In this document: positions 1-60,090 of the stretch, in pieces | How positions within the stretch are numbered: the first letter of the stretch is position 1 | Layout of the letters: each line of letters opens with the position of its first letter | Assembly: GCA_023150835.1 (NCBI GenBank) | Contig: JAKLKB010000066.1 | Span: 1-60,090, forward strand | Direction of reading: 5' to 3' | Source of the DNA: Myxococcota bacterium | Lineage (GTDB): Bacteria; Myxococcota_C; UBA6777 | DNA length: 60,090 nt | Program-made: the position numbers and the translations under genes | The notes under the pieces: model-generated | Databases searched by the model: none | Seen by the model: only the letters and a program-made list of their open reading frames with translations | Told to the model about the DNA's origin: nothing

Positions 1-31
1 CAACAGATATCGCTGCTTTAGACACCCTCTT

Positions 32-93
32 ATACGAGATCCGCTCGTTGTGTGATCGTAAAAATGTAGGGGCAGCCCCCTGTGGCTGCCCAA
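32..93 (+). repeat. Partial copy of repeat family A (GTAG-REP hairpin within a MITE-like element)
   Basis: ATACGAGATCCG at 32-43 is followed by GTAG+GGGCAGCCCCCTGTGGCTGCCC (66-91). Reverse-complement copies occur at 11026-11140 and 31027-31141. Confidence 0.8.
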
Positions 94-200
94 GAAGTGA
101 GGGGTCAGAACATCGCGGATCCAACCACCTTCTCTCCAGAACAAACCTTTTTCGCAAACACCCTCTGAGATCACGTTTCTTTTCGTTCCGTATTTTGATC

Positions 201-229
201 TTGACGGCCCACCCCTCTGTGTGTATCCT
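201..229 (+). promoter_or_regulatory. Predicted sigma70-type promoter of rpmB
   Basis: TTGACG (201-206), 17-nt spacer, TATCCT (224-229), about 105 nt upstream of the rpmB start. Confidence 0.6.
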
Positions 230-335
230 CACGAGCCTTTGCTTTGTATGGACAAGATCGTACCCCCGAAAAACGGCCCTTTTTGTCTATCCTTGGCTCT
301 TCGACACAAAAACTCAACCATCCTAGGAGGCTTTT

Positions 336-578
336 ATGGCTCGCACATGTCAATTTACTGGAAAAAAACCCTTGGTCGGTTGCCGCGTCTCCCACGCCAA
401 CAACCACACCAAAATGCGCCAACTCCCTAACCTTCAAAACAAGCGCATCTATGATGCCGAACTCGGTCGCTTTGTCCGCGTTCGCCTCTCCACCCGCGCC
501 CTTCGCACCGTCACCAAGCTCGGTCTCTCCGTCTACCTCCGCAAGCTTGGCCTCTCCCTCAACGACGTCCTCGCATAA
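336..578 (+). CDS. rpmB: 50S ribosomal protein L28
   Basis: MARTCQFTGKKPLVGCRVSHANNHTKMRQLPNLQ...VRVRLSTRALRT is the L28 signature; RBS AGGAGG directly upstream. Confidence 0.97.
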   Translation: MARTCQFTGKKPLVGCRVSHANNHTKMRQLPNLQNKRIYDAELGRFVRVRLSTRALRTVTKLGLSVYLRKLGLSLNDVLA

Positions 579-693
579 CTCTCCTTTGATCCTCTCTCTT
601 CTTCTTTCCCCTCTCTTCTATCCTCTCTCTTTTATCCTCTCTCTTCTTCTTTCCCTTAAAACACCGCTGTCTGGGCCGTTGTTGGCGTCCTGC

Positions 694-796
694 TTTTGTG
701 GGGTTTGAACCCCAAACCCCGCCATAGAGCGCGGCTCTATGGACCCCGTATCGGCGGGACGAATCGATGTTTTTCAAACCAACAGCGGTGCCGCTT
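694..796 (+). repeat. Repeat family B copy (double-hairpin REP-like element)
   Basis: TGGGG-N-CCCCA hairpin, CCATAGAGC-GCG-GCTCTATGG hairpin, ACCCCG...TTTTTCAAAC tail. Similar to copies at 8424, 11160, 28253, 43259 and 59879. Confidence 0.75.
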
Positions 797-884
797 GTAA
801 GCCCGCGAACACGGGAGTTTTTGGAGGAAGTTGCCGGCGTGGTGGCTTGTAAGCCCGCGAATACGGAAGTTTGGAGGAGGAAAC

Positions 885-920
885 AAAAAAACCCCATAAG
901 GAGAACCTTATGAGGTTTTG
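885..920 (-). terminator. Intrinsic terminator downstream of the tRNA-Val/tRNA-Asp pair
   Basis: Minus strand AAAACCTCATAAGG-TTCT-CCTTATGGGG followed by a T run, immediately 3' of tRNA-Asp. Confidence 0.75.
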
Positions 921-925
921 GGGAG

Positions 926-999
<74 letters not shown>

Positions 1000-1032
1000 A
1001 TATTCGGGGATTTGCGTATGAGGGCTGAAGGT

Positions 1033-1106
1033 TAGGCGGAACAGGACTCGAACCTGCAACCCTCGGCTTGTAAGGCCGATGCTCTAACCAGTTGAGCTAT
1101 CCGCCC
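1033..1106 (-). tRNA. tRNA-Val (anticodon TAC), CCA not encoded
   Basis: Reverse complement GGGCGGATAGCTCAACTGGTTAGAGCATCGGCCT-TAC-AAGCCGAGGGTTGCAGGTTCGAGTCCTGTTCCGCCTA. Confidence 0.96.
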
Positions 1107-1244
1107 CCAACGCGAAGTGATGTATATACCAGCCCAAACACTTCGTCAACATCTTTTTCATGGAAAGTAGACAATGGCTTGTGTTGGAAGATGATTCTTG
1201 CGCTAGAGCAACGGGGAGAAGGGGGGCGGTTTGAGAGCTTCGGA

Positions 1245-1364
1245 CGCTCTGATGTTGGAAGAGGATTCTTGTGCCAGAGTCTCGGGCGCTCTGATGTTGG
1301 AAGAGGATTCTTGTGCTAGAGTCTCGGGCGCTCTGATGTTGGAAGAGGATTCTTGTGCTAGAGT
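1245..1364. repeat. 42-bp tandem repeat, about 3 copies, plus a partial copy at 1182-1208
   Basis: Unit GCTCTGATGTTGGAAGAGGATTCTTGTGCTAGAGTCTCGGGC starts at 1246, 1288 and 1330. Confidence 0.92.
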
Positions 1365-1409
1365 GATGGGGAGTCCACATTTGATGCGAGAACCAAGCGA
1401 GGAGGAGCG

Positions 1410-2153
1410 ATGGATCTGGAAGGCAAGGGTCGTGGGGCAAGTCCACGAGATCATGATATCTTTTCTTCAAAGATGTTGGAGCGTTTGCGCGAAGCGACGT
1501 TGGATATGAGTTTTTTGGTTGCGCGGGATTATGCGGAGGCATCGGCGTTAAAGGTGGTGGGGGATCGTTATCAGTTGCACCAGCGGCAACGGCTTGCGGT
1601 GTTGCGTAGCGCGTCAAGCGCAAAGGATATCGCGGAGAGTGCGAGCAAGAGGTGCGACGATCTACGCGAGCAGATCTTGGATATCGACACATTGAATCTG
1701 GTGATCTTGTTGGAGAGCGCGTTGGGGGGAGGGGTGTTGTTGAAAGGCATGGATGGTTGTTATCGTGATCTGGCGAGCGTTCATGGGACGTATCGGATGG
1801 TGGAGCAAACAGGCCCGTTGCTTCGGCGTTTTGGGCATTGGATGATGGGGAGAGGTGTGGCAGGAGTGCGTTGGTGGATCGATCAGCCTGTGTCCAACAG
1901 CGGTCGATTGGCTTCGTTGCTGCGCGAGATCGGAGAAGAGGCGGGATGGTCTTGGGAGGCCCAAACCACGCCGTATGTGGATCGCGAAGTGGCTCAAGCG
2001 CAAGGGATCTCGATCAGTACGGACAAAGTGATCTTGCGGCATTGTCGGCAATGGAACAACGCAGGTCGTGAATTTGTGGAAGCCCATATCCCCGAAGCTT
2101 GGGTCTTTGATCTGGGGATCTCGCCGTTAGAACTTGCGAGCGCGAGCCTGTGA
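1410..2153 (+). CDS. DUF434 domain-containing protein
   Basis: Motifs LREATLDMSFL...SALKVVGDRYQL..RQR and IDTLNL.I.LESALGGG.L..G.DG..RDLAS.HGTYR; RBS GAGGAG upstream. Confidence 0.85.
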   Translation: MDLEGKGRGASPRDHDIFSSKMLERLREATLDMSFLVARDYAEASALKVVGDRYQLHQRQRLAVLRSASSAKDIAESASKRCDDLREQILDIDTLNLVILLESALGGGVLLKGMDGCYRDLASVHGTYRMVEQTGPLLRRFGHWMMGRGVAGVRWWIDQPVSNSGRLASLLREIGEEAGWSWEAQTTPYVDREVAQAQGISISTDKVILRHCRQWNNAGREFVEAHIPEAWVFDLGISPLELASASL

Positions 2154-2176
2154 ACGGATAGGAAAGGAGAGAGACG

Positions 2177-3706
2177 TTGCGTCGTTGGTGTGGTTGGGTG
2201 TGGTTGGGTGTGGTGTTGTGGTCGCCGTGGAGTGTCTGGGCGCAAGTGTCGCTCAAAGGTTATTTGGAGTCCTGTAAGCCGCAAGAGTGCGACAATGCGC
2301 AGTTTTTGACGTGTGGTGGCGTGGGGGAAAAGGCGATTTGTGTTCCGATGTGCGATGCACGCCAACCCGTATGTCCGCGCAATGAGCCTTGTGCGATCCA
2401 AGCCGACGGTCAAGGGGCTTGTTTGTGCGCGAAAGATGACGAGTGTTTTCCCCCGTTGACGTGTCAAAACGGCCAATGTGCGGGGACGGTGGCGAGCGGG
2501 CAATCCTGCGCAGTTGATCGCCTTTGTGGTCGAGGGATGTTGTGCGTGCAGTTGGGGACGGAAACGCAGACCTTCTGCCGCCCGATGTGTGGCTTTGTGG
2601 GGAAAGCCTGCAAGGATGGTGAGCCTTGCATCAACCATCTCGCGAGCAGTTTTCCTGTTTGTTATTGCAGCAAAAACGAGGATTGCCCGGACGCGAAGAA
2701 CTGCGTTTTAGGGCGATGTGTGATCCCGCCGACGTATGGGGGCGCTTGCGATGAGCAGATCGGCTGCCGTCGTGGCTTGGTGTGTACACAAATGCTCGGA
2801 TCGAAAGAACGCTATTGTTTGCCGCCATGCGGAAGCGGCGCGTGCGTGGGCGGAGAGCGTTGCTTTGATGCAAGCAATCGCCAGCGAATTTGTGCTTGTA
2901 CGTCCAGTGATCCTTGTCCAACAGGGATTCCTTGCACCAACGGCGTCTGTTTGGACAGCCCGCGCTGCGATGATGTCCAAAAATGCACAGAGAACAGCTA
3001 CTGTCTTTCCGCAAAAGTTGGAGCTTACGGGGGGATCTGTCGTCCTCGATGTTTTGCCAAAAAGGATTGTAGCGCGGACGATACGCCCTGCAAAAATGTC
3101 CAAGGCATCTTGCTTTGTGCGTGTACTGCCGATCAAGATTGCCCAAGCGGGCAGGTTTGCAGCCAACACCGCTGCATCAAGACGAGCACCACCGAACCCA
3201 CCGAACCCACCGAACCCACCGAACCCACCGAACCCACCGAACCTTCCGAGCCTGTCGAAGATGGCGGAGAGCCTGTCGAAGAAAAAACCGCCATTGAAAA
3301 AACACCCACGGAGTCGACGATCTTGGCGTGCGATCCGCCTTGTTCGGGAAAGCAGCGGTGTGTAAACGGTACTTGTCAAAAGCTCGGATGGCGCGAGTTT
3401 TGTGAGCTTGATTCAGATTGTTCGTCAGGTTTTTGTTTTTCCGCAGATGCGCGGGTGAAGATCTGCACCACAAAGGATTGCAATCAGTGTGGCTTGCTTG
3501 GCTTGCAATGTCTCCAAGGGAACGGGCAAGAGGGCTGTTATTATCCGCCGTACATCGATCCTGTTCCTGACAAGGGGCAAGCAACTAGCTGTAATTGTGA
3601 TGCCTTTGATCCGATGGGGTGGTCGTTTTGGGGCGGGTTGCTTTTGTTGCTCGGTGTAGGTCGATGGCGGCGGCGTTTCGTCAGGGATGCTTCGCTGCAT
3701 CCGTAG
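2177..3706 (+). CDS. Secreted Cys-rich repeat surface protein with MYXO-CTERM-like C-terminal anchor
   Basis: N-terminal signal peptide, many CxxDxDC/CxxGxC modules, (PTE)n linker, C-terminal SCNC...hydrophobic helix-RWRRR. Confidence 0.8.
   Translation: MRRWCGWVWLGVVLWSPWSVWAQVSLKGYLESCKPQECDNAQFLTCGGVGEKAICVPMCDARQPVCPRNEPCAIQADGQGACLCAKDDECFPPLTCQNGQCAGTVASGQSCAVDRLCGRGMLCVQLGTETQTFCRPMCGFVGKACKDGEPCINHLASSFPVCYCSKNEDCPDAKNCVLGRCVIPPTYGGACDEQIGCRRGLVCTQMLGSKERYCLPPCGSGACVGGERCFDASNRQRICACTSSDPCPTGIPCTNGVCLDSPRCDDVQKCTENSYCLSAKVGAYGGICRPRCFAKKDCSADDTPCKNVQGILLCACTADQDCPSGQVCSQHRCIKTSTTEPTEPTEPTEPTEPTEPSEPVEDGGEPVEEKTAIEKTPTESTILACDPPCSGKQRCVNGTCQKLGWREFCELDSDCSSGFCFSADARVKICTTKDCNQCGLLGLQCLQGNGQEGCYYPPYIDPVPDKGQATSCNCDAFDPMGWSFWGGLLLLLGVGRWRRRFVRDASLHP
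3191..3243 (+). repeat. 9-bp intragenic tandem repeat (ACCGAACCC)n encoding TEP repeats
   Basis: About 6 consecutive units read directly. Confidence 0.9.
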
Positions 3707-3807
3707 CACGTCGTTATAACGGCCCATCAAGGAACGAGAGTGCTTGGACGAACGACGAATCAAATGCCATCCCTCAGTCTCCAAATCCAATAAAAACCGA
3801 AACCACC

Positions 3808-4092
3808 CCATCCAAAACAAAAAGAAACGTTTCTTTTGCCAAGCGACCTCATCTGTTTGCCATTTAAGCGTTTCTTTTTCCGTACCGCACCCATCCCAAC
3901 CGAAAAGCAACGTTTCGTTTTCCGAGCGAACTCGTTTCCTCGCTGTTTGATGCCTCTGTTTTGCAATCGGCCTCGTCCCCTTGCCACCAAGGTATTTTTT
4001 TTAAACGGTTAGCCTCGTCTCCTCGCTGTTTTGACGTTTCTTTTGGCTTGTCGACCTCATCCCCGCTCAAAAGAAACGTTTCTTTGAGTGGG
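3808..4092. repeat. Degenerate ~42-bp-period intergenic array containing palindromes
   Basis: CGTTTC at 3828, 3869, 3911, 4035 and 4077; CCTCRT at 3847, 3971, 4013 and 4055; perfect 18-bp palindrome AAAAGAAACGTTTCTTTT at 3820-3837. Confidence 0.65.
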
Positions 4093-4260
4093 GCACTCCT
4101 GCCCTCAACAAAGACGTGTTCGCGGCATTTCAAGCGACAGAGTGGTTGGTTTGAACTGCGTGTGCTTGTCTCGCCAACACGGGGGTCAAGGGCCGACAGT
4201 CTATGGCGGGGTGTGGGCAAAGCCCCAAAAAAGAAAACCCAAAATCAAACCAAGAGGCCA

Positions 4261-4764
4261 CTATTTTTGGGGAAAAACGAGTCGCCACCGCCAGACGCGC
4301 CCTGTGTCCCATCCTGTGGCGTAGAGGTGTTGGTTGTCGGGGGAGAGGGCCAAGCCAGAGAGGCGGTCGGGCATGGGGAGACGTGTGGATTCGCGCCCGT
4401 GTTGGAGATCGACGATGGAAAGTGAACGGCCTGCGTAGTTGGCGCTAAACAACCAGCGTCCGTCGTGTGTGACGTCGATCGTTTTGGGCCAAGCGCCGAC
4501 GCGGATCCGTCGAAGGATACGGCCTGTTTTGGCGTCGATGGCGGCGATGGTTGCGGAGCCTGTATTCGAGGCGTAGACGATCTTGCTTGTGACGTAGGCT
4601 TTTTTTCCGTTGGGGGCGACGCCGATCTGTTTGGGTTGTTTTCCGACGTGCAGAACACCCGCTGGTTCGAGATCTAGAACGTTGTCTGACGGCGGAGCCG
4701 CGTGCAGAGATTTGAAAAGCCAACTGTATCCGACAAGTGCAACGAAAAACCATTTGAGGCGCAT
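4261..4764 (-). CDS. Short secreted YVTN/YncE-type beta-propeller repeat protein
   Basis: Signal peptide; blades VGKQPKQIGVAPNGKKAYVTS, VGAWPKTIDVTHDGRWLFSAN, LSGLALSPDNQHLYATG. Confidence 0.75.
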   Translation of the reverse strand: MRLKWFFVALVGYSWLFKSLHAAPPSDNVLDLEPAGVLHVGKQPKQIGVAPNGKKAYVTSKIVYASNTGSATIAAIDAKTGRILRRIRVGAWPKTIDVTHDGRWLFSANYAGRSLSIVDLQHGRESTRLPMPDRLSGLALSPDNQHLYATGWDTGRVWRWRLVFPQK

Positions 4765-4903
4765 TCGATCCTCCCGAATGACGGTGTTCTTGTTGTGCGC
4801 CTTTGTTCATACATACATCTGGCCTGTTTTCCAAGTCTTGCGATCTCGGTTAAGCTACGCATCGCTCCGTGTTCATTGGATCTCAAACGAAGGGGAATTG
4901 GCG

Positions 4904-6739
4904 GTGAATCGAAAGGTTTGGGTGCTGTTGGGATTTTTGCTGAATGGTGGTTTGCTGTTGTGGCTTGGGCTGCGACAGAGCGCGGTGGGGATGTTGTTGT
5001 TTGCGGGAGTTTCGTTTGTGTTGGGTTATGTGGTGTATGGTCGGTTTATTGCGCGGCAGTTGGGGCTTGGCGAGCATGATCCAACGCCTGCTCACACCCA
5101 AGCGGATGGCGTGGATTATGTGGCAGCACCGATGCCGATCGTCTTGGGCCATCACTTCGCATCGATCGCGGGTGCGGCTCCGATCATTGGCCCTGTGACG
5201 GCTGCTCAGTATGGCTGGGCTCCTGTGTTGGTGTGGATCATTTTGGGTGGGATCTTTATGGGGGCGGTCCATGATCTGACATCGATGGTGGCATCTTTGC
5301 GCCACAAGGGCCGATCTATCGGAGAGATCATCGAGGAGTATTTGGGGCACACAGGCAAGATGTTCTTTTTGATGTTTGCGTGGGCGGCGCTGATCCTGAT
5401 CATCGCGGTGTTTACGATCCTTGTGGCCCAGACGTTTACAAAAGAACCTGCAGCGGGGAGCGCGTCGTTGTTGCTGTTGGTGCTTGCGGTGTTTTTTGGT
5501 TTGAGTGTGTACCGCTGGAATGTGAACTTTGTGGTGGCGTCGGTGGTGGGTGTGGTGCTGGTGTTTGGGTCGTTGGTGTTGGGGTTGATGTGGCCTTTGG
5601 ATTTTGCGTCGTGGTCGGCGGTCAAAAGCTTTGCGGCTAGTGTGAAATGGAAGCCTGAGGATATGGCGATGGCGATCTGGACGGTGTTTTTGATGATCTA
5701 CATCTTCCTTGCGTCGGTGATGCCAGTACACATCTTGTTGCAGCCCCGCGATTATCTGAATTCCTTTTTGCTCTACGCGATGATCGCTCTTGGATTGTTG
5801 GGCGTTTTGGTTGTGCAGCCCACGATCCAGATCCCCGCCCACGCGCAGTTTTCTGTCGAAGGCATCGGTTTGATGTTTCCGATGTTGTTTGTGACGGTGG
5901 CTTGTGGGGCGATCAGCGGGTTTCATGCGTTGGTGTCTTCGGGGACGAGTTCAAAGCAACTGGATCGAGAGAGCGATGCGTTGCCCGTTGCCTACGGGGG
6001 AATGTTGATCGAGTGTATGCTGGCGGTGCTTTCGTTGATTACGGCGATTATGCTGACGCAGCCGCAGTATGCAGCGTATTTCAAGAGTGGTGGTGGTGGA
6101 CCCGTCACTTTGTTTGCTCAAAATCTGGGGACGTTGATGGCGGCCATCGGTTTGCCGAGGGATGCGGCGATCAGCTTCACAGCGTTGACGGTTTCGGCGT
6201 TTGCGCTGACTTCGTTGGATACGGCCACTCGTTTGGCGCGCTTCCTTTTTGAAGAGTTGTTTACGCCGCGCCACGATCCTGCATTTCGACATGAACATCC
6301 CGAATCTTCCGAGTCGATATCGTCGCCTTCCTCTTCAGCAAGCGTGCCGAAAACATCGACGATGACGGCCCTTTTGACGAACCGCTACGTCAGCACGACC
6401 CTCACCGTTGCACTGGGCGGTGCGTTGGCCTTTTCGGGGCAATGGAAGACGCTGTGGCCGTTGTTTGGTGCTGCCAATCAGTTGCTTGCTTCTCTGGCGT
6501 TGTTAACGGTGACGGTGTGGTTGGCACACAAAAAGGTGAGCAACTTCTTTACGCTGATCCCAACGATCTTTATGTACGCCGTGACGCAAACCGCCCTTGC
6601 CAACATCGTTTACACAAACCTCCGCGCACAGAAATATTTTCTGGCGGGGATCGCTGTGTTGTTGATCGGTTTGTCGTTGTTTTTGGGTTACTTGTTTGTG
6701 AAGGATCAATTTTTCAGCAAAAAGCTCGTTCCTGCTTGA
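4904..6739 (+). CDS. cstA: Carbon starvation protein A family peptide/pyruvate transporter
   Basis: TPAH...DGVDYV, LGHHFASIAGAAPIIGP, GAVHD, PRDYLN, VACGAISGFHAL, WPLFGAANQLLA. Start placed at GTG 4904 after AGGGG; the longer ORF overlaps the opposite-strand gene. Confidence 0.95.
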   Translation: MNRKVWVLLGFLLNGGLLLWLGLRQSAVGMLLFAGVSFVLGYVVYGRFIARQLGLGEHDPTPAHTQADGVDYVAAPMPIVLGHHFASIAGAAPIIGPVTAAQYGWAPVLVWIILGGIFMGAVHDLTSMVASLRHKGRSIGEIIEEYLGHTGKMFFLMFAWAALILIIAVFTILVAQTFTKEPAAGSASLLLLVLAVFFGLSVYRWNVNFVVASVVGVVLVFGSLVLGLMWPLDFASWSAVKSFAASVKWKPEDMAMAIWTVFLMIYIFLASVMPVHILLQPRDYLNSFLLYAMIALGLLGVLVVQPTIQIPAHAQFSVEGIGLMFPMLFVTVACGAISGFHALVSSGTSSKQLDRESDALPVAYGGMLIECMLAVLSLITAIMLTQPQYAAYFKSGGGGPVTLFAQNLGTLMAAIGLPRDAAISFTALTVSAFALTSLDTATRLARFLFEELFTPRHDPAFRHEHPESSESISSPSSSASVPKTSTMTALLTNRYVSTTLTVALGGALAFSGQWKTLWPLFGAANQLLASLALLTVTVWLAHKKVSNFFTLIPTIFMYAVTQTALANIVYTNLRAQKYFLAGIAVLLIGLSLFLGYLFVKDQFFSKKLVPA

Positions 6740-6766
6740 CGGATGCCCGTCTGAGCGGAGGGCAGC

Positions 6767-8404
6767 TTAACGCCAGAGGGAAGGTGTGGGAGCGGGATTT
6801 TTGAGGGGATCGAGCCAGTGCCAAGTGGTTTGATGGATCCATCGAGGCCCAAAGGGTCCGCTGTTTCCGAGACTACGCGCAAGGGGCCATCGTTTCATCA
6901 CGCGGCCAAGCTGCGCAGCGGCAGCCCCGCGCAGGCCCGATGCAAAGGGTTCTTGGTTGCCCCAACGCCCTGCAAAACTGACCCATCGGACATGATCTTT
7001 GTACAATTGACCGAGGCAACACGGCCTGTTTGCGTTGCCGGCTTGGACATCACACATCCGCACAGCGGGGTGTTCTTTGGGAGACAAACAACGCGGAGTG
7101 AAGGCAAGTTTTTCAGAGAGCAGTTGTTTTTCTCGGATAGAGAGGGGTTGAAGCCCTGCTTCGTGGGTAAGAGTGCGGTCTGGGTAGGTGGTGGGGGGAG
7201 GGGTCCTCAAATTCGCCGAGTTCGTTTTTGAGGGGCTTTTTGAAGCAAACTCAGGGGAAGGCGCGAGGAGGGGCATTGAAGCGGGCGGAGTGCGTTGGGG
7301 AGACGGAAAGATCCCGCGCAGTCGAACGTTTCGCCAATCGAGCCAGCCTTCTTTGGGCATTTCGGCCCCTGTGCGTTCGATGGCACGAGGATCGTCGGGG
7401 GGAAGCCAAGCTCGGTAGATCGGCCCATTGCCTCGATGCCATTCGGTCAAGCGGTCGGAAAGTCCACGACTGGTGCAGATCCGTCGGACCCAAGGGCGGA
7501 TCTCGATCGGGAAGTTGTTCGCCATCTTGGTTTGTCCTGCGCGGGGATAGAGTGCGTGACCCAAAGACCCCATGTAAGCGACAGGATGCGTCCCTTGCAC
7601 AAAGGTGACTTGCTCAGGAGAAAACACTTTGGTCTTGTAATGGCCGTAATATCCGACTCGGACGACGGCTTTACGTTGTTCCTCAGGCGTGCGGGCTGCT
7701 TCAAAATTGCGGATATCGACGACGACGACCATCCCTTCGTGTTCGCCTTCGTGGATATTGCAAGCGTCGTTGTACATCAAAGGCACGAAGTATTGGATGA
7801 TATAGAAGCGATCGACTTTATCGTCGACACACAAGCGCATCAGATTACGGCGCAGGCAGCGTTGGATCTGACGTTCGTACACGCGAAAAGATATCTCGGG
7901 TGTTACGGCAAAACGGAAGGCTCCGCGCAACAGCGTGGCGTCGTCTTTTTGGCGAAAGCGCAGGTAGAGATTGCTCGGCGCGGCAAGCAGCGTGTGTTGG
8001 TTTTGTTTGGTGTTGCTTGTGGAAAAGGCCGCGTAGCGGAGATCACAAGTGTTGTCGGTGTTCCATCGAAAGACATCGCGAACGGAAAGCCATGTCCCAT
8101 CGCCCACACGGATCGCAAGGGCCGAAGTGCTTTGTTGGGAGCGGGCGTTGCGCTGGTTTTGGCTTCGCAAAGAATTGCGTTTGGCGCGAGTACATCCACG
8201 CATCTCGGCCATCAGGTCGCTTTGAGCCAGAAAATAAGGTATCGAGCCGATCCCGTACCGCTCTTTTTGATCTTGTCGGATCTCTGGGGCGTACAACATC
8301 GCCAATCGGCGGCGCAAAGCAGGATCGGATATCGGAGAAGCTTGTGCCGTATTTGCAAATAGGCAGGCAAAGGCCACCCAAAGGAGCGCTTTTTTCAACA
8401 GCAA
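6767..8404 (-). CDS. Secreted Vps62/DUF946-like hypothetical protein (start uncertain)
   Basis: YAPEIR..., HEGEHEG.VV.V, THPVAY...GHALY, FAGRWG, GPFGP motifs. Signal peptide LLKKALLWVAFACLFANTAQA. The upstream part of the 8581 ORF is repeat family B. Confidence 0.6.
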   Translation of the reverse strand: MLLKKALLWVAFACLFANTAQASPISDPALRRRLAMLYAPEIRQDQKERYGIGSIPYFLAQSDLMAEMRGCTRAKRNSLRSQNQRNARSQQSTSALAIRVGDGTWLSVRDVFRWNTDNTCDLRYAAFSTSNTKQNQHTLLAAPSNLYLRFRQKDDATLLRGAFRFAVTPEISFRVYERQIQRCLRRNLMRLCVDDKVDRFYIIQYFVPLMYNDACNIHEGEHEGMVVVVDIRNFEAARTPEEQRKAVVRVGYYGHYKTKVFSPEQVTFVQGTHPVAYMGSLGHALYPRAGQTKMANNFPIEIRPWVRRICTSRGLSDRLTEWHRGNGPIYRAWLPPDDPRAIERTGAEMPKEGWLDWRNVRLRGIFPSPQRTPPASMPLLAPSPEFASKSPSKTNSANLRTPPPTTYPDRTLTHEAGLQPLSIREKQLLSEKLAFTPRCLSPKEHPAVRMCDVQAGNANRPCCLGQLYKDHVRWVSFAGRWGNQEPFASGLRGAAAAQLGRVMKRWPLARSLGNSGPFGPRWIHQTTWHWLDPLKNPAPTPSLWR

Positions 8405-8423
8405 AAGAGTTCCGCAAAAGCCC

Positions 8424-8554
8424 AAAAAAGCCGTGTTCGCGAGCGCCCAAGCGACAGAGTTGTTGTTTTGAAAAATCTGCGAGCTTTTCGCCTCTCTCGG
8501 GTTCAAAGGAGCCGCGCTCCCTTGCGGGGTGTGGGGCAGCGCCCCACAAAAACA
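8424..8554 (-). repeat. Repeat family B copy
   Basis: Reverse complement TTTTTGTGGGGCGCTGCCCCACACCCCGCAAGGGAGCGCGGCTCCTTTG...TTTTTCAAAACAAC...CGCTTGGGCGCTCGCGAACACGGCTTTTTT matches the 11160 and 43259 copies. Confidence 0.8.
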
Positions 8555-8686
8555 AGCCAAATGCGCAAGTCCTGATAGCATAAGAACCTCGATGTGTGGT
8601 GGTGTTGGGGGAGGGTCATGGTGTGGGGGCGTCGAGCGGATTGCGTTGTAAGGTGCGGTGTGAGCGACGATGGCAACGCGGATCGT

Positions 8687-9745
8687 TTACCAGCTTTCGA
8701 TGCGCTCTGCGACGACTTGGTTTCGCCCCGAGCGTTTGGCGTGATAAAGCCGTTCATCGGCTTCTTGCAAGAGTTCTTCGGGAGAATGAAAGGCTTGGGT
8801 GTAGAGGGTGACAGCTCCGATACTCAGGGTGATTTGGAGCACAGCCGTTTCGATCGGGATGCGGAGTTCTTCTACTTTCATGCGGATGCGTTCGGCAAGG
8901 ATGGCTGCTTGGGTGGGTAAGATCCCTCGTGCAACGACCGCAAATTCTTCGCCGCCATAGCGTGCGACGATATCTTCTTTGCGCAAGGCCATCTGGATGG
9001 TTTGCGCGACCATCCGGAGGGCTTGATCGCCTGCGGGGTGTCCGTGTGTGTCGTTGAGATGCTTGAAGTGATCGATATCCATCAACAGCAAAGACAGCGG
9101 AGTTTTGTGGCGCTGAGCAAAGCTAAATTCGGTTTGCAGGCGTTCGTCGAAGAACTTGCGGTTGTAGACTTGGGTCAAGCCGTCGAGTACGGCGCTTTCG
9201 TAAAGTCGCCGTTGGAAGAGTTCTTCGAGTTCGTCGTGGAGAGAAAACTTGAGGATCGTGCTGCGGCCGAGTTGGATGCGATCGTTGTCTTGGAGCAGGT
9301 AGCTTTTGACGCGGCGACCATTGACGAAGGTTCCGTTGGTGCTTCCGAGGTCTTCGAGCAAAAAAGTGTCTGTGTCGCGCTGTTCGATCCGCGCATGGAT
9401 CCGCGAGATATCGTTGTCGCGCAAAGATATCTCGCATTCGCTACTGCGGCCAAGATGAACACAACGCTGTTCCACACGAAACATCTGGCCCGTCAGATGG
9501 CCCGATATCACCAACAAACAGATGCGATCTTTTTTTTCTTCGAGTTGTTGGCGCAAGTCTTCGACACGAGCGATCACGGTGGCTTCTTCGGCGGGGCTAT
9601 CGTCTTGGTCGGCCAGATGTTGAGCGAGATGCGGGGGGACATGCAACTCGGGTAGAGGCATGGTCATCTTGCCGACGCGGCGTCGTTCTTCCGTCGACGA
9701 GGCGATTTGAGCGCGGTGTTTTTTGGGTTCGCTGGAGTATGTCAT
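8687..9745 (-). CDS. FHA-domain diguanylate cyclase (FHA-GGDEF)
   Basis: FHA motifs LGRS..C, ISRIHA, DLGSTNGTFVNG; GGDEF domain with DIDHFK, RxxD I-site (RKED) and RYGGEEF. Confidence 0.95.
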   Translation of the reverse strand: MTYSSEPKKHRAQIASSTEERRRVGKMTMPLPELHVPPHLAQHLADQDDSPAEEATVIARVEDLRQQLEEKKDRICLLVISGHLTGQMFRVEQRCVHLGRSSECEISLRDNDISRIHARIEQRDTDTFLLEDLGSTNGTFVNGRRVKSYLLQDNDRIQLGRSTILKFSLHDELEELFQRRLYESAVLDGLTQVYNRKFFDERLQTEFSFAQRHKTPLSLLLMDIDHFKHLNDTHGHPAGDQALRMVAQTIQMALRKEDIVARYGGEEFAVVARGILPTQAAILAERIRMKVEELRIPIETAVLQITLSIGAVTLYTQAFHSPEELLQEADERLYHAKRSGRNQVVAERIESW

Positions 9746-10051
9746 AACTTCTTCTTACACAACCGTATGGAAGGAGACGAATCCTTGGTGGAGATGACAC
9801 GCATCAGACTTGCAAGGTGTAGCGTTTCGTGCTAATGCGCCGCCGTGGCGCACGCCCAAGGGGTTATCCTATGCTTGTGTGCGCTTAAAAGCGAGACCCG
9901 CGCCTATCCCCAACCGCCCACAGCCCCACAGGGCCTTGTTTGTGGAGATCCACGCTCGCATAGAACGAAGCCTCTCGGCATGATAAAGTCTTTGCGCCAG
10001 ACACGCAATGCTTTCTCTCACGCCTCTTTACCTCTACAGGATAAAAACACC

Positions 10052-11005
10052 ATGCCAAAGATCCTTGTCACCGGTGCGCTCGGCCAGATCGGTTCTGAAC
10101 TGACCCGCGTTTTGCGCGAAACGTATGGCGATGCTCAAGTGATCGCTTCGGATATCCGCTTGCCTGATCTTGCGGCACATCCGCACAATGGCCCGTTTGA
10201 AACGCTTGATGTCATGGACGAACAACAAGTCCACCAGATCATCGAAAAACACCAACCCCAACAGATCTATCACCTCGCGGCGTTGTTGTCTGCGGTGGCT
10301 GAACGCGATCCGCTGCGCGCTTGGAACCTCAATATCAACGGCTCGCTGCACATCTTTGAAGCGGCGCGCAAACACCAAGTCGAGCGATTGTTTGTACCGA
10401 GTTCGATCGCAGCCTTTGGCCCGACCACGCCGCTAGATCACACGCCCCAAGACACCATCCAACGGCCCAATACGATGTACGGTATCACCAAAGTGACCAC
10501 CGAGTTGCTCGGAGAATACTACTACAAACGCTTTGGCTTGGACTGTCGTGGTTTGCGCTTGCCCGGGGTGATCAGCTACACCACTCCGCCCGGGGGAGGG
10601 ACGACTGATTACGCGGTGGAGATCTTCCACTATGCGGTGCGCAACCAACCTTATACTTGTTATCTTCGCCCCGATACATCGCTGGATATGATGTACATGG
10701 CAGATACTCTTCGCGCTTGTTTGGGGGTGATGGCAGCGGAGAGTCAACGCCTGATCCATCGCAACGCCTTCAACGTGACGGCCATGCAGTTTACTCCCGC
10801 GCAGCTCGTGGCTGCCATCCAAAAGCACATCCCCTCGTTTGTTTGCCATTATGAGATCGATCCGCTGCGGCAATCGATTGCCGATTCATGGCCCAACGGG
10901 ATGGATGACTCTGCGGCCCGCCAAGAATGGGGATGGCAACACGAGTATGATCTTTCCCGCACAGTCGAGATCATGATCAATGCTTTGCGAAAAGCACAAC
11001 ACTAG
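10052..11005 (+). CDS. NAD-dependent epimerase/dehydratase-family SDR, L-threonine 3-dehydrogenase-like
   Basis: ILVTGALGQIGSEL, HLAALLSA, PSSIAAFG, YGITK, PGGGTTDYAV, RQSIADSWP. Confidence 0.9.
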   Translation: MPKILVTGALGQIGSELTRVLRETYGDAQVIASDIRLPDLAAHPHNGPFETLDVMDEQQVHQIIEKHQPQQIYHLAALLSAVAERDPLRAWNLNINGSLHIFEAARKHQVERLFVPSSIAAFGPTTPLDHTPQDTIQRPNTMYGITKVTTELLGEYYYKRFGLDCRGLRLPGVISYTTPPGGGTTDYAVEIFHYAVRNQPYTCYLRPDTSLDMMYMADTLRACLGVMAAESQRLIHRNAFNVTAMQFTPAQLVAAIQKHIPSFVCHYEIDPLRQSIADSWPNGMDDSAARQEWGWQHEYDLSRTVEIMINALRKAQH

Positions 11006-11025
11006 GCTGTGATCGCGTAGGGCTT

Positions 11026-11140
11026 ATACGAGATCCGAGAGAAGTATGCACAAACGAGAACACGCGGATGCCCGATTCTTGGGCAGCCACAGGGGGCTGC
11101 CCCTACCTCTTTACGATCACGCAACGGGCGGATTTCGTAT
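11026..11140 (-). mobile_element. 115-bp MITE-like element (family A) with 12-bp terminal inverted repeats and an internal GTAG-REP hairpin
   Basis: ATACGAGATCCG...CGGATTTCGTAT ends; same length and core as 31027-31141. Confidence 0.7.
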
Positions 11141-11159
11141 GACGCATTTGGACGGATGT

Positions 11160-11284
11160 GGTGGGGTTTCACCCCGCGCCCCGCTTCCTTAGCGCGGCTC
11201 TATGGACCCCGTATTGGCGAAGCGATCGCAGGTTTTTCAAGACAACGACTCTCTCGCTTGGGCGTTCGCGAGCATGGCTTTTTT
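11160..11284 (+). repeat. Repeat family B copy
   Basis: GGTGGGGTTTCACCCCGCGCCCCGC...GCGCGGCTCTATGGACCCCGTATTGGCG...TTTTTCAAGACAAC...CGCTTGGGCGTTCGCGAGCATGGCTTTTTT. Confidence 0.8.
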
Positions 11285-11363
11285 GCCAATCGCATAACCC
11301 CTACCACGATCGAGAGAAAGAACGAAGCAAAAGAGAGCGGTTGTTGGGGGGATACGGGGCGGG

Positions 11364-12431
11364 CTAGGCGATCGTGATCTGATCGCAGAGATAGACGTCT
11401 TGGACGGCGTTCAATAGCGTAACGCCGTCTTTGACGGGGCGTTGAAAGGCTTTGCGTCCAAGGATCAAGCCCATGCCACCGCCGCGTTTGTTGATCACGG
11501 CGGTTTTGACGGCTTCTTCCAGATCGCTTTCGCCCGAAGATGCGCCGCCTGAGTTGATCAAGCCACAACGCCCCATGTAGCAGTTTGCGACTTGCCAGCG
11601 CACATAATCCACAGGGTTTTCTGCGACCAGTTCGCCGTAGACTTTTTTGTGGGTCTTGCCGTAGTTGGAAAGAGCCTTGTATCCGCCGTTATGGGTCGGG
11701 AGTTTTTGCTTGATGATATCGGCGTGAAGGGTGACGCCGAGGTGGTTGGCTTGGGAGGTGAGATCGGTCGCGGTGTGGTGATCGACGCCTTCGACTTTGA
11801 AGCTGTTGTTGCGCAGATAGCACCACAGGATCGTCGCCATGCCGCGCTGATGGGCGTGTTGAAAGGCTTTGCCCACTTCTTCGATCTCACGCGCACAATC
11901 GGGCGAACCGAAGTAGATCGTTGCACCGACAGCGGCTGCGCCCATATCCCATGCTTGGTCGATGTACGCAAACATCCGTTGTTCGTGCTTGTTGGGATAG
12001 CTGAGCAGTTCGTTGTGGTTGATCTTGACGACAAAAGGGATGCGGTGAGCGTATTTGCGCGCCATGATCCCGAGTACACCGCCCGTTGAGGCGACCGCGT
12101 TGCAACCGCCTTCGACGGCCAGTTCGATGATCTTTTCGGGATCAAAGTACATCGGCGCAGGCGCAAATGAAGCAGCACCCGAGTGCTCGATCCCTTGATC
12201 GACGGGCAAGATCGACATATAGCCCGTTCCTGCAAGCCGACCCGTTCCAAAGATCCGCTGAAGATTGTTGAGCACTTGCATCGGTCGATCGGAGTGCGTA
12301 AAGACGCGATGAACAAAGTCTTCTCCGGGAAGGGTCAACATCTCTTTGGGGATGCCTTTGCAGACATGACCCAACAACGAATCGGCATCGCCGCCCAAAT
12401 GCTTCTGGATATCGTCAAAACTCAAACCCAT
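11364..12431 (-). CDS. fbaB: Class I fructose-bisphosphate aldolase (FbaB/DhnA type)
   Basis: [64 protein letters not shown]. Confidence 0.95.
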
Positions 12432-12754
12432 GTTTCCGCTCCTCTTTGCTTGCCTTTGCGCATACGATGGTATGCACACATCCTACGCCTCGGTGGTTCG
12501 ACGCAGACCATGCCTTTTCTTCCGCGAACCCGCGATTTTTTTGACTTTTGAAAGCGCCTACTCTCTATATGTTTCAATGCTCGTCCGTACGGACGCTACG
12601 TTCTGGACATGGCATACCGAACACGCAAGGGCCGACCTGTTCCAATGCTCGTCCGCCCCCTCTATCTGGATTCCAACAAAAGGTCAAGGACTTTCCTGTG
12701 GCGCGTCGGCGCATCGCCGATCTCTGCCCCCAATGATACAAGGAAGCGCAGCGG

Positions 12755-14743
12755 ATGGACACAACAAGACGATTTCTTTTCATCGGCCTCTTTTTTCTCG
12801 GTGGGTGGGCCTCGCACGCGCAAGCCAATCTCACGGTTTGCGGTGTCGATCTGCGAGGAAACCCCCGTTGTCATCGCGAACTCAAACGGCTCGTCGCAGG
12901 TTGCAAAGAGCAGCCTGTGATCTGTGGTCGGTCGTACCAATACGGCCCGCTCCCCAACCTCGAAGAAGTGACGCAACGCTGCAATCTTTGGCATCGCAGC
13001 CATCGCCGAAAATGGGTGACGGGTATGTGTGGAATCCCCTTGTATTCGGCTCCACGCACCTTTTGCGGTCGTAAGGGAATGGAAGTTGCGATTAGCTGCA
13101 TCCGCAACGTTCGCGCCAAACAGCCCGAGATCCCGATGACTCGACACGATGCGCCCACTCCTACTCCTACTCTTACACCCACCCCTGCTCGCGCACCTTC
13201 ACAAATCACGCCTTCCCCGTCCTCCCATCCCAACGCACCCACCGTCGCTCCCCGTGATTCAGCTTCGGATGCTGCGCCTTCGACACACCAAGACACCCAC
13301 AACGCCCAAGAAGCCACCCCCCAAAATCCTCCGTCTTCCGCCTCCACCACACAACGCGATCCGCGCACAGGTTCCTTGGCGCAGATCTCTGCACCCTCCG
13401 CCCCTGCTTCCCAAGGGACGGGCGTTTGGCTGTGGGCCGTGTTGCTACAATTGTTGACGCTTTGCCTTGTGATCTTTTTGCTGCAACAGCGTCCTACGCC
13501 CGAAAGCGCCAAACAAGCCCGCCGATCTCTCCAAGACGACGAGGATGCTTGGGTAGACGGCAGCCACCAAGACGCCAAAGACGACCACAGCGTCGCGATA
13601 TCCGATCTTCTCCACGAAGTGCAGCGCCGTCTTGACCACTCCACCGAACAGATCGAACAGATCGTCTCTCAACAAGCCGCTGCCCCCGCACAAGTGCCGT
13701 TTGCTGCGCTCCAACGCGAAGCGGACGAGATGTTGCGTTATTACAGCGGCATTGCCCGCGTTGTCCTGCAAGATACCGCAAAAGCCCGTCCCGCCGTCTT
13801 CCAACAACGCTTGATCGAGGCCCGTGAACGCCTTCAATGGATCTTCCAAGGCCACCGCGAACACAATGTCCGTGCGCTCTCGCTCCACAACTTCCAAGAA
13901 GAAACCCTCGCCTTGATCGATGCTTTGCTCGAACGCATGGGCTATCTTGACCTGCCTTTGTTGATCCAACAACACCTCACCCAAGGCCAATTCAGCTTCC
14001 GTGAATATCTCCACCGTATCGAAGTCGATCAGGCCGAGTACATCCGACGCGCCCAATCTCCCCAAAGCTTCAAAGAAGTCCGCGAATCTTTCATGGCGCG
14101 CATCGAAAGCCTCTACCGCAACAACCTGCTCAGCCTCCAAAAACAGCCGATTCCACAACACACCATGCCCGAAGACGAACAAGCCGAACTCTACCAACAA
14201 CGCTACGTCCGCGCTTTTCTCTTGAAAGAGCTTCCCCGCCAGCTTCGCAGCCTTGCTCGTCAATCGAGTCCGGGTCGGATCGGTGCGCTCGTCGATATGC
14301 TTGTGCAATTCATCGAAGATCAAGTCCTTCAATCGGGCTTATCGATCACTTTCCCCGAAGATGCAGCACTCGAAGAAAGCATGATGGGCCGTATCGTTCG
14401 CCTCGAAAAAGCGCGCATCACCGAGGAAAGCAGCAGCGCCTCTGCCGATCTTTCTGCTGCGATGCAGCGGATGGATCAGGCTTTTGGTGCGCTTTCTCTC
14501 CAAGCGCCACCTTCTGATAGCGCATCCCACACCCTCGAACCCGGCGCGCTGCCTGAAGCACTCTCCCATCCTGTGATCGCCAACCCCGACAGCGATCCGC
14601 CCGAACTGGCGTGGGAAGCACCGCGTGGAACCTTCGGTAGCAGCGAGCTTGACGCGCTCCAAGCCAACGTCGGACATACACTCGGAACCCGCCCCAACGG
14701 CACCCATCCCACCACCAACAGCTACAACACGCTTTCAAAGTGA
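12755..14743 (+). CDS. Hypothetical single-pass membrane protein (Cys-containing extracellular domain, Pro/Ser linker, TM helix, helical cytoplasmic domain)
   Basis: 662-aa ORF with signal peptide, 7 Cys in the N-domain and hydrophobic segment VWLWAVLLQLLTLCLVIFLL. Confidence 0.7.
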   Translation: MDTTRRFLFIGLFFLGGWASHAQANLTVCGVDLRGNPRCHRELKRLVAGCKEQPVICGRSYQYGPLPNLEEVTQRCNLWHRSHRRKWVTGMCGIPLYSAPRTFCGRKGMEVAISCIRNVRAKQPEIPMTRHDAPTPTPTLTPTPARAPSQITPSPSSHPNAPTVAPRDSASDAAPSTHQDTHNAQEATPQNPPSSASTTQRDPRTGSLAQISAPSAPASQGTGVWLWAVLLQLLTLCLVIFLLQQRPTPESAKQARRSLQDDEDAWVDGSHQDAKDDHSVAISDLLHEVQRRLDHSTEQIEQIVSQQAAAPAQVPFAALQREADEMLRYYSGIARVVLQDTAKARPAVFQQRLIEARERLQWIFQGHREHNVRALSLHNFQEETLALIDALLERMGYLDLPLLIQQHLTQGQFSFREYLHRIEVDQAEYIRRAQSPQSFKEVRESFMARIESLYRNNLLSLQKQPIPQHTMPEDEQAELYQQRYVRAFLLKELPRQLRSLARQSSPGRIGALVDMLVQFIEDQVLQSGLSITFPEDAALEESMMGRIVRLEKARITEESSSASADLSAAMQRMDQAFGALSLQAPPSDSASHTLEPGALPEALSHPVIANPDSDPPELAWEAPRGTFGSSELDALQANVGHTLGTRPNGTHPTTNSYNTLSK

Positions 14744-14754
14744 ACCTCGCAAGA

Positions 14755-14865
14755 GGCTTTGGGTGTAGGCGCTTGCGTTGTGTGGGTGGGGTATGCTTCA
14801 CTTGTCCGTGGTTGCGGCACAAAAAACGAACGAGGGAGGCGCAGATGACATACCGTTGGTTGTGG
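14755..14865 (+). repeat. 111-bp direct repeat, left copy (upstream region, RBS and first codons of the hydrolase gene)
   Basis: 108/111 identical to 15769-15879, offset 1014 bp. Confidence 0.95.
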
Positions 14866-14894
14866 GTGCCGTTGAGAGGCACAAGGGAGGGGGG

Positions 14895-15173
14895 ATGGTG
14901 AAGAAAGACATCGCTCGATTTTTAAAAAACCATGTTTTGGGTGAGCGCGAAGCTGTTCTCGCGGATATCGAACGTTATCGGGGAAGGAGTTTGGAAGAAC
15001 TTGGACGGGAGTTGACTGTGGTGTGTCGCGTTGCTGCGGAAGTTTTGGAGGCATCGCCTGAAAAAGAGCGGATATTGGATTTTCGGGAGCCGGCTGATCA
15101 GAGCTACTTTCGTTTTCTCCGATCGATGAAAAGAAAGCAAAGGCATGAGGGGGGAGAGGATCTTGTCGCATGA
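14895..15173 (+). CDS. Small helical protein, putative partner/antitoxin of the downstream nucleotidyltransferase
   Basis: 92 aa, RBS GGAGG, overlaps the next gene. Function inferred from gene arrangement only. Confidence 0.6.
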   Translation: MVKKDIARFLKNHVLGEREAVLADIERYRGRSLEELGRELTVVCRVAAEVLEASPEKERILDFREPADQSYFRFLRSMKRKQRHEGGEDLVA

Positions 15174-15729
15174 GGGGCCGGATAAAGCGGCTGTAGAACT
15201 GGTTGAGGCATTGGAAGGTGCAGGGATCTCTTGCGCGATCGGTGGTGCGTTGGCGTTGGGCTTTTGGGCGGGGCCCCGAGGCACGATCGATGTTGATTTG
15301 AACGTTTTTGTCGAAGAGGCAGAATACGAAAGGTTATTGGATATCCTTTTGGAGGCCGGTTGCTCTTTTCATCGGGAAAAGTGCCTTCAAGATGCCGAAC
15401 AGGGCAACGCGATGATCCTTCAAAAGGATGGCTGGCCTATCGATTTGTTTGTCCCCTCCATCCCTTTTTATTCGGAAGCGCAACGCACCGTTCGGCGGGT
15501 GCGTTTGAGAGAGAAAGATGTGCCTGTCTTGGGACCCGAGGCTCTTTGCGTCTTCAAGCTGCTGTTTTTTCGCAGGAAGGATATCGTGGATCTCGAACGG
15601 CTGGTCGCGTTGCAGGGGCACAAGCTGGATCGCGCCTATATTCGGGGCTGGATTGTGGATATGCTCGGCGAAGAAGATCCTCGAGTAGGAGAATGGGATC
15701 GTATCCTTCGGGTACATGGGCCGCTGTGA
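15145..15729 (+). CDS. Pol-beta-superfamily nucleotidyltransferase (DUF6036/AbiEii-like)
   Basis: AIGGALAL...PRGTIDVD (GG + DxD), IDLF, FKLLFFRRKDIVDL (K..R.KD..D). Start may be TTG 15163. Confidence 0.8.
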   Translation: MRGERILSHEGPDKAAVELVEALEGAGISCAIGGALALGFWAGPRGTIDVDLNVFVEEAEYERLLDILLEAGCSFHREKCLQDAEQGNAMILQKDGWPIDLFVPSIPFYSEAQRTVRRVRLREKDVPVLGPEALCVFKLLFFRRKDIVDLERLVALQGHKLDRAYIRGWIVDMLGEEDPRVGEWDRILRVHGPL

Positions 15730-15768
15730 TTGATCGGGCGCAAACAACCGTCAAAGGTTTTTTGTGGG

Positions 15769-15879
15769 GGCTTTGGGTGTAGGCGCTTGCGTTGTGTGGG
15801 TGGGGTATGCTTCACTTGTCCGTGGTTGCGGCACAAAGAACGAACGAGGGAGGCGCAGATGACGAACCGTTGGTTGTGG
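15769..15879 (+). repeat. 111-bp direct repeat, right copy
   Basis: Contains the GGGAGG RBS and ATG 15859 of the hydrolase. Confidence 0.95.
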
Positions 15880-16956
15880 ACGTTGGGTTGGAGTGTGTGG
15901 GTGTGGAGTGGACTGGCTTACGCGGGGGAGGTGGCGTTTGTCCACAAGAGTTCGGATGGGTTTTCTTTGGCAGGGAAACTGGCCTATCCTACAGGGATAA
16001 CGGATGCCAATGCTGCGCGTGTGGTGATCTTGATACACGGATCGGGTCCGCAAGGGATGGACTCCGATCTTTCTGCTGCGAGCGCTGGCAAACCCAACTG
16101 TTTTTTCTGTGATATCCGCGATGGTTTGGTCAAAAAGCAATTTGTGGTGCTCCGCTACAACAAGCGCTCTTTCGAGATCAACCAACTCGCGGCCAAAGAC
16201 AAAAACTATGTCAAAGGCCCAGCATTCAAGGCGTTTATGGAAAACCCACTCAAGTACTTTGTGGACGACGCACGCGGCTTGGTGCAGTGGGCGCAAAACA
16301 AGATGCCCAAAGCCAAGATCTACCTCGCAGGGTTTTCGCAAGGAACCTACATCGCCTTGCAAGTCGCTGAGCAAGAAAAAGCCGTCGCAGGTGTCGCTTT
16401 GACGGGCTTTTATGCTTCGACGCTTGAAACCATCTCGCATGAACAGATCATCCATCGCCCGTTGCATTGGTTCCGCAGCGTCGACAAAAATAACGACGGT
16501 TTGCTCGATCCCAGCGAACTTATGCAAGCGGGGGCCGTCGGCTTGAGTCTGGCCGCACAAGGGCCTGCCTTGGATGCCGATGGTGACGGCAAGATCAGCT
16601 TCATGGAGATCCAAGGCGGAAACTACATCAATATGCTCAAGTTTCAACGGATGCTGCGCGCCAATACCCTTCAAGAACTCCGCTATCCTCGCGTGGATCA
16701 GATCCTTGAACGACTCAAGATCCCCGTGATCTTTTTCCAAGGGATGTGGGACAACCAGACGCTTGCTTATCATGCCCTATCTATCCGCATCTTGGCCCAA
16801 TACATCTGGAAGAAAAACAACTTCCGCTTCTTCTTTTTCCCCAAACTAGGGCATATCCTCGACAAGCGCGACCGTTTCGATGATCTGGTCTACCGCCGTA
16901 TCGAGGCTTCTGCTTTGGAAAAGCTCGGCAGCGAGATGGCCGCTCTGTTCAAGTGA
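15859..16956 (+). CDS. Secreted alpha/beta hydrolase with an EF-hand pair
   Basis: Signal peptide; LIHGSGP; nucleophile GFSQG; QGMWD; LGH; loops DKNNDGLLDPSE and DADGDGKISFME. Confidence 0.85.
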   Translation: MTNRWLWTLGWSVWVWSGLAYAGEVAFVHKSSDGFSLAGKLAYPTGITDANAARVVILIHGSGPQGMDSDLSAASAGKPNCFFCDIRDGLVKKQFVVLRYNKRSFEINQLAAKDKNYVKGPAFKAFMENPLKYFVDDARGLVQWAQNKMPKAKIYLAGFSQGTYIALQVAEQEKAVAGVALTGFYASTLETISHEQIIHRPLHWFRSVDKNNDGLLDPSELMQAGAVGLSLAAQGPALDADGDGKISFMEIQGGNYINMLKFQRMLRANTLQELRYPRVDQILERLKIPVIFFQGMWDNQTLAYHALSIRILAQYIWKKNNFRFFFFPKLGHILDKRDRFDDLVYRRIEASALEKLGSEMAALFK

Positions 16957-17033
16957 GTCCCTTGCGGATAAAGCAGGATAGAAAACAAGACTGCCGAGAA
17001 ATCAGGGTTTTTCGTCAACTGCGAGAGAAGAGT

Positions 17034-18425
17034 ATGTCGTGGTATCAGATGCGGATCGTGTGGATGAGTGTGTGGTGTTTGTGTTGGGGATGGCTGCAAG
17101 AAGCCCGATCAGCGGGATTTTATTTGCCGGGACGTGGTGTTTCTGCGATGGCGCGGGGAGGAACAGGGATCGCAGGTGCAGATTCGTTGCAGGCCATGTG
17201 GTACAACCCGGCCAATCTTGCGGCGTTTCAAGGCCCGCATCTGCTTGTGGATGCGGGAGTGATCTTTTCGGGCAGCAGTTTTCAACGCTCGGATCGCAAA
17301 AAGCCCGATGGAACGGTCGAAACCTTTTCGCTTGTGGAAAATCAAGCCCCACCGCTTCCTGATCCTTCGTTGCTGTTTGCGTATGGTTGGAAAGATCCGA
17401 ATATCACGGTGGGATTGGGCGTGTATGCGCCCTATGCGATGTCGCTCAAGTTTCCCGATACAGGGGCGCATCGGTATGGCATCATCGACATGAGCGGGAG
17501 CTTGTTTATCGTGTCCCAAGCCTCGATCGCGTGGTCGCCGCATCCGCGTTTTCGGGTGGGATTGAGCATTCAAAATGTCACGGTGACCGTTCGTTTGATG
17601 ACCGCTGCATCGGCTTATTTGGGCATCTTTGGCGAACCCGAAGCCCCCGATCTCGATCTTTATACCGAAGCTCGCTTGAACAGCTATTTCAATCTTTCGG
17701 GAAACCTCGGTGTGTGGGGGCGTGCGGTCGATACGGCTGGATTCAAGCTGGATGTTGCCGCCAGTATGCAAGCCCCTGTGCGCGTCCAAGGCGAAGGCAC
17801 CATGCGCGTCCGTCTCCCCACACATCCGCTGTTTGATCCCACAAAGGTCGAAGGCGACCAAGTCTCCGCTGGCTTTTGGTTGCCGTTTATCATCCGTGCG
17901 GCCGTTCGAGCGACGTTTTGGGGGGATCGCGCAGATATCGAAGCCGCCTTTGTCTACGAAACGTGGTCGATGCACGACACCATCAACTTTTCTCCCGCAG
18001 GATCAGGCATCACCTTGCGCAATGTCCCGACTATCGGCGATTATGTCGTCCCACCGATCAAGATCCCCCGAAACTGGCAAGATGCCTTCTCTGTTCGTGT
18101 TGGCGGACGCATCGAAGTCGTCAAAGGTTGGTTTCAGATCCTATACGGCTATATCTTCGAAACATCCGCTGTCCCCGACAAGATGTTTTCCGTCTTGATC
18201 ATGGACAGCAACAAACACGTCTTTTGCCTTGGTGCGAGTTTGACGCTTGCCAAGATGCGCTTTGACCTTGGCTACGGGCTTTATTGGATGCCCGAACGCA
18301 CCATCACCAACAGCCAATACAAACAGATCAATCCCCTCAACCCCGAAGGAGCTTCGATCATTGGAAACGGCGTTTACAACGCGACGGTGCATGTGTTGGG
18401 GCTAAGTTGGCAAGGGCAGTTTTAG
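17034..18425 (+). CDS. FadL/OmpP1-family outer-membrane transporter (start uncertain)
   Basis: AGFYLPGRGVSAMARGG...WYNPA.L, GLGVYAPY, W.D...VRVG, C-terminal Phe (WQGQF). Confidence 0.88.
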   Translation: MSWYQMRIVWMSVWCLCWGWLQEARSAGFYLPGRGVSAMARGGTGIAGADSLQAMWYNPANLAAFQGPHLLVDAGVIFSGSSFQRSDRKKPDGTVETFSLVENQAPPLPDPSLLFAYGWKDPNITVGLGVYAPYAMSLKFPDTGAHRYGIIDMSGSLFIVSQASIAWSPHPRFRVGLSIQNVTVTVRLMTAASAYLGIFGEPEAPDLDLYTEARLNSYFNLSGNLGVWGRAVDTAGFKLDVAASMQAPVRVQGEGTMRVRLPTHPLFDPTKVEGDQVSAGFWLPFIIRAAVRATFWGDRADIEAAFVYETWSMHDTINFSPAGSGITLRNVPTIGDYVVPPIKIPRNWQDAFSVRVGGRIEVVKGWFQILYGYIFETSAVPDKMFSVLIMDSNKHVFCLGASLTLAKMRFDLGYGLYWMPERTITNSQYKQINPLNPEGASIIGNGVYNATVHVLGLSWQGQF

Positions 18426-18603
18426 CTTGATGCGTTCTGCTGTGATCGCTCTGCTTTCGGGTAGCCGCTGAGGCAGCCTTACTTCGGCCACACAACGGGC
18501 GGATTTTGTGTCCATTTGAAGCGTCGGATGGGGGCGTGCGCTGCGTGGTTGGTCAGAGTATGGATGCGTTTGTTGTTTTGTTGGAAAGCACGGGGCGTTG
18601 GGG

Positions 18604-21600
18604 CTATCTTTGTTTCAAACAGCCACGAAGGAGTTCAAGGGCGGCAGAGCGTTTTTGGCGGGAGAGGTATTTTTTGGCGTCGCGAAGTTCATCAAGGAGA
18701 TCTTCGTCGGCAGGGGTTGCTTGGCTTTGAAGGAGGATGGCTTGGTCGAGCCAAGCATTCAGATCGGGTTCGGAAGCACTTTCGATGTCGATGTAGGGGA
18801 TTTGGAGCCCGTTGTGAAAGGTGAGAGAGTTGCTGCGGGGTGATGCGCTTGCGAGGTTGTCCGAATGGAAAAGAGGTTGAAGTTCGGACAGTAGGCTGCT
18901 TTGTCTTTCCTCGCTGTTGGGGTGGACGGCAGAAACGAGTTGCTTTAGAAGCACTTGGCTGTCTTGCCAGTCGCGCTGCGATTTGACTGCGAGCGTGCTA
19001 CAGAGAGCTTTTAGAGCGGCCTCTGCTTCGGCGTACTGGCTGATCGAAGCCCAACAAGAAAGCAGGATTTCCATTTGTTCGGAGGCTTTGTTGGGTAAGG
19101 GATCGTCGAGCAGCTTTTTCCATTGCTTTTCCAAGTCCCCTTCGATGAGGTTTTTTGGGTAGGGCGGCTTGGCAGGTTTGTTTTGGTGCCAGAGCTTGAT
19201 GGCGGTGGTCTTGCGATCTTTTTCTGCCAACCCCCAATACGGGTCCGAGCGGCTCCACAGAAGGCTCGGAAAGAGAAGGTGGAGATCTTCGATGTCGCGC
19301 CGCACGTAACGCTCCTCAAGTCCTTTAAAAAAAAGAGAAAAGGCTTCGTGGGGTTTTGCGTTTGCCTGATTCCAAAAATCTTCTATCGATTCCAGATCAA
19401 GGGCGTAAAGATCCGATGGTGCGCGGTTTTCTGGAGAGGATTTGGGGTTTTTCAGATCGGGCAAGAACCGACCAACAAAAGGCGACAAGAGCTGTTTGGT
19501 TGTATCAAGCCAGCCCCTCCATGCCTGAAGGCTAAAACCTTCTCGAAGCAACTCTTTGATCTGATCTTGCGTTTCTTTTTTTTGAGCGGAGGAGGCCTTG
19601 TCGAGAAAATCAGCCACGCTGCGTTCGGAGGGAAACTTCCTTTGGAGTTCTAATACTTTTGGGCTAGGTTTCGTGCCGAAAGAGAAGTGAAGCCACTCGT
19701 GAAGACCTCTGCGCCACCATTTGTCGATATCGTGAGAAAGACTGAACCATCCCCCAAGTTGATAAAAAGAAGAAAGGACGCGCTTGCACAGGAGGCGGAA
19801 GTATCGGAAACAAGTTTCGATGGGGGCTTTTGTGCCGATGGCCAGTTGGGCCGCCATAAAAGGATCGGACGTGGAGAGGCTCTCTAAAAAGAGTTCGTTT
19901 TCTTTTTTACCTTCGTTGGTTTCGGCGCGCTCTTTGAGGCAGTTCACAGCGTTTTCCACATCTTTTGTGCGAACGAGGGAATCGAGGAGTCCGATGGCTT
20001 GGTTCTGATCGTTACGCAAAAAGATCCCGAAAGAAAAGACGGGTTCTGTATTACGCGCTTCCATCGCGATCTCTTTGATCCGAGCTTGTTGTTGTGAGGA
20101 TTCGGCTAATTTTACAGCACTTTGCCAGCCTTTCAGCGACTTGATTTGGCGGTAGCTCTCAACGGCTTCGTAAGCGTCGCTTTTGTCGCTGGTGGACTCC
20201 CAAAGCTTCTTCCATGTGTCCGCTTTTTTTTCGGGATCTGCGATCTGACGGGCGTCTTCACGGGCTTGGCGGATGGCTTCTTCGCGCTTTGTGGGCAGAT
20301 CTGTCGACGTCGCAGATTCGATCCAACAATCGGCGCTTGCTGCGCGATCTCCGAGTTGGCGGTAGTGGTAACAGGCGTTCTCGTAGGACTTCTCTTCTCG
20401 ATAAAAATCCGCCGCAGAACGTCTTGCTGTGATGATTCCGACTTCGTTTTTGGCCTCGCGGAAAGCGATGAGAGCTTCGTTTAACCAGCGTTCTTCCTTG
20501 GTGATAAAAAACTCTTGGAGATAAGAGTCCCCCGATCGGGTCAAGGCCGATTGGTTGACACGAGTACGAGCAAACTCCGGCAACCATCGGCGTAAAAGCT
20601 CTTGGACTCGGTTCGGATCGCGAGGTCCCTTTAGGCTTTTCCAGCCAGCCTGCTGCAAGAAATCCATCTGTTCGGGAGTGAGGTACAACATCAATAACCC
20701 CGAAGAGCGTGTGATGCCTGTGTACCACTGGCTCAATAGATCTTTTTCAACCGCATTCGGATTCGAAACATTCAGCGAGATCGGCATCCCAAGGATGATC
20801 ACGCGAGAGAATTCCAATCCTTTGCAACTTAACAAAGGCAAGACAGTGACGGATTTCTGCACTAATTCGATGTCGAGTCGCTCTTCTGTTCCAGATATCA
20901 CAACGGAACGTGTGTCGCTTGCATCAAGCTTGCCGGCCTGCGCTTCCAAAAAACATTGTAGCTCGCGCTTGAACAGTTCAGGTGATCCAATCAACACAAC
21001 GGGTATGCGTTCTTCGTCGGAGAGCGCCATGATCTCGTCTTCGACTTGGCTTGGGAGGGTCTGTTTGGGATCGATCACGTTCGCCAATATCCGCTCGCGG
21101 GTTTGAGGGTCTTTGACTTGGGTGGAGACGATCTCTTGCATCATGGTTTGGGCAAATAGAGCCACTTCTTCGGTCGTGCGGTAGTTATTGAGCAAAAGGA
21201 AGCATGGGTGGGGGCCGCTTTGGATTTGGGCGTCTTTGAAGGAGCGGAAGGCAGGAAGGGCAAATGGTTGGCTGGAGTGTAGGGTGAGGGCAATTTTGTC
21301 TACGATATCAAAGATATCCTCCCATCTGAATCCTGTGGGGGTGATCATCTGGTTGAAATCACCAAAGAAAAACAAGCGGCTACGGTGATTGCGCGGCAAA
21401 TGAAACCAACACCGAACCAACAATTGGATTTCTGTTTCGCACAGATCTTGGGACTCGTCGATCATGAGGATCGGGTACGCTAAAGTCGAACCGAGGTTTT
21501 CGAAGAAGTGCGTACCACGTAAGCCGTAGAGAGGGACGTTCTCCTTCAGAAAATTACGGAGATTTCTCCATTCTTCGGTTTTACACCGTTGGCCTCGGAG

Positions 21601-22494
21601 CATCTGCTCAACGGGATCGAGCAGTGGGCGATACAAGCGCAAGACAGGGATATCGGTGTAGGAGGTGAGCGCTCGTTTGAGCCATCGCAAGGCTTCTTGC
21701 AGAGAGGGATTTTTTTTGAGCGCCTCAAAAAGTTTTTCAGCATCCATCTCAAGGATGATCTGGTAGTGTTTCTCCTCTTCGAGCAAACTTTTGAGCAAAC
21801 GATGCCCCAACAAACCCCGATCAAGCCGCCCTGCAAGTTTTTTTTGGTAGGCATGGTGCAGCATGGCGATCTCGCTGAGTTTTTGGGACTCTCCTTGCGT
21901 GATGCGAAGATCACCACACCTACTTGCGATCTCAATGTCTTTTTGCGTCCAAGAGCGCTGCGTGCTTTGGAAAAAAGTGGTGATGTAGACAAAGGCTTGT
22001 TCGGGTGGGAGTCGGACCCCTCTTCGGGCACAAAGTCCCCGTAGGATCTCGACGGATTCCTCGTCTGTGCAGACGAGTTTGCGATCTTCTGGAGGAAGCA
22101 GAACGCGGCAGAACTCTGTGAAGGTCATCATATTGGCGCGGCTTTCGGCCAATTGATTCACCGTGCTGCAAAGATCTGCGTGTGGGCTTTGGGTAAGGCT
22201 TTCTCTTAGGCGCTGAGAGGAAGAGTTGAGCAACTCGAGGTTGTACGTCACCAGTAAAAGCGATATCCGTTCGTTTCCAAGGAGCATCCCCGCATGGTCT
22301 TCAAGGAACTCACGCAAAACGCTCAAAGCAACGGTTGTTTTTCCTGAACCTGCAACGCCCTGTACCAAGATAACGGGAGGGAACGGAGACTGAGATGTCG
22401 CCCCAACCACCGCTTGGTTGAGTACATGGCGCTGCTCCTGTTCGAGTTTGCCACGATCCGGCAAGCCGAGAATATAGCTGGAGTTTGTGGACAT
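18604..22494 (-). CDS. Large SF1 (UvrD-like) helicase with C-terminal helical/TPR-like region
   Basis: Walker A QGVAGSGKTT, Ia LVTYN, II IDESQD, III GDFNQ, IV NYRT, V KGLEF, VI YTGITRS, then AA.FY...A..HY-type repeats. Confidence 0.85.
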   Translation of the reverse strand: MSTNSSYILGLPDRGKLEQEQRHVLNQAVVGATSQSPFPPVILVQGVAGSGKTTVALSVLREFLEDHAGMLLGNERISLLLVTYNLELLNSSSQRLRESLTQSPHADLCSTVNQLAESRANMMTFTEFCRVLLPPEDRKLVCTDEESVEILRGLCARRGVRLPPEQAFVYITTFFQSTQRSWTQKDIEIASRCGDLRITQGESQKLSEIAMLHHAYQKKLAGRLDRGLLGHRLLKSLLEEEKHYQIILEMDAEKLFEALKKNPSLQEALRWLKRALTSYTDIPVLRLYRPLLDPVEQMLRGQRCKTEEWRNLRNFLKENVPLYGLRGTHFFENLGSTLAYPILMIDESQDLCETEIQLLVRCWFHLPRNHRSRLFFFGDFNQMITPTGFRWEDIFDIVDKIALTLHSSQPFALPAFRSFKDAQIQSGPHPCFLLLNNYRTTEEVALFAQTMMQEIVSTQVKDPQTRERILANVIDPKQTLPSQVEDEIMALSDEERIPVVLIGSPELFKRELQCFLEAQAGKLDASDTRSVVISGTEERLDIELVQKSVTVLPLLSCKGLEFSRVIILGMPISLNVSNPNAVEKDLLSQWYTGITRSSGLLMLYLTPEQMDFLQQAGWKSLKGPRDPNRVQELLRRWLPEFARTRVNQSALTRSGDSYLQEFFITKEERWLNEALIAFREAKNEVGIITARRSAADFYREEKSYENACYHYRQLGDRAASADCWIESATSTDLPTKREEAIRQAREDARQIADPEKKADTWKKLWESTSDKSDAYEAVESYRQIKSLKGWQSAVKLAESSQQQARIKEIAMEARNTEPVFSFGIFLRNDQNQAIGLLDSLVRTKDVENAVNCLKERAETNEGKKENELFLESLSTSDPFMAAQLAIGTKAPIETCFRYFRLLCKRVLSSFYQLGGWFSLSHDIDKWWRRGLHEWLHFSFGTKPSPKVLELQRKFPSERSVADFLDKASSAQKKETQDQIKELLREGFSLQAWRGWLDTTKQLLSPFVGRFLPDLKNPKSSPENRAPSDLYALDLESIEDFWNQANAKPHEAFSLFFKGLEERYVRRDIEDLHLLFPSLLWSRSDPYWGLAEKDRKTTAIKLWHQNKPAKPPYPKNLIEGDLEKQWKKLLDDPLPNKASEQMEILLSCWASISQYAEAEAALKALCSTLAVKSQRDWQDSQVLLKQLVSAVHPNSEERQSSLLSELQPLFHSDNLASASPRSNSLTFHNGLQIPYIDIESASEPDLNAWLDQAILLQSQATPADEDLLDELRDAKKYLSRQKRSAALELLRGCLKQR

Positions 22495-22579
22495 CGTTGA
22501 CTCCTTGTTTTTTTGTGCATCGCTTTGTCCAAAGGCCCTGTCGTATCGGGGGCGATCGTCTGACCCGTTGGCTTTGTGT

Positions 22580-23507
22580 TTAGCGTTGTCCGAGGGGGCG
22601 GGGGGGGAGGCTACGGAGGTGATTCCAAAGGGCTTGGAGTTCGATCTCGTTCATATTTTTGAGGATCTCAAGAGGCATAAAGGAGTGGATGGTGGTTCCG
22701 TTGGGGCGGCGAGCGGTGGCGATGGCTTTGCGAAAGTCTTGCATCGTCCATGTTTTGAGGCCCGTTTCGTGGGGGGTGAGGTTGGTGGGCGGTGGGATGT
22801 TGGGTGGAGCGCCCGGGATGGGGCCACCGCTGAGATGGTCGCCGTGACAACCTTGGCAGCCGCGAGCGATGAAAGAACCGTAATGTGCGGTGGGCGCGGG
22901 AGGTGGGGCTTGAGGGATGTCTTTGTGGTCGATGCGTCGGCCCACATCGAAGACCAGCCAATCAAGGCGGTCAAAGATCCGACCGATCCAAGTCACTTGC
23001 ATGGGGGCGGGGCTTTTGGAAGAAGGGGGGACGCTGCGAACCCACGCGATGATCGCCAAGAGGTCTTTTTCAGGAAGCCAGTTGNNNNNNNNNNNNNNNN
23101 NNNNNNNNNNNNNGGACGGGCATGAACAGGACGCTTTTTCCTGTGCGAGTGATGCCGTGTCGCAAGAGTCGGAACAACTCGCCGTCGGAGTACTGGCCGC
23201 CGAGGCCGCCGCGTGTGATGTTGGATGAGCGCATGACGCCCAACGGACCGAAGCCAACTTCTTTTCCGCCCGAGAGGTTGGAACCGTGGCAGTCTGCCGT
23301 GGCGCATCCGCCCAAAGAAAAGGCCAAGTGTTTTCCCCTCGCAAGAGCCGCAGCATCGGTGGGCAAAGTGACTTTGGGGACGGGCAGATCATAGGTCTTG
23401 GCCATGCTTTGGCCGTAGCGGATACCGTGGAACCCAACAAAGCTGCTGAGTCCCAAAACAATCACAAGAACGAAGAGACCAAGCCATTTCAAGATCTTGA
23501 ACAACAT
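22580..23507 (-). CDS. Membrane-anchored diheme c-type cytochrome spanning the assembly gap
   Basis: N-terminal TM, ARGKHLA, CATADCHG, NIT...G, CQGCHG, NLTP..GL..W. The frame change coincides with the N run. Confidence 0.85.
23085..23113. other. Assembly gap (29 N)
   Basis: Run of n in the sequence. Confidence 1.
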
Positions 23508-23773
23508 CGAACCCTCCTTCGGTGGCGGATCTTGGGCGGTGCTGCTTGTGAGCCGAACAGTCTCAACGCGAAGCCAAGAAAACGCGCAAAGCCGAGAAAC
23601 ACGCAACGTCGCTGAAAAAAAAACGTTTGATGTTGCTTGGTATGGCAAAGCGCGGCCCGATGGGGTTCATGGCACGCAACCCGTTGGGGGTTGTTGTTGT
23701 GATCTGCGAAGTTCCTATGCAACGATTTGATCTGTATCGCATCTTTCTGCACAGCGCAAGTCTTGTTTTTTCG

Positions 23774-24349
23774 TTAGGAGGGTTGTTTGAGTTCGCGGAA
23801 CAGAAAGGGCTTCATGTCGACAGGTTTGCTGTTGACTTCGAGACCTTGGATGATGAAAGAGGCGGGTTCTTCGAGGTCTTGGAGGGAGTAGCAAAGCATA
23901 CGGGTTTGAGCGACTTTGGGGTCGAGGGGGATGGCGTCGGGGGCGTAGAGGACTTTGGCCATCTCTTCGGCGGAACGCCCGCCGGATTTGCCGTAGTAAT
24001 CGCGGATGGAGCGCTGGAAGGCAGCGGTTTGGGCGGCTTGTTCGAGGGTCATGGGGGATCGTTTGTCAGAGCCGACTTGGAGGAGCATCACGCTGCGGGG
24101 GATGGAGACGGCGGCGTTCGACCAGTTGGTCAAGCGGAAGGCGACGCAAGCGGTACGGCGGAAAGAAAAGACGCGACCGACGTTGAGGTCGATCTGTTGG
24201 CTTTTGCGGTCTTGTGTATCGGTAGGGACGTAGTAGCGAAAGCCGGGAGGGCAGGCTTGGAGCAAGAACGCCATCGCGCTACAAAGCAAAAACAGGCGGA
24301 GGTTGCGGAAGGCTGTGGACGTTTTGGGATGCGTGTTTTTTGGGGGCAT
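23774..24349 (-). CDS. Hypothetical lipoprotein
   Basis: Basic N-region, hydrophobic stretch and lipobox LQAC. Confidence 0.65.
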   Translation of the reverse strand: MPPKNTHPKTSTAFRNLRLFLLCSAMAFLLQACPPGFRYYVPTDTQDRKSQQIDLNVGRVFSFRRTACVAFRLTNWSNAAVSIPRSVMLLQVGSDKRSPMTLEQAAQTAAFQRSIRDYYGKSGGRSAEEMAKVLYAPDAIPLDPKVAQTRMLCYSLQDLEEPASFIIQGLEVNSKPVDMKPFLFRELKQPS

Positions 24350-24422
24350 GATGTTGGCCTTTTGAGTCGGAAAGAAGGGGGTAATGAGGCGCTTGGTGGT
24401 GTGTTGTTTTGTGTGGTGTGGT

Positions 24423-24953
24423 TTACCAAAGTGGTTCGACAAAGAGCGTGTAGTCACCGATGTTCAATTGGTCCGCAGGATGGGCGACTTGGGGAGATCC
24501 GAGTCGTTGGCCATTCATGTAGGTGCCATTTTCGCTTTTGAGGTCGAGGACGACAAAGCGATCTTCGCGGACAAGGATGCGGGCGTGGCGGCGGCTGATG
24601 TCGGTGCGTCGGAGAACCACATCACAATCCGAAGAACGTCCGATGGTGATATCGCGTTGGTTGAATTCGTAGCGTTGTTGGCCTTCAGGTCCGTGTACTG
24701 TGACGGCAAACAGCGCAGGGATGGGGCCTTCGGGCGGTTCGATGATTTGGAGAGGTTCAGTATTTTCGCGTGCCGTAAGGTGGCGTGCGTGGCAGTAGTG
24801 ATGAAGCAGTTCGTCCATACGTCCGACGAACTCTTGATCGGAGAGTAGGTCGGAGAGTTTGAGTTCGGAGAGTTGCTTCATTTGTTCGACGATCTCGTCG
24901 CGAAACATACGGTGTGCCTCGTGTATCTGGTTTGTGTTGCGATGTTTGTCCAT
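24423..24953 (-). CDS. FHA-domain protein
   Basis: ITIGRSSDCD, ISRRHA, DLKSENGTYMNG. Confidence 0.9.
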   Translation of the reverse strand: MDKHRNTNQIHEAHRMFRDEIVEQMKQLSELKLSDLLSDQEFVGRMDELLHHYCHARHLTARENTEPLQIIEPPEGPIPALFAVTVHGPEGQQRYEFNQRDITIGRSSDCDVVLRRTDISRRHARILVREDRFVVLDLKSENGTYMNGQRLGSPQVAHPADQLNIGDYTLFVEPLW

Positions 24954-25187
24954 CTAGGCAGGGATGCGACAAGGTACGCGGCGAGCGATCGTTGAGGGGC
25001 AAGGCTCGGTGTATCGGCCTTGTTGCGGTAGTTTTGCCGCTTTGTGTCAAAGAAAGCCTCGGGAGCGTATTGTAGTCTTCTGCTCGAAAAGGTCAACGAC
25101 TTGATTTCTTGCGGGCGAGCGGGCAGCGTGTTAAGAAGAAGGATGAAGAGAGAAGTCCTATCCATCGAAAAGATCGAGAGGTGAAAG

Positions 25188-25751
25188 GTGAGTCGAGAGC
25201 GTATGTTGGGGATCGATCCGGGTTCCAATATCACGGGGTGGGGTGTGGTTGAACAGATCCAAGGGCGTTTGTTGCATATCGATAACGGCGGGATCTTTAC
25301 GCGAGAAGACGGATTTCAGGAGCGTTTGAAAGAGATCTATGACGGTTTGTGCGAAGTGATCCGCGAATACGAGCCGACAGGCGTGTCGTTAGAGAATGTG
25401 TTTATGTCGAAAAATGCGATGTCTGCGTTGAAGCTTGGACAGGCGCGTGGCGTTGCGATGATCGCGGCGCTGAATGCGGGATTACGGGTGCAAGAATTCA
25501 CGCCGATGCAGATCAAGTTGGCGGTGACAGGTCACGGTCATGCAAAAAAAGATCAGGTTGGGTTGATGGTACAAGCGGTACTGGGGTTGCCAGAGCCCGC
25601 GCAAGTCGATGCGTCTGATGCGTTGGCTGCAGCGATCACGGGGCTGTTGCAACGCCCCGATCATTCGCCTGCATCGAAGATCTTGGCGGAGGCCGAAGCC
25701 GCAGCGTGTGGAAAGCGCCGTCGTCCGAAGAAGTTGGATATCGCGATCTGA
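25188..25751 (+). CDS. ruvC: Holliday junction resolvase RuvC
   Basis: LGIDPG...GWGV, LENVF, LGQARG, IKLAVTGHGHAKKDQV, DASDALAAA. Confidence 0.96.
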   Translation: MSRERMLGIDPGSNITGWGVVEQIQGRLLHIDNGGIFTREDGFQERLKEIYDGLCEVIREYEPTGVSLENVFMSKNAMSALKLGQARGVAMIAALNAGLRVQEFTPMQIKLAVTGHGHAKKDQVGLMVQAVLGLPEPAQVDASDALAAAITGLLQRPDHSPASKILAEAEAAACGKRRRPKKLDIAI

Positions 25752-25772
25752 ATCGTTTCACGACGACACGAT

Positions 25773-26246
25773 TTAGGTGCGGTGGTGTGGAGGGGAGGCG
25801 TCGAAAGCAGCGCGTAGATGGGAAAACAGCAGACTTTGATCGGGTCGGAGGGCGATGGCGAGGATATCAAAACGCTGCGGTGCGTTTGTCCATCGGGGGT
25901 TTTGAGCGAGAAAAGCGTGGGCGGTTTGAGCGATACGTTGTTGTTTGGCTGGATTGACGGAGAGGATGGCGGAGGAAGTATCGTTTGCAGCGCGGAGTCG
26001 GATCTCGAAAAAGACGAGGGTTTCGCCATCTTGAGCGATCAAATCGATCTCACCCCATCGCGTGCGCAGATTGCGTTGAATCGGGCGGATATGTCGCTGT
26101 GTGAGCCAGAAGGTGGCGATATCTTCGGCGGATTGACCGCATTTTGTGGCGGCGTATTTGGGCGATCTGGGAGGAAGAGCGGGTAAGCGCGCAAGAAAGC
26201 GACTGGTTCGGTGAGCGGCGTGGGACGCTTGTGTTGGGTGAGTCAA
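25773..26246 (-). CDS. yraN: YraN (UPF0102) family endonuclease-like protein
   Basis: G..AE..A, RN.R...GEIDLIA, LVFFEIR.R, RFD. Confidence 0.9.
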   Translation of the reverse strand: MTHPTQASHAAHRTSRFLARLPALPPRSPKYAATKCGQSAEDIATFWLTQRHIRPIQRNLRTRWGEIDLIAQDGETLVFFEIRLRAANDTSSAILSVNPAKQQRIAQTAHAFLAQNPRWTNAPQRFDILAIALRPDQSLLFSHLRAAFDASPPHHRT

Positions 26247-26262
26247 AGGGGTTGGCTCCGTT

Positions 26263-26955
26263 TTAAAGAGGGAGATCGGTGTCGGCGTCCGAGGATTCGG
26301 CGTTGGTGTCGGGAGAGAGGACGCCGCGAAAGGAGAGACGATGGAGGGGAGAGGGGCCGTGTTGAGCGAGGGCGAGTTTGTGTGCGGGGGAGGGATAACC
26401 TTTGTGCTTGTCGAAGCCGTAGAGCGGATAAAGGGGGTGCATGGCGTCCATGATCTGATCGCGTAAGACTTTGGCGATGATGGAGGCAGCGGCGACGTTT
26501 TGGCAGAGTTGATCGCCTTTGATGACGGCTTTGCAGGGGAGGGTGTGTGGAAAGGTTTTGTTGCCGTCGATCAAGACGATCTGTGGGGGGTCAGGGAGTA
26601 GGCGGCAGAGATGATCGAGAGCGAGGGACATGGCGTGGAAGGTGGCTTGGAGGATGTTGCGTTGATCGATCTCGGGGGCATCGACGACGCCAACGCCGAT
26701 GGCAAGGGCTTGTTGGTGGATCTGATCAAAAAGTGTGCGGCGGATCGCTTCGGTAAGGCGTTTGGAGTCGTCCAGTTCGGGCAGATCGCAAGAGGGAGGG
26801 AGCAAGACAGCGGCGGCGACGACAGGGCCAGCGAGGGGGCCTCGGCCCGCTTCGTCGATTCCTGCGATGCGATGGAGACCTTGTTGTGCGAGTTCTTCTT
26901 CCATCCAGCGTGGCGTAGCAAACAAAGAGGTTTGTTGAGCGGAGCGCTTGGCCAT
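26263..26955 (-). CDS. rnhB: Ribonuclease HII
   Basis: IAGIDEAGRGPLAGPVVAAAV, DSKRL, IDG, AAASIIAKVLRD, HKGYP. Confidence 0.97.
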   Translation of the reverse strand: MAKRSAQQTSLFATPRWMEEELAQQGLHRIAGIDEAGRGPLAGPVVAAAVLLPPSCDLPELDDSKRLTEAIRRTLFDQIHQQALAIGVGVVDAPEIDQRNILQATFHAMSLALDHLCRLLPDPPQIVLIDGNKTFPHTLPCKAVIKGDQLCQNVAAASIIAKVLRDQIMDAMHPLYPLYGFDKHKGYPSPAHKLALAQHGPSPLHRLSFRGVLSPDTNAESSDADTDLPL

Positions 26956-27012
26956 CGGGATCTCTGGGGTTGAAGAGAAGGGAGAAGGGGCGGGGCAGAA
27001 ATGGGGAGGAGG

Positions 27013-27372
27013 TTATTTCTCGGATTGGCCGGGGTTGATCTCGCGGATACGGGCTGCTTTGCCTTGGAGATTGCGGAGGTAGTAGAGTTTTGCGCGTCGG
27101 ACACGGCCACGGGAGACGACTTCGATCTTGTCGACCATGGTGGAGTGGACGGGGAAGGTACGCTCGACGCCGACACCGTAGGAGTGTTTGCGGACGGTGA
27201 AAGACTCGCGGACGCTGCCGTTTTGTTTGGCGATGCAGATACCTTGGAAAAGCTGGATGCGCTCTTTTTCGCCTTCGCGGATACGGACGTGGACACGGAG
27301 GGTATCGCCAGCGCGAAACGCAGGGATATCGCTGCGTAATTGACGCTGCTCGATTTGCTGGATGATATTCAT
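27013..27372 (-). CDS. rplS: 50S ribosomal protein L19
   Basis: [41 protein letters not shown]. Confidence 0.98.
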
Positions 27373-27548
27373 GATCTTGGCTCCAAAGTCATGCGTAACG
27401 TTTCAATTTTTGCCCGCCCTTCGGGGCGGACGCTACTTTGAATGAGTTGGGGATTGAGCGCTACCACAAGGAGGTCGGGAAAGATCCTGTTGGGAAGGGA
27501 TCGTGTTGTGGGTGGGCGAACGCCGACAAAGCGCGCAATAGGACGGGG

Positions 27549-27577
27549 AGGATAAGGGAGGAGGGTTCGCTTGTCAA
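27549..27577 (-). promoter_or_regulatory. Predicted internal promoter for rplS
   Basis: Minus strand TTGACA (27577-27572), 17-nt spacer, TATCCT (27554-27549). Confidence 0.65.
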
Positions 27578-27611
27578 GGATTCTTTTTGATCGCGAAAGA
27601 ACTTTTGTGGT

Positions 27612-28181
27612 TCAAGAACCGAGAAGGCGGTCAAGGATGATGGACATGGCGGAGCGAACGGAGAGATGGTTGAATTCGGTGGGTCCGTAGATGGGTGGGA
27701 GATAAAGGTCGATGGATGGGGAGATCGAGGGAGCGATGCCCCATCCTGTGCCAAAAAGCAAGAGCAGAGGGGTTTCTTGTTGGAGGAGGAGGTTGCGGGC
27801 GTCTTGGTAGGAGACTTTCTTTTCGGGGAGAGGGCGAGCGCTGGTGCCGATGATTCGGGGGCGCAAGCCTTCGCGCTCTTCGATCTGATCGCAGGTGGCT
27901 TGGAGATCGCTGAGGGGTTCGACAAGAGCCATCGCGGTGTGGCGAGCGCTTTTTTTGCGAGCGCCCGGGCCTTCGACCCAGTGGGAGCGGACGCGGTGGA
28001 CGAGGGCGCGTTGTTCGAGGATGGGCGTGATCAGGAAGTAGCGTTGGATGCCGAAGGTTGCGGCGATACGGCCACCGTCATGGATATCGAGATTGGTGAC
28101 GGCGGTGGTGATGATCTCGCCGTGTTGATCAAGGACGGGATGATGCAAGAGAGCGAGGTAGAGCGGAGCAGTTGGCTTCAT
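27612..28181 (-). CDS. SPOUT RNA methyltransferase (TM1570-like, commonly linked to trmD)
   Basis: LYLALLHHPV...TTAVTNLDIHD, LLLFGTGWG, FNHLSVRSA..IILDRL. Confidence 0.9.
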   Translation of the reverse strand: MKPTAPLYLALLHHPVLDQHGEIITTAVTNLDIHDGGRIAATFGIQRYFLITPILEQRALVHRVRSHWVEGPGARKKSARHTAMALVEPLSDLQATCDQIEEREGLRPRIIGTSARPLPEKKVSYQDARNLLLQQETPLLLLFGTGWGIAPSISPSIDLYLPPIYGPTEFNHLSVRSAMSIILDRLLGS

Positions 28182-28252
28182 GAGATCATGCCTCCTATCG
28201 GGCGAGTCGACGCAGATGAATGGAAGAGGACTTACGCGGTGGGGTTTGAGGA

Positions 28253-28335
28253 GTGGGGTTGAACCCCACTCCTCGCAAGGGAGCGCGGCTCCCTTGACCC
28301 CGCGTTGGCGAAGAGAACATTGCTTTTCAAACAAA
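28253..28335 (+). repeat. Repeat family B copy between trmD and the SPOUT MTase gene
   Basis: GTGGGGTTGAACCCCAC + CAAGGGAGC-GCG-GCTCCCTTG + ACCCCG...TTTTCAAAC. Confidence 0.8.
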
Positions 28336-28383
28336 CGACGCGATGGCTTGGGATGGCCTCGAAACTGGTTTTTTTGATCTGCG

Positions 28384-29361
28384 TCACTCCGAACAAAGGT
28401 TCGATTGCTCGGATGAATCCGAAGGAATCGACGAGAGGCGTCGTTCGTCCGAAGCTTCCGAAGTAAGGGCAGGTAGTGCGTTCGTTGTTTGAACGATCGA
28501 CGCGGAGGCAACAGGGATATCGTGTGCGGATGTTGTGGGGTTGAGTTGTTGAGAGGTCGGGGTGACTACTGGCGTATCGCGTTGCGCGGATGTTGTAGGC
28601 GCATGGTGGGTGGATGCGATCTCTTGTTGAACTTGCGCGAAGAGTTTTTTTTCTTCGGGGGTAAGGTCAGCGTGTTGCAGAAGATCAGGTCGGTGGAGGA
28701 GGGTTGCGCGGAGTGCTTCGCGAAGCCGCCACCGTCGGATATGGGCATGGTTTCCCGAGAGCAACACGTCAGGGACGGGCAGGCCGCGAAACAAGGGAGG
28801 GCGTGTGTACTGGGGGTATTCAAGGAAGGGTCGTTGGAAGGATTCTTCGCAGATGGACTCGGCATTTCCGAGAACTCCGGGGACAAGGCGGGCGACAGCA
28901 TCAAGGATGGCGAGGGCAGCGGCCTCACCGCCCGAAAGGACGAAGTCGCCAAGGGATAATTCGCGATCGACGAAGTGCGTGCGGACGCGTTGATCGATGC
29001 CTTCGTATCTTCCGCAAACCATGATCAGGCCGGGTAGTTCGGCAAGTTCGTGAGCGATCGATTGTTTGAAGGGGACGCCGTGTGGGCTCATCAAGATGAC
29101 AGGGGAGCCGAGGGGCATGGCGGCCCGAGCGTCTTCGATGGCGCGTACGAGCGGATCGGGTTTCATGACCATCCCATCGCCGCCACCATAGGGCGTGTCG
29201 TCGACGAGGCGATGCTTACCTTCGCCGTACTCGCGGAGGTTGAGGGCGGAAAATTGGAGCAAGCCCTTTTCTGCGGCACGTCCGACCACTCCGATGCCGC
29301 AGGGACCGGGGACGACTTCGGGAAAGAGGGTGAGCAGGAGGTAGCGTTTGGTTTCGGTCAT
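28384..29361 (-). CDS. trmD: tRNA (m1G37) methyltransferase TrmD with low-complexity C-terminal extension
   Basis: LTLFPE, VDDTPYGGGDGMVM, CGRYEGIDQRV, SLGDFVLSGGE, LEYPQYTRP, LLSGNH. Confidence 0.97.
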   Translation of the reverse strand: MTETKRYLLLTLFPEVVPGPCGIGVVGRAAEKGLLQFSALNLREYGEGKHRLVDDTPYGGGDGMVMKPDPLVRAIEDARAAMPLGSPVILMSPHGVPFKQSIAHELAELPGLIMVCGRYEGIDQRVRTHFVDRELSLGDFVLSGGEAAALAILDAVARLVPGVLGNAESICEESFQRPFLEYPQYTRPPLFRGLPVPDVLLSGNHAHIRRWRLREALRATLLHRPDLLQHADLTPEEKKLFAQVQQEIASTHHAPTTSAQRDTPVVTPTSQQLNPTTSAHDIPVASASIVQTTNALPALTSEASDERRLSSIPSDSSEQSNLCSE

Positions 29362-30125
29362 GGATCTCGCTCGACGGAGGGTGCTGGGTCGTCAGGCATC
29401 GGAAGAAGGCCGGGGATAGGGCGGATGACGATGCGGCGAGCTTTGGTGTCGATGGAGGGGACAAGGGTCGGCACGATCGGGATCATGGCTTCGCCGTGGG
29501 CGGTTTGGATGACCAAGAGATTTTGAGCGGGCGCTTCTTGGACTTGGAGGACGTGCCCAAGCAGTTCGTCTTGTGTGTTGTATACGGGGAAACCTTCGAG
29601 TTGGAAGAAGTAGTATTCGCCGTCTTTGAGCGGGGGAAGTTGATCGCGTTGGACGAAGATCTCGGTACGTCGGAGGGCTTCGGCTTGATCGCGATGGTTA
29701 ACGCCTTCAAGTTGCAACAGAAAGCCGTCAGAGTGTTCACGAAACAAGCGGATACCCGTTTTGCGGAAGCGCTTTTCACCTTCGCGCTTGAATAAAAGGA
29801 AGTCGATCTCGAACAACGTTTCGCCTTGAGGGTTGTGGAGATGAAGGTGGACGGTACCATCGAGGCCGTGCGCACGGGTAATGTAGCCAAGAGAGATCAA
29901 GTCTTTTTCGGTGGGCTGGTGCGTTGCGAAAGGAGGCAAGTTGACTTTGGGCGAGGGCGCAGAGGCGGCGGTGTTGGTTTGGTTTATGGGGGCGGTTTGC
30001 CCATGCCGGTGCGCTGTTGGGGGCGCGGGTGCGGTAGGGTTGGTTTGGTTTGTGGAAGGGCGCAAAAGGGGAAGGCGCGGCGGTGGAGTGGGTGTTGTGG
30101 GCCGCGAAGAGTTGTGTTTGGGCAT
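29358..30125 (-). CDS. rimM: Ribosome maturation factor RimM with Pro-rich N-terminal extension (start uncertain)
   Basis: LGYITRAHGLDG, RDQAEALR, LPPL.DGEYY..QLEG, IP.V...V..ID. Confidence 0.92.
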   Translation of the reverse strand: MPKHNSSRPTTPTPPPRLPLLRPSTNQTNPTAPAPPTAHRHGQTAPINQTNTAASAPSPKVNLPPFATHQPTEKDLISLGYITRAHGLDGTVHLHLHNPQGETLFEIDFLLFKREGEKRFRKTGIRLFREHSDGFLLQLEGVNHRDQAEALRRTEIFVQRDQLPPLKDGEYYFFQLEGFPVYNTQDELLGHVLQVQEAPAQNLLVIQTAHGEAMIPIVPTLVPSIDTKARRIVIRPIPGLLPMPDDPAPSVERDP

Positions 30126-30180
30126 ATTTGGTTGATTTCCGAGGGAGGTGAGGGAAGGAGAGGAAGAGAAGGGAGGAAGG

Positions 30181-30414
30181 TTATTCGATGATCTCAAGGA
30201 CACAGCGCTTGCGTAGTTTGGTGGAGGCAGCGCTGAGGATGGTACGGATGGCTCGTGCCGTGCGTCCTTGTTTTCCGATGACTTTTCCAAGATCTTCTTT
30301 GGCGACCTTCAGTTCGATGACCGAGGTTTGTTCCCCTTCGATTTCAATCACTTTGACTTGATCGGGGTGATCCACCAGAGCTTTCGCGATGAACTCAACA
30401 AGTTCCTTAAGCAT
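30181..30414 (-). CDS. khpA: KH-domain RNA-binding protein KhpA
   Basis: [20 protein letters not shown]...[17 protein letters not shown]. Confidence 0.95.
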
Positions 30415-30698
30415 CTTCCACCTCTCGCTAGTTAGGGCATGCCGCATGGCGATTCGACAACAGGACGGTGCATCGTGCGCATGTATAATGTGGCGCAGCA
30501 AGTGTCCCAGCAGGGCTGCTTCCGTCCCCTAAACATAGATCGTTCGATCCTTGGGTCAAGGGTGGATTCCACCTTTGTGGGCGGGGTACAGAAACAGCGC
30601 GTTTGTAGACGTGGGAGCGCCGTGATGGTTTCGATCAAGTTTTGATCAAGTTTCGATCGAGGGTGGGAACTTTTTGAGATCGAGGAAGAAGCCGAGGA

Positions 30699-30953
30699 TT
30701 AGGCGGCTGCGACGGCTTTGTTGAGGCGAGTGATCAGACTTTTGACTTTGTCTGTGGGCTGTGCGCCGTTTTTGATCCAATGTTGGACGCGTTCGAGGTT
30801 GAGTTGGAGAGCCGCTTCGGTGTTGATGTGGGGGTTAAAGAAGCCCACACGTTCGATAAAACGGCCATCACGGGGAGCGCGTTCGTCGCAGACGACGACA
30901 CGGTAGACGGGGTGTTTTTTCGAGCCATAACGAGCCAAACGAATCTTGACCAT
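30699..30953 (-). CDS. rpsP: 30S ribosomal protein S16
   Basis: [40 protein letters not shown]. Confidence 0.98.
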
Positions 30954-31026
30954 GAGAAACTCCTTTTGAGTGATAAAGCGGTTGTATACGCGGTGTGTAG
31001 CGTGGTACAAGTGAAGGAAGGGGATG

Positions 31027-31141
31027 ATACGATATCCGAGTGATCTGTGATCGAAGGAGAGCGCGTAGACGCCCGATTGTTGGGCAGCCACAGGGGGCTG
31101 CCCCTACATTTTTACGATCACGCAACGGGCGGATTTCGTAT
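31027..31141 (-). mobile_element. 115-bp MITE-like element (family A) between ffh and rpsP
   Basis: ATACGATATCCG...CGGATTTCGTAT ends and internal GTAG-REP hairpin. The terminal base overlaps the last base of the ffh stop codon. Confidence 0.7.
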
Positions 31142-32514
31142 TATTTCTTCTTTTTGCCTTTGAAGAGGCCACGAACTTTTTGTCCGATACCTCCGCCTCC
31201 GCCAAACATTCCGAATTTTTTGAGGCGTCGCATCATCTTCTTCATTTCCAAGAAGTCCTTCATCAGTTGGTTGACATCTTGGACTTGAGTACCGCTACCA
31301 CGAGCGATGCGCTTGCGGCGGCTGCCGTTGAGGATGTTGTGGTTTCGCCGTTCTTCGGGCGTCATGGAGAGGATGATCGCTTCGACCCGTCGCATCTGCT
31401 TTTCGGGATCGTTTTTGGTGAGGTCGATCTGTTTCATTTGTTGGCTCATGCCGGGGATCTTGTCGAGAAGATCGGTGATCGGCCCCATTTTGCGGAGCTG
31501 TTGCATGTGTTCGAGGAAGTCTTCGAGGGTGAAGTCGTCTTCGATCAGTTTGCGTTGGAGGTCTTCGGCTTTGTTTGCGTCGTAGTTTTCTTGGGCTTTT
31601 TCGATCAAGGAAAGGACGTCACCCATCCCGAGGATGCGGGAGGCGATCCGATCAGGATAAAAGCGTTCAAGGCGATCAACTTTTTCGCCCATCCCAACGA
31701 GTTTGACGGGTTTTCCGGTGACGGAACGGATCGAAAGTGCGGCCCCACCACGAGCATCGCCGTCCATTTTGGTGAGAACAACGCCCGTGATCGAGAGGTG
31801 ATCGTTGAAGGTTTTGGCGACTTGTACGGCATCTTGGCCGGTCATGGCGTCCGCAACAAACAGGATCTCTTTGGGATCGAGCGCTTCTTTGATATCGGTG
31901 ATCTCAGCCATCATGTCTTCGTCGATGTGGAGACGTCCAGCGGTATCGACGATTAGGGTATCGTATCCATTTTTGCGTGCGTAGCTGAGGGCAGCTTCGA
32001 CGACGTCGACAGGATCATCTTCGGGGTTGGTATCCCAGACATCGACGCCGATCTGTTTGGCGAGCGTTTTGAGTTGGCTGATGGCGGCGGGTCGATACAC
32101 ATCTGCGGGGACAAGATAAGGTCGGCGCTTTTGCTTTTTGAGCATATAGGCCATTTTGCCGCAAGTGGTGGTTTTTCCCGAACCTTGGAGGCCAACGACC
32201 ATGATCACGACAGGGGGTTTGTGAGCGAGATCGAGGGCGGTATCTTCTTCAGAACCGAGCAAGCGGATCATCTCATCGTGGACGATCTTGATGAATTGCT
32301 GGCCGGGGGTGAGGGATTTCATCACCTCGGTACCGATGGAGCGTTCGCTGATATCTTGGATAAATTGCTTGACCACTTTGAAGTTGACGTCTGCCTCAAG
32401 CAAGCTCATCCGCACGTCTTTGAGCGCGTCTTGGATATTCTTTTCGTTGAGTTTGCCTTGCCCACGCAGTTTGCGAAAGGTTTCCTCAAGTTTGCTTGTT
32501 AGGCTTTCAAACAT
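31141..32514 (-). CDS. ffh: Signal recognition particle protein Ffh
   Basis: MFESL, LLEADV, GLQGSGKTT, DTAGR, TKMDGDARGGAALS, RILGMGD, SMTPEER. Confidence 0.98.
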   Translation of the reverse strand: MFESLTSKLEETFRKLRGQGKLNEKNIQDALKDVRMSLLEADVNFKVVKQFIQDISERSIGTEVMKSLTPGQQFIKIVHDEMIRLLGSEEDTALDLAHKPPVVIMVVGLQGSGKTTTCGKMAYMLKKQKRRPYLVPADVYRPAAISQLKTLAKQIGVDVWDTNPEDDPVDVVEAALSYARKNGYDTLIVDTAGRLHIDEDMMAEITDIKEALDPKEILFVADAMTGQDAVQVAKTFNDHLSITGVVLTKMDGDARGGAALSIRSVTGKPVKLVGMGEKVDRLERFYPDRIASRILGMGDVLSLIEKAQENYDANKAEDLQRKLIEDDFTLEDFLEHMQQLRKMGPITDLLDKIPGMSQQMKQIDLTKNDPEKQMRRVEAIILSMTPEERRNHNILNGSRRKRIARGSGTQVQDVNQLMKDFLEMKKMMRRLKKFGMFGGGGGIGQKVRGLFKGKKKK

Positions 32515-32654
32515 GGTCTCTCTGCACAGAAACATCCGCTTGCGCTTAGATCGCGATCAGGATCGAGCGCAAACAACACGGCGGAGGTTTGCGTTGGGTG
32601 TTAAAAGATAGGGTTCGTCAGGTGGGTGGTCGCTTCGCGCTGTATCTTTGGGGG

Positions 32655-32687
32655 AAGTGAACGGCCCATCACGATGGCACGGGTGCC
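32655..32687 (-). ncRNA. Candidate ffh-leader RNA motif
   Basis: Minus strand GGCACCCGTG-CCATC-GT-GATGG-GCCGTTCAC at the start of the predicted ffh 5' leader. Resembles the ffh cis-motif as I recall it; not searched. Confidence 0.45.
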
Positions 32688-32705
32688 TTCTCTCTGAGGG
32701 CAGAG

Positions 32706-32734
32706 ATAATGCCTAACCCTTGTGTGCTTGTCAA
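32706..32734 (-). promoter_or_regulatory. Predicted promoter of the ffh operon
   Basis: Minus strand TTGACA (32734-32729), 17-nt spacer, CATTAT (32711-32706). Confidence 0.6.
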
Positions 32735-33061
32735 CTGAAAAATCAGGGCAGGTGGGCGAGCAGAGCATTTTGGTGCGGGTGGGGGCGGCGAAGCAGGGCA
32801 AGAACGCAAAAACAACAGCGTGAGAAGTGTGACGCCTAGCGCAAGCCAAAGAAATTCTTTTCGGAAGAGATCTGGGAGCATGGAGCCTGCTTTGTTCGGG
32901 TTGGAGGCCATCGGAAGACCAATGCTGGATGGAACTCAGGGGCTACAACGGTCTGCGCTGCCTTGGATTTGGAGACCACGAAAAGGCTCGTTTTATCGCA
33001 AACAGCCTCCTCTTGCCCGCTATTCGGGGCTTATCAGAGTTTCTACTGTGTTGGCTTGGGA

Positions 33062-33433
33062 TTAGACCGAGGGAGCGTCAGCGATGCGTATCATGCGGTG
33101 AAGCAGGGGAAACTTCCATGTGCGTCCCCATAATCCAAGGACGGCTGCAAACAAATTGCACAAGATGAAGAGAACAAACCAAAGAAAGGCCACGAGATAA
33201 ACCATACGCAGGGACGTTCCTTGGAAGGCCAAGACCCATCGCACTCCTCCCAAAACAAGCCCACCGACCAAAAAGCACAGCGTCATCAGGATACCTTGTT
33301 GTGCATGAAAACGAGCATGCGGGCTTTTGGCAAGCAAAAAATACGCAGCGAAGGGGGGAACGAAACCAACAAACCCCAAATAACTCAAAAACACAGGGAT
33401 CTTGTCTTGATCTTGCATTCGCCATCTCTCCAT
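33062..33433 (-). CDS. DUF4870-like small membrane protein
   Basis: LSYLG, RFHAQQG, three hydrophobic helices, G..WKFP. Confidence 0.75.
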   Translation of the reverse strand: MERWRMQDQDKIPVFLSYLGFVGFVPPFAAYFLLAKSPHARFHAQQGILMTLCFLVGGLVLGGVRWVLAFQGTSLRMVYLVAFLWFVLFILCNLFAAVLGLWGRTWKFPLLHRMIRIADAPSV

Positions 33434-33603
33434 GATGCGCTAAATGAATGGAAATTCATAATTTTTTCTTTTGGAGAAGAGTTGCAATTGGGATGGAGGG
33501 TAGATTATCCTCCGTGCGCTGTCAATGTGAGTAAGAAGGCCCGCAGGCGCGAAACAGCGCGGAGGGAAGGGGCCTTGCGAAATGTAAAGTAAGGAGAGTT
33601 GAG

Positions 33604-35049
33604 TTGACACGGCGAGCAAAGATAGTGGCCACGTTGGGGCCGAGTTCGAGTACAGAAGAGCAGATCGAAGCCTTGGTGTGGGCAGGGATGAATGTGGCGC
33701 GCCTGAATTTTTCGCATGGTTCGCACAAGATGCACGCTGAGGTTTACAAGAGCATCCGTCGTGTTTCGGAGCGTCTGGGACGCCAAGTGGCGATCTTGCA
33801 GGATCTTCCCGGTCCCAAGATCCGCATCGGCACGATGAAGGAAGGCGTGGTACTCAAGGAACGCGATCTGTTTACGTTGCAAGTCGGCGATGGAGAAGGG
33901 GACGAAAAGCGCGCCTATACGACGTTTGAGCCCTTGCCTCGGGACGTTCGGCAGGGTGAAAAGGTGCTGATCGATGATGGCAAATTGGTTTTGCGTGTCA
34001 ACGAAGTTGACGGACTGAGCGTGCATTGCGAAGTGATCGTGGGAGGGAATCTATACGGACGGAAGGGGTTGAATCTGCCTGAGTCGACGTTGAGTATCCC
34101 GTCCTTTACGGAAAAAGATCACGAACACCTGAAGTTTGGTTTGGAGATGGGGGTGGATCTGGTCGCGCTTTCTTTTGTTCGAGACGCACGCGATATCACA
34201 CGGTTGCGCCGAGCGATCGCGGCGTCGGGCCGTCAAGTTCAAGTGATTGCAAAGATCGAAAAACCCGAAGCCATCGCAAACTTGCATGAGATCTTGGCTG
34301 AGTCGGATGGTGTGATGGTGGCGCGTGGCGATCTTGCGGTCGAGATGAGCACCGAAGAAGTGCCGATCTTGCAAAAGCGCGTGATCGAAGAAGCCAATCG
34401 ACGCGGCAAGCTGGTGATCACCGCAACACAGATGTTGGAGTCGATGACCGAAGGCACAATGCCCACACGCGCCGAAGCTTCGGACGTTGCGAATGCTGTG
34501 TTTGATGGAACGGATGCGTTGATGTTGAGTGCGGAGTCTGCATCGGGCCGTTATCCCGTTCAGTCGGTCGAGATGATGTCGCGGATTATTTGTGCCGCAG
34601 AACGAGCGTCTCATGCGCGTGCGGCTCAACCTCCCGATCTGATCCAAGATCCCAAGCCTTTCCGAAACCTGATCGCCAAAGCCGCAGCGTTGATCGCCAA
34701 AACGCTCAATGCACGGGCGCTTGTTGTGTTCACATACACGGGAACCACCGCACGGCTGGTGAGCTCGTATCGACCAAGCGCCGAGATCGTCGCGTTTACA
34801 CCTTCGCCTGTGGTGGCGCGGCGAATGATCTCGTACTGGGGAACCCGCTCGTTTGTTTGGGAAAACGAGCTGGGACCGCTCGAAGAGATGATCCCGCAAA
34901 TGGACAAGTTTCTTTGCCGCTATCATCTCGCAGAGAGCGAAGATTGCGTGGTGATCGTCTCCGAAAACAGCATCCGCTTGCATCGTGTGGGGACACCCTT
35001 TTATGACGATAGCAACCGCTCCTACGACGATATCAGCGCCTTGATTTGA
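33604..35049 (+). CDS. pyk: Pyruvate kinase
   Basis: KIVATLGP, ARLNFSHG, DLPGPKIR, IAKIEK, MVARGDL, ATQMLESM, PTRAEASDVANA. Confidence 0.98.
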   Translation: MTRRAKIVATLGPSSSTEEQIEALVWAGMNVARLNFSHGSHKMHAEVYKSIRRVSERLGRQVAILQDLPGPKIRIGTMKEGVVLKERDLFTLQVGDGEGDEKRAYTTFEPLPRDVRQGEKVLIDDGKLVLRVNEVDGLSVHCEVIVGGNLYGRKGLNLPESTLSIPSFTEKDHEHLKFGLEMGVDLVALSFVRDARDITRLRRAIAASGRQVQVIAKIEKPEAIANLHEILAESDGVMVARGDLAVEMSTEEVPILQKRVIEEANRRGKLVITATQMLESMTEGTMPTRAEASDVANAVFDGTDALMLSAESASGRYPVQSVEMMSRIICAAERASHARAAQPPDLIQDPKPFRNLIAKAAALIAKTLNARALVVFTYTGTTARLVSSYRPSAEIVAFTPSPVVARRMISYWGTRSFVWENELGPLEEMIPQMDKFLCRYHLAESEDCVVIVSENSIRLHRVGTPFYDDSNRSYDDISALI

Positions 35050-35234
35050 TCCTCAAAGAGCCTTGGATGGAAAGCTCCTCCCTTTTGTGTTGCCCACCTT
35101 TTGGTTTTGGATGGCTTGCAGATTGACGCCGTTGTCGAATCCTGTCTATACTCAGCCGCTTGTCGCGGGGTGTGATGCGTTGTCTGCTTGCATCCAAGCG
35201 CCGGTGTGGCTTTGTTTGTGTGATGGGATTGAAC

Positions 35235-37364
35235 ATGTACTCGTACGGAAAGAACCGACAGAACGGGCGAAAGCTCTTTTGGATGTGCTGCCTTTGGGCG
35301 ATCGGATGGGGTCTTGGGGAGGGGGCCGCATGGGCGCAACAAACAACGGTGGTGGTGTTGCCTTTTGTCTCGACGTCTTCACGCGACAAGATCGATGCTC
35401 TTGCTGAGGTTTCGCCCAAACTTGCGAGCTTTTTGCAGAAGGTCAATCTTTCGGCGTCGGCTTTGGGAGCCAAGATCCAACCCAAAGTCGCGGCTCTCCC
35501 GTTTTTGAAGGAGTACACCGAAGGGATTGCACAGCACAAAGCGGGCGCTGCCTTGCTCAAACAAGGAAAACCCGAGCAAGCCAAAAAAGAACTTGAATCC
35601 GCGATGGAGAAGCTCGAAAAAGGGCTTGTTCACGTCAAGGACTTTGACGATATCTTGGAACTTTACCGATTGATCGGCTTTTCCGCTTTTCAGTTGGGTA
35701 TGAACGAACAAGGAGAGCGGGCCATCCAACACATGGGCTATCTGGCTCCTGAACGAAAGTATGCGCGCAGCCAGATGATCCCTGTGCTTCTGCGCATCCT
35801 CCAAAGCGCCCAGCGTCAGGCCAAAAATGGCCGTGCTATCTTGCGGATCGAAGCTCCCGAAGGCAGCACCGTCACTTTGAACGCTCAGACACTTACAGGT
35901 TCGTCTCCTTTTACAGTCCGAAAGCTAATGCCCGGCAAGCATTATGTGTGGGTGAAAAAAGAGGGATCCAAAACCCACGCCCAAACCCTCGAACTCAAGG
36001 CGGGGGCGACAACTCCTTTGCGTGTTGAGTTGGAGGCCGGAGCAGCTACTTCTTCCTCGACATCCGCAGATCTGTCTGCACAAGGAGCCGAAGCCCGTAC
36101 TCGCCTTCGCCTTGGAACCACCGACACCGAATTGCGCCGGATCTGTTCGGAGATCGCAGAGGGCCTTTCTGCCGCTTTTCTGGTCTTGGGTTACGCAACG
36201 CGTGCGGAAACTCGCTATGATCTGTCCTTGTTTGTCTATCGGCACAAAGACAAGATCCTCAAAAAAGCGGGCGAACTTCAACTCGACCTCGAATTGTTGG
36301 AAGTCGATATCAAATCCTTTGAGGCATCGCGTCAGATCAAAAAAGTCATCGATGCTTTTGATTCCCAACCCACCGTTACTTGGTCGCAAACAGCCGTTGC
36401 TTCTGCAACACCCGCCCCAAATCCAACCACCCCAACCGCAAACCCAGCAAACCCAACCAACACCACCACACCGACCCCTTCCACAAGCACAAACACACCA
36501 ACGCCCCGTCGCGCCAACGATGCCCCTGAAGAAGACGACGAATTGATGATGGGCGGAAAAAAGCCCGCACATCGGCCTGCTCCGCGACCCGAACCACGTC
36601 CTGCACAGCCCGAACCGCGACCCGAACCACGTCCTGCACAGCCCGAACCGCGACCCGAACCACGTCCTGCACAGCCCGAACCGCGACCCGAACCACGTCC
36701 TGCACAGCCCGACTCACGGCCTGAACCGCGACCTGTACAGCCCGACTCACGGCCTGAACCGCGACCTGTACAGCCCGACTCACGGCCTGAACCGCGACCT
36801 GTACAGCCCGACTCACGGCCTGAACCGCAGCCCGACCCGCGCCCTGTGCAGCCCGACTTACGGCCTATTCCACAACCTACTCGCACAGCAGCCCCACGCC
36901 TCTCCCAAGCACAACAAGCGATTCGTCCCCCCGACGATATCCGCAACGGCTTTAATGCAGATCGCGAGATCGATTGGTCCAACCCCATCCCCAAAGTGGC
37001 GCGCCTTGCGCCCCGCGATGACGAACCCCGAGACGAGGAACCCCGTTCTTCTCGCGCTTCACCAACTTCGGCACAGCCCGAATCACGGCCTGAATCACGG
37101 CCTGAATCACGGCCCGAACCGCCTCGCCGAACCGATCCTGAGGACGACTCTCTGGATGGTGGAAAACGCACCGCGATGGCACCCATTACTCGTCCTCCAA
37201 CGCCTGTGCCCGCAAAAGCCCTCCCCGTCACGCAAACATGGTGGTTCTGGACGCTGATCGGTGTGGGTTCTGTTGCGGTGGTTGCAGGTGTCACGGTTGC
37301 GATCATCCAAGCCCAGCCTCCGACGGCCTATGATGTCTTCGTGAATGTCAACCCACCCAATTAA
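35235..37364 (+). CDS. PEGA-domain protein with TPR-like helices, long Pro-rich repeat linker and C-terminal TM anchor (start uncertain)
   Basis: PEGS.VTLN...L.PG.H.V.V.K.G; (PRPEPRPAQPE)n; WWFWT..GV hydrophobic tail. Confidence 0.82.
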   Translation: MYSYGKNRQNGRKLFWMCCLWAIGWGLGEGAAWAQQTTVVVLPFVSTSSRDKIDALAEVSPKLASFLQKVNLSASALGAKIQPKVAALPFLKEYTEGIAQHKAGAALLKQGKPEQAKKELESAMEKLEKGLVHVKDFDDILELYRLIGFSAFQLGMNEQGERAIQHMGYLAPERKYARSQMIPVLLRILQSAQRQAKNGRAILRIEAPEGSTVTLNAQTLTGSSPFTVRKLMPGKHYVWVKKEGSKTHAQTLELKAGATTPLRVELEAGAATSSSTSADLSAQGAEARTRLRLGTTDTELRRICSEIAEGLSAAFLVLGYATRAETRYDLSLFVYRHKDKILKKAGELQLDLELLEVDIKSFEASRQIKKVIDAFDSQPTVTWSQTAVASATPAPNPTTPTANPANPTNTTTPTPSTSTNTPTPRRANDAPEEDDELMMGGKKPAHRPAPRPEPRPAQPEPRPEPRPAQPEPRPEPRPAQPEPRPEPRPAQPDSRPEPRPVQPDSRPEPRPVQPDSRPEPRPVQPDSRPEPQPDPRPVQPDLRPIPQPTRTAAPRLSQAQQAIRPPDDIRNGFNADREIDWSNPIPKVARLAPRDDEPRDEEPRSSRASPTSAQPESRPESRPESRPEPPRRTDPEDDSLDGGKRTAMAPITRPPTPVPAKALPVTQTWWFWTLIGVGSVAVVAGVTVAIIQAQPPTAYDVFVNVNPPN
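36582..36863 (+). repeat. 33-bp intragenic tandem repeat (two sequence variants, about 8 units)
   Basis: CCGCGACCCGAACCACGTCCTGCACAGCCCGAA units followed by GACTCACGGCCTGAACCGCGACCTGTACAGCCC units. Confidence 0.9.
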
Positions 37365-37423
37365 AGAACCCCTGTGTGGAGCGTATTGCTGCTGTCCGGC
37401 GGACGCTTTCGAGGATCTTGGAT

Positions 37424-39073
37424 ATGCGATTTGTCATGCGCCTACCTGTTCGGCTTGTTGTTTTGTGGATGTTTTCGTGGACGATGGCTTGCAACCAGAC
37501 TCCTTTTCAAATGGAAATTGTTCCCACATTCGGTCAGAGCTTTGCTGATTTGGATGTCTTGTCTTTTCAGATCACAGGGCCTGCTTTAAAAAAGGCGGAA
37601 GGCGGCACGCCCTTGGCCTTTGATGCTTCCGTACAAAGCGGGAAAATGGAGTATCCGAGTATCGTCTTGGATGGCGAATCCAAAGAGAAATGGTTGCGCG
37701 TTCAGGCACTCGGTTTGAATCAGAACTCGAACGTGCAGGCATTCGGGGCAGGCCGATTTGACTTCCCCAACGCAAATCCCTCGGTGTTTCGTATCTTGTT
37801 GAGCCGCACAGATTCTTTTGGTTGGTTGACGCGGATGGATGGCGCACAAAATGGCCGAAGCTCCTTGATCTCCAAGATCGTCGGCCACCAAAGTATGGCT
37901 TTGCCCGATGGTCGCGTGTTGTTGATCGGTGGAGTGACCCAATTTACCGAAGACAACGCGCTCGTGACGCTCGAAGCCCGCGAACATCTGCTCAAGCGAG
38001 TGATGATCTACAACCCCAACGATGGGTCGTTTACAACGTCTGCACAGGAATTTGCCAATCCTCGGGCGTTTCATTCCGCTTCGTGGCTAGACGCAAACCG
38101 CATCCTTGTGGTCGGTGGTATCGGTGTGATCGGAACATCGAGTGGTTTTCAGGTGCAATCGCTCGGTTCTGCCGAGATCGTCGATGTGTCAAATCCCAAC
38201 AGTATCCGCATCGTCGCTGCACCCGATCAACCCAAACGTGCGAGGGCTTTTCATCGCGCAGTCACGCTCTCGGATAGCTCGGTCTTGTTTGTGGGGGGAG
38301 TCGCCAATCCGCTTCTTGGAAGTGACGGGAGCGCACGTCAAGGCCAAGAAGTTTTGTTTTTAGAGATGTTTGACCATTCTTCGGAAAAGTTTATCGAAGT
38401 CGCAAGTGTTTCACCCGACCCGAAGATCGGGCGAGTTTGGCATCGTGCGACGGCCTTTTCGGATGATACGGTCTTGGTGACGGGCGGGCTGCGCATCGAC
38501 GAAAATGGAAAACGCAAAACAGCCGATGAACACTTGCTTTTGAAGCGCAGCGGTACGTCTTGGAATCTCTCCGTGATCGAAGTCGAGAGCGCAGGGGGGC
38601 GCAAGCGCTTCGATCACACCGCAACCCTCGCAAAAGACGGAGACAGCGAGTGGGTGGTCGTGGCTGGAGGCCGCTATATCGAAACCAACGCGATGCTGCG
38701 CCCTTTGGAGATCTGGGACAAGCAAGGCAAATTGGTGACAGGTACCACCAACCTCACCGAAACACGCTACGGTCACGGAGCGATCTGGATCCCCGAGCAA
38801 AAGGAAGTCTTGTTGGGAGGAGGACTTAGCACTTCGAGCGGCGGACTGAAGCCTGTTTTCCAAGGCGAATCTGTGAAGATCCCGAGCTTTGCGGTTGAAT
38901 CACGCCCACAGATCCAAGAAAAAAGTGGTCGTTATCGTTGTGATCCTTTGCGTGTCGACGCGGATGGACGGTCGTTTTGGTTGGGTGGCGCGAACAGCGT
39001 CGGAGACAGTGGCCGTGTGTTTGTGGGCCTTGATACGGGAGAGATCTACACGCCGCGTATCAATGCTCCCTAA
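37424..39073 (+). CDS. Kelch-repeat beta-propeller lipoprotein (start uncertain)
   Basis: Lipobox-like TMAC; repeated R..H.A..L.DG.VL..GG blades. Confidence 0.85.
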   Translation: MRFVMRLPVRLVVLWMFSWTMACNQTPFQMEIVPTFGQSFADLDVLSFQITGPALKKAEGGTPLAFDASVQSGKMEYPSIVLDGESKEKWLRVQALGLNQNSNVQAFGAGRFDFPNANPSVFRILLSRTDSFGWLTRMDGAQNGRSSLISKIVGHQSMALPDGRVLLIGGVTQFTEDNALVTLEAREHLLKRVMIYNPNDGSFTTSAQEFANPRAFHSASWLDANRILVVGGIGVIGTSSGFQVQSLGSAEIVDVSNPNSIRIVAAPDQPKRARAFHRAVTLSDSSVLFVGGVANPLLGSDGSARQGQEVLFLEMFDHSSEKFIEVASVSPDPKIGRVWHRATAFSDDTVLVTGGLRIDENGKRKTADEHLLLKRSGTSWNLSVIEVESAGGRKRFDHTATLAKDGDSEWVVVAGGRYIETNAMLRPLEIWDKQGKLVTGTTNLTETRYGHGAIWIPEQKEVLLGGGLSTSSGGLKPVFQGESVKIPSFAVESRPQIQEKSGRYRCDPLRVDADGRSFWLGGANSVGDSGRVFVGLDTGEIYTPRINAP

Positions 39074-39178
39074 CATCCGTTGGTTTGTTGGTGCAAACGC
39101 CTCGAAGAAGATATCGATGCCTGTAAGGGCATCGTTTGGAAAAGCGCTGCGGCGCAGAGACTAAGAAGGATCTAGTGT

Positions 39179-40756
39179 ATGCGAAGACGTTGGTTTTGGT
39201 TGGTGGGCTTTGTGATGCTTTGGGGTGGAGCTTGTGCGCCCAAAGCAAAGCTACAACTTACGTTGTTCTATCCGTACGGAGATGACGGAAAAGCCGCTTA
39301 TGCGCAGATCAAAGGGTTTCGGATCAAGGTGAGCGGAGCCTCGTTGACGGATGGGCCGGTAAGCGCAGACTTTGACACAACGTCGGGCCTGAGTGCTTCG
39401 GTTCTTGGGGATGTGAAGTGCGGGAAGGAAAAAGCTGAGCAACTCGATCTTCAGGTGCATGGGTTGGATGGTGCAGGAAAGGTCGTTGCGATGGGCCGAC
39501 AAACCATCCTCAATCCTTGCGGGGCCAAGCGCGATTTGAGCGTTTTTGTGGCACCTGTCGAGGTGTTTTCTTCTTTAACGAAGTACGAAGGTGGTGCCAC
39601 CGTTCCTGAGCAGATGCTGAAGGAGCGGGCGGGGCATCAGATGCGTCAGCTTTCGGACGGGCGGCTGTTGATCTCTGGTGGCTTTACGTTCAACGATCAA
39701 GGCGGTGTCGGCGGTGTTTCCAACCGTATTGAGATCTTTGACCCTGAAACGGGCCGCATCTCGGACGGGATACCGATGAGCGAGCCACGTGCTTTTCATT
39801 CGATCACTGTTTCACAAAATACGGTCTTGATCGCGGGCGGTATCAAGTTCGACGACGCCACACAAAAGTTGGTCTCCGTTCGGTCGGTGGATATCTTTGA
39901 ACTGACAGCAGAGGGCCTAACCAAAAAAAGCTCTTTTGAGATGGCGGAACCGAAGGGACTGCATTCTGCGTTGATCACGCCGTCGATGAACCACATCCTG
40001 ATCTTCGGAGGGATCCATTATCAGGCTGATGGCAGCGTGATTATGGCTAAAAAATGGGAGATCTTTGATGTCAAAGGCTCGCCGATCGGTACGGGGGATA
40101 TCCCGCTGGATCAGCAACGTGCGTGGCACAGCGCCACGTTGCTTGGGGATGGGCGGCCCTTTTTTGCGGGCGGAATCAAAGCCAACGCACAAGGTGATCT
40201 GGAAGCGCTGTCTTCGGTGCTTTCGTTGCAGTATTCCAGCGACGACGCTACCGTGACGTTGATCCCGTTGCCAACGCCGCTCAAAGCTGCACGCGCTGCG
40301 CACACGGCCACCAAGCTGCTCGACGGCCAGATCGTGATCGTGGGCGGGATGGTTCCCGAAGCCAAGGACTTTTTGCGGCCCAAGAGTGTGGTCGGTTCGA
40401 TTCAGATGTTCACCGCGCTAGGTGAAGAAAATACCCAATACAACGGCGCGCTCAAACAAGCGCGGGCGTTCCATTCCGCGCATCTGCTCGAAGACGGGCG
40501 TTTGCTGATCTACGGCGGTTCTACGGGAGCCACCAGCCTCGCGGATCGCACAGAGATCTATACCCCCGAAGGATTGGGACTTTCGTCCGATCCGTTGTTG
40601 GTTATGCAACGCAAAGATCGCTTTCTTCATGCTGCAACCGTCCTGCTTAACGGGGCTTTGGTGGTTTTTGGGGGAGCCACCCTCAATCCCGAAGGGCCTT
40701 CTCCTTTCCTTGCGCTTTCACGCGGCGAGGTGTTTTTGCCGCGCCCCAAACCCTGA
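39179..40756 (+). CDS. Kelch-repeat beta-propeller lipoprotein
   Basis: Lipobox-like GGAC; blades RAGHQ..LSDGRLLISGG, RAFHS, RAWHSATLL.DG, RAAHTAT.L.DG. Confidence 0.88.
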   Translation: MRRRWFWLVGFVMLWGGACAPKAKLQLTLFYPYGDDGKAAYAQIKGFRIKVSGASLTDGPVSADFDTTSGLSASVLGDVKCGKEKAEQLDLQVHGLDGAGKVVAMGRQTILNPCGAKRDLSVFVAPVEVFSSLTKYEGGATVPEQMLKERAGHQMRQLSDGRLLISGGFTFNDQGGVGGVSNRIEIFDPETGRISDGIPMSEPRAFHSITVSQNTVLIAGGIKFDDATQKLVSVRSVDIFELTAEGLTKKSSFEMAEPKGLHSALITPSMNHILIFGGIHYQADGSVIMAKKWEIFDVKGSPIGTGDIPLDQQRAWHSATLLGDGRPFFAGGIKANAQGDLEALSSVLSLQYSSDDATVTLIPLPTPLKAARAAHTATKLLDGQIVIVGGMVPEAKDFLRPKSVVGSIQMFTALGEENTQYNGALKQARAFHSAHLLEDGRLLIYGGSTGATSLADRTEIYTPEGLGLSSDPLLVMQRKDRFLHAATVLLNGALVVFGGATLNPEGPSPFLALSRGEVFLPRPKP

Positions 40757-40812
40757 ACCCGCCCAGCCAGATCGCCATCCATCCCACCCCATCGGGATCT
40801 CGGGAGCCGCTC

Positions 40813-43215
40813 TTGAATCTTTCTTTTTTGCAGCTACACAAGCTCTGCACCTATCTTTTGGCCGCCGTGGGGTTTTTGGCGCTTTTGATCCCCCACATCC
40901 TCTCGCCGTTGATGTGGGGGGTCGTGGGGGTGGCCGTGATCGTGAGTTGGCGATTTGAGCCGCCTACGATCCAACATCCTTTTTATCGCCAAACATGGAC
41001 GCAGATCACGGTCGCTCTTTTCGTGGGCAGTTTGTTGTTGACGATGGTTCGGGTGTTTTCTGAGCCGATCGTTGTCGGTGCGTATTTGTTGAGCCTATTG
41101 CAGATCAACAAGCTGTTCAATCGCTCGGAGAGACGGGATTATCTGCATATCTACCTGATCAGCTTTTTGATGCTCACGCTCGGAAGCGTCCTGAACATCG
41201 AGCTTTCGTATGCGATACTCTTCCTGTTGTATGTGGTTTTTGCGACGTGGGCGCTGATGATGCTGCATCTACGGCGTGAATTGGAGGATACGCAGCTTAC
41301 ACGCCACGAAGAAGACTGGGGCGAAGGCGAACAAGTCGGTGTTGCGCAGATCTTGCAATCGCGCTCGTTGATTCGGGGATCTTTGCTTGCGTATACATCG
41401 GTGATGGCGCTGTTGGTCTTTTTGGGCAGCAGCGTGTTTTTTGTGGTCTTTCCGCGTGTGGGCTTTCGGCTGTTTTTTCAGCGAAATAATCCACCCCAAG
41501 CCATCGCAGGATTTTCGGATCGCGTGCGACTCGGTTCGTTTGGGACCATCCAACAAAACCGCAGCGTGGTCTTGCGTGTCGAAGTCTGGGGTGAGTCAGG
41601 GCAGCCGTTGAATCATTACTTTCGCGGCCTTGCGTTTGATTTGTATGATGGTCGTGAGTGGCGGCGTTCTCAGCCCAATGCTCAAAAACAGCTTGTGCAG
41701 TTTGCGGGTGCTTCGGTTGGAGCGTTGTCTTTTGCCTTGAGGCGCTTGTCCGACGAAGAGCGCGAACGCGTCGTCTACCAAGAGATCCACCAAGAGCCGC
41801 TTCCCGTGAATGTCCTCTTTGGCGTCGAGCGACCTTCACGCGTCACAATCCCGTTTTCTTTGCGCGAAGGTCTGCGCAATGCGCCCTCACTTTCGACCGA
41901 TCCCCACAACGACACGCTTTTCTTTTCCTACCCACCCAAAGAACAAAGTGGCTTTCGTTATTATGTCGAGTCTGTTCCGTCGGATTTCTGGCGGTTTCGG
42001 CGGCCCTTGAAACCTGATGCACGAAAGCGGATGTTGCAGCTTTTCACGCAGATGCCCCAAGGGGTTTTTTCGCCCCGCCTCAAAGTCCTCGCAGAACAGA
42101 TCACACGCGGCAAAACAACGGTGCCCGATCGTGCGAGAGCGATCGAAGCCTACCTCCGTAAGACCTACATTTACAGCCTGACCCGCCAACCCGCCCAAGA
42201 AAATCCGCTGGAAGATTTTCTGTTTCGTCAAAAGAGCGGTCATTGCGAGTATTTTTCGACTGCCATGATCATGTTGCTGCGCTCGATCGGTGTCCCTGCG
42301 CGCCAAGTGACGGGTTTTTTGGGGGCTGAGTGGAATCCTTACGGAAACTTCTACGCCGTCCGACAAAGCCATGCGCATTCGTGGGTCGAAGTGCTCGACA
42401 CACGGGCAGGCTGGTATCGCTTCGATCCCACGCCTTACCAAACCATCAACACCACGCAAGGCCGAGCATGGACGGCTTGGGCCGAAGATCGGTTTGATGC
42501 GTTGCGTTTGCAGTGGTACAAGTGGGTGATCGAGTACGATCTCGAAGCGCAGTTGGGCTTTTTGCGCCAGATCGCTGCAACGTTTCGCTCCGCACGCAGC
42601 GCTTGGAGCGGCGAGTCTTCGGGAGGTTCTTCGCTTCGAGATATCTGGCGTACGATCCAGCTTCCTGTGGGGCTGTTGCTTTTGCTCGGTGGACTCGGCT
42701 TTTTCTTTTGGCAAAGACGCTTCCGACGCACACGCACGCTGACCGCACAACAAGCCTTTTCGCGGGTTAGCACCATCTACCTCGCGCTTCTTGATGCCCT
42801 CGAAAAGCGCGGTGTCGCACGTCATCCTGCCGAAACGCAAAAAGCCTTCGCTTCGCGCCTTGTCGCTCTCGCCCAATCTTCCGCCCCTTTGGCTGCTTCT
42901 TCTGTTCTTGACAACAACAAAGATCTCCCAAACAACCCACCTTCCGACCTCTCCACTCCATCGACCGTTTCCCACGAAGAACTACCGACACGGGCCACTT
43001 CCGCCGATTCGACAAAACCATCCGTTCCTACCGACGCAACAAAACACCACGTAACATCCACCCCTTGGTTGGAACCTCCCGTCGCTGCGTTATTTTCAAC
43101 TCTGACAGATCACTACCTTACGTTGCGCTTTGGTCAAGGTGACGTACCCACCGCCGATATCGATGCCCTCGACCGCCAAGCCCAAGCCATCCTTCTACAG
43201 ATCATCCCTCCTTGA
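40813..43215 (+). CDS. Membrane transglutaminase-like protein (TgpA type: DUF3488 + transglutaminase + DUF4129)
   Basis: Multiple N-terminal TMs, FPR, GFSD.V.LG, catalytic GHCEYFSTA, HAHSWVEV, FDPTP. Confidence 0.92.
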   Translation: MNLSFLQLHKLCTYLLAAVGFLALLIPHILSPLMWGVVGVAVIVSWRFEPPTIQHPFYRQTWTQITVALFVGSLLLTMVRVFSEPIVVGAYLLSLLQINKLFNRSERRDYLHIYLISFLMLTLGSVLNIELSYAILFLLYVVFATWALMMLHLRRELEDTQLTRHEEDWGEGEQVGVAQILQSRSLIRGSLLAYTSVMALLVFLGSSVFFVVFPRVGFRLFFQRNNPPQAIAGFSDRVRLGSFGTIQQNRSVVLRVEVWGESGQPLNHYFRGLAFDLYDGREWRRSQPNAQKQLVQFAGASVGALSFALRRLSDEERERVVYQEIHQEPLPVNVLFGVERPSRVTIPFSLREGLRNAPSLSTDPHNDTLFFSYPPKEQSGFRYYVESVPSDFWRFRRPLKPDARKRMLQLFTQMPQGVFSPRLKVLAEQITRGKTTVPDRARAIEAYLRKTYIYSLTRQPAQENPLEDFLFRQKSGHCEYFSTAMIMLLRSIGVPARQVTGFLGAEWNPYGNFYAVRQSHAHSWVEVLDTRAGWYRFDPTPYQTINTTQGRAWTAWAEDRFDALRLQWYKWVIEYDLEAQLGFLRQIAATFRSARSAWSGESSGGSSLRDIWRTIQLPVGLLLLLGGLGFFFWQRRFRRTRTLTAQQAFSRVSTIYLALLDALEKRGVARHPAETQKAFASRLVALAQSSAPLAASSVLDNNKDLPNNPPSDLSTPSTVSHEELPTRATSADSTKPSVPTDATKHHVTSTPWLEPPVAALFSTLTDHYLTLRFGQGDVPTADIDALDRQAQAILLQIIPP

Positions 43216-43258
43216 TTCGCCCTCGTTTTTTCTTCTGTGAGTGTACGTGTGTTTGCCT

Positions 43259-43361
43259 GTTTTTGTGGGGCGCTGCCCCACGCCCCGCAAGGGACTCTCG
43301 CCCCTTGACCCCGTGTTGGCGGAGTGATCCGTCGTTTTTCAAACCAATAACGGTGCCGCTT
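43259..43361 (+). repeat. Repeat family B copy
   Basis: TTTTTGTGGGGCGCTGCCCCACGCCCCGCAAGGG...CCCTTGACCCCG...TTTTTCAAACCAA...CGGTGCCGCTT. Confidence 0.8.
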
Positions 43362-43587
43362 GGGGGAGAGGGTGAATACGCCTTTGTTTCAGCACAAGCC
43401 ACACCATTGTATCCTTTCGATCAGACACGCTTTGGGGGCCGCGAACGTGCCTTTCGAGTGTAAGAAACATCCTGCATACTTTAATCATTAAACGCTGTGT
43501 CGTTTTTCGAGGTACTTGACAAACTTTTCTGTCTTCTTTTCCATGATTCTTTCGTCAAGTCGGTAGGTCGAAGCGTGGGAGAGACTC

Positions 43588-44550
43588 GTGGCACGAAACG
43601 AACAGATGTTGAGGCAATGGCAGATCTTAGTCCGCCTTCAACAAGGCCGTGCTTCGCGTAAGGAATTCGCAAACGAATTTGGCTGCAGCTTCCGAACGAT
43701 TGCGAGGGACATCGATGCGCTGACACCCAATTTTCCGATCTTTGAAGAACAAGAAGGCAACGATATTTTCTACGCCTTTGAGCAGAACTATCGCCTGCCC
43801 GGGGTTTGGTTCACGCCCAAAGAATTGTCTGTTCTTTATCTTGCCCAAAAGTTAATCGCCCATGCAGCAAAAACGTCTTCTTTTTCTGAGGTTTTTAGTG
43901 GGCTATTGGCCAAAATCTCCCGAACACACTCCACCGCCGCGCTTCGCGCAAGCCAACGGCTCCCTCAAGTATACCAAAGCGACTTTTCTTCTCCTGATCC
44001 TCGATCTGATTACACGGAAGAGATCATCCGTGCAGCCCAAGAAGAACGTTGTATCGCCATGATGTATTTTTCTGCTTCCAAAGGAGAAGAAGCACAGCGC
44101 GTTGTGGAGCCGTTTGTTGTGCGTCTGACCATTCAAGGACTTCATCTCATCGCGTTCTGCCGCTTGCGCCAAGAATTTCGCACCTTTACGATCAACCGTA
44201 TTCGGGCGTTGTCTGTGTTGGAGGAAAGGTTCTCTCCAGAAGCACGACGATTCGACTTGCAACGTTACGTCGAAGAAAGCTTTGGTGGACTGCGGAGTGA
44301 ACCCGTGCAGAAAGTTCGATTTCATATCCGCTATCCTACGGCTCATTGGGCAAAAGACTTGTTTTATCATTCAACGCAGGTGATCCAAGAGGTCGAGGAT
44401 GGCATCTTGTTGACTTTTCAGGCGGGTGGGGAAGACGCGATCGTGCGCCGAGCGATCAGCTTGGGGGCGGACTGCGAAGTTCTGGAACCGCCTCTTCTAC
44501 GTCAGCAGGTTGTTGCTAAAGCGATGCAGATCTTGGAACGCTATAAATGA
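43588..44550 (+). CDS. HTH-WYL-WCX transcriptional regulator preceding the cas operon
   Basis: wHTH (FANEFGCSFRTIARDIDAL), WYL core (RVVEPF...LIAFCRLRQEFRTFTINRI), WCX tail (EVLEPPLLR). Confidence 0.92.
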   Translation: MARNEQMLRQWQILVRLQQGRASRKEFANEFGCSFRTIARDIDALTPNFPIFEEQEGNDIFYAFEQNYRLPGVWFTPKELSVLYLAQKLIAHAAKTSSFSEVFSGLLAKISRTHSTAALRASQRLPQVYQSDFSSPDPRSDYTEEIIRAAQEERCIAMMYFSASKGEEAQRVVEPFVVRLTIQGLHLIAFCRLRQEFRTFTINRIRALSVLEERFSPEARRFDLQRYVEESFGGLRSEPVQKVRFHIRYPTAHWAKDLFYHSTQVIQEVEDGILLTFQAGGEDAIVRRAISLGADCEVLEPPLLRQQVVAKAMQILERYK

Positions 44551-44711
44551 AAGAAAAATGATCATATTTTTCAAAGAACTAATCGCTTTGTAAAAATTTG
44601 AGCGAGAGGGCTGACCTCATCTGTCCAACCTCTGTGCTAAAGGTTTCTTGGCAAAGATCGTGTGGGACTAGATCGCAAAAACTCTTTAAAATAAGGAAGG
44701 AGGACGGTGTG

Positions 44712-45383
44712 GTGACAGGAGAAAAAAGCCAAAAAAGCATCGTGGAGATGGTTTGGTCTGCGCATGGAACCGAAATACCTGCCGATCACGGTTATCCTGT
44801 GTATGGGGCTGTCTCTCGTCATGTTCCTTGGGTTCACGAAAACAAGGAAGCGAGCATTCTGCCTCTTACGGGCCAGCCGATCGGAAACAGGCTGTTGAGC
44901 CTCTCGAAAGACGCTCGTTTTCGTGTGCGTGTGCCCTACGAAGGGGTCGCTGAGATGTACCGATTGTCAGGAAAGCGTCTGGACTTGAACGGCTACTCTG
45001 TTCGTTTGGGGGTTCCTGAACTCTCGCTTTTGCGGGCTTCTCGTTCTCTTTACAGCCGCCTTGTGGTCATTAAAGGCTACACGGAAGAAACCGCTTTTTT
45101 GGAGGCCATCCAACGGCAACTGACGGATATGGGGGTTCTTGAGGCGTCGCCAAGCATTCCGCTACGAACACCTTTCGACGTGGAAAGATTGCGGCAAAAA
45201 GGCTTCGAACCTTCGTTGACCTGCCGCCGAACGTTGCGCGTGAAAAACAAAGAGATCGTTGGTTTTGCTGTGCGTGTAGACAATCTTTCGGACGGCTCTT
45301 CCATACTCTTACAAGCCGCAGGGTTGGGCGGAAAGCGCCTTTTTGGTTGTGGTTGTTTTGTTCCGTTCGTGGAGGGGGCATGA
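44712..45383 (+). CDS. cas6: Type I-MYXAN Cas6 (Cmx6) crRNA endoribonuclease
   Basis: IPADHGY.VYGAVS, L.SRLVVIKG, Gly-rich loop GLGGKRLFGCG. RBS AGGAGG before GTG (44709 or 44712). Confidence 0.93.
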   Translation: MTGEKSQKSIVEMVWSAHGTEIPADHGYPVYGAVSRHVPWVHENKEASILPLTGQPIGNRLLSLSKDARFRVRVPYEGVAEMYRLSGKRLDLNGYSVRLGVPELSLLRASRSLYSRLVVIKGYTEETAFLEAIQRQLTDMGVLEASPSIPLRTPFDVERLRQKGFEPSLTCRRTLRVKNKEIVGFAVRVDNLSDGSSILLQAAGLGGKRLFGCGCFVPFVEGA

Positions 45384-47767
45384 GTCAGCGTTTTTCTTAT
45401 CCCCGCTTGCTTGCGAAGTCTTCGCTCACTCCAGATGTTCCCCATGAAAAAGAGACACTTGTGGGCCATACGCGTGATGTGGTTCTTTCCGCGAAAGCGA
45501 TCGCAGAAATCGTCGGAGAGAAGGCCGTTGTGGGACTTGGTCTGCCCAAACACTTCATCGAGAAGCTGTCGGAGGTTTTGCCTCTGAGCGCAGCGATCCA
45601 CGATCTCGGAAAGGCCAATCATCAATTTCAGCGGATGGTTCGGCAAAAACAAGGCGAGAGAAATCTTCAAGCCTTCCGCCACGAAAAAATTAGCGTCTAC
45701 TTGTTGGGCCGTTTTCCTTCTCTCTACGAATGGTTTTTTGAAGACAAAGAGCCGCTGTACCGGTACGCTGTCATATTTTCTGTTTTGGGACACCATCTTA
45801 AAACAGAAGACACAACCTTCCGAACCCGCGAAGGGACAGGGGATGATCGCGTCGATGTGCTTGTTGAACACCCAGATTTTCGCAGATGTCTCGAACTTTG
45901 CGCAAATGAATTGGGTTTGGGGAGTCTTCCGTCCTTTGGGGCTTCTGGTGCGACTTGCTCGATCGACCTTTTGGATGCAAAGCCCTTGAACGACGCAAGC
46001 AAGATCGCAAAAGAGTTCGAGAGTTGGTGGGGCGAAGAAGCCAACGAAGATCAACGTCTTTTTGTTGCTTTGTGTAAAGCTTTACTCATGGCTTCAGATG
46101 TTGCGGGGTCTATCTTGGGATTGCAGCGCAAAGAAGCTGGGGCGTGGGTTCATGAAGCGCTGTTGTACGTTTGTGAAGAGGGTATGTTAGGTGAAGCCGC
46201 CAAAAAGCGACTCGGTGGTTTTCCTGTTCGGCCTTTTCAAAAAACAATCGCAAGTTGCGCCGTTGAATCGGGTGATGTTGTTTTTGTTCGCGCTGGATGC
46301 GGGAGCGGTAAGACGGCAGGGGCCTATCTTTGGGCAGAGCGCCACGCCGTTGGACGGCAGCTCTTTTTTGCCTATCCCACCACGGGAACTGCGACTCAGG
46401 GATTTGCTGATTATGTCCTACCTTCCGACTTTAGCGATCTTGCGCTGCTCTCTCACGGGCGGCGTGAAGTCGATCTAGAGGCTTTATACGACACAAATGA
46501 TCGCGATCTTGGAGATCGCGATGACCTCCACCGCGTCGAAGCCTTGGAGGTTTGGTATCATCCTTGGATCGTTTGCACGGTCGATCAAGTCCTTGGCCTC
46601 GTGCAAAACCAACGACGCCCTCTCTACGCAAGCCCTGCTTTGATGCGTGGCGCGTTCGTGTTTGATGAGATCCATCTTTACGATCAACGCCTATTTGGCG
46701 CGCTTCTACGTTTCTTAGAGGCTTTCCGTGGAGCGCCGATCTTGTTGATGACTGCCTCCCTTTCTGCCCATCGCCTCGGCAGCATACGCGATCTATTGCA
46801 AAAGCAAGGACGGCACCTCCATCAGATCGAGGGGCCAAAAGAGCGCGAGGAACTCGCACGCTATACCATCGGGCCGATTGTTTTAAAGGAGCCGTGGGAG
46901 CAAGTGGAACAAGCGATCCTCAGTGGCCAAAAAGTGTTGTGGGTTTCAAACACAGTGAGCCGATGCACCGAGATCGCAAAAGAAGCAGCCAAAAAGTTTC
47001 CACCTGAGATCGTTTTGCCCTACCACAGCCGATATCGCTATGTGGATCGTGTTGAACGTCACCAGCGCGTCATCGAGGCTTTCAAGAAAGAAGGGCCTGT
47101 CTTGGCCTGCACCACGCAAGTTTGTGAGGTTTCTTTGGACATCTCCGCCGATCTGTTGATCTCAGATATCGCGCCTGCTTCGGCGCTGATCCAACGGATG
47201 GGCCGATTAAATCGCCGCTCTGAGCCAGAGCGCCCGTTGGGAACAAGGCACGCCGTCTTTGTCGAAGTCGAGAAAACGTTGCCTTACGATGCGGAAGAAC
47301 TAGACCACGCACGTCGCTGGATACAGGAGCTTCTCAAGAAGGGGGGAGAGATCTCGCAGGATGATCTGCGCCGCGCCTTCGAGAGTTGCGAACTCCCGTC
47401 CGAGTTCGTTGCGCAGGTACAGTCCGAGTGGCTCGATCATGGGGGGCGTGCGCAACGTGCGCCTCTTCGCGAGGCAGGCCATACGATCTCCATCTTGCGC
47501 GAAGAAGACTTTTTGCAGCACGTGCAAAACAAAAAAGGCAAGGAAAAAACGAAAGCGATCATTGCTCACACGATACCGATGCCTTTTTGGGAGATCGTCG
47601 AGGAATACCGCACGTGGCCGCGAGAAGGCTCAGCGTTGATCTCGCCAAAAGATCGGGTGGACTACGATAACCAATGGGGTGCAACATGGCAAAAGCAAGA
47701 GCAAAGCAAAAAGCAGAACAAGCCCACAAAAAAGCAGAGCAAGCCTGCGAGATCACCCTCCAATTGA
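45380..47767 (+). CDS. cas3: Cas3 HD nuclease-helicase
   Basis: LVGHT, HDLGKAN, GHH, AGCGSGKT, FDEIH, MTAS, YHSR, QRMGRLNR. ATGA overlap with cas6. Confidence 0.97.
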   Translation: MSQRFSYPRLLAKSSLTPDVPHEKETLVGHTRDVVLSAKAIAEIVGEKAVVGLGLPKHFIEKLSEVLPLSAAIHDLGKANHQFQRMVRQKQGERNLQAFRHEKISVYLLGRFPSLYEWFFEDKEPLYRYAVIFSVLGHHLKTEDTTFRTREGTGDDRVDVLVEHPDFRRCLELCANELGLGSLPSFGASGATCSIDLLDAKPLNDASKIAKEFESWWGEEANEDQRLFVALCKALLMASDVAGSILGLQRKEAGAWVHEALLYVCEEGMLGEAAKKRLGGFPVRPFQKTIASCAVESGDVVFVRAGCGSGKTAGAYLWAERHAVGRQLFFAYPTTGTATQGFADYVLPSDFSDLALLSHGRREVDLEALYDTNDRDLGDRDDLHRVEALEVWYHPWIVCTVDQVLGLVQNQRRPLYASPALMRGAFVFDEIHLYDQRLFGALLRFLEAFRGAPILLMTASLSAHRLGSIRDLLQKQGRHLHQIEGPKEREELARYTIGPIVLKEPWEQVEQAILSGQKVLWVSNTVSRCTEIAKEAAKKFPPEIVLPYHSRYRYVDRVERHQRVIEAFKKEGPVLACTTQVCEVSLDISADLLISDIAPASALIQRMGRLNRRSEPERPLGTRHAVFVEVEKTLPYDAEELDHARRWIQELLKKGGEISQDDLRRAFESCELPSEFVAQVQSEWLDHGGRAQRAPLREAGHTISILREEDFLQHVQNKKGKEKTKAIIAHTIPMPFWEIVEEYRTWPREGSALISPKDRVDYDNQWGATWQKQEQSKKQNKPTKKQSKPARSPSN

Positions 47768-49317
47768 GTGACCCCGGCATGACGAGCTATCACAAATTGG
47801 GCCTCGGCGGGTTGTACCTCACGCTGTGTGCTTTCGAGAAAAATCCCCGATTGATCGAGTCTTTCGGTGATAAAGGCTGGTCTTGGAAACGGTCGCCTAC
47901 TGCGGTTTGCTTTCGTTTGGAAAAAGAACCCAACCTCTTTTTTCAACAATTGGTTTCTGAGTCATTCAAGTTGCGGGATGGCCTGTTTGCTTTTCCAGCG
48001 TTAGGCGATCCGATGCAATCTCCCGAATATGCCGCTTGTTTGCACGAAGGGATCTTGCAAACCATTCTACAACACGGACTCACCCGAGAGGCAGAACCCC
48101 CAAAAAAAGGCACAGGGCATTTGGTCTTCGAGTACGAGGACGGTTATGAAACGATCCACTACCGAAAAGTTAAATCATACGTCCATCAGCGAGCGGTGAT
48201 CGATGTTTCGACGCCTTTTTCTGTGGCTGGATGGGGGTTCCCGGGTGGAGCTGTGCGGCACACCGCGTTTACCAAAGACACAGAACTCCGCGAGCCTCTT
48301 GAAAGGGCTTTGTGCCTTCTCTTTGCGATCGTTGGGGCGCTTTATTTTCGTTTGCGCGGTCGAGGGGCAGGGGTTCGCGCCAATTACGCTTTGGTGATCC
48401 CCGAAATAACGAACCTTGAGCAATACCGGTCCATGCGCTCGCAGTTTGGTCGATTTGGCGCAGAGCGATTTTTGGTGGCGGGGCGAGCCGAAGCGGGTTT
48501 ACAAGTCCTTTTGGAGCTGGACGCGCAGGGCCTTCTTCAAGAATTTCATGGTGCGGTCTGTCGTGTTGTTCTTTTGTCCACACTGCCGTGGTCAAAGCAG
48601 CAAAAAACACGCGCTGATGTGTTGGCGTTGGGGAAGATTCCTGAGCAATGTTTGCGGGTATATCGGCTTTGTAAGCAAGGCTTTCGCTCTCGCCTTGTTC
48701 GTCATCCCGAAACAGGAGAGACTTTTTGGAGCGTTCCGCAAAGCCCCGCGCTGATCGCAGAAAATCTTTCCAAAGGAAAATTATCTTGGTGGGACGGCTT
48801 TGCAGATTTTTCTTCGGATAAGGAAAGAGCAAAAGCCATTTTTTCTAAAGAACAAGGAGGTTTGTATCGGATGGTGACAAACGAACAAGCGATGCCAAAA
48901 GACAGCCCGCAAACAATCTTTGTTGCGGCTTGTCATGAAGCATGGAAACGGCGTCTCGGAAAGATCGGCGAAAGAGCAAGAAGCGCCAACTTGGATTTTT
49001 CGCGTCAGGTTTCAAAAGAATTTGAGAAGCTACGGGTCACGTTTTCGCGTGCAAAAAACGCAGCGACGTTGCGAGCGGCGATCACGGATTTTTGGGTGCG
49101 TGGTGGCACAGGTCTTGGGCCGCTTCAGGGCGACGGTTGGCGCAAGATCCTGCCCCTCTTGGATGACTGGAGCCAAGCGCGAGATCTCGTGCTGTTGGCC
49201 CTCGCAAGCTATCAACCCACAACCAAAGAGGAAGCTGTGGCTCTCGCAATGACTGATCCGCAAGCGAGTGATGCACCCGAAATGGATTCGCAAGAAAGCG
49301 AAACATCCGAAGAATAG
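47686..49317 (+). CDS. cas8: Type I-MYXAN large subunit Cas8 (Cas8a1/Cmx1)
   Basis: PGMT..H..GL.GL..TL, GW..PG..VRH, L.LLFA.VG, W.KQQKTR, DL.LLALASY; position between cas3 and cas7. Confidence 0.9.
   Translation: MAKARAKQKAEQAHKKAEQACEITLQLSDPGMTSYHKLGLGGLYLTLCAFEKNPRLIESFGDKGWSWKRSPTAVCFRLEKEPNLFFQQLVSESFKLRDGLFAFPALGDPMQSPEYAACLHEGILQTILQHGLTREAEPPKKGTGHLVFEYEDGYETIHYRKVKSYVHQRAVIDVSTPFSVAGWGFPGGAVRHTAFTKDTELREPLERALCLLFAIVGALYFRLRGRGAGVRANYALVIPEITNLEQYRSMRSQFGRFGAERFLVAGRAEAGLQVLLELDAQGLLQEFHGAVCRVVLLSTLPWSKQQKTRADVLALGKIPEQCLRVYRLCKQGFRSRLVRHPETGETFWSVPQSPALIAENLSKGKLSWWDGFADFSSDKERAKAIFSKEQGGLYRMVTNEQAMPKDSPQTIFVAACHEAWKRRLGKIGERARSANLDFSRQVSKEFEKLRVTFSRAKNAATLRAAITDFWVRGGTGLGPLQGDGWRKILPLLDDWSQARDLVLLALASYQPTTKEEAVALAMTDPQASDAPEMDSQESETSEE
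48871..49317 (+). CDS. cas11: Predicted Cas11 small subunit translated from an internal in-frame start in cas8
   Basis: AAGGAGG at 48854-48860 inside cas8, in-frame ATG at 48871, 148-aa helical product. Confidence 0.7.
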   Translation: MVTNEQAMPKDSPQTIFVAACHEAWKRRLGKIGERARSANLDFSRQVSKEFEKLRVTFSRAKNAATLRAAITDFWVRGGTGLGPLQGDGWRKILPLLDDWSQARDLVLLALASYQPTTKEEAVALAMTDPQASDAPEMDSQESETSEE

Positions 49318-49325
49318 GAGAAAAC

Positions 49326-50285
49326 ATGACGAAACATCTCTACGGGCTGATCTCCACATCGTTTGGAGTTGCAGCAAACAATCGCGGCGAAAACGAAGGG
49401 CACATCTCTACGCTACAAAAGATCTTGTGGCATCGCGACGACGTTCACACAACAGTTTCTGCGGAAGCTATTCGTTTTGCCGTACGCGATATATGCCAAA
49501 AAAAAGGCTTGGTGCTGAACCGAACGTGGTTCGAACACCAGAACCAGTGGGCTGATCCGAAGTTTGAGCAAGCGGGAACATTTTGGGACGATGACGTCTT
49601 GGGCTTCATGTCCGCAGAAGCTGCAAAGCAAGACGGCGGGGAGGCTGATGTAGCCGAAAAGCCGAAGCCACAAGCCTCTACAGGCAAACCAAAAAACAAA
49701 AAAGCAAAACCTCGGGGAACCACCTTGGTGCGGCGTTCTCGTTTGGAGATCTCACGAGCTGTTTCCTTGTCTCCTTTTCGTGGGGAAGTTAGCTTTAACT
49801 CCGCCAGCATCGGTGCTACACCATCCGCCAGCAGCACAGGGAAAGATCCCGTTCCTTACGGAACAGAAATCCATGCGACGCGGTATCAATACGCGTTTGC
49901 CCTCACCCCAGAAGAACTCGCCAAAAAAGAACGCGCTTTGGATGTTGTGGACATCTTGATGCAATTGTCCCATGTTGCAGGAAATCAATCACGCTTTCTG
50001 TACGACTTCTCCCCCGACTCCGTGATCTTCCGATGGACCGACGATTTTGCACCGCGAATGCTTTATGCTTTTGAACAGCCCGAGGGTACCGAGCTTTGCG
50101 TCCCTTCCATCCTACAGCGCGTTCAATGCGGCGATATCGAACCAAAAGAATTGGTGATCGGTGGCGCGATCGCATCCGCTCCAGACGGCCACATTTTGCA
50201 AAAGGCGGGCGCAACCGTTGTTCTTGGGGTTCGGCAAGCTGCAAACGAGATCATCGCACGCATCAAAAAAGATCTCGGTCTGTGA
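49326..50285 (+). CDS. cas7: Cas7 (Cst2/DevR) backbone subunit
   Basis: AANNRGENEG...LQK, VSAEAIRFA.R, DDDVLGFM, E.HATRYQY, VAGNQSRFLYDFSP. Confidence 0.95.
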   Translation: MTKHLYGLISTSFGVAANNRGENEGHISTLQKILWHRDDVHTTVSAEAIRFAVRDICQKKGLVLNRTWFEHQNQWADPKFEQAGTFWDDDVLGFMSAEAAKQDGGEADVAEKPKPQASTGKPKNKKAKPRGTTLVRRSRLEISRAVSLSPFRGEVSFNSASIGATPSASSTGKDPVPYGTEIHATRYQYAFALTPEELAKKERALDVVDILMQLSHVAGNQSRFLYDFSPDSVIFRWTDDFAPRMLYAFEQPEGTELCVPSILQRVQCGDIEPKELVIGGAIASAPDGHILQKAGATVVLGVRQAANEIIARIKKDLGL

Positions 50286-50307
50286 GCCGTTTGGTCAGGA
50301 GATAGCC

Positions 50308-50970
50308 GTGAGTTCTTCTTTTCTTTCTCTGTTTGTTTCCGTCCCGATCGCGTCTTTTCGTGTTGCACAGGCTCGCGAGTATTGGGAAACCTATCCCTGC
50401 CCGCCGCCTTCCACGGTGTACGGTATGTTGCTCTCTCTCGTTGGAGAAGAAGATCGTTTTGCCCATCAAGGCGCTGAGATCGCCACCGCGTTGCTCTTGC
50501 CCGAACCATCGCTCTCTCGGATTCTTCGAAAAACATGGCGCGTCAAGAAACTTGATGAGGGCCTTGGTCGGGGAAACAACGTGCGCCCCGATTTTCAAGA
50601 GCTGTTGACGGGGGTTCGCTTGGGGGTGTTTCTGCGATCAGGCCCAAACGAAAGCACGCAACATCCGACTCTTTACGAACGTGTGCAATCGACCTTGGCT
50701 GCGCCCTCACAGATTCGACGGTTTGGTGGCTTGAGTCTTGGCGAAAGTACTCATCTCGTCGACGAACTCCGACTTTTACGCTCCAACGACGCACAGCAAG
50801 GAGCGTTGTGGCTATCCCCCTCGAATATCGGCTCTTTTAGTTTACCGATCTGGCCAAATCACGTCGGCTTGGAAGGAACTCGTTGGCAACAGTTCCGCTT
50901 GGAAGAAGCGCAAAAGAACCAACCCCTCGATCCAAGCCATGTTTGGGTCACGATCCGATCTGCTGAGTGA
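50308..50970 (+). CDS. cas5: Cas5 (Cmx5/DevS)
   Basis: VPIASFR...AREY.ETYP.PPPSTVYGMLLSLVG, RPDFQELL, RFGGLSLGESTHLVD. RBS AGGAG before GTG. Confidence 0.95.
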   Translation: MSSSFLSLFVSVPIASFRVAQAREYWETYPCPPPSTVYGMLLSLVGEEDRFAHQGAEIATALLLPEPSLSRILRKTWRVKKLDEGLGRGNNVRPDFQELLTGVRLGVFLRSGPNESTQHPTLYERVQSTLAAPSQIRRFGGLSLGESTHLVDELRLLRSNDAQQGALWLSPSNIGSFSLPIWPNHVGLEGTRWQQFRLEEAQKNQPLDPSHVWVTIRSAE

Positions 50971-51002
50971 AACTTCGATCTTTGAAAACAGAATCGATGT
51001 CT

Positions 51003-51131
51003 CTTTCGACTTCTCAGATGCCGCAAGGCGTTCATTTCAGGAGAACACACCAGAGCGCTACACAACACACAGCGCGAGTTCTCCGCGTCTGATCCCCACT
51101 ATTCTCTCGGATGCCGTAAGGCGTTCATCGA
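51003..51131 (+). CRISPR. Degenerate two-repeat mini-array (crRNA-like element) between cas5 and cas4-cas1
   Basis: 51003-51038 matches the array repeat at 24/36; 51096-51131 at 29/36 with 25 contiguous identities. Both keep the TGCC-GNAA-GGCG hairpin. Confidence 0.85.
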
Positions 51132-51137
51132 AACGAT

Positions 51138-51178
51138 CGCGGCGCACTTTTTTGTTTGTGCGCTTGTGGCGTTTTTTT
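51138..51178 (+). terminator. Predicted intrinsic terminator after the mini-array, before cas4-cas1
   Basis: GCGCAC (51142-47) / GTGCGC (51158-63) stem, extendable, then T7 at 51172-51178. Confidence 0.55.
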
Positions 51179-51195
51179 GACGTTGGAGGCTTGGT

Positions 51196-52854
51196 ATGGA
51201 AGAGGATCTGAAATCCCCAGAAGAAGGGCTTTTGCGCGTGATGGCACTACACGCGTTGGTTTACTGCGAACGGTTGTTTTTCCTCGAAGAAGTAGAAGAG
51301 TTGCGCGTAGCAGATTCCGCCGTTTTTGCTGGTCGTACTCTTCACGAAGAACTGCGTCGTACAGAAGAAGAAGACGGCGAGTGGACGAGCCTTTCCCTCT
51401 CTAGCGAGTCGCTTGGACTCGTTGGAAAAATGGATGCTGTTCGCAAACGAGATGGCCAGTGGATCCCTTACGAGCACAAAAAAGGGCGGTCTATGCGCGG
51501 CGATCGAAAACCACAGGCTTGGCCGTCAGATGCTTTGCAGGTGGCTGCGTACGCGATGCTTTTGGAAGAGCATTACGGTTGTGTTATCGAAGAAGGGCGC
51601 ATTCGTTATCATGCCGAGAAGATCACCGTGCGCGTTTTGATCGACTCGTCTTTGCGTGAGGCTGTGCGAAGTACTGTGTTGAGGGCGCGAGCGCTGCGTG
51701 CTTCTTTGGAAAGGCCGCCCATCACGACCGAAGAGAACCGTTGCTTGCGTTGTTCCCTCGCCCCTGTTTGCTTGCCAGAAGAAGAACGGCATCAATCCGA
51801 TCCTACATGGGCAACTGTTCGCTTGTTCCCACCCCACCAAGAAAGAAAAACACTTCACATCGTTTCTTATCAAGCGCAGATCGGGAGGGCTGGTGATACG
51901 TTGAAGATTCGGCAAGAAGGCGAAGAACAAACGTACCCCATCCATGAAGTCGGAACCTTGGTTCTTTATGGCACACCTCAAATCACCACACAGGCTTTGC
52001 ATTCGTGTTTGGCGCATGATATCGCTGTCCATTGGGTGACACGAGCAGGGCGCTATCTTGGAGGAATTTCTGCGGGGGTTGGAGCTGTGCAGCGCAAATT
52101 ACGCCACTACGAGGCTTTTGCCGACGCCTCGCGACGGCTTGGGCTTTGCCGACGGTTGATATCCGCAAAGATCGAAAATTCTTTACGGTTCTTGTTGCGC
52201 GCCACACGCGGCGAGCAAGACCGTCGCGCCTCTGTGGAAGATTTCATCTCTGAAATGCGTCGATCTCTCAAAAGTGTCACGCACGCCGAAGACGAAAATG
52301 CAATCCGTGGTTTTGAGGGGAATGCTGCACGAGCCTACTTTGCAGCCTTGCCTTTTTTGATTAGTTCGGAGGTCGATCGGTCCATGCTCCCAAAGGGGCG
52401 ATCAAAACGCCCTCCAAAAGACCGTTTCAATGCGTTGCTCAGTTTTGGTTACGCTTTGGTTTACCAACGCGTTTTGCAGGCGATCTTGGTTGTTGGTTTG
52501 GAGCCTGCGCTCGGCTTCTTCCACACACCACGCTCGGCAGCGCACCCGTTGGCTCTGGATCTGATGGAGCTATTTCGTTGTGTCTTGTGGGATATGCCTC
52601 TTGTGGCTTCTGTGAACCGACGCACTTGGGGACCTGATGAAGACTTTTCTATTGTTGGTGAGCAGGTCTGGCTTTCGGAGCACGGAAGGAAAAAGGCTAT
52701 CCAGATCTTTGAACGGCGATTGGAAGAAACTTGGAACCACCCCGCAGTGGATTATTCGCTCTCTTATGCGCGCATGGTTGAATTAGAAGTTCGCTTGCTT
52801 GAAAAGGAATGGACTGGATCTCCGGGGCTTTTTGCACAATTTCGGATCCGTTAG
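51196..52854 (+). CDS. cas1: Cas4-Cas1 fusion
   Basis: Cas4 part: YCERLF, G..LH, GKMD, EHKKG, QVAAY, CLRCSLAPVC. Cas1 part: RGFEGNAARAYF, RPPKDRFNALLSFGY, GFFH, LALDLMELFR. Confidence 0.97.
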   Translation: MEEDLKSPEEGLLRVMALHALVYCERLFFLEEVEELRVADSAVFAGRTLHEELRRTEEEDGEWTSLSLSSESLGLVGKMDAVRKRDGQWIPYEHKKGRSMRGDRKPQAWPSDALQVAAYAMLLEEHYGCVIEEGRIRYHAEKITVRVLIDSSLREAVRSTVLRARALRASLERPPITTEENRCLRCSLAPVCLPEEERHQSDPTWATVRLFPPHQERKTLHIVSYQAQIGRAGDTLKIRQEGEEQTYPIHEVGTLVLYGTPQITTQALHSCLAHDIAVHWVTRAGRYLGGISAGVGAVQRKLRHYEAFADASRRLGLCRRLISAKIENSLRFLLRATRGEQDRRASVEDFISEMRRSLKSVTHAEDENAIRGFEGNAARAYFAALPFLISSEVDRSMLPKGRSKRPPKDRFNALLSFGYALVYQRVLQAILVVGLEPALGFFHTPRSAAHPLALDLMELFRCVLWDMPLVASVNRRTWGPDEDFSIVGEQVWLSEHGRKKAIQIFERRLEETWNHPAVDYSLSYARMVELEVRLLEKEWTGSPGLFAQFRIR

Positions 52855-52863
52855 GAGGTCGCG

Positions 52864-53157
52864 GTGGGTTCAGAGAAACGGTGGTATCTGTTCGCATACG
52901 ACGTACGCGAACCCAAACGGTTAAAGAGCGTTTCCAAGATATTGGAAGGATATGGAATACGTGTTCAGTACAGCCTTTTTCGATGCCGCTTGACGCCTCG
53001 CGAATTGGAGCGTTTGCGGTGGGAACTCTCTCGCGTCATGCTTTCAGAGGACGCTTTGATGGTGGTTGGACTCTGCTCGCAGTGCGCTGATCGTGTTCAT
53101 ACAACAGGATGCTCGCACGCGTGGGACAGCGAGTTTTCCACGTTTGAGATCGTTTGA
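52864..53157 (+). CDS. cas2: Cas2
   Basis: YLFAYDVREPKRL..V.K.L.GYG.RVQYSLF.C.L. Confidence 0.96.
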   Translation: MGSEKRWYLFAYDVREPKRLKSVSKILEGYGIRVQYSLFRCRLTPRELERLRWELSRVMLSEDALMVVGLCSQCADRVHTTGCSHAWDSEFSTFEIV

Positions 53158-53445
53158 GCGGGCGGATAGCGCGCCTCGGAAAGTGTGAAGCAAAAATTCA
53201 AGCAACCGAACCCGTTTTGCTTGCCTTGAGGTGTTCTTGTTGCTTTCGCTTGTTTTCTTGGGGGGTTTGGCGGAAGAGGCGTTGATTTTGATGCTTGACT
53301 GTTGTGTTTCTCTTGGTATCTCAGACCTTTAACAAGGTGAGCCCTGTGCTTTCAGCCCAAAACCTTGTGGCCTTTTGGCTATCTGAAAAGGTTCTTGATT
53401 TCTAGGTTGGAATTCGTATATAAAAGCAAGGCTTAAAGGGAGGCC
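53158..53445 (+). promoter_or_regulatory. CRISPR leader
   Basis: Non-coding stretch between cas2 and repeat 1, AT-richer near the array. Possible TTGACT-16-TATCTC promoter near 53295-53322. Confidence 0.75.
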
Positions 53446-56400
53446 CTGCCATTCTCTCGGATGCCGTAAGGCGTTGAGCACTTTTGAGTTAAAATCAATT
53501 AGGTTCTCCCATTCTTCCTGCCATTCTCTCGGATGCCGTAAGGCGTTGAGCACTCCGTGCTGTCCAGCGCCCTCGACCGCGCTATATCCTGCCATTCTCT
53601 CGGATGCCGTAAGGCGTTGAGCACGTTCCGATCTCGATCATCGCGAAGCCTCCGTGCTGTCTGCCATTCTCTCGGATGCCGTAAGGCGTTGAGCACAATC
53701 ATCCGATTGCATCGCATCCATCGCATCCACCCTGCCATTCTCTCGGATGCCGTAAGGCGTTGAGCACGACTGGTGCGACGATGAGCCACGATCTGCCGAG
53801 ATCTGCCATTCTCTCGGATGCCGTAAGGCGTTGAGCACAAGTAGAGGATGAACCTGCGCCCCCTGCACCGTCCCTGCCATTCTCTCGGATGCCGTAAGGC
53901 GTTGAGCACCTTAACCCCAACGGGCAGGAGCTTCAAGATTGGGCCTGCCATTCTCTCGGATGCCGTAAGGCGTTGAGCACATGAAGCTCGATTTGACGAG
54001 CGTCACCGCGCTTCCGCCTGCCATTCTCTCGGATGCCGTAAGGCGTTGAGCACCGTAAGAACTTTTCCTTCTGCGCCCACCTTCACGGTGCTGCCATTCT
54101 CTCGGATGCCGTAAGGCGTTGAGCACACCTCGCTGGCGACGTGATGCTCTATCACGTTGGCGGTCTGCCATTCTCTCGGATGCCGTAAGGCGTTGAGCAC
54201 CGGTCAAGCGCGGTTGCAAGGCTCATTTCAAGAACCTGCCATTCTCTCGGATGCCGTAAGGCGTTGAGCACTCGATCTGGAGTTCGTCGCCCACATTCAT
54301 TTGGATCTGCCATTCTCTCGGATGCCGTAAGGCGTTGAGCACTCTTTCTGTGGTGCAGACGTTCGCGCTAGAGCAAACCTGCCATTCTCTCGGATGCCGT
54401 AAGGCGTTGAGCACCGGCACGTTTTTTGTTCTTGTGCGGGTTGGCGCACTGCCATTCTCTCGGATGCCGTAAGGCGTTGAGCACGAATCAGCGTGGCCTT
54501 CACCTACAAGCCTGTCGTGAGCCTGCCATTCTCTCGGATGCCGTAAGGCGTTGAGCACCAGGATCTGCCCATCGAAGAGCGCGTCAAAGTCGTGCGTCTG
54601 CCATTCTCTCGGATGCCGTAAGGCGTTGAGCACAGGAGTGTTTGGTAGCCCGCCGCCATCTGCCCCTGCACCTGCCATTCTCTCGGATGCCGTAAGGCGT
54701 TGAGCACGGAGGAAATGCTTCAAAACACCCAAGTTGATCCCGCGCTGCCATTCTCTCGGATGCCGTAAGGCGTTGAGCACCAAGCGCTAATGCGTGGATC
54801 GAAAAGCAATACATAATCTGCCATTCTCTCGGATGCCGTAAGGCGTTGAGCACATGTACAAGATGCCCTTTCCGCCCTTGCATCTAGTCCTGCCATTCTC
54901 TCGGATGCCGTAAGGCGTTGAGCACCGAGGATCGACGCGACAAGTGCGCTGTTTGTGCCGAGCTGCCATTCTCTCGGATGCCGTAAGGCGTTGAGCACCG
55001 ATCAAGTAGATCGTTTTCGGTGCGATCCATCACCTGCCATTCTCTCGGATGCCGTAAGGCGTTGAGCACGTGGAAATCTTCCTACAATCCCTTGGATGGA
55101 TAACCTGCCATTCTCTCGGATGCCGTAAGGCGTTGAGCACTTCCACCAAACCCCTGCGCTTTGGCCGAGGTTTAGGTGTCTGCCATTCTCTCGGATGCCG
55201 TAAGGCGTTGAGCACCGTACCAAGCGCGGAACATCTCGGACATCGCCGATCCTGCCATTCTCTCGGATGCCGTAAGGCGTTGAGCACATCAAAAATCGGG
55301 TCAATGGGATCTTTAAGTACCCCGTCTGCCATTCTCTCGGATGCCGTAAGGCGTTGAGCACCTGATCCCACACCACTTGAGGCCCGCCCGTCGTTTTCTG
55401 CCATTCTCTCGGATGCCGTAAGGCGTTGAGCACTTATCGTCGAAAGACTCTTGAAAGGACTTGATCATTCTGCCATTCTCTCGGATGCCGTAAGGCGTTG
55501 AGCACAGAGAGATAAGAGCGAAGAAGAGACAGACGACACAGACTGCCATTCTCTCGGATGCCGTAAGGCGTTGAGCACCTATCTAGTTGCTCTTTGTTGG
55601 CTCTTGCGTACTTTTCCTGCCATTCTCTCGGATGCCGTAAGGCGTTGAGCACCTCTTTAAGGAAGCCGAGTTGATTGCGCAATCGTTCCTGCCATTCTCT
55701 CGGATGCCGTAAGGCGTTGAGCACGATATCGAGCAGATCGTGCGAAAGTTTGGGCGCGGCGAAGGTTCTGCCATTCTCTCGGATGCCGTAAGGCGTTGAG
55801 CACCCGAATTCTTTTTGCTGTAGATATGCGCGCAGGAGCTGCCATTCTCTCGGATGCCGTAAGGCGTTGAGCACCCGTGGGCAAGATGTGGCTGATCTCG
55901 GCGGTGGCCTGCCATTCTCTCGGATGCCGTAAGGCGTTGAGCACGGGTATTTCTCTAACAGTTTCGTCCACCATTCTTGCGGCTGCCATTCTCTCGGATG
56001 CCGTAAGGCGTTGAGCACCGTTGAGATTCCCCCGTGTAGGAAAAAGCCCATTCCTGCCATTCTCTCGGATGCCGTAAGGCGTTGAGCACGGTCGATCACT
56101 TTATCATCCGAATCGACCAGCCAAATTCTGCCATTCTCTCGGATGCCGTAAGGCGTTGAGCACAGCAAAAAACAGTCGGCCTTGCCTTTAGACGATAACT
56201 GCCATTCTCTCGGATGCCGTAAGGCGTTGAGCACAAGAAGCAAGTGAATATGATTCGGATGTGACTGATTTGCTGCCATTCTCTCGGATGCCGTAAGGCG
56301 TTGAGCACCACGAGCAGCGGCTAGTGCATATCTGGGCGGGGAGACTGCCATTCTCTCGGATGCCGTAAGGCGTTGAGCACACAAAGGATCACAAACGCAA

Positions 56401-59400
56401 TACTAACCTCAAAAGAGACCGTCCTAATCTGCCATTCTCTCGGATGCCGTAAGGCGTTGAGCACGAAGAGATCCGCGAAGTCTTGCGCGCTCTTGATCCT
56501 GCCATTCTCTCGGATGCCGTAAGGCGTTGAGCACGACGCGGGCAAGCGACAAAGCGCCCCTCCTCAAACCCTGCCATTCTCTCGGATGCCGTAAGGCGTT
56601 GAGCACTCTCGGCGGTGCTTCGACCAGTTCGGACGGTTCAATCTGCCATTCTCTCGGATGCCGTAAGGCGTTGAGCACTTGAGGGCTTTGGGATCGCATG
56701 GAATTAAGGAAGGACTGCCATTCTCTCGGATGCCGTAAGGCGTTGAGCACTGGACTTTTCAACGAACACTTATTCGCCTGTTGCGGGACTGCCATTCTCT
56801 CGGATGCCGTAAGGCGTTGAGCACCCACCCAACACTCCCAAGTCTCCCCCCCGTGGGGCGCTGCCATTCTCTCGGATGCCGTAAGGCGTTGAGCACAAGA
56901 GAGGGAAAAGAAAAAAACAAAGCGCGATCCCACTGCCATTCTCTCGGATGCCGTAAGGCGTTGAGCACGGGGCGCGGTTGTTTTCTGCGCCCTCTTTGCC
57001 GCGCCTGCCATTCTCTCGGATGCCGTAAGGCGTTGAGCACTACCCTCCCACTTCTACGCAGCGATCCGCTGCGTCAAAGTCTGCCATTCTCTCGGATGCC
57101 GTAAGGCGTTGAGCACGCAAGCAAATCTTGTGTAAGTTCGGCTTGAGGACTGACTGCCATTCTCTCGGATGCCGTAAGGCGTTGAGCACAGCCTGCCTTG
57201 CCTGCAAAAAGGCATGCGGAAGTGTTCTGCCATTCTCTCGGATGCCGTAAGGCGTTGAGCACACGCAAATCACCTCGATAGCAAAAGCCCCCTACGCGGC
57301 TGCCATTCTCTCGGATGCCGTAAGGCGTTGAGCACATCTCTATCATCCGAATCTATGCTATTCCTTAGACCTGCCATTCTCTCGGATGCCGTAAGGCGTT
57401 GAGCACATGGTGGATATGGCGGCTCGTATGCCGGGTCAAGTGGGTCTGCCATTCTCTCGGATGCCGTAAGGCGTTGAGCACAGAATGGAGCACCGATATT
57501 GCCCAGAAAGCTATCCTGCCATTCTCTCGGATGCCGTAAGGCGTTGAGCACCCGGTAAAATCTCGCATGCTTGGCAGACTGGGAACCTGCCATTCTCTCG
57601 GATGCCGTAAGGCGTTGAGCACTACCAAGAAAAGTCTGCGTAAGCGCTAGGTGAGGATCTGCCATTCTCTCGGATGCCGTAAGGCGTTGAGCACTCCGCG
57701 TTGGGGCGCGTGGACAGGTGCAATTGGTCCTGCCATTCTCTCGGATGCCGTAAGGCGTTGAGCACTATTTTGGTTGTTTGGGCTGTCTTTTTGCGGTCAT
57801 CCTGCCATTCTCTCGGATGCCGTAAGGCGTTGAGCACCTATGCGCTACCGATATGTTGTAGGCACGGTGCATCCTGCCATTCTCTCGGATGCCGTAAGGC
57901 GTTGAGCACAAACTCCCCCAACAACGCTTGAGCTTTTGACTGATCTGCCATTCTCTCGGATGCCGTAAGGCGTTGAGCACTTTGTATCACCCACCGAGGC
58001 GAGGTGACAGACATTTCTGCCATTCTCTCGGATGCCGTAAGGCGTTGAGCACACGATTCGCCACTGCCCATCGAGGCGATCCCGAACAAGCTGCCATTCT
58101 CTCGGATGCCGTAAGGCGTTGAGCACTACTGGTGGAATTGGGTACATTTGAACATGATCGGCCCCTGCCATTCTCTCGGATGCCGTAAGGCGTTGAGCAC
58201 ACACAGGTCGCGGCAGAGTGCTTTCGCGTGTTGCCTGCCATTCTCTCGGATGCCGTAAGGCGTTGAGCACCTCAAGAGTAGCGCTAAGGACAGCACAGCG
58301 AAACCTGCCATTCTCTCGGATGCCGTAAGGCGTTGAGCACTACCAAGAAAAGTCTGCGTAAGCAAAGTCTGCGTAAGCCTGCCATTCTCTCGGATGCCGT
58401 AAGGCGTTGAGCACTAAGCAAAGGGCTACAAGGCAAGCTGATCCCGCGTGTCTGCCATTCTCTCGGATGCCGTAAGGCGTTGAGCACGGGCTGGATCTGT
58501 GGGATGCCTTCTCTTCGCGGGCTGCCATTCTCTCGGATGCCGTAAGGCGTTGAGCACAAGGCGCGTTTGTTTGTTCCCTTCTCCATTGTTTCAACCTGCC
58601 ATTCTCTCGGATGCCGTAAGGCGTTGAGCACGATAATTTCGCCGCGTTCTGCTTGCTTTGTTCGTCGTCTGCCATTCTCTCGGATGCCGTAAGGCGTTGA
58701 GCACCTCCAGCTCTGTGTAGTCAAAAGGGTTGGCGTACCTGCCATTCTCTCGGATGCCGTAAGGCGTTGAGCACCTCGGTGCGTGGTACAATATGCCCCT
58801 TTTTTCCCTCGCTGCCATTCTCTCGGATGCCGTAAGGCGTTGAGCACACGGTGTTCCCCAAATTCCCGTACATTCTGGGGAGAGTCTGCCATTCTCTCGG
58901 ATGCCGTAAGGCGTTGAGCACGGATACCCGAAGCGGTGATCGTTGTCGAAGTGATCCTGCCATTCTCTCGGATGCCGTAAGGCGTTGAGCACTAAATCCC
59001 TTCGTCTTGAAAGGCGATCTCCAACACCTGCCATTCTCTCGGATGCCGTAAGGCGTTGAGCACGAGAAGTCTTTCTAGCCCTACTCTGGAGCGTCGCCTG
59101 CCATTCTCTCGGATGCCGTAAGGCGTTGAGCACTCGGACGGGCGGGCTTTTACAACAACACGCAATTTGCTGCCATTCTCTCGGATGCCGTAAGGCGTTG
59201 AGCACAGCACAGCACGGGCGGCGATCTAGAAAAACTTGTTTTGCTGCAAAACTGCCATTCTCTCGGATGCCGTAAGGCGTTGAGCACGATAATTTCGCCG
59301 CGTTCTGCTTGCTTTGTTCGTCGTGCTGCCATTCTCTCGGATGCCGTAAGGCGTTGAGCACAATCGTCATGCTCCCAAGGTTTTCAGGATAGGCGTCCTG

Positions 59401-59576
59401 CCATTCTCTCGGATGCCGTAAGGCGTTGAGCACTATTCGACTTGCGCAAAAATTACATTGATCATCGTCTGCCATTCTCTCGGATGCCGTAAGGCGTTGA
59501 GCACGTTCAGGTAAAACCACCGAGCCGAGAGGTGAAGATTCTGCCATTCTCTCGGATGCCGTAAGGCGTTGAGCAC
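53446..59576 (+). CRISPR. Type I-B (MYXAN) CRISPR array: 85 copies of a 36-bp repeat and 84 spacers (mostly 34-40 nt)
   Basis: Repeat CTGCCATTCTCTCGGATGCCGTAAGGCGTTGAGCAC, counted by hand. Orientation inferred from leader position and the hairpin + 8-nt TTGAGCAC handle. Confidence 0.99.
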
Positions 59577-59878
59577 GAAAAGCATAAGCTTTAGAAGAAA
59601 TCGGTGCGAGCGAAGAAGCGGGGGCAGAGGCGATCAATTGACGCGCTGGACATCGGAGATATCATTTCTCTCGGCTTTATAGCACGGGACGATTGAACTG
59701 GTGATGAAAAGAAAGCCGCAGCATCCGTGATCTTCAATCTTCGACTGCTTACCTTTTCAATCGACCTCTGCTATCAAACAATCGATTTGTTGGTTTGAAA
59801 AACGTTCGAAATCGTATCTAGGAGCGACTCGTGGACAAATCCCCGTGTTCGCGGTATTTCAAGCGAAAGCGTCGTTTG

Positions 59879-59961
59879 TGTTGAAAAACATTGATCTTTT
59901 CGCCGATACAGGGTCAAGGGAGCGGTGCTCCCTTGCGGGGTGTGGGGTGGCACCCCATACG
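59879..59961 (-). repeat. Repeat family B copy
   Basis: Reverse complement ATGGGGTGCCACCCCACACCCCGCAAGGGAGCACCGCTCCCTTGACCCTG...TTTTTCAACAC. Confidence 0.75.
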
Positions 59962-60090
59962 CGCCTTGTTAAGGTGGAAACCTCGTAGAGTCGGTCTTGA
60001 TCGCCTTTTTTTTCTCCCCCCCTCAATCCCCCCGGCCAACGGGGGGAAGTTGGAACGGGCAGCGTCTGCATTTCGTGCATACAGCGTGCG

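Follow-up and report, generated by a model that had tools for sequence, protein, structure and literature searches.

The window, that is, the whole stretch of 60,090 nucleotides that was analysed, carries on its + strand a complete type I-MYXAN CRISPR-Cas locus, as identified from NCBIfam profiles together with the list of open reading frames. The gene content is that of I-MYXAN: cas6/cmx6, cas3, cas8a1/cmx1, cas7/devR, cas5/devS, a fused cas4-cas1 and cas2, followed by a CRISPR array. MYXAN-specific NCBIfam models scored above their cut-offs for Cas6, Cas8a1 (both the N-terminal and the C-terminal model), Cas5 and Cas1, and generic models did so for Cas3, Cas7 and Cas2. The genes and the array are located as follows.

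44598-45383, + strand: cas6/cmx6, the presumed repeat-cutting endoribonuclease of the locus (NCBIfam TIGR02807, 179.5 bits, cut-off 98.85)
45347-47767, + strand: cas3 (generic model, above cut-off)
47674-49317, + strand: cas8a1/cmx1 (MYXAN-specific NCBIfam N- and C-terminal models)
49326-50285, + strand: cas7/devR (generic model, above cut-off)
50161-50970, + strand: cas5/cmx5/devS, last gene of the interference module, start codon uncertain, stop codon at 50968-50970 (TIGR02586, 148.6 bits, cut-off 111.5; ORF list)
51196-52854, + strand: cas4-cas1 fusion, first gene of the adaptation module (NCBIfam TIGR03983, 480.9 bits, cut-off 358)
52864-53157, + strand: cas2 (generic model, above cut-off)
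53446-59576, + strand: main CRISPR array of 85 repeats, each 36 nt long and all identical, oriented like the cas genes and like the two repeat copies (psiR1 and psiR2) described below

The 84 spacers of the main array are 34-48 nt long, most commonly 35-36 nt; four of them are unusually long (40, 43, 46 and 48 nt). No convincing self-match was found when the 84 spacers were compared with the organism's own genome. Spacers 72 (58632-58668) and 81 (59288-59325) returned identical lists of short genome matches and are probably one spacer present twice, i.e., a duplication within the array. Directly upstream of cas6, positions 43588-44550 (+) encode a 320-aa HTH-WYL-WCX protein (Pfam WYL 49.9 bits, WCX 51 bits), which is likely a protein regulator of the cas operon. 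Shortly before the CRISPR-Cas locus, positions 40813-43215 (+) encode an 800-aa transglutaminase-like protein of the TgpA family (TgpA_N, Transglut_core and DUF4129). Tandem repeats lie far upstream of the locus, at 36591-36826 (33 nt, 7.2 copies, 96% matches) and at 1240-1364 (42 nt, 3 copies, 97%).

Within the operon, the 225-bp gap between cas5 and cas4-cas1 is the sole sizeable intergenic stretch; the other cas genes overlap or nearly abut. The gap sequence is present in a single copy in the organism's own genome (7.56 Mb). An ORF that runs across the gap (50738-51211) had no Pfam match and was taken as spurious. An Rfam scan of positions 44000-54000 at an E-value threshold gave only weak matches, to CRISPR-DR (CRISPR-DR33) on the + strand of the array, and none within the gap. 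The original prediction had described two degenerate relatives of the array repeat in this gap, with a folded sequence between them and a terminator behind them, and all of these features were found in place by direct reading of the sequence.

51003-51038, + strand: psiR1, degenerate repeat, 24/36 identical to the array repeat, 6-bp hairpin of -7.7 kcal/mol
51039-51095, + strand: psiS, the 57 nt between the repeats, with an internal hairpin at 51040-51084
51096-51131, + strand: psiR2, degenerate repeat, 29/36 identical to the array repeat, -10.5 kcal/mol, z -2.7
51130-51178, + strand: terminator-like stem-loop, GCGCAC/GTGCGC core with extended stem, T7 at 51172-51178 (pattern scan, own scan and fold)
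51185-51189, + strand: GGAGG ribosome-binding site of cas4-cas1, read from the sequence

In psiR1 the hairpin core (51017-51032) is intact except for one loop base, and the last 8 nt, TTCATTTC, match the corresponding TTGAGCAC of the array repeat at 4/8 positions. psiR2 equals the array repeat exactly at positions 6-30, ends in TTCATCGA (also 4/8) and carries a G-to-C change that gives a stem of 7 bp. The two copies are alike at 23/36 positions and are spaced 93 nt apart, as compared to an array period of 70-75 nt. With no more than one mismatch, the 16-nt core GATGCCGNAAGGCGTT occurs 87 times in the window, 85 times in the array and twice in the gap, where shuffled sequence would give an expected 0.03 occurrences. 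The psiS hairpin consists of a 7-bp stem (GGAGAAC at 51040-51046 with GTTCTCC at 51078-51084) and a 5-bp stem (GCGCT at 51055-51059 with AGCGC at 51071-51075) with an ACACAACACAC loop. For the 57-mer a fold of -15.2 kcal/mol is predicted (z -2.6; 2/200 shuffles as good), and the fold of the whole gap likewise has a z of -2.6 (1/200 shuffles as good). The stem-loop at the 3' end of the gap is predicted by the scans and the fold to have the form of an intrinsic terminator, a G+C-rich stem-loop followed by a U-tract on the transcribed strand, and the end of its T-run is 18 nt upstream of the cas4-cas1 start codon (ATG, 51196). A bona fide array has at least three regularly spaced, near-identical repeats and a leader, and the gap holds only two copies.

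A related strain, X7 (DNA run), is diverged by about 1.8% (46 differences in 2544 nt, summed over the listed pieces); for the gap, a 1-nt deletion at 51172 and a G>A change at 51182 are listed, both in or just after the T-run, and two differences carry no statistical power. Contigs from the metatranscriptome (RNA) runs of two studies (X11 and X18, both of low depth) cover parts of cas7, cas5, cas4-cas1 and cas2, and none spans 50851-51555. The X11 and X18 contigs stop within 7 nt of each other (50815-50822) in the 3' part of cas5, where a DNA contig runs on; contigs of RNA runs cannot show RNA ends, and these stops are at most a weak hint of one.

The differences between the gap copies and the array repeat are not evenly spread. 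Only 1 of the 12 mismatches in psiR1 falls in the 16-nt core (P = 0.002 under uniform decay), and it is located at a loop position that varies freely among the repeats of the family; none of the 7 mismatches in psiR2 falls in the core (P = 0.009). Outside the core, the flanks retain residual homology to the array repeat (9/20 positions in psiR1 and 13/20 in psiR2). Residual homology in the flanks together with intact hairpins suggests that both copies were once whole repeats, whose ends decayed and whose hairpin did not. As judged from sequence, the pattern therefore looks like differential decay rather than partial copying. That mismatches avoid the hairpin core is in line with the original proposal that psiR1 and psiR2 are repeat-derived and probably Cas6 substrates.

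The part that was lost is the one that defines a guide. The last 8 nt of the repeat form the 5' handle of the crRNA, which is bound by Cas5, according to the available part of PMC9458426. When 52 array repeats taken from related loci were aligned, GATGCCGNAAGGCGTTGAGCAC proved nearly invariant, with each handle position at least 90% conserved. A PWM was built from these 52 repeats, and on it the handle of psiR1 scored -10, where the maximum is 13.5. Both gap copies have TTCAT where the array repeat has TTGAG, a coincidence that had been taken as a sign of selection. This claim was not supported, as it concerns two shared changes only and TTCAT was found in a CRISPR setting at just 1 of the 29 places recovered from the genome collection by an exact scan for the core followed by TTCAT; TTCAT was thus rejected as a special or selected handle. 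The one CRISPR-linked place, in L183, is where an array located upstream of cas6 ends. In related loci, ordinary arrays also have terminal repeats that are degenerate at the 3' end, with the hairpin and the 5' part kept.

The PWM was then applied to related loci, with a hairpin-segment score of at least 12 bits, a score that shuffled DNA reaches 0.003 times per kb and strand. The scan covered 160 loci, of which 142 were distinct and 131 had enough upstream sequence. A repeat hairpin on the sense strand no more than 250 nt upstream of cas4-cas1 was found in 39 of the 131 loci, as compared to 1 on the antisense strand, by a hairpin-based detection that is biased towards elements in which the hairpin has been kept. 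The handle was lost in the copy nearest to cas4-cas1 in 33 of these 39 loci; the number of copies was one in 33 loci and two in 6. Non-array matches of at least 14 bits (null rate 0.0016 per kb per strand) comprised 59 in sense non-coding sequence, 3 in sense coding sequence and 1 on the antisense strand.

The state of the junction differs considerably among these loci. Full arrays are located between cas5 and cas4-cas1 in L041, L059 and L070, and arrays lie directly upstream of cas4-cas1 in L051, L056 and L072. The junctions of L165 and L174 hold mini-arrays of three repeats. Mini-arrays of two repeats, the first of which has its handle intact, were found in L043 and in L109, one of the closest relatives, where the spacer is 41 nt long. 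Other loci have a single handle-less hairpin (many loci) or nothing. Among cases with two copies within about 100 nt, that of the window alone has lost the first handle as well. The original prediction that such an element was unknown in MYXAN-type systems thus has to be narrowed: mini-arrays do occur in the same gap of related loci, and it is this exact form that none of them has. With regard to close relatives of the locus, the best Cas4-Cas1 identity was 60% among genome contigs and 61% among metagenome contigs, and none of the 60 related genomes searched gave a match. In the genome set, L001-L017 rank closest by Cas4-Cas1 identity, and they have no such hairpin in the gap; the nearest locus with something in the gap is L109, with its classical mini-array and intact handle. 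In L174, a metagenomic I-MYXAN locus, the first mini-array spacer (2302-2337) matches the coding sequence of the locus's own cas1 (3848-3883) at 30/36 positions in the same sense, as compared to 18-23/36 for the other 76 such "spacers" tested, and could act as a regulatory guide directed at the locus's own adaptation gene.

Hairpins of the same type are not confined to the cas4-cas1 junction. Several loci carry sense-strand hairpins without a handle ahead of cas7, at a distance of 56-106 nt; in those loci where cas8 was seen, they lie between cas8 and cas7. Given as locus and position, these hairpins are as follows.

L031, 2274
L038, 2268
L039, 2277
L065, 2294
L070, 520
L080, 98
L123, 620
L174, 642

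Some loci, e.g., L031, L038, L039, L065 and L174, have hairpins upstream of both cas7 and cas4-cas1, and the presence of hairpins in two separate gaps of one operon is poorly explained by a single collapsed array.

A related arrangement is found in 14 cyanobacterial loci (L023, L041, L042, L050, L055, L066, L072, L073, L076, L077, L144, L165, L169 and L180; the 60 nt before the cas4-cas1 start were compared). These loci have a solitary hairpin with a diagnostic change of its own, ATGTCG in place of ATGCCG, and an inverted copy of the hairpin, ACCTTACAGACAT, located 1-12 nt before the start codon. Median pairwise identity among the 14 loci is 0.85 for the hairpin and 0.85 for the inverted copy, 0.33 for the linker between them, which varies in length, and 0.49 for the third codon positions of cas4-cas1; the Cas4-Cas1 proteins have a median identity of 82%. 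Since the hairpin has its own C-to-T change, gene conversion from the array does not explain its conservation. When a stem between hairpin and anti-hairpin was drawn, 88% of its cells were paired, as compared to 27-49% when it was slid. There were 0 pairs with compensatory changes in this stem, and RNAalifold on the 5' UTRs predicted a 3-bp stem only and not the long one. Conservation of the hairpin and of its inverted copy is thus evident at the level of DNA sequence, which does not in itself establish an RNA structure.

Sequence comparison demonstrates the anatomy of the gap, the non-uniform decay of its repeats and the recurrence of handle-less hairpins at the same junction. As a tentative reading, which we prefer while regarding it as somewhat short of probable, the gap repeats would be cis-acting Cas6 recognition sites on the cas transcript and would, together with the terminator, separate expression of the adaptation genes from that of Cascade. 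Under this reading the element would be a two-repeat mini-array reduced to the part recognised by Cas6, i.e., the hairpin with its immediate 5' bases, with the 8-nt Cascade-guide tag gone. Cas6 (Cmx6) would bind, and probably cut at, the 3' base of each hairpin; two cuts would release a folded piece of about 93 nt and would leave the mRNA of the Cascade genes with a structured 3' end capped by Cas6. The cas4-cas1-cas2 message would begin downstream, behind the intrinsic terminator, and would be expressed only through read-through, so that the adaptation genes would be expressed separately from, and probably at a lower level than, the interference genes. Cas6 binding and cutting, terminator activity and the effect on cas4-cas1 expression are inferred. 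The sequence features of the gap fit the proposed class of cis-acting Cas6 processing sites on mRNA: both copies are in sense orientation, are located between cistrons and conserve the hairpin with its 5' flank in the absence of guide features. One of the roles originally proposed, a putative mRNA-processing switch that would uncouple Cascade from adaptation, is favoured by the junction hairpins of the 39 loci and their lost handles.

A broader form of this idea, which at present appears rather unlikely, would be that handle-less hairpins at the interference/adaptation junction of I-MYXAN loci are Cas6-operated riboregulators that tune cas4-cas1-cas2 to the Cas6/crRNA load, the window being a two-hairpin form coupled to a terminator. 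Free Cas6 would then bind or cut the cas transcript at the hairpins, and in the cyanobacterial form Cas6 would compete with anti-repeat pairing beside the start codon. If true, these elements would represent a protein-responsive RNA switch made of CRISPR repeats that has no guide function.

The main rival to cis-acting Cas6 sites is a non-functional relic, i.e., a small internal array or a CreR-like mini-array in decay, with the folded 57-mer and the terminator as unrelated local features. This explanation is improbable on balance, though by no means negligible. The junctions of related loci form a full series from arrays through mini-arrays to single repeats, and the degenerate 3' ends of terminal repeats in normal arrays of the family mean that a collapsed array would leave behind a repeat without its handle. 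Ectopic repeats are gained and lost dynamically, and some mini-arrays are regarded as degraded, in the text available of Shmakov et al. (PMC10120712). The distribution is patchy, with absence from most of the nearest relatives; terminator-like elements are not a general feature of this gap (4/53 loci, as compared to 2 in the coding control and 1 in the antisense control); and a search by hairpin depends on the hairpin being kept. Neutral decay should, however, hit the core too, and mismatches avoid both cores where the flanks have decayed. A relic also fits poorly with the homologous solitary hairpin that is conserved far above silent sites in the 14-locus cyanobacterial clade, and with the occurrence of hairpins in two separate gaps of some operons.

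The original prediction also offered trans-acting roles. If the element were a guide of the CreR/CreA type, Cas6 would free an RNA of about 93 nt that is loaded into Cascade and represses a promoter by partial complementarity. The element has the corresponding architecture of two repeat-like sequences flanking a spacer-like sequence between cas genes, its psiR1 has diverged further than its psiR2, which is also reported of CreA (PMC9458426, part of the text), L109 has a classical mini-array in the same gap, and the L174 mini-array spacer resembles its own cas1. The psiS length of 57 nt lies inside the range of 20-60 bp given for mini-arrays in the portion of PMC10120712 at hand; it is at the same time outside the 34-48 nt of this array, and about 45 nt of it would be locked in the hairpin. 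In psiR1 the handle, TTCATTTC as compared to TTGAGCAC, agrees at 4/8 positions, so that the conservation expected of a Cas5-binding site is lacking at a part of the repeat that is conserved in the family. A partial, seed-first match to a cas or toxin promoter beside a PAM, as is typical of these guides, was likewise not found above chance in the cas locus or in the genome, in searches run without a PAM filter. A scan with the psiS seed across 40000-53500 on both strands (13.5 kb) gave a best match of 10/12, found three times (49316 +, 43258 - and 50319 -) where about one was expected, and the match at 49316-49326 (10/11) that had been put forward with reservations is at chance level, as was suspected. 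A blastn-short search of the 7.56-Mb genome gave matches of 13-17 nt only, as by chance. A "split psiR1", in which 20 nt (51033-51052) are removed and an TTGAGCGC handle is followed by a 37-nt spacer, was tried and rejected: the handle-like AGAGCGC scored 0.1 bits (P ~0.07 over six positions), and the 37-nt spacer had 18 genome matches of at least 16/20, as compared to 2-36 for shuffled spacers. Moreover, the HTH-WYL-WCX gene upstream of cas6 offers a protein route for regulation of the cas genes. The guide-RNA reading is thus not supported, and we regard it as distinctly improbable. More improbable still is a structured small RNA that acts in trans without guiding. It might buffer the pool of free Cas6 as a decoy or sponge, or serve as an RNA toxin or antitoxin. 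A short, stably folded RNA that carries two intact Cas6 hairpins and is followed by a terminator would suit a decoy, and solitary repeat units of phages are known as RNA anti-CRISPRs (PMC10651486, in the part available). The element is, however, located inside the host's own cas operon rather than on a mobile element, the pattern scan of the gap revealed no promoter-like site, and two more Cas6 sites would be dwarfed by the 85 of the main array. A toxin of the CreT design has a strong Shine-Dalgarno sequence, a start codon and a mini-ORF with rare codons (PMC8501985, partial text); in the gap, the Shine-Dalgarno-like AGGAG (51039-51043) is followed by no ATG, GTG or TTG, which excludes a toxin of this design.

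When ectopic repeats turn up in cas loci, the usual interpretation today is that of a CreR/CreA-type regulatory guide. The window and the 39 of 131 related loci present another pattern, in which the Cas6-binding half of the repeat is kept and the guide-defining half is lost, at the boundary between the genes for Cascade and those for acquisition. If these copies are sites for Cas6 processing or binding, they would constitute a simple natural way to separate the expression of adaptation from that of interference and to couple it to the availability of Cas6, which bears on the question of how adaptation stays low yet inducible. For annotation, the pattern suggests caution: handle and target should be checked before such elements are called small arrays or guide RNAs.

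Literature searches turned up no account of repeat-like elements where cas5 meets cas4-cas1 in I-MYXAN loci, and none of Cas6 sites that occur naturally in cas mRNAs. In the available text of Shmakov et al. 2023, "MYXAN", "cas4" and "cyanobacteri" have 0 occurrences, and its supplementary tables may list such loci under subtype I-B. The available text of the CreR preprint (10.1101/2023.03.10.532045) has 0 occurrences of "MYXAN" and "cyanobacteri" and mentions cas4 twice, once with adaptation genes in general and once for upregulation in a Haloarcula mutant, neither time in connection with junction repeats.

The gap element belongs to the known class of ectopic CRISPR repeats. Within this class, CreR and CreA are degenerated mini-arrays in type I-B, I-E, I-F and V-A loci, in which psiR1 keeps the 8-nt handle bound by Cas5 and the spacer matches a promoter beside a PAM (PMC9458426; PMC10120712; 10.1101/2023.03.10.532045; each in the parts available). 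Like these, the gap has two degenerate repeats, oriented as in the array, on either side of a spacer-like sequence, the first repeat being the more diverged overall; unlike these, its handles are at 4/8, it has no above-chance target, its spacer is long (57 nt) and mostly paired, and it is located at the cas5/cas4-cas1 junction and not beside cas8, cas6 or cas3. With the standalone repeats surveyed by Shmakov et al. 2023, where the text available reports an excess of copies, many of them partly degraded, the element shares its position as an ectopic intergenic copy in a type I locus. The single repeat units described there are nearly identical to the array repeat, whereas the copies in the gap lack the handle. 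A degenerate terminal repeat of an array resembles the gap copies in that it retains the hairpin and the 5' part and has a diverged 3' end. Unlike a terminal repeat, the gap copies are not preceded by an array, are located inside an operon, 65 nt before a start codon, and are two in number at a distance of 93 nt instead of 70-75 nt. The Racrs of phages, as far as the accessible account of them goes, are also repeat-hairpin RNAs thought to engage Cas6 without guiding, but they are viral and inhibit the system of the host, whereas the gap element belongs to the cas operon of the host itself. Engineered Cas6/Csy4 cleavage sites are used to insulate genes in synthetic operons, where a hairpin between cistrons separates the mRNAs. 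The mechanism proposed here for the gap would be the same as that of these engineered sites, which are a synthetic device, and would in this case operate between the interference and adaptation genes of a natural cas operon.
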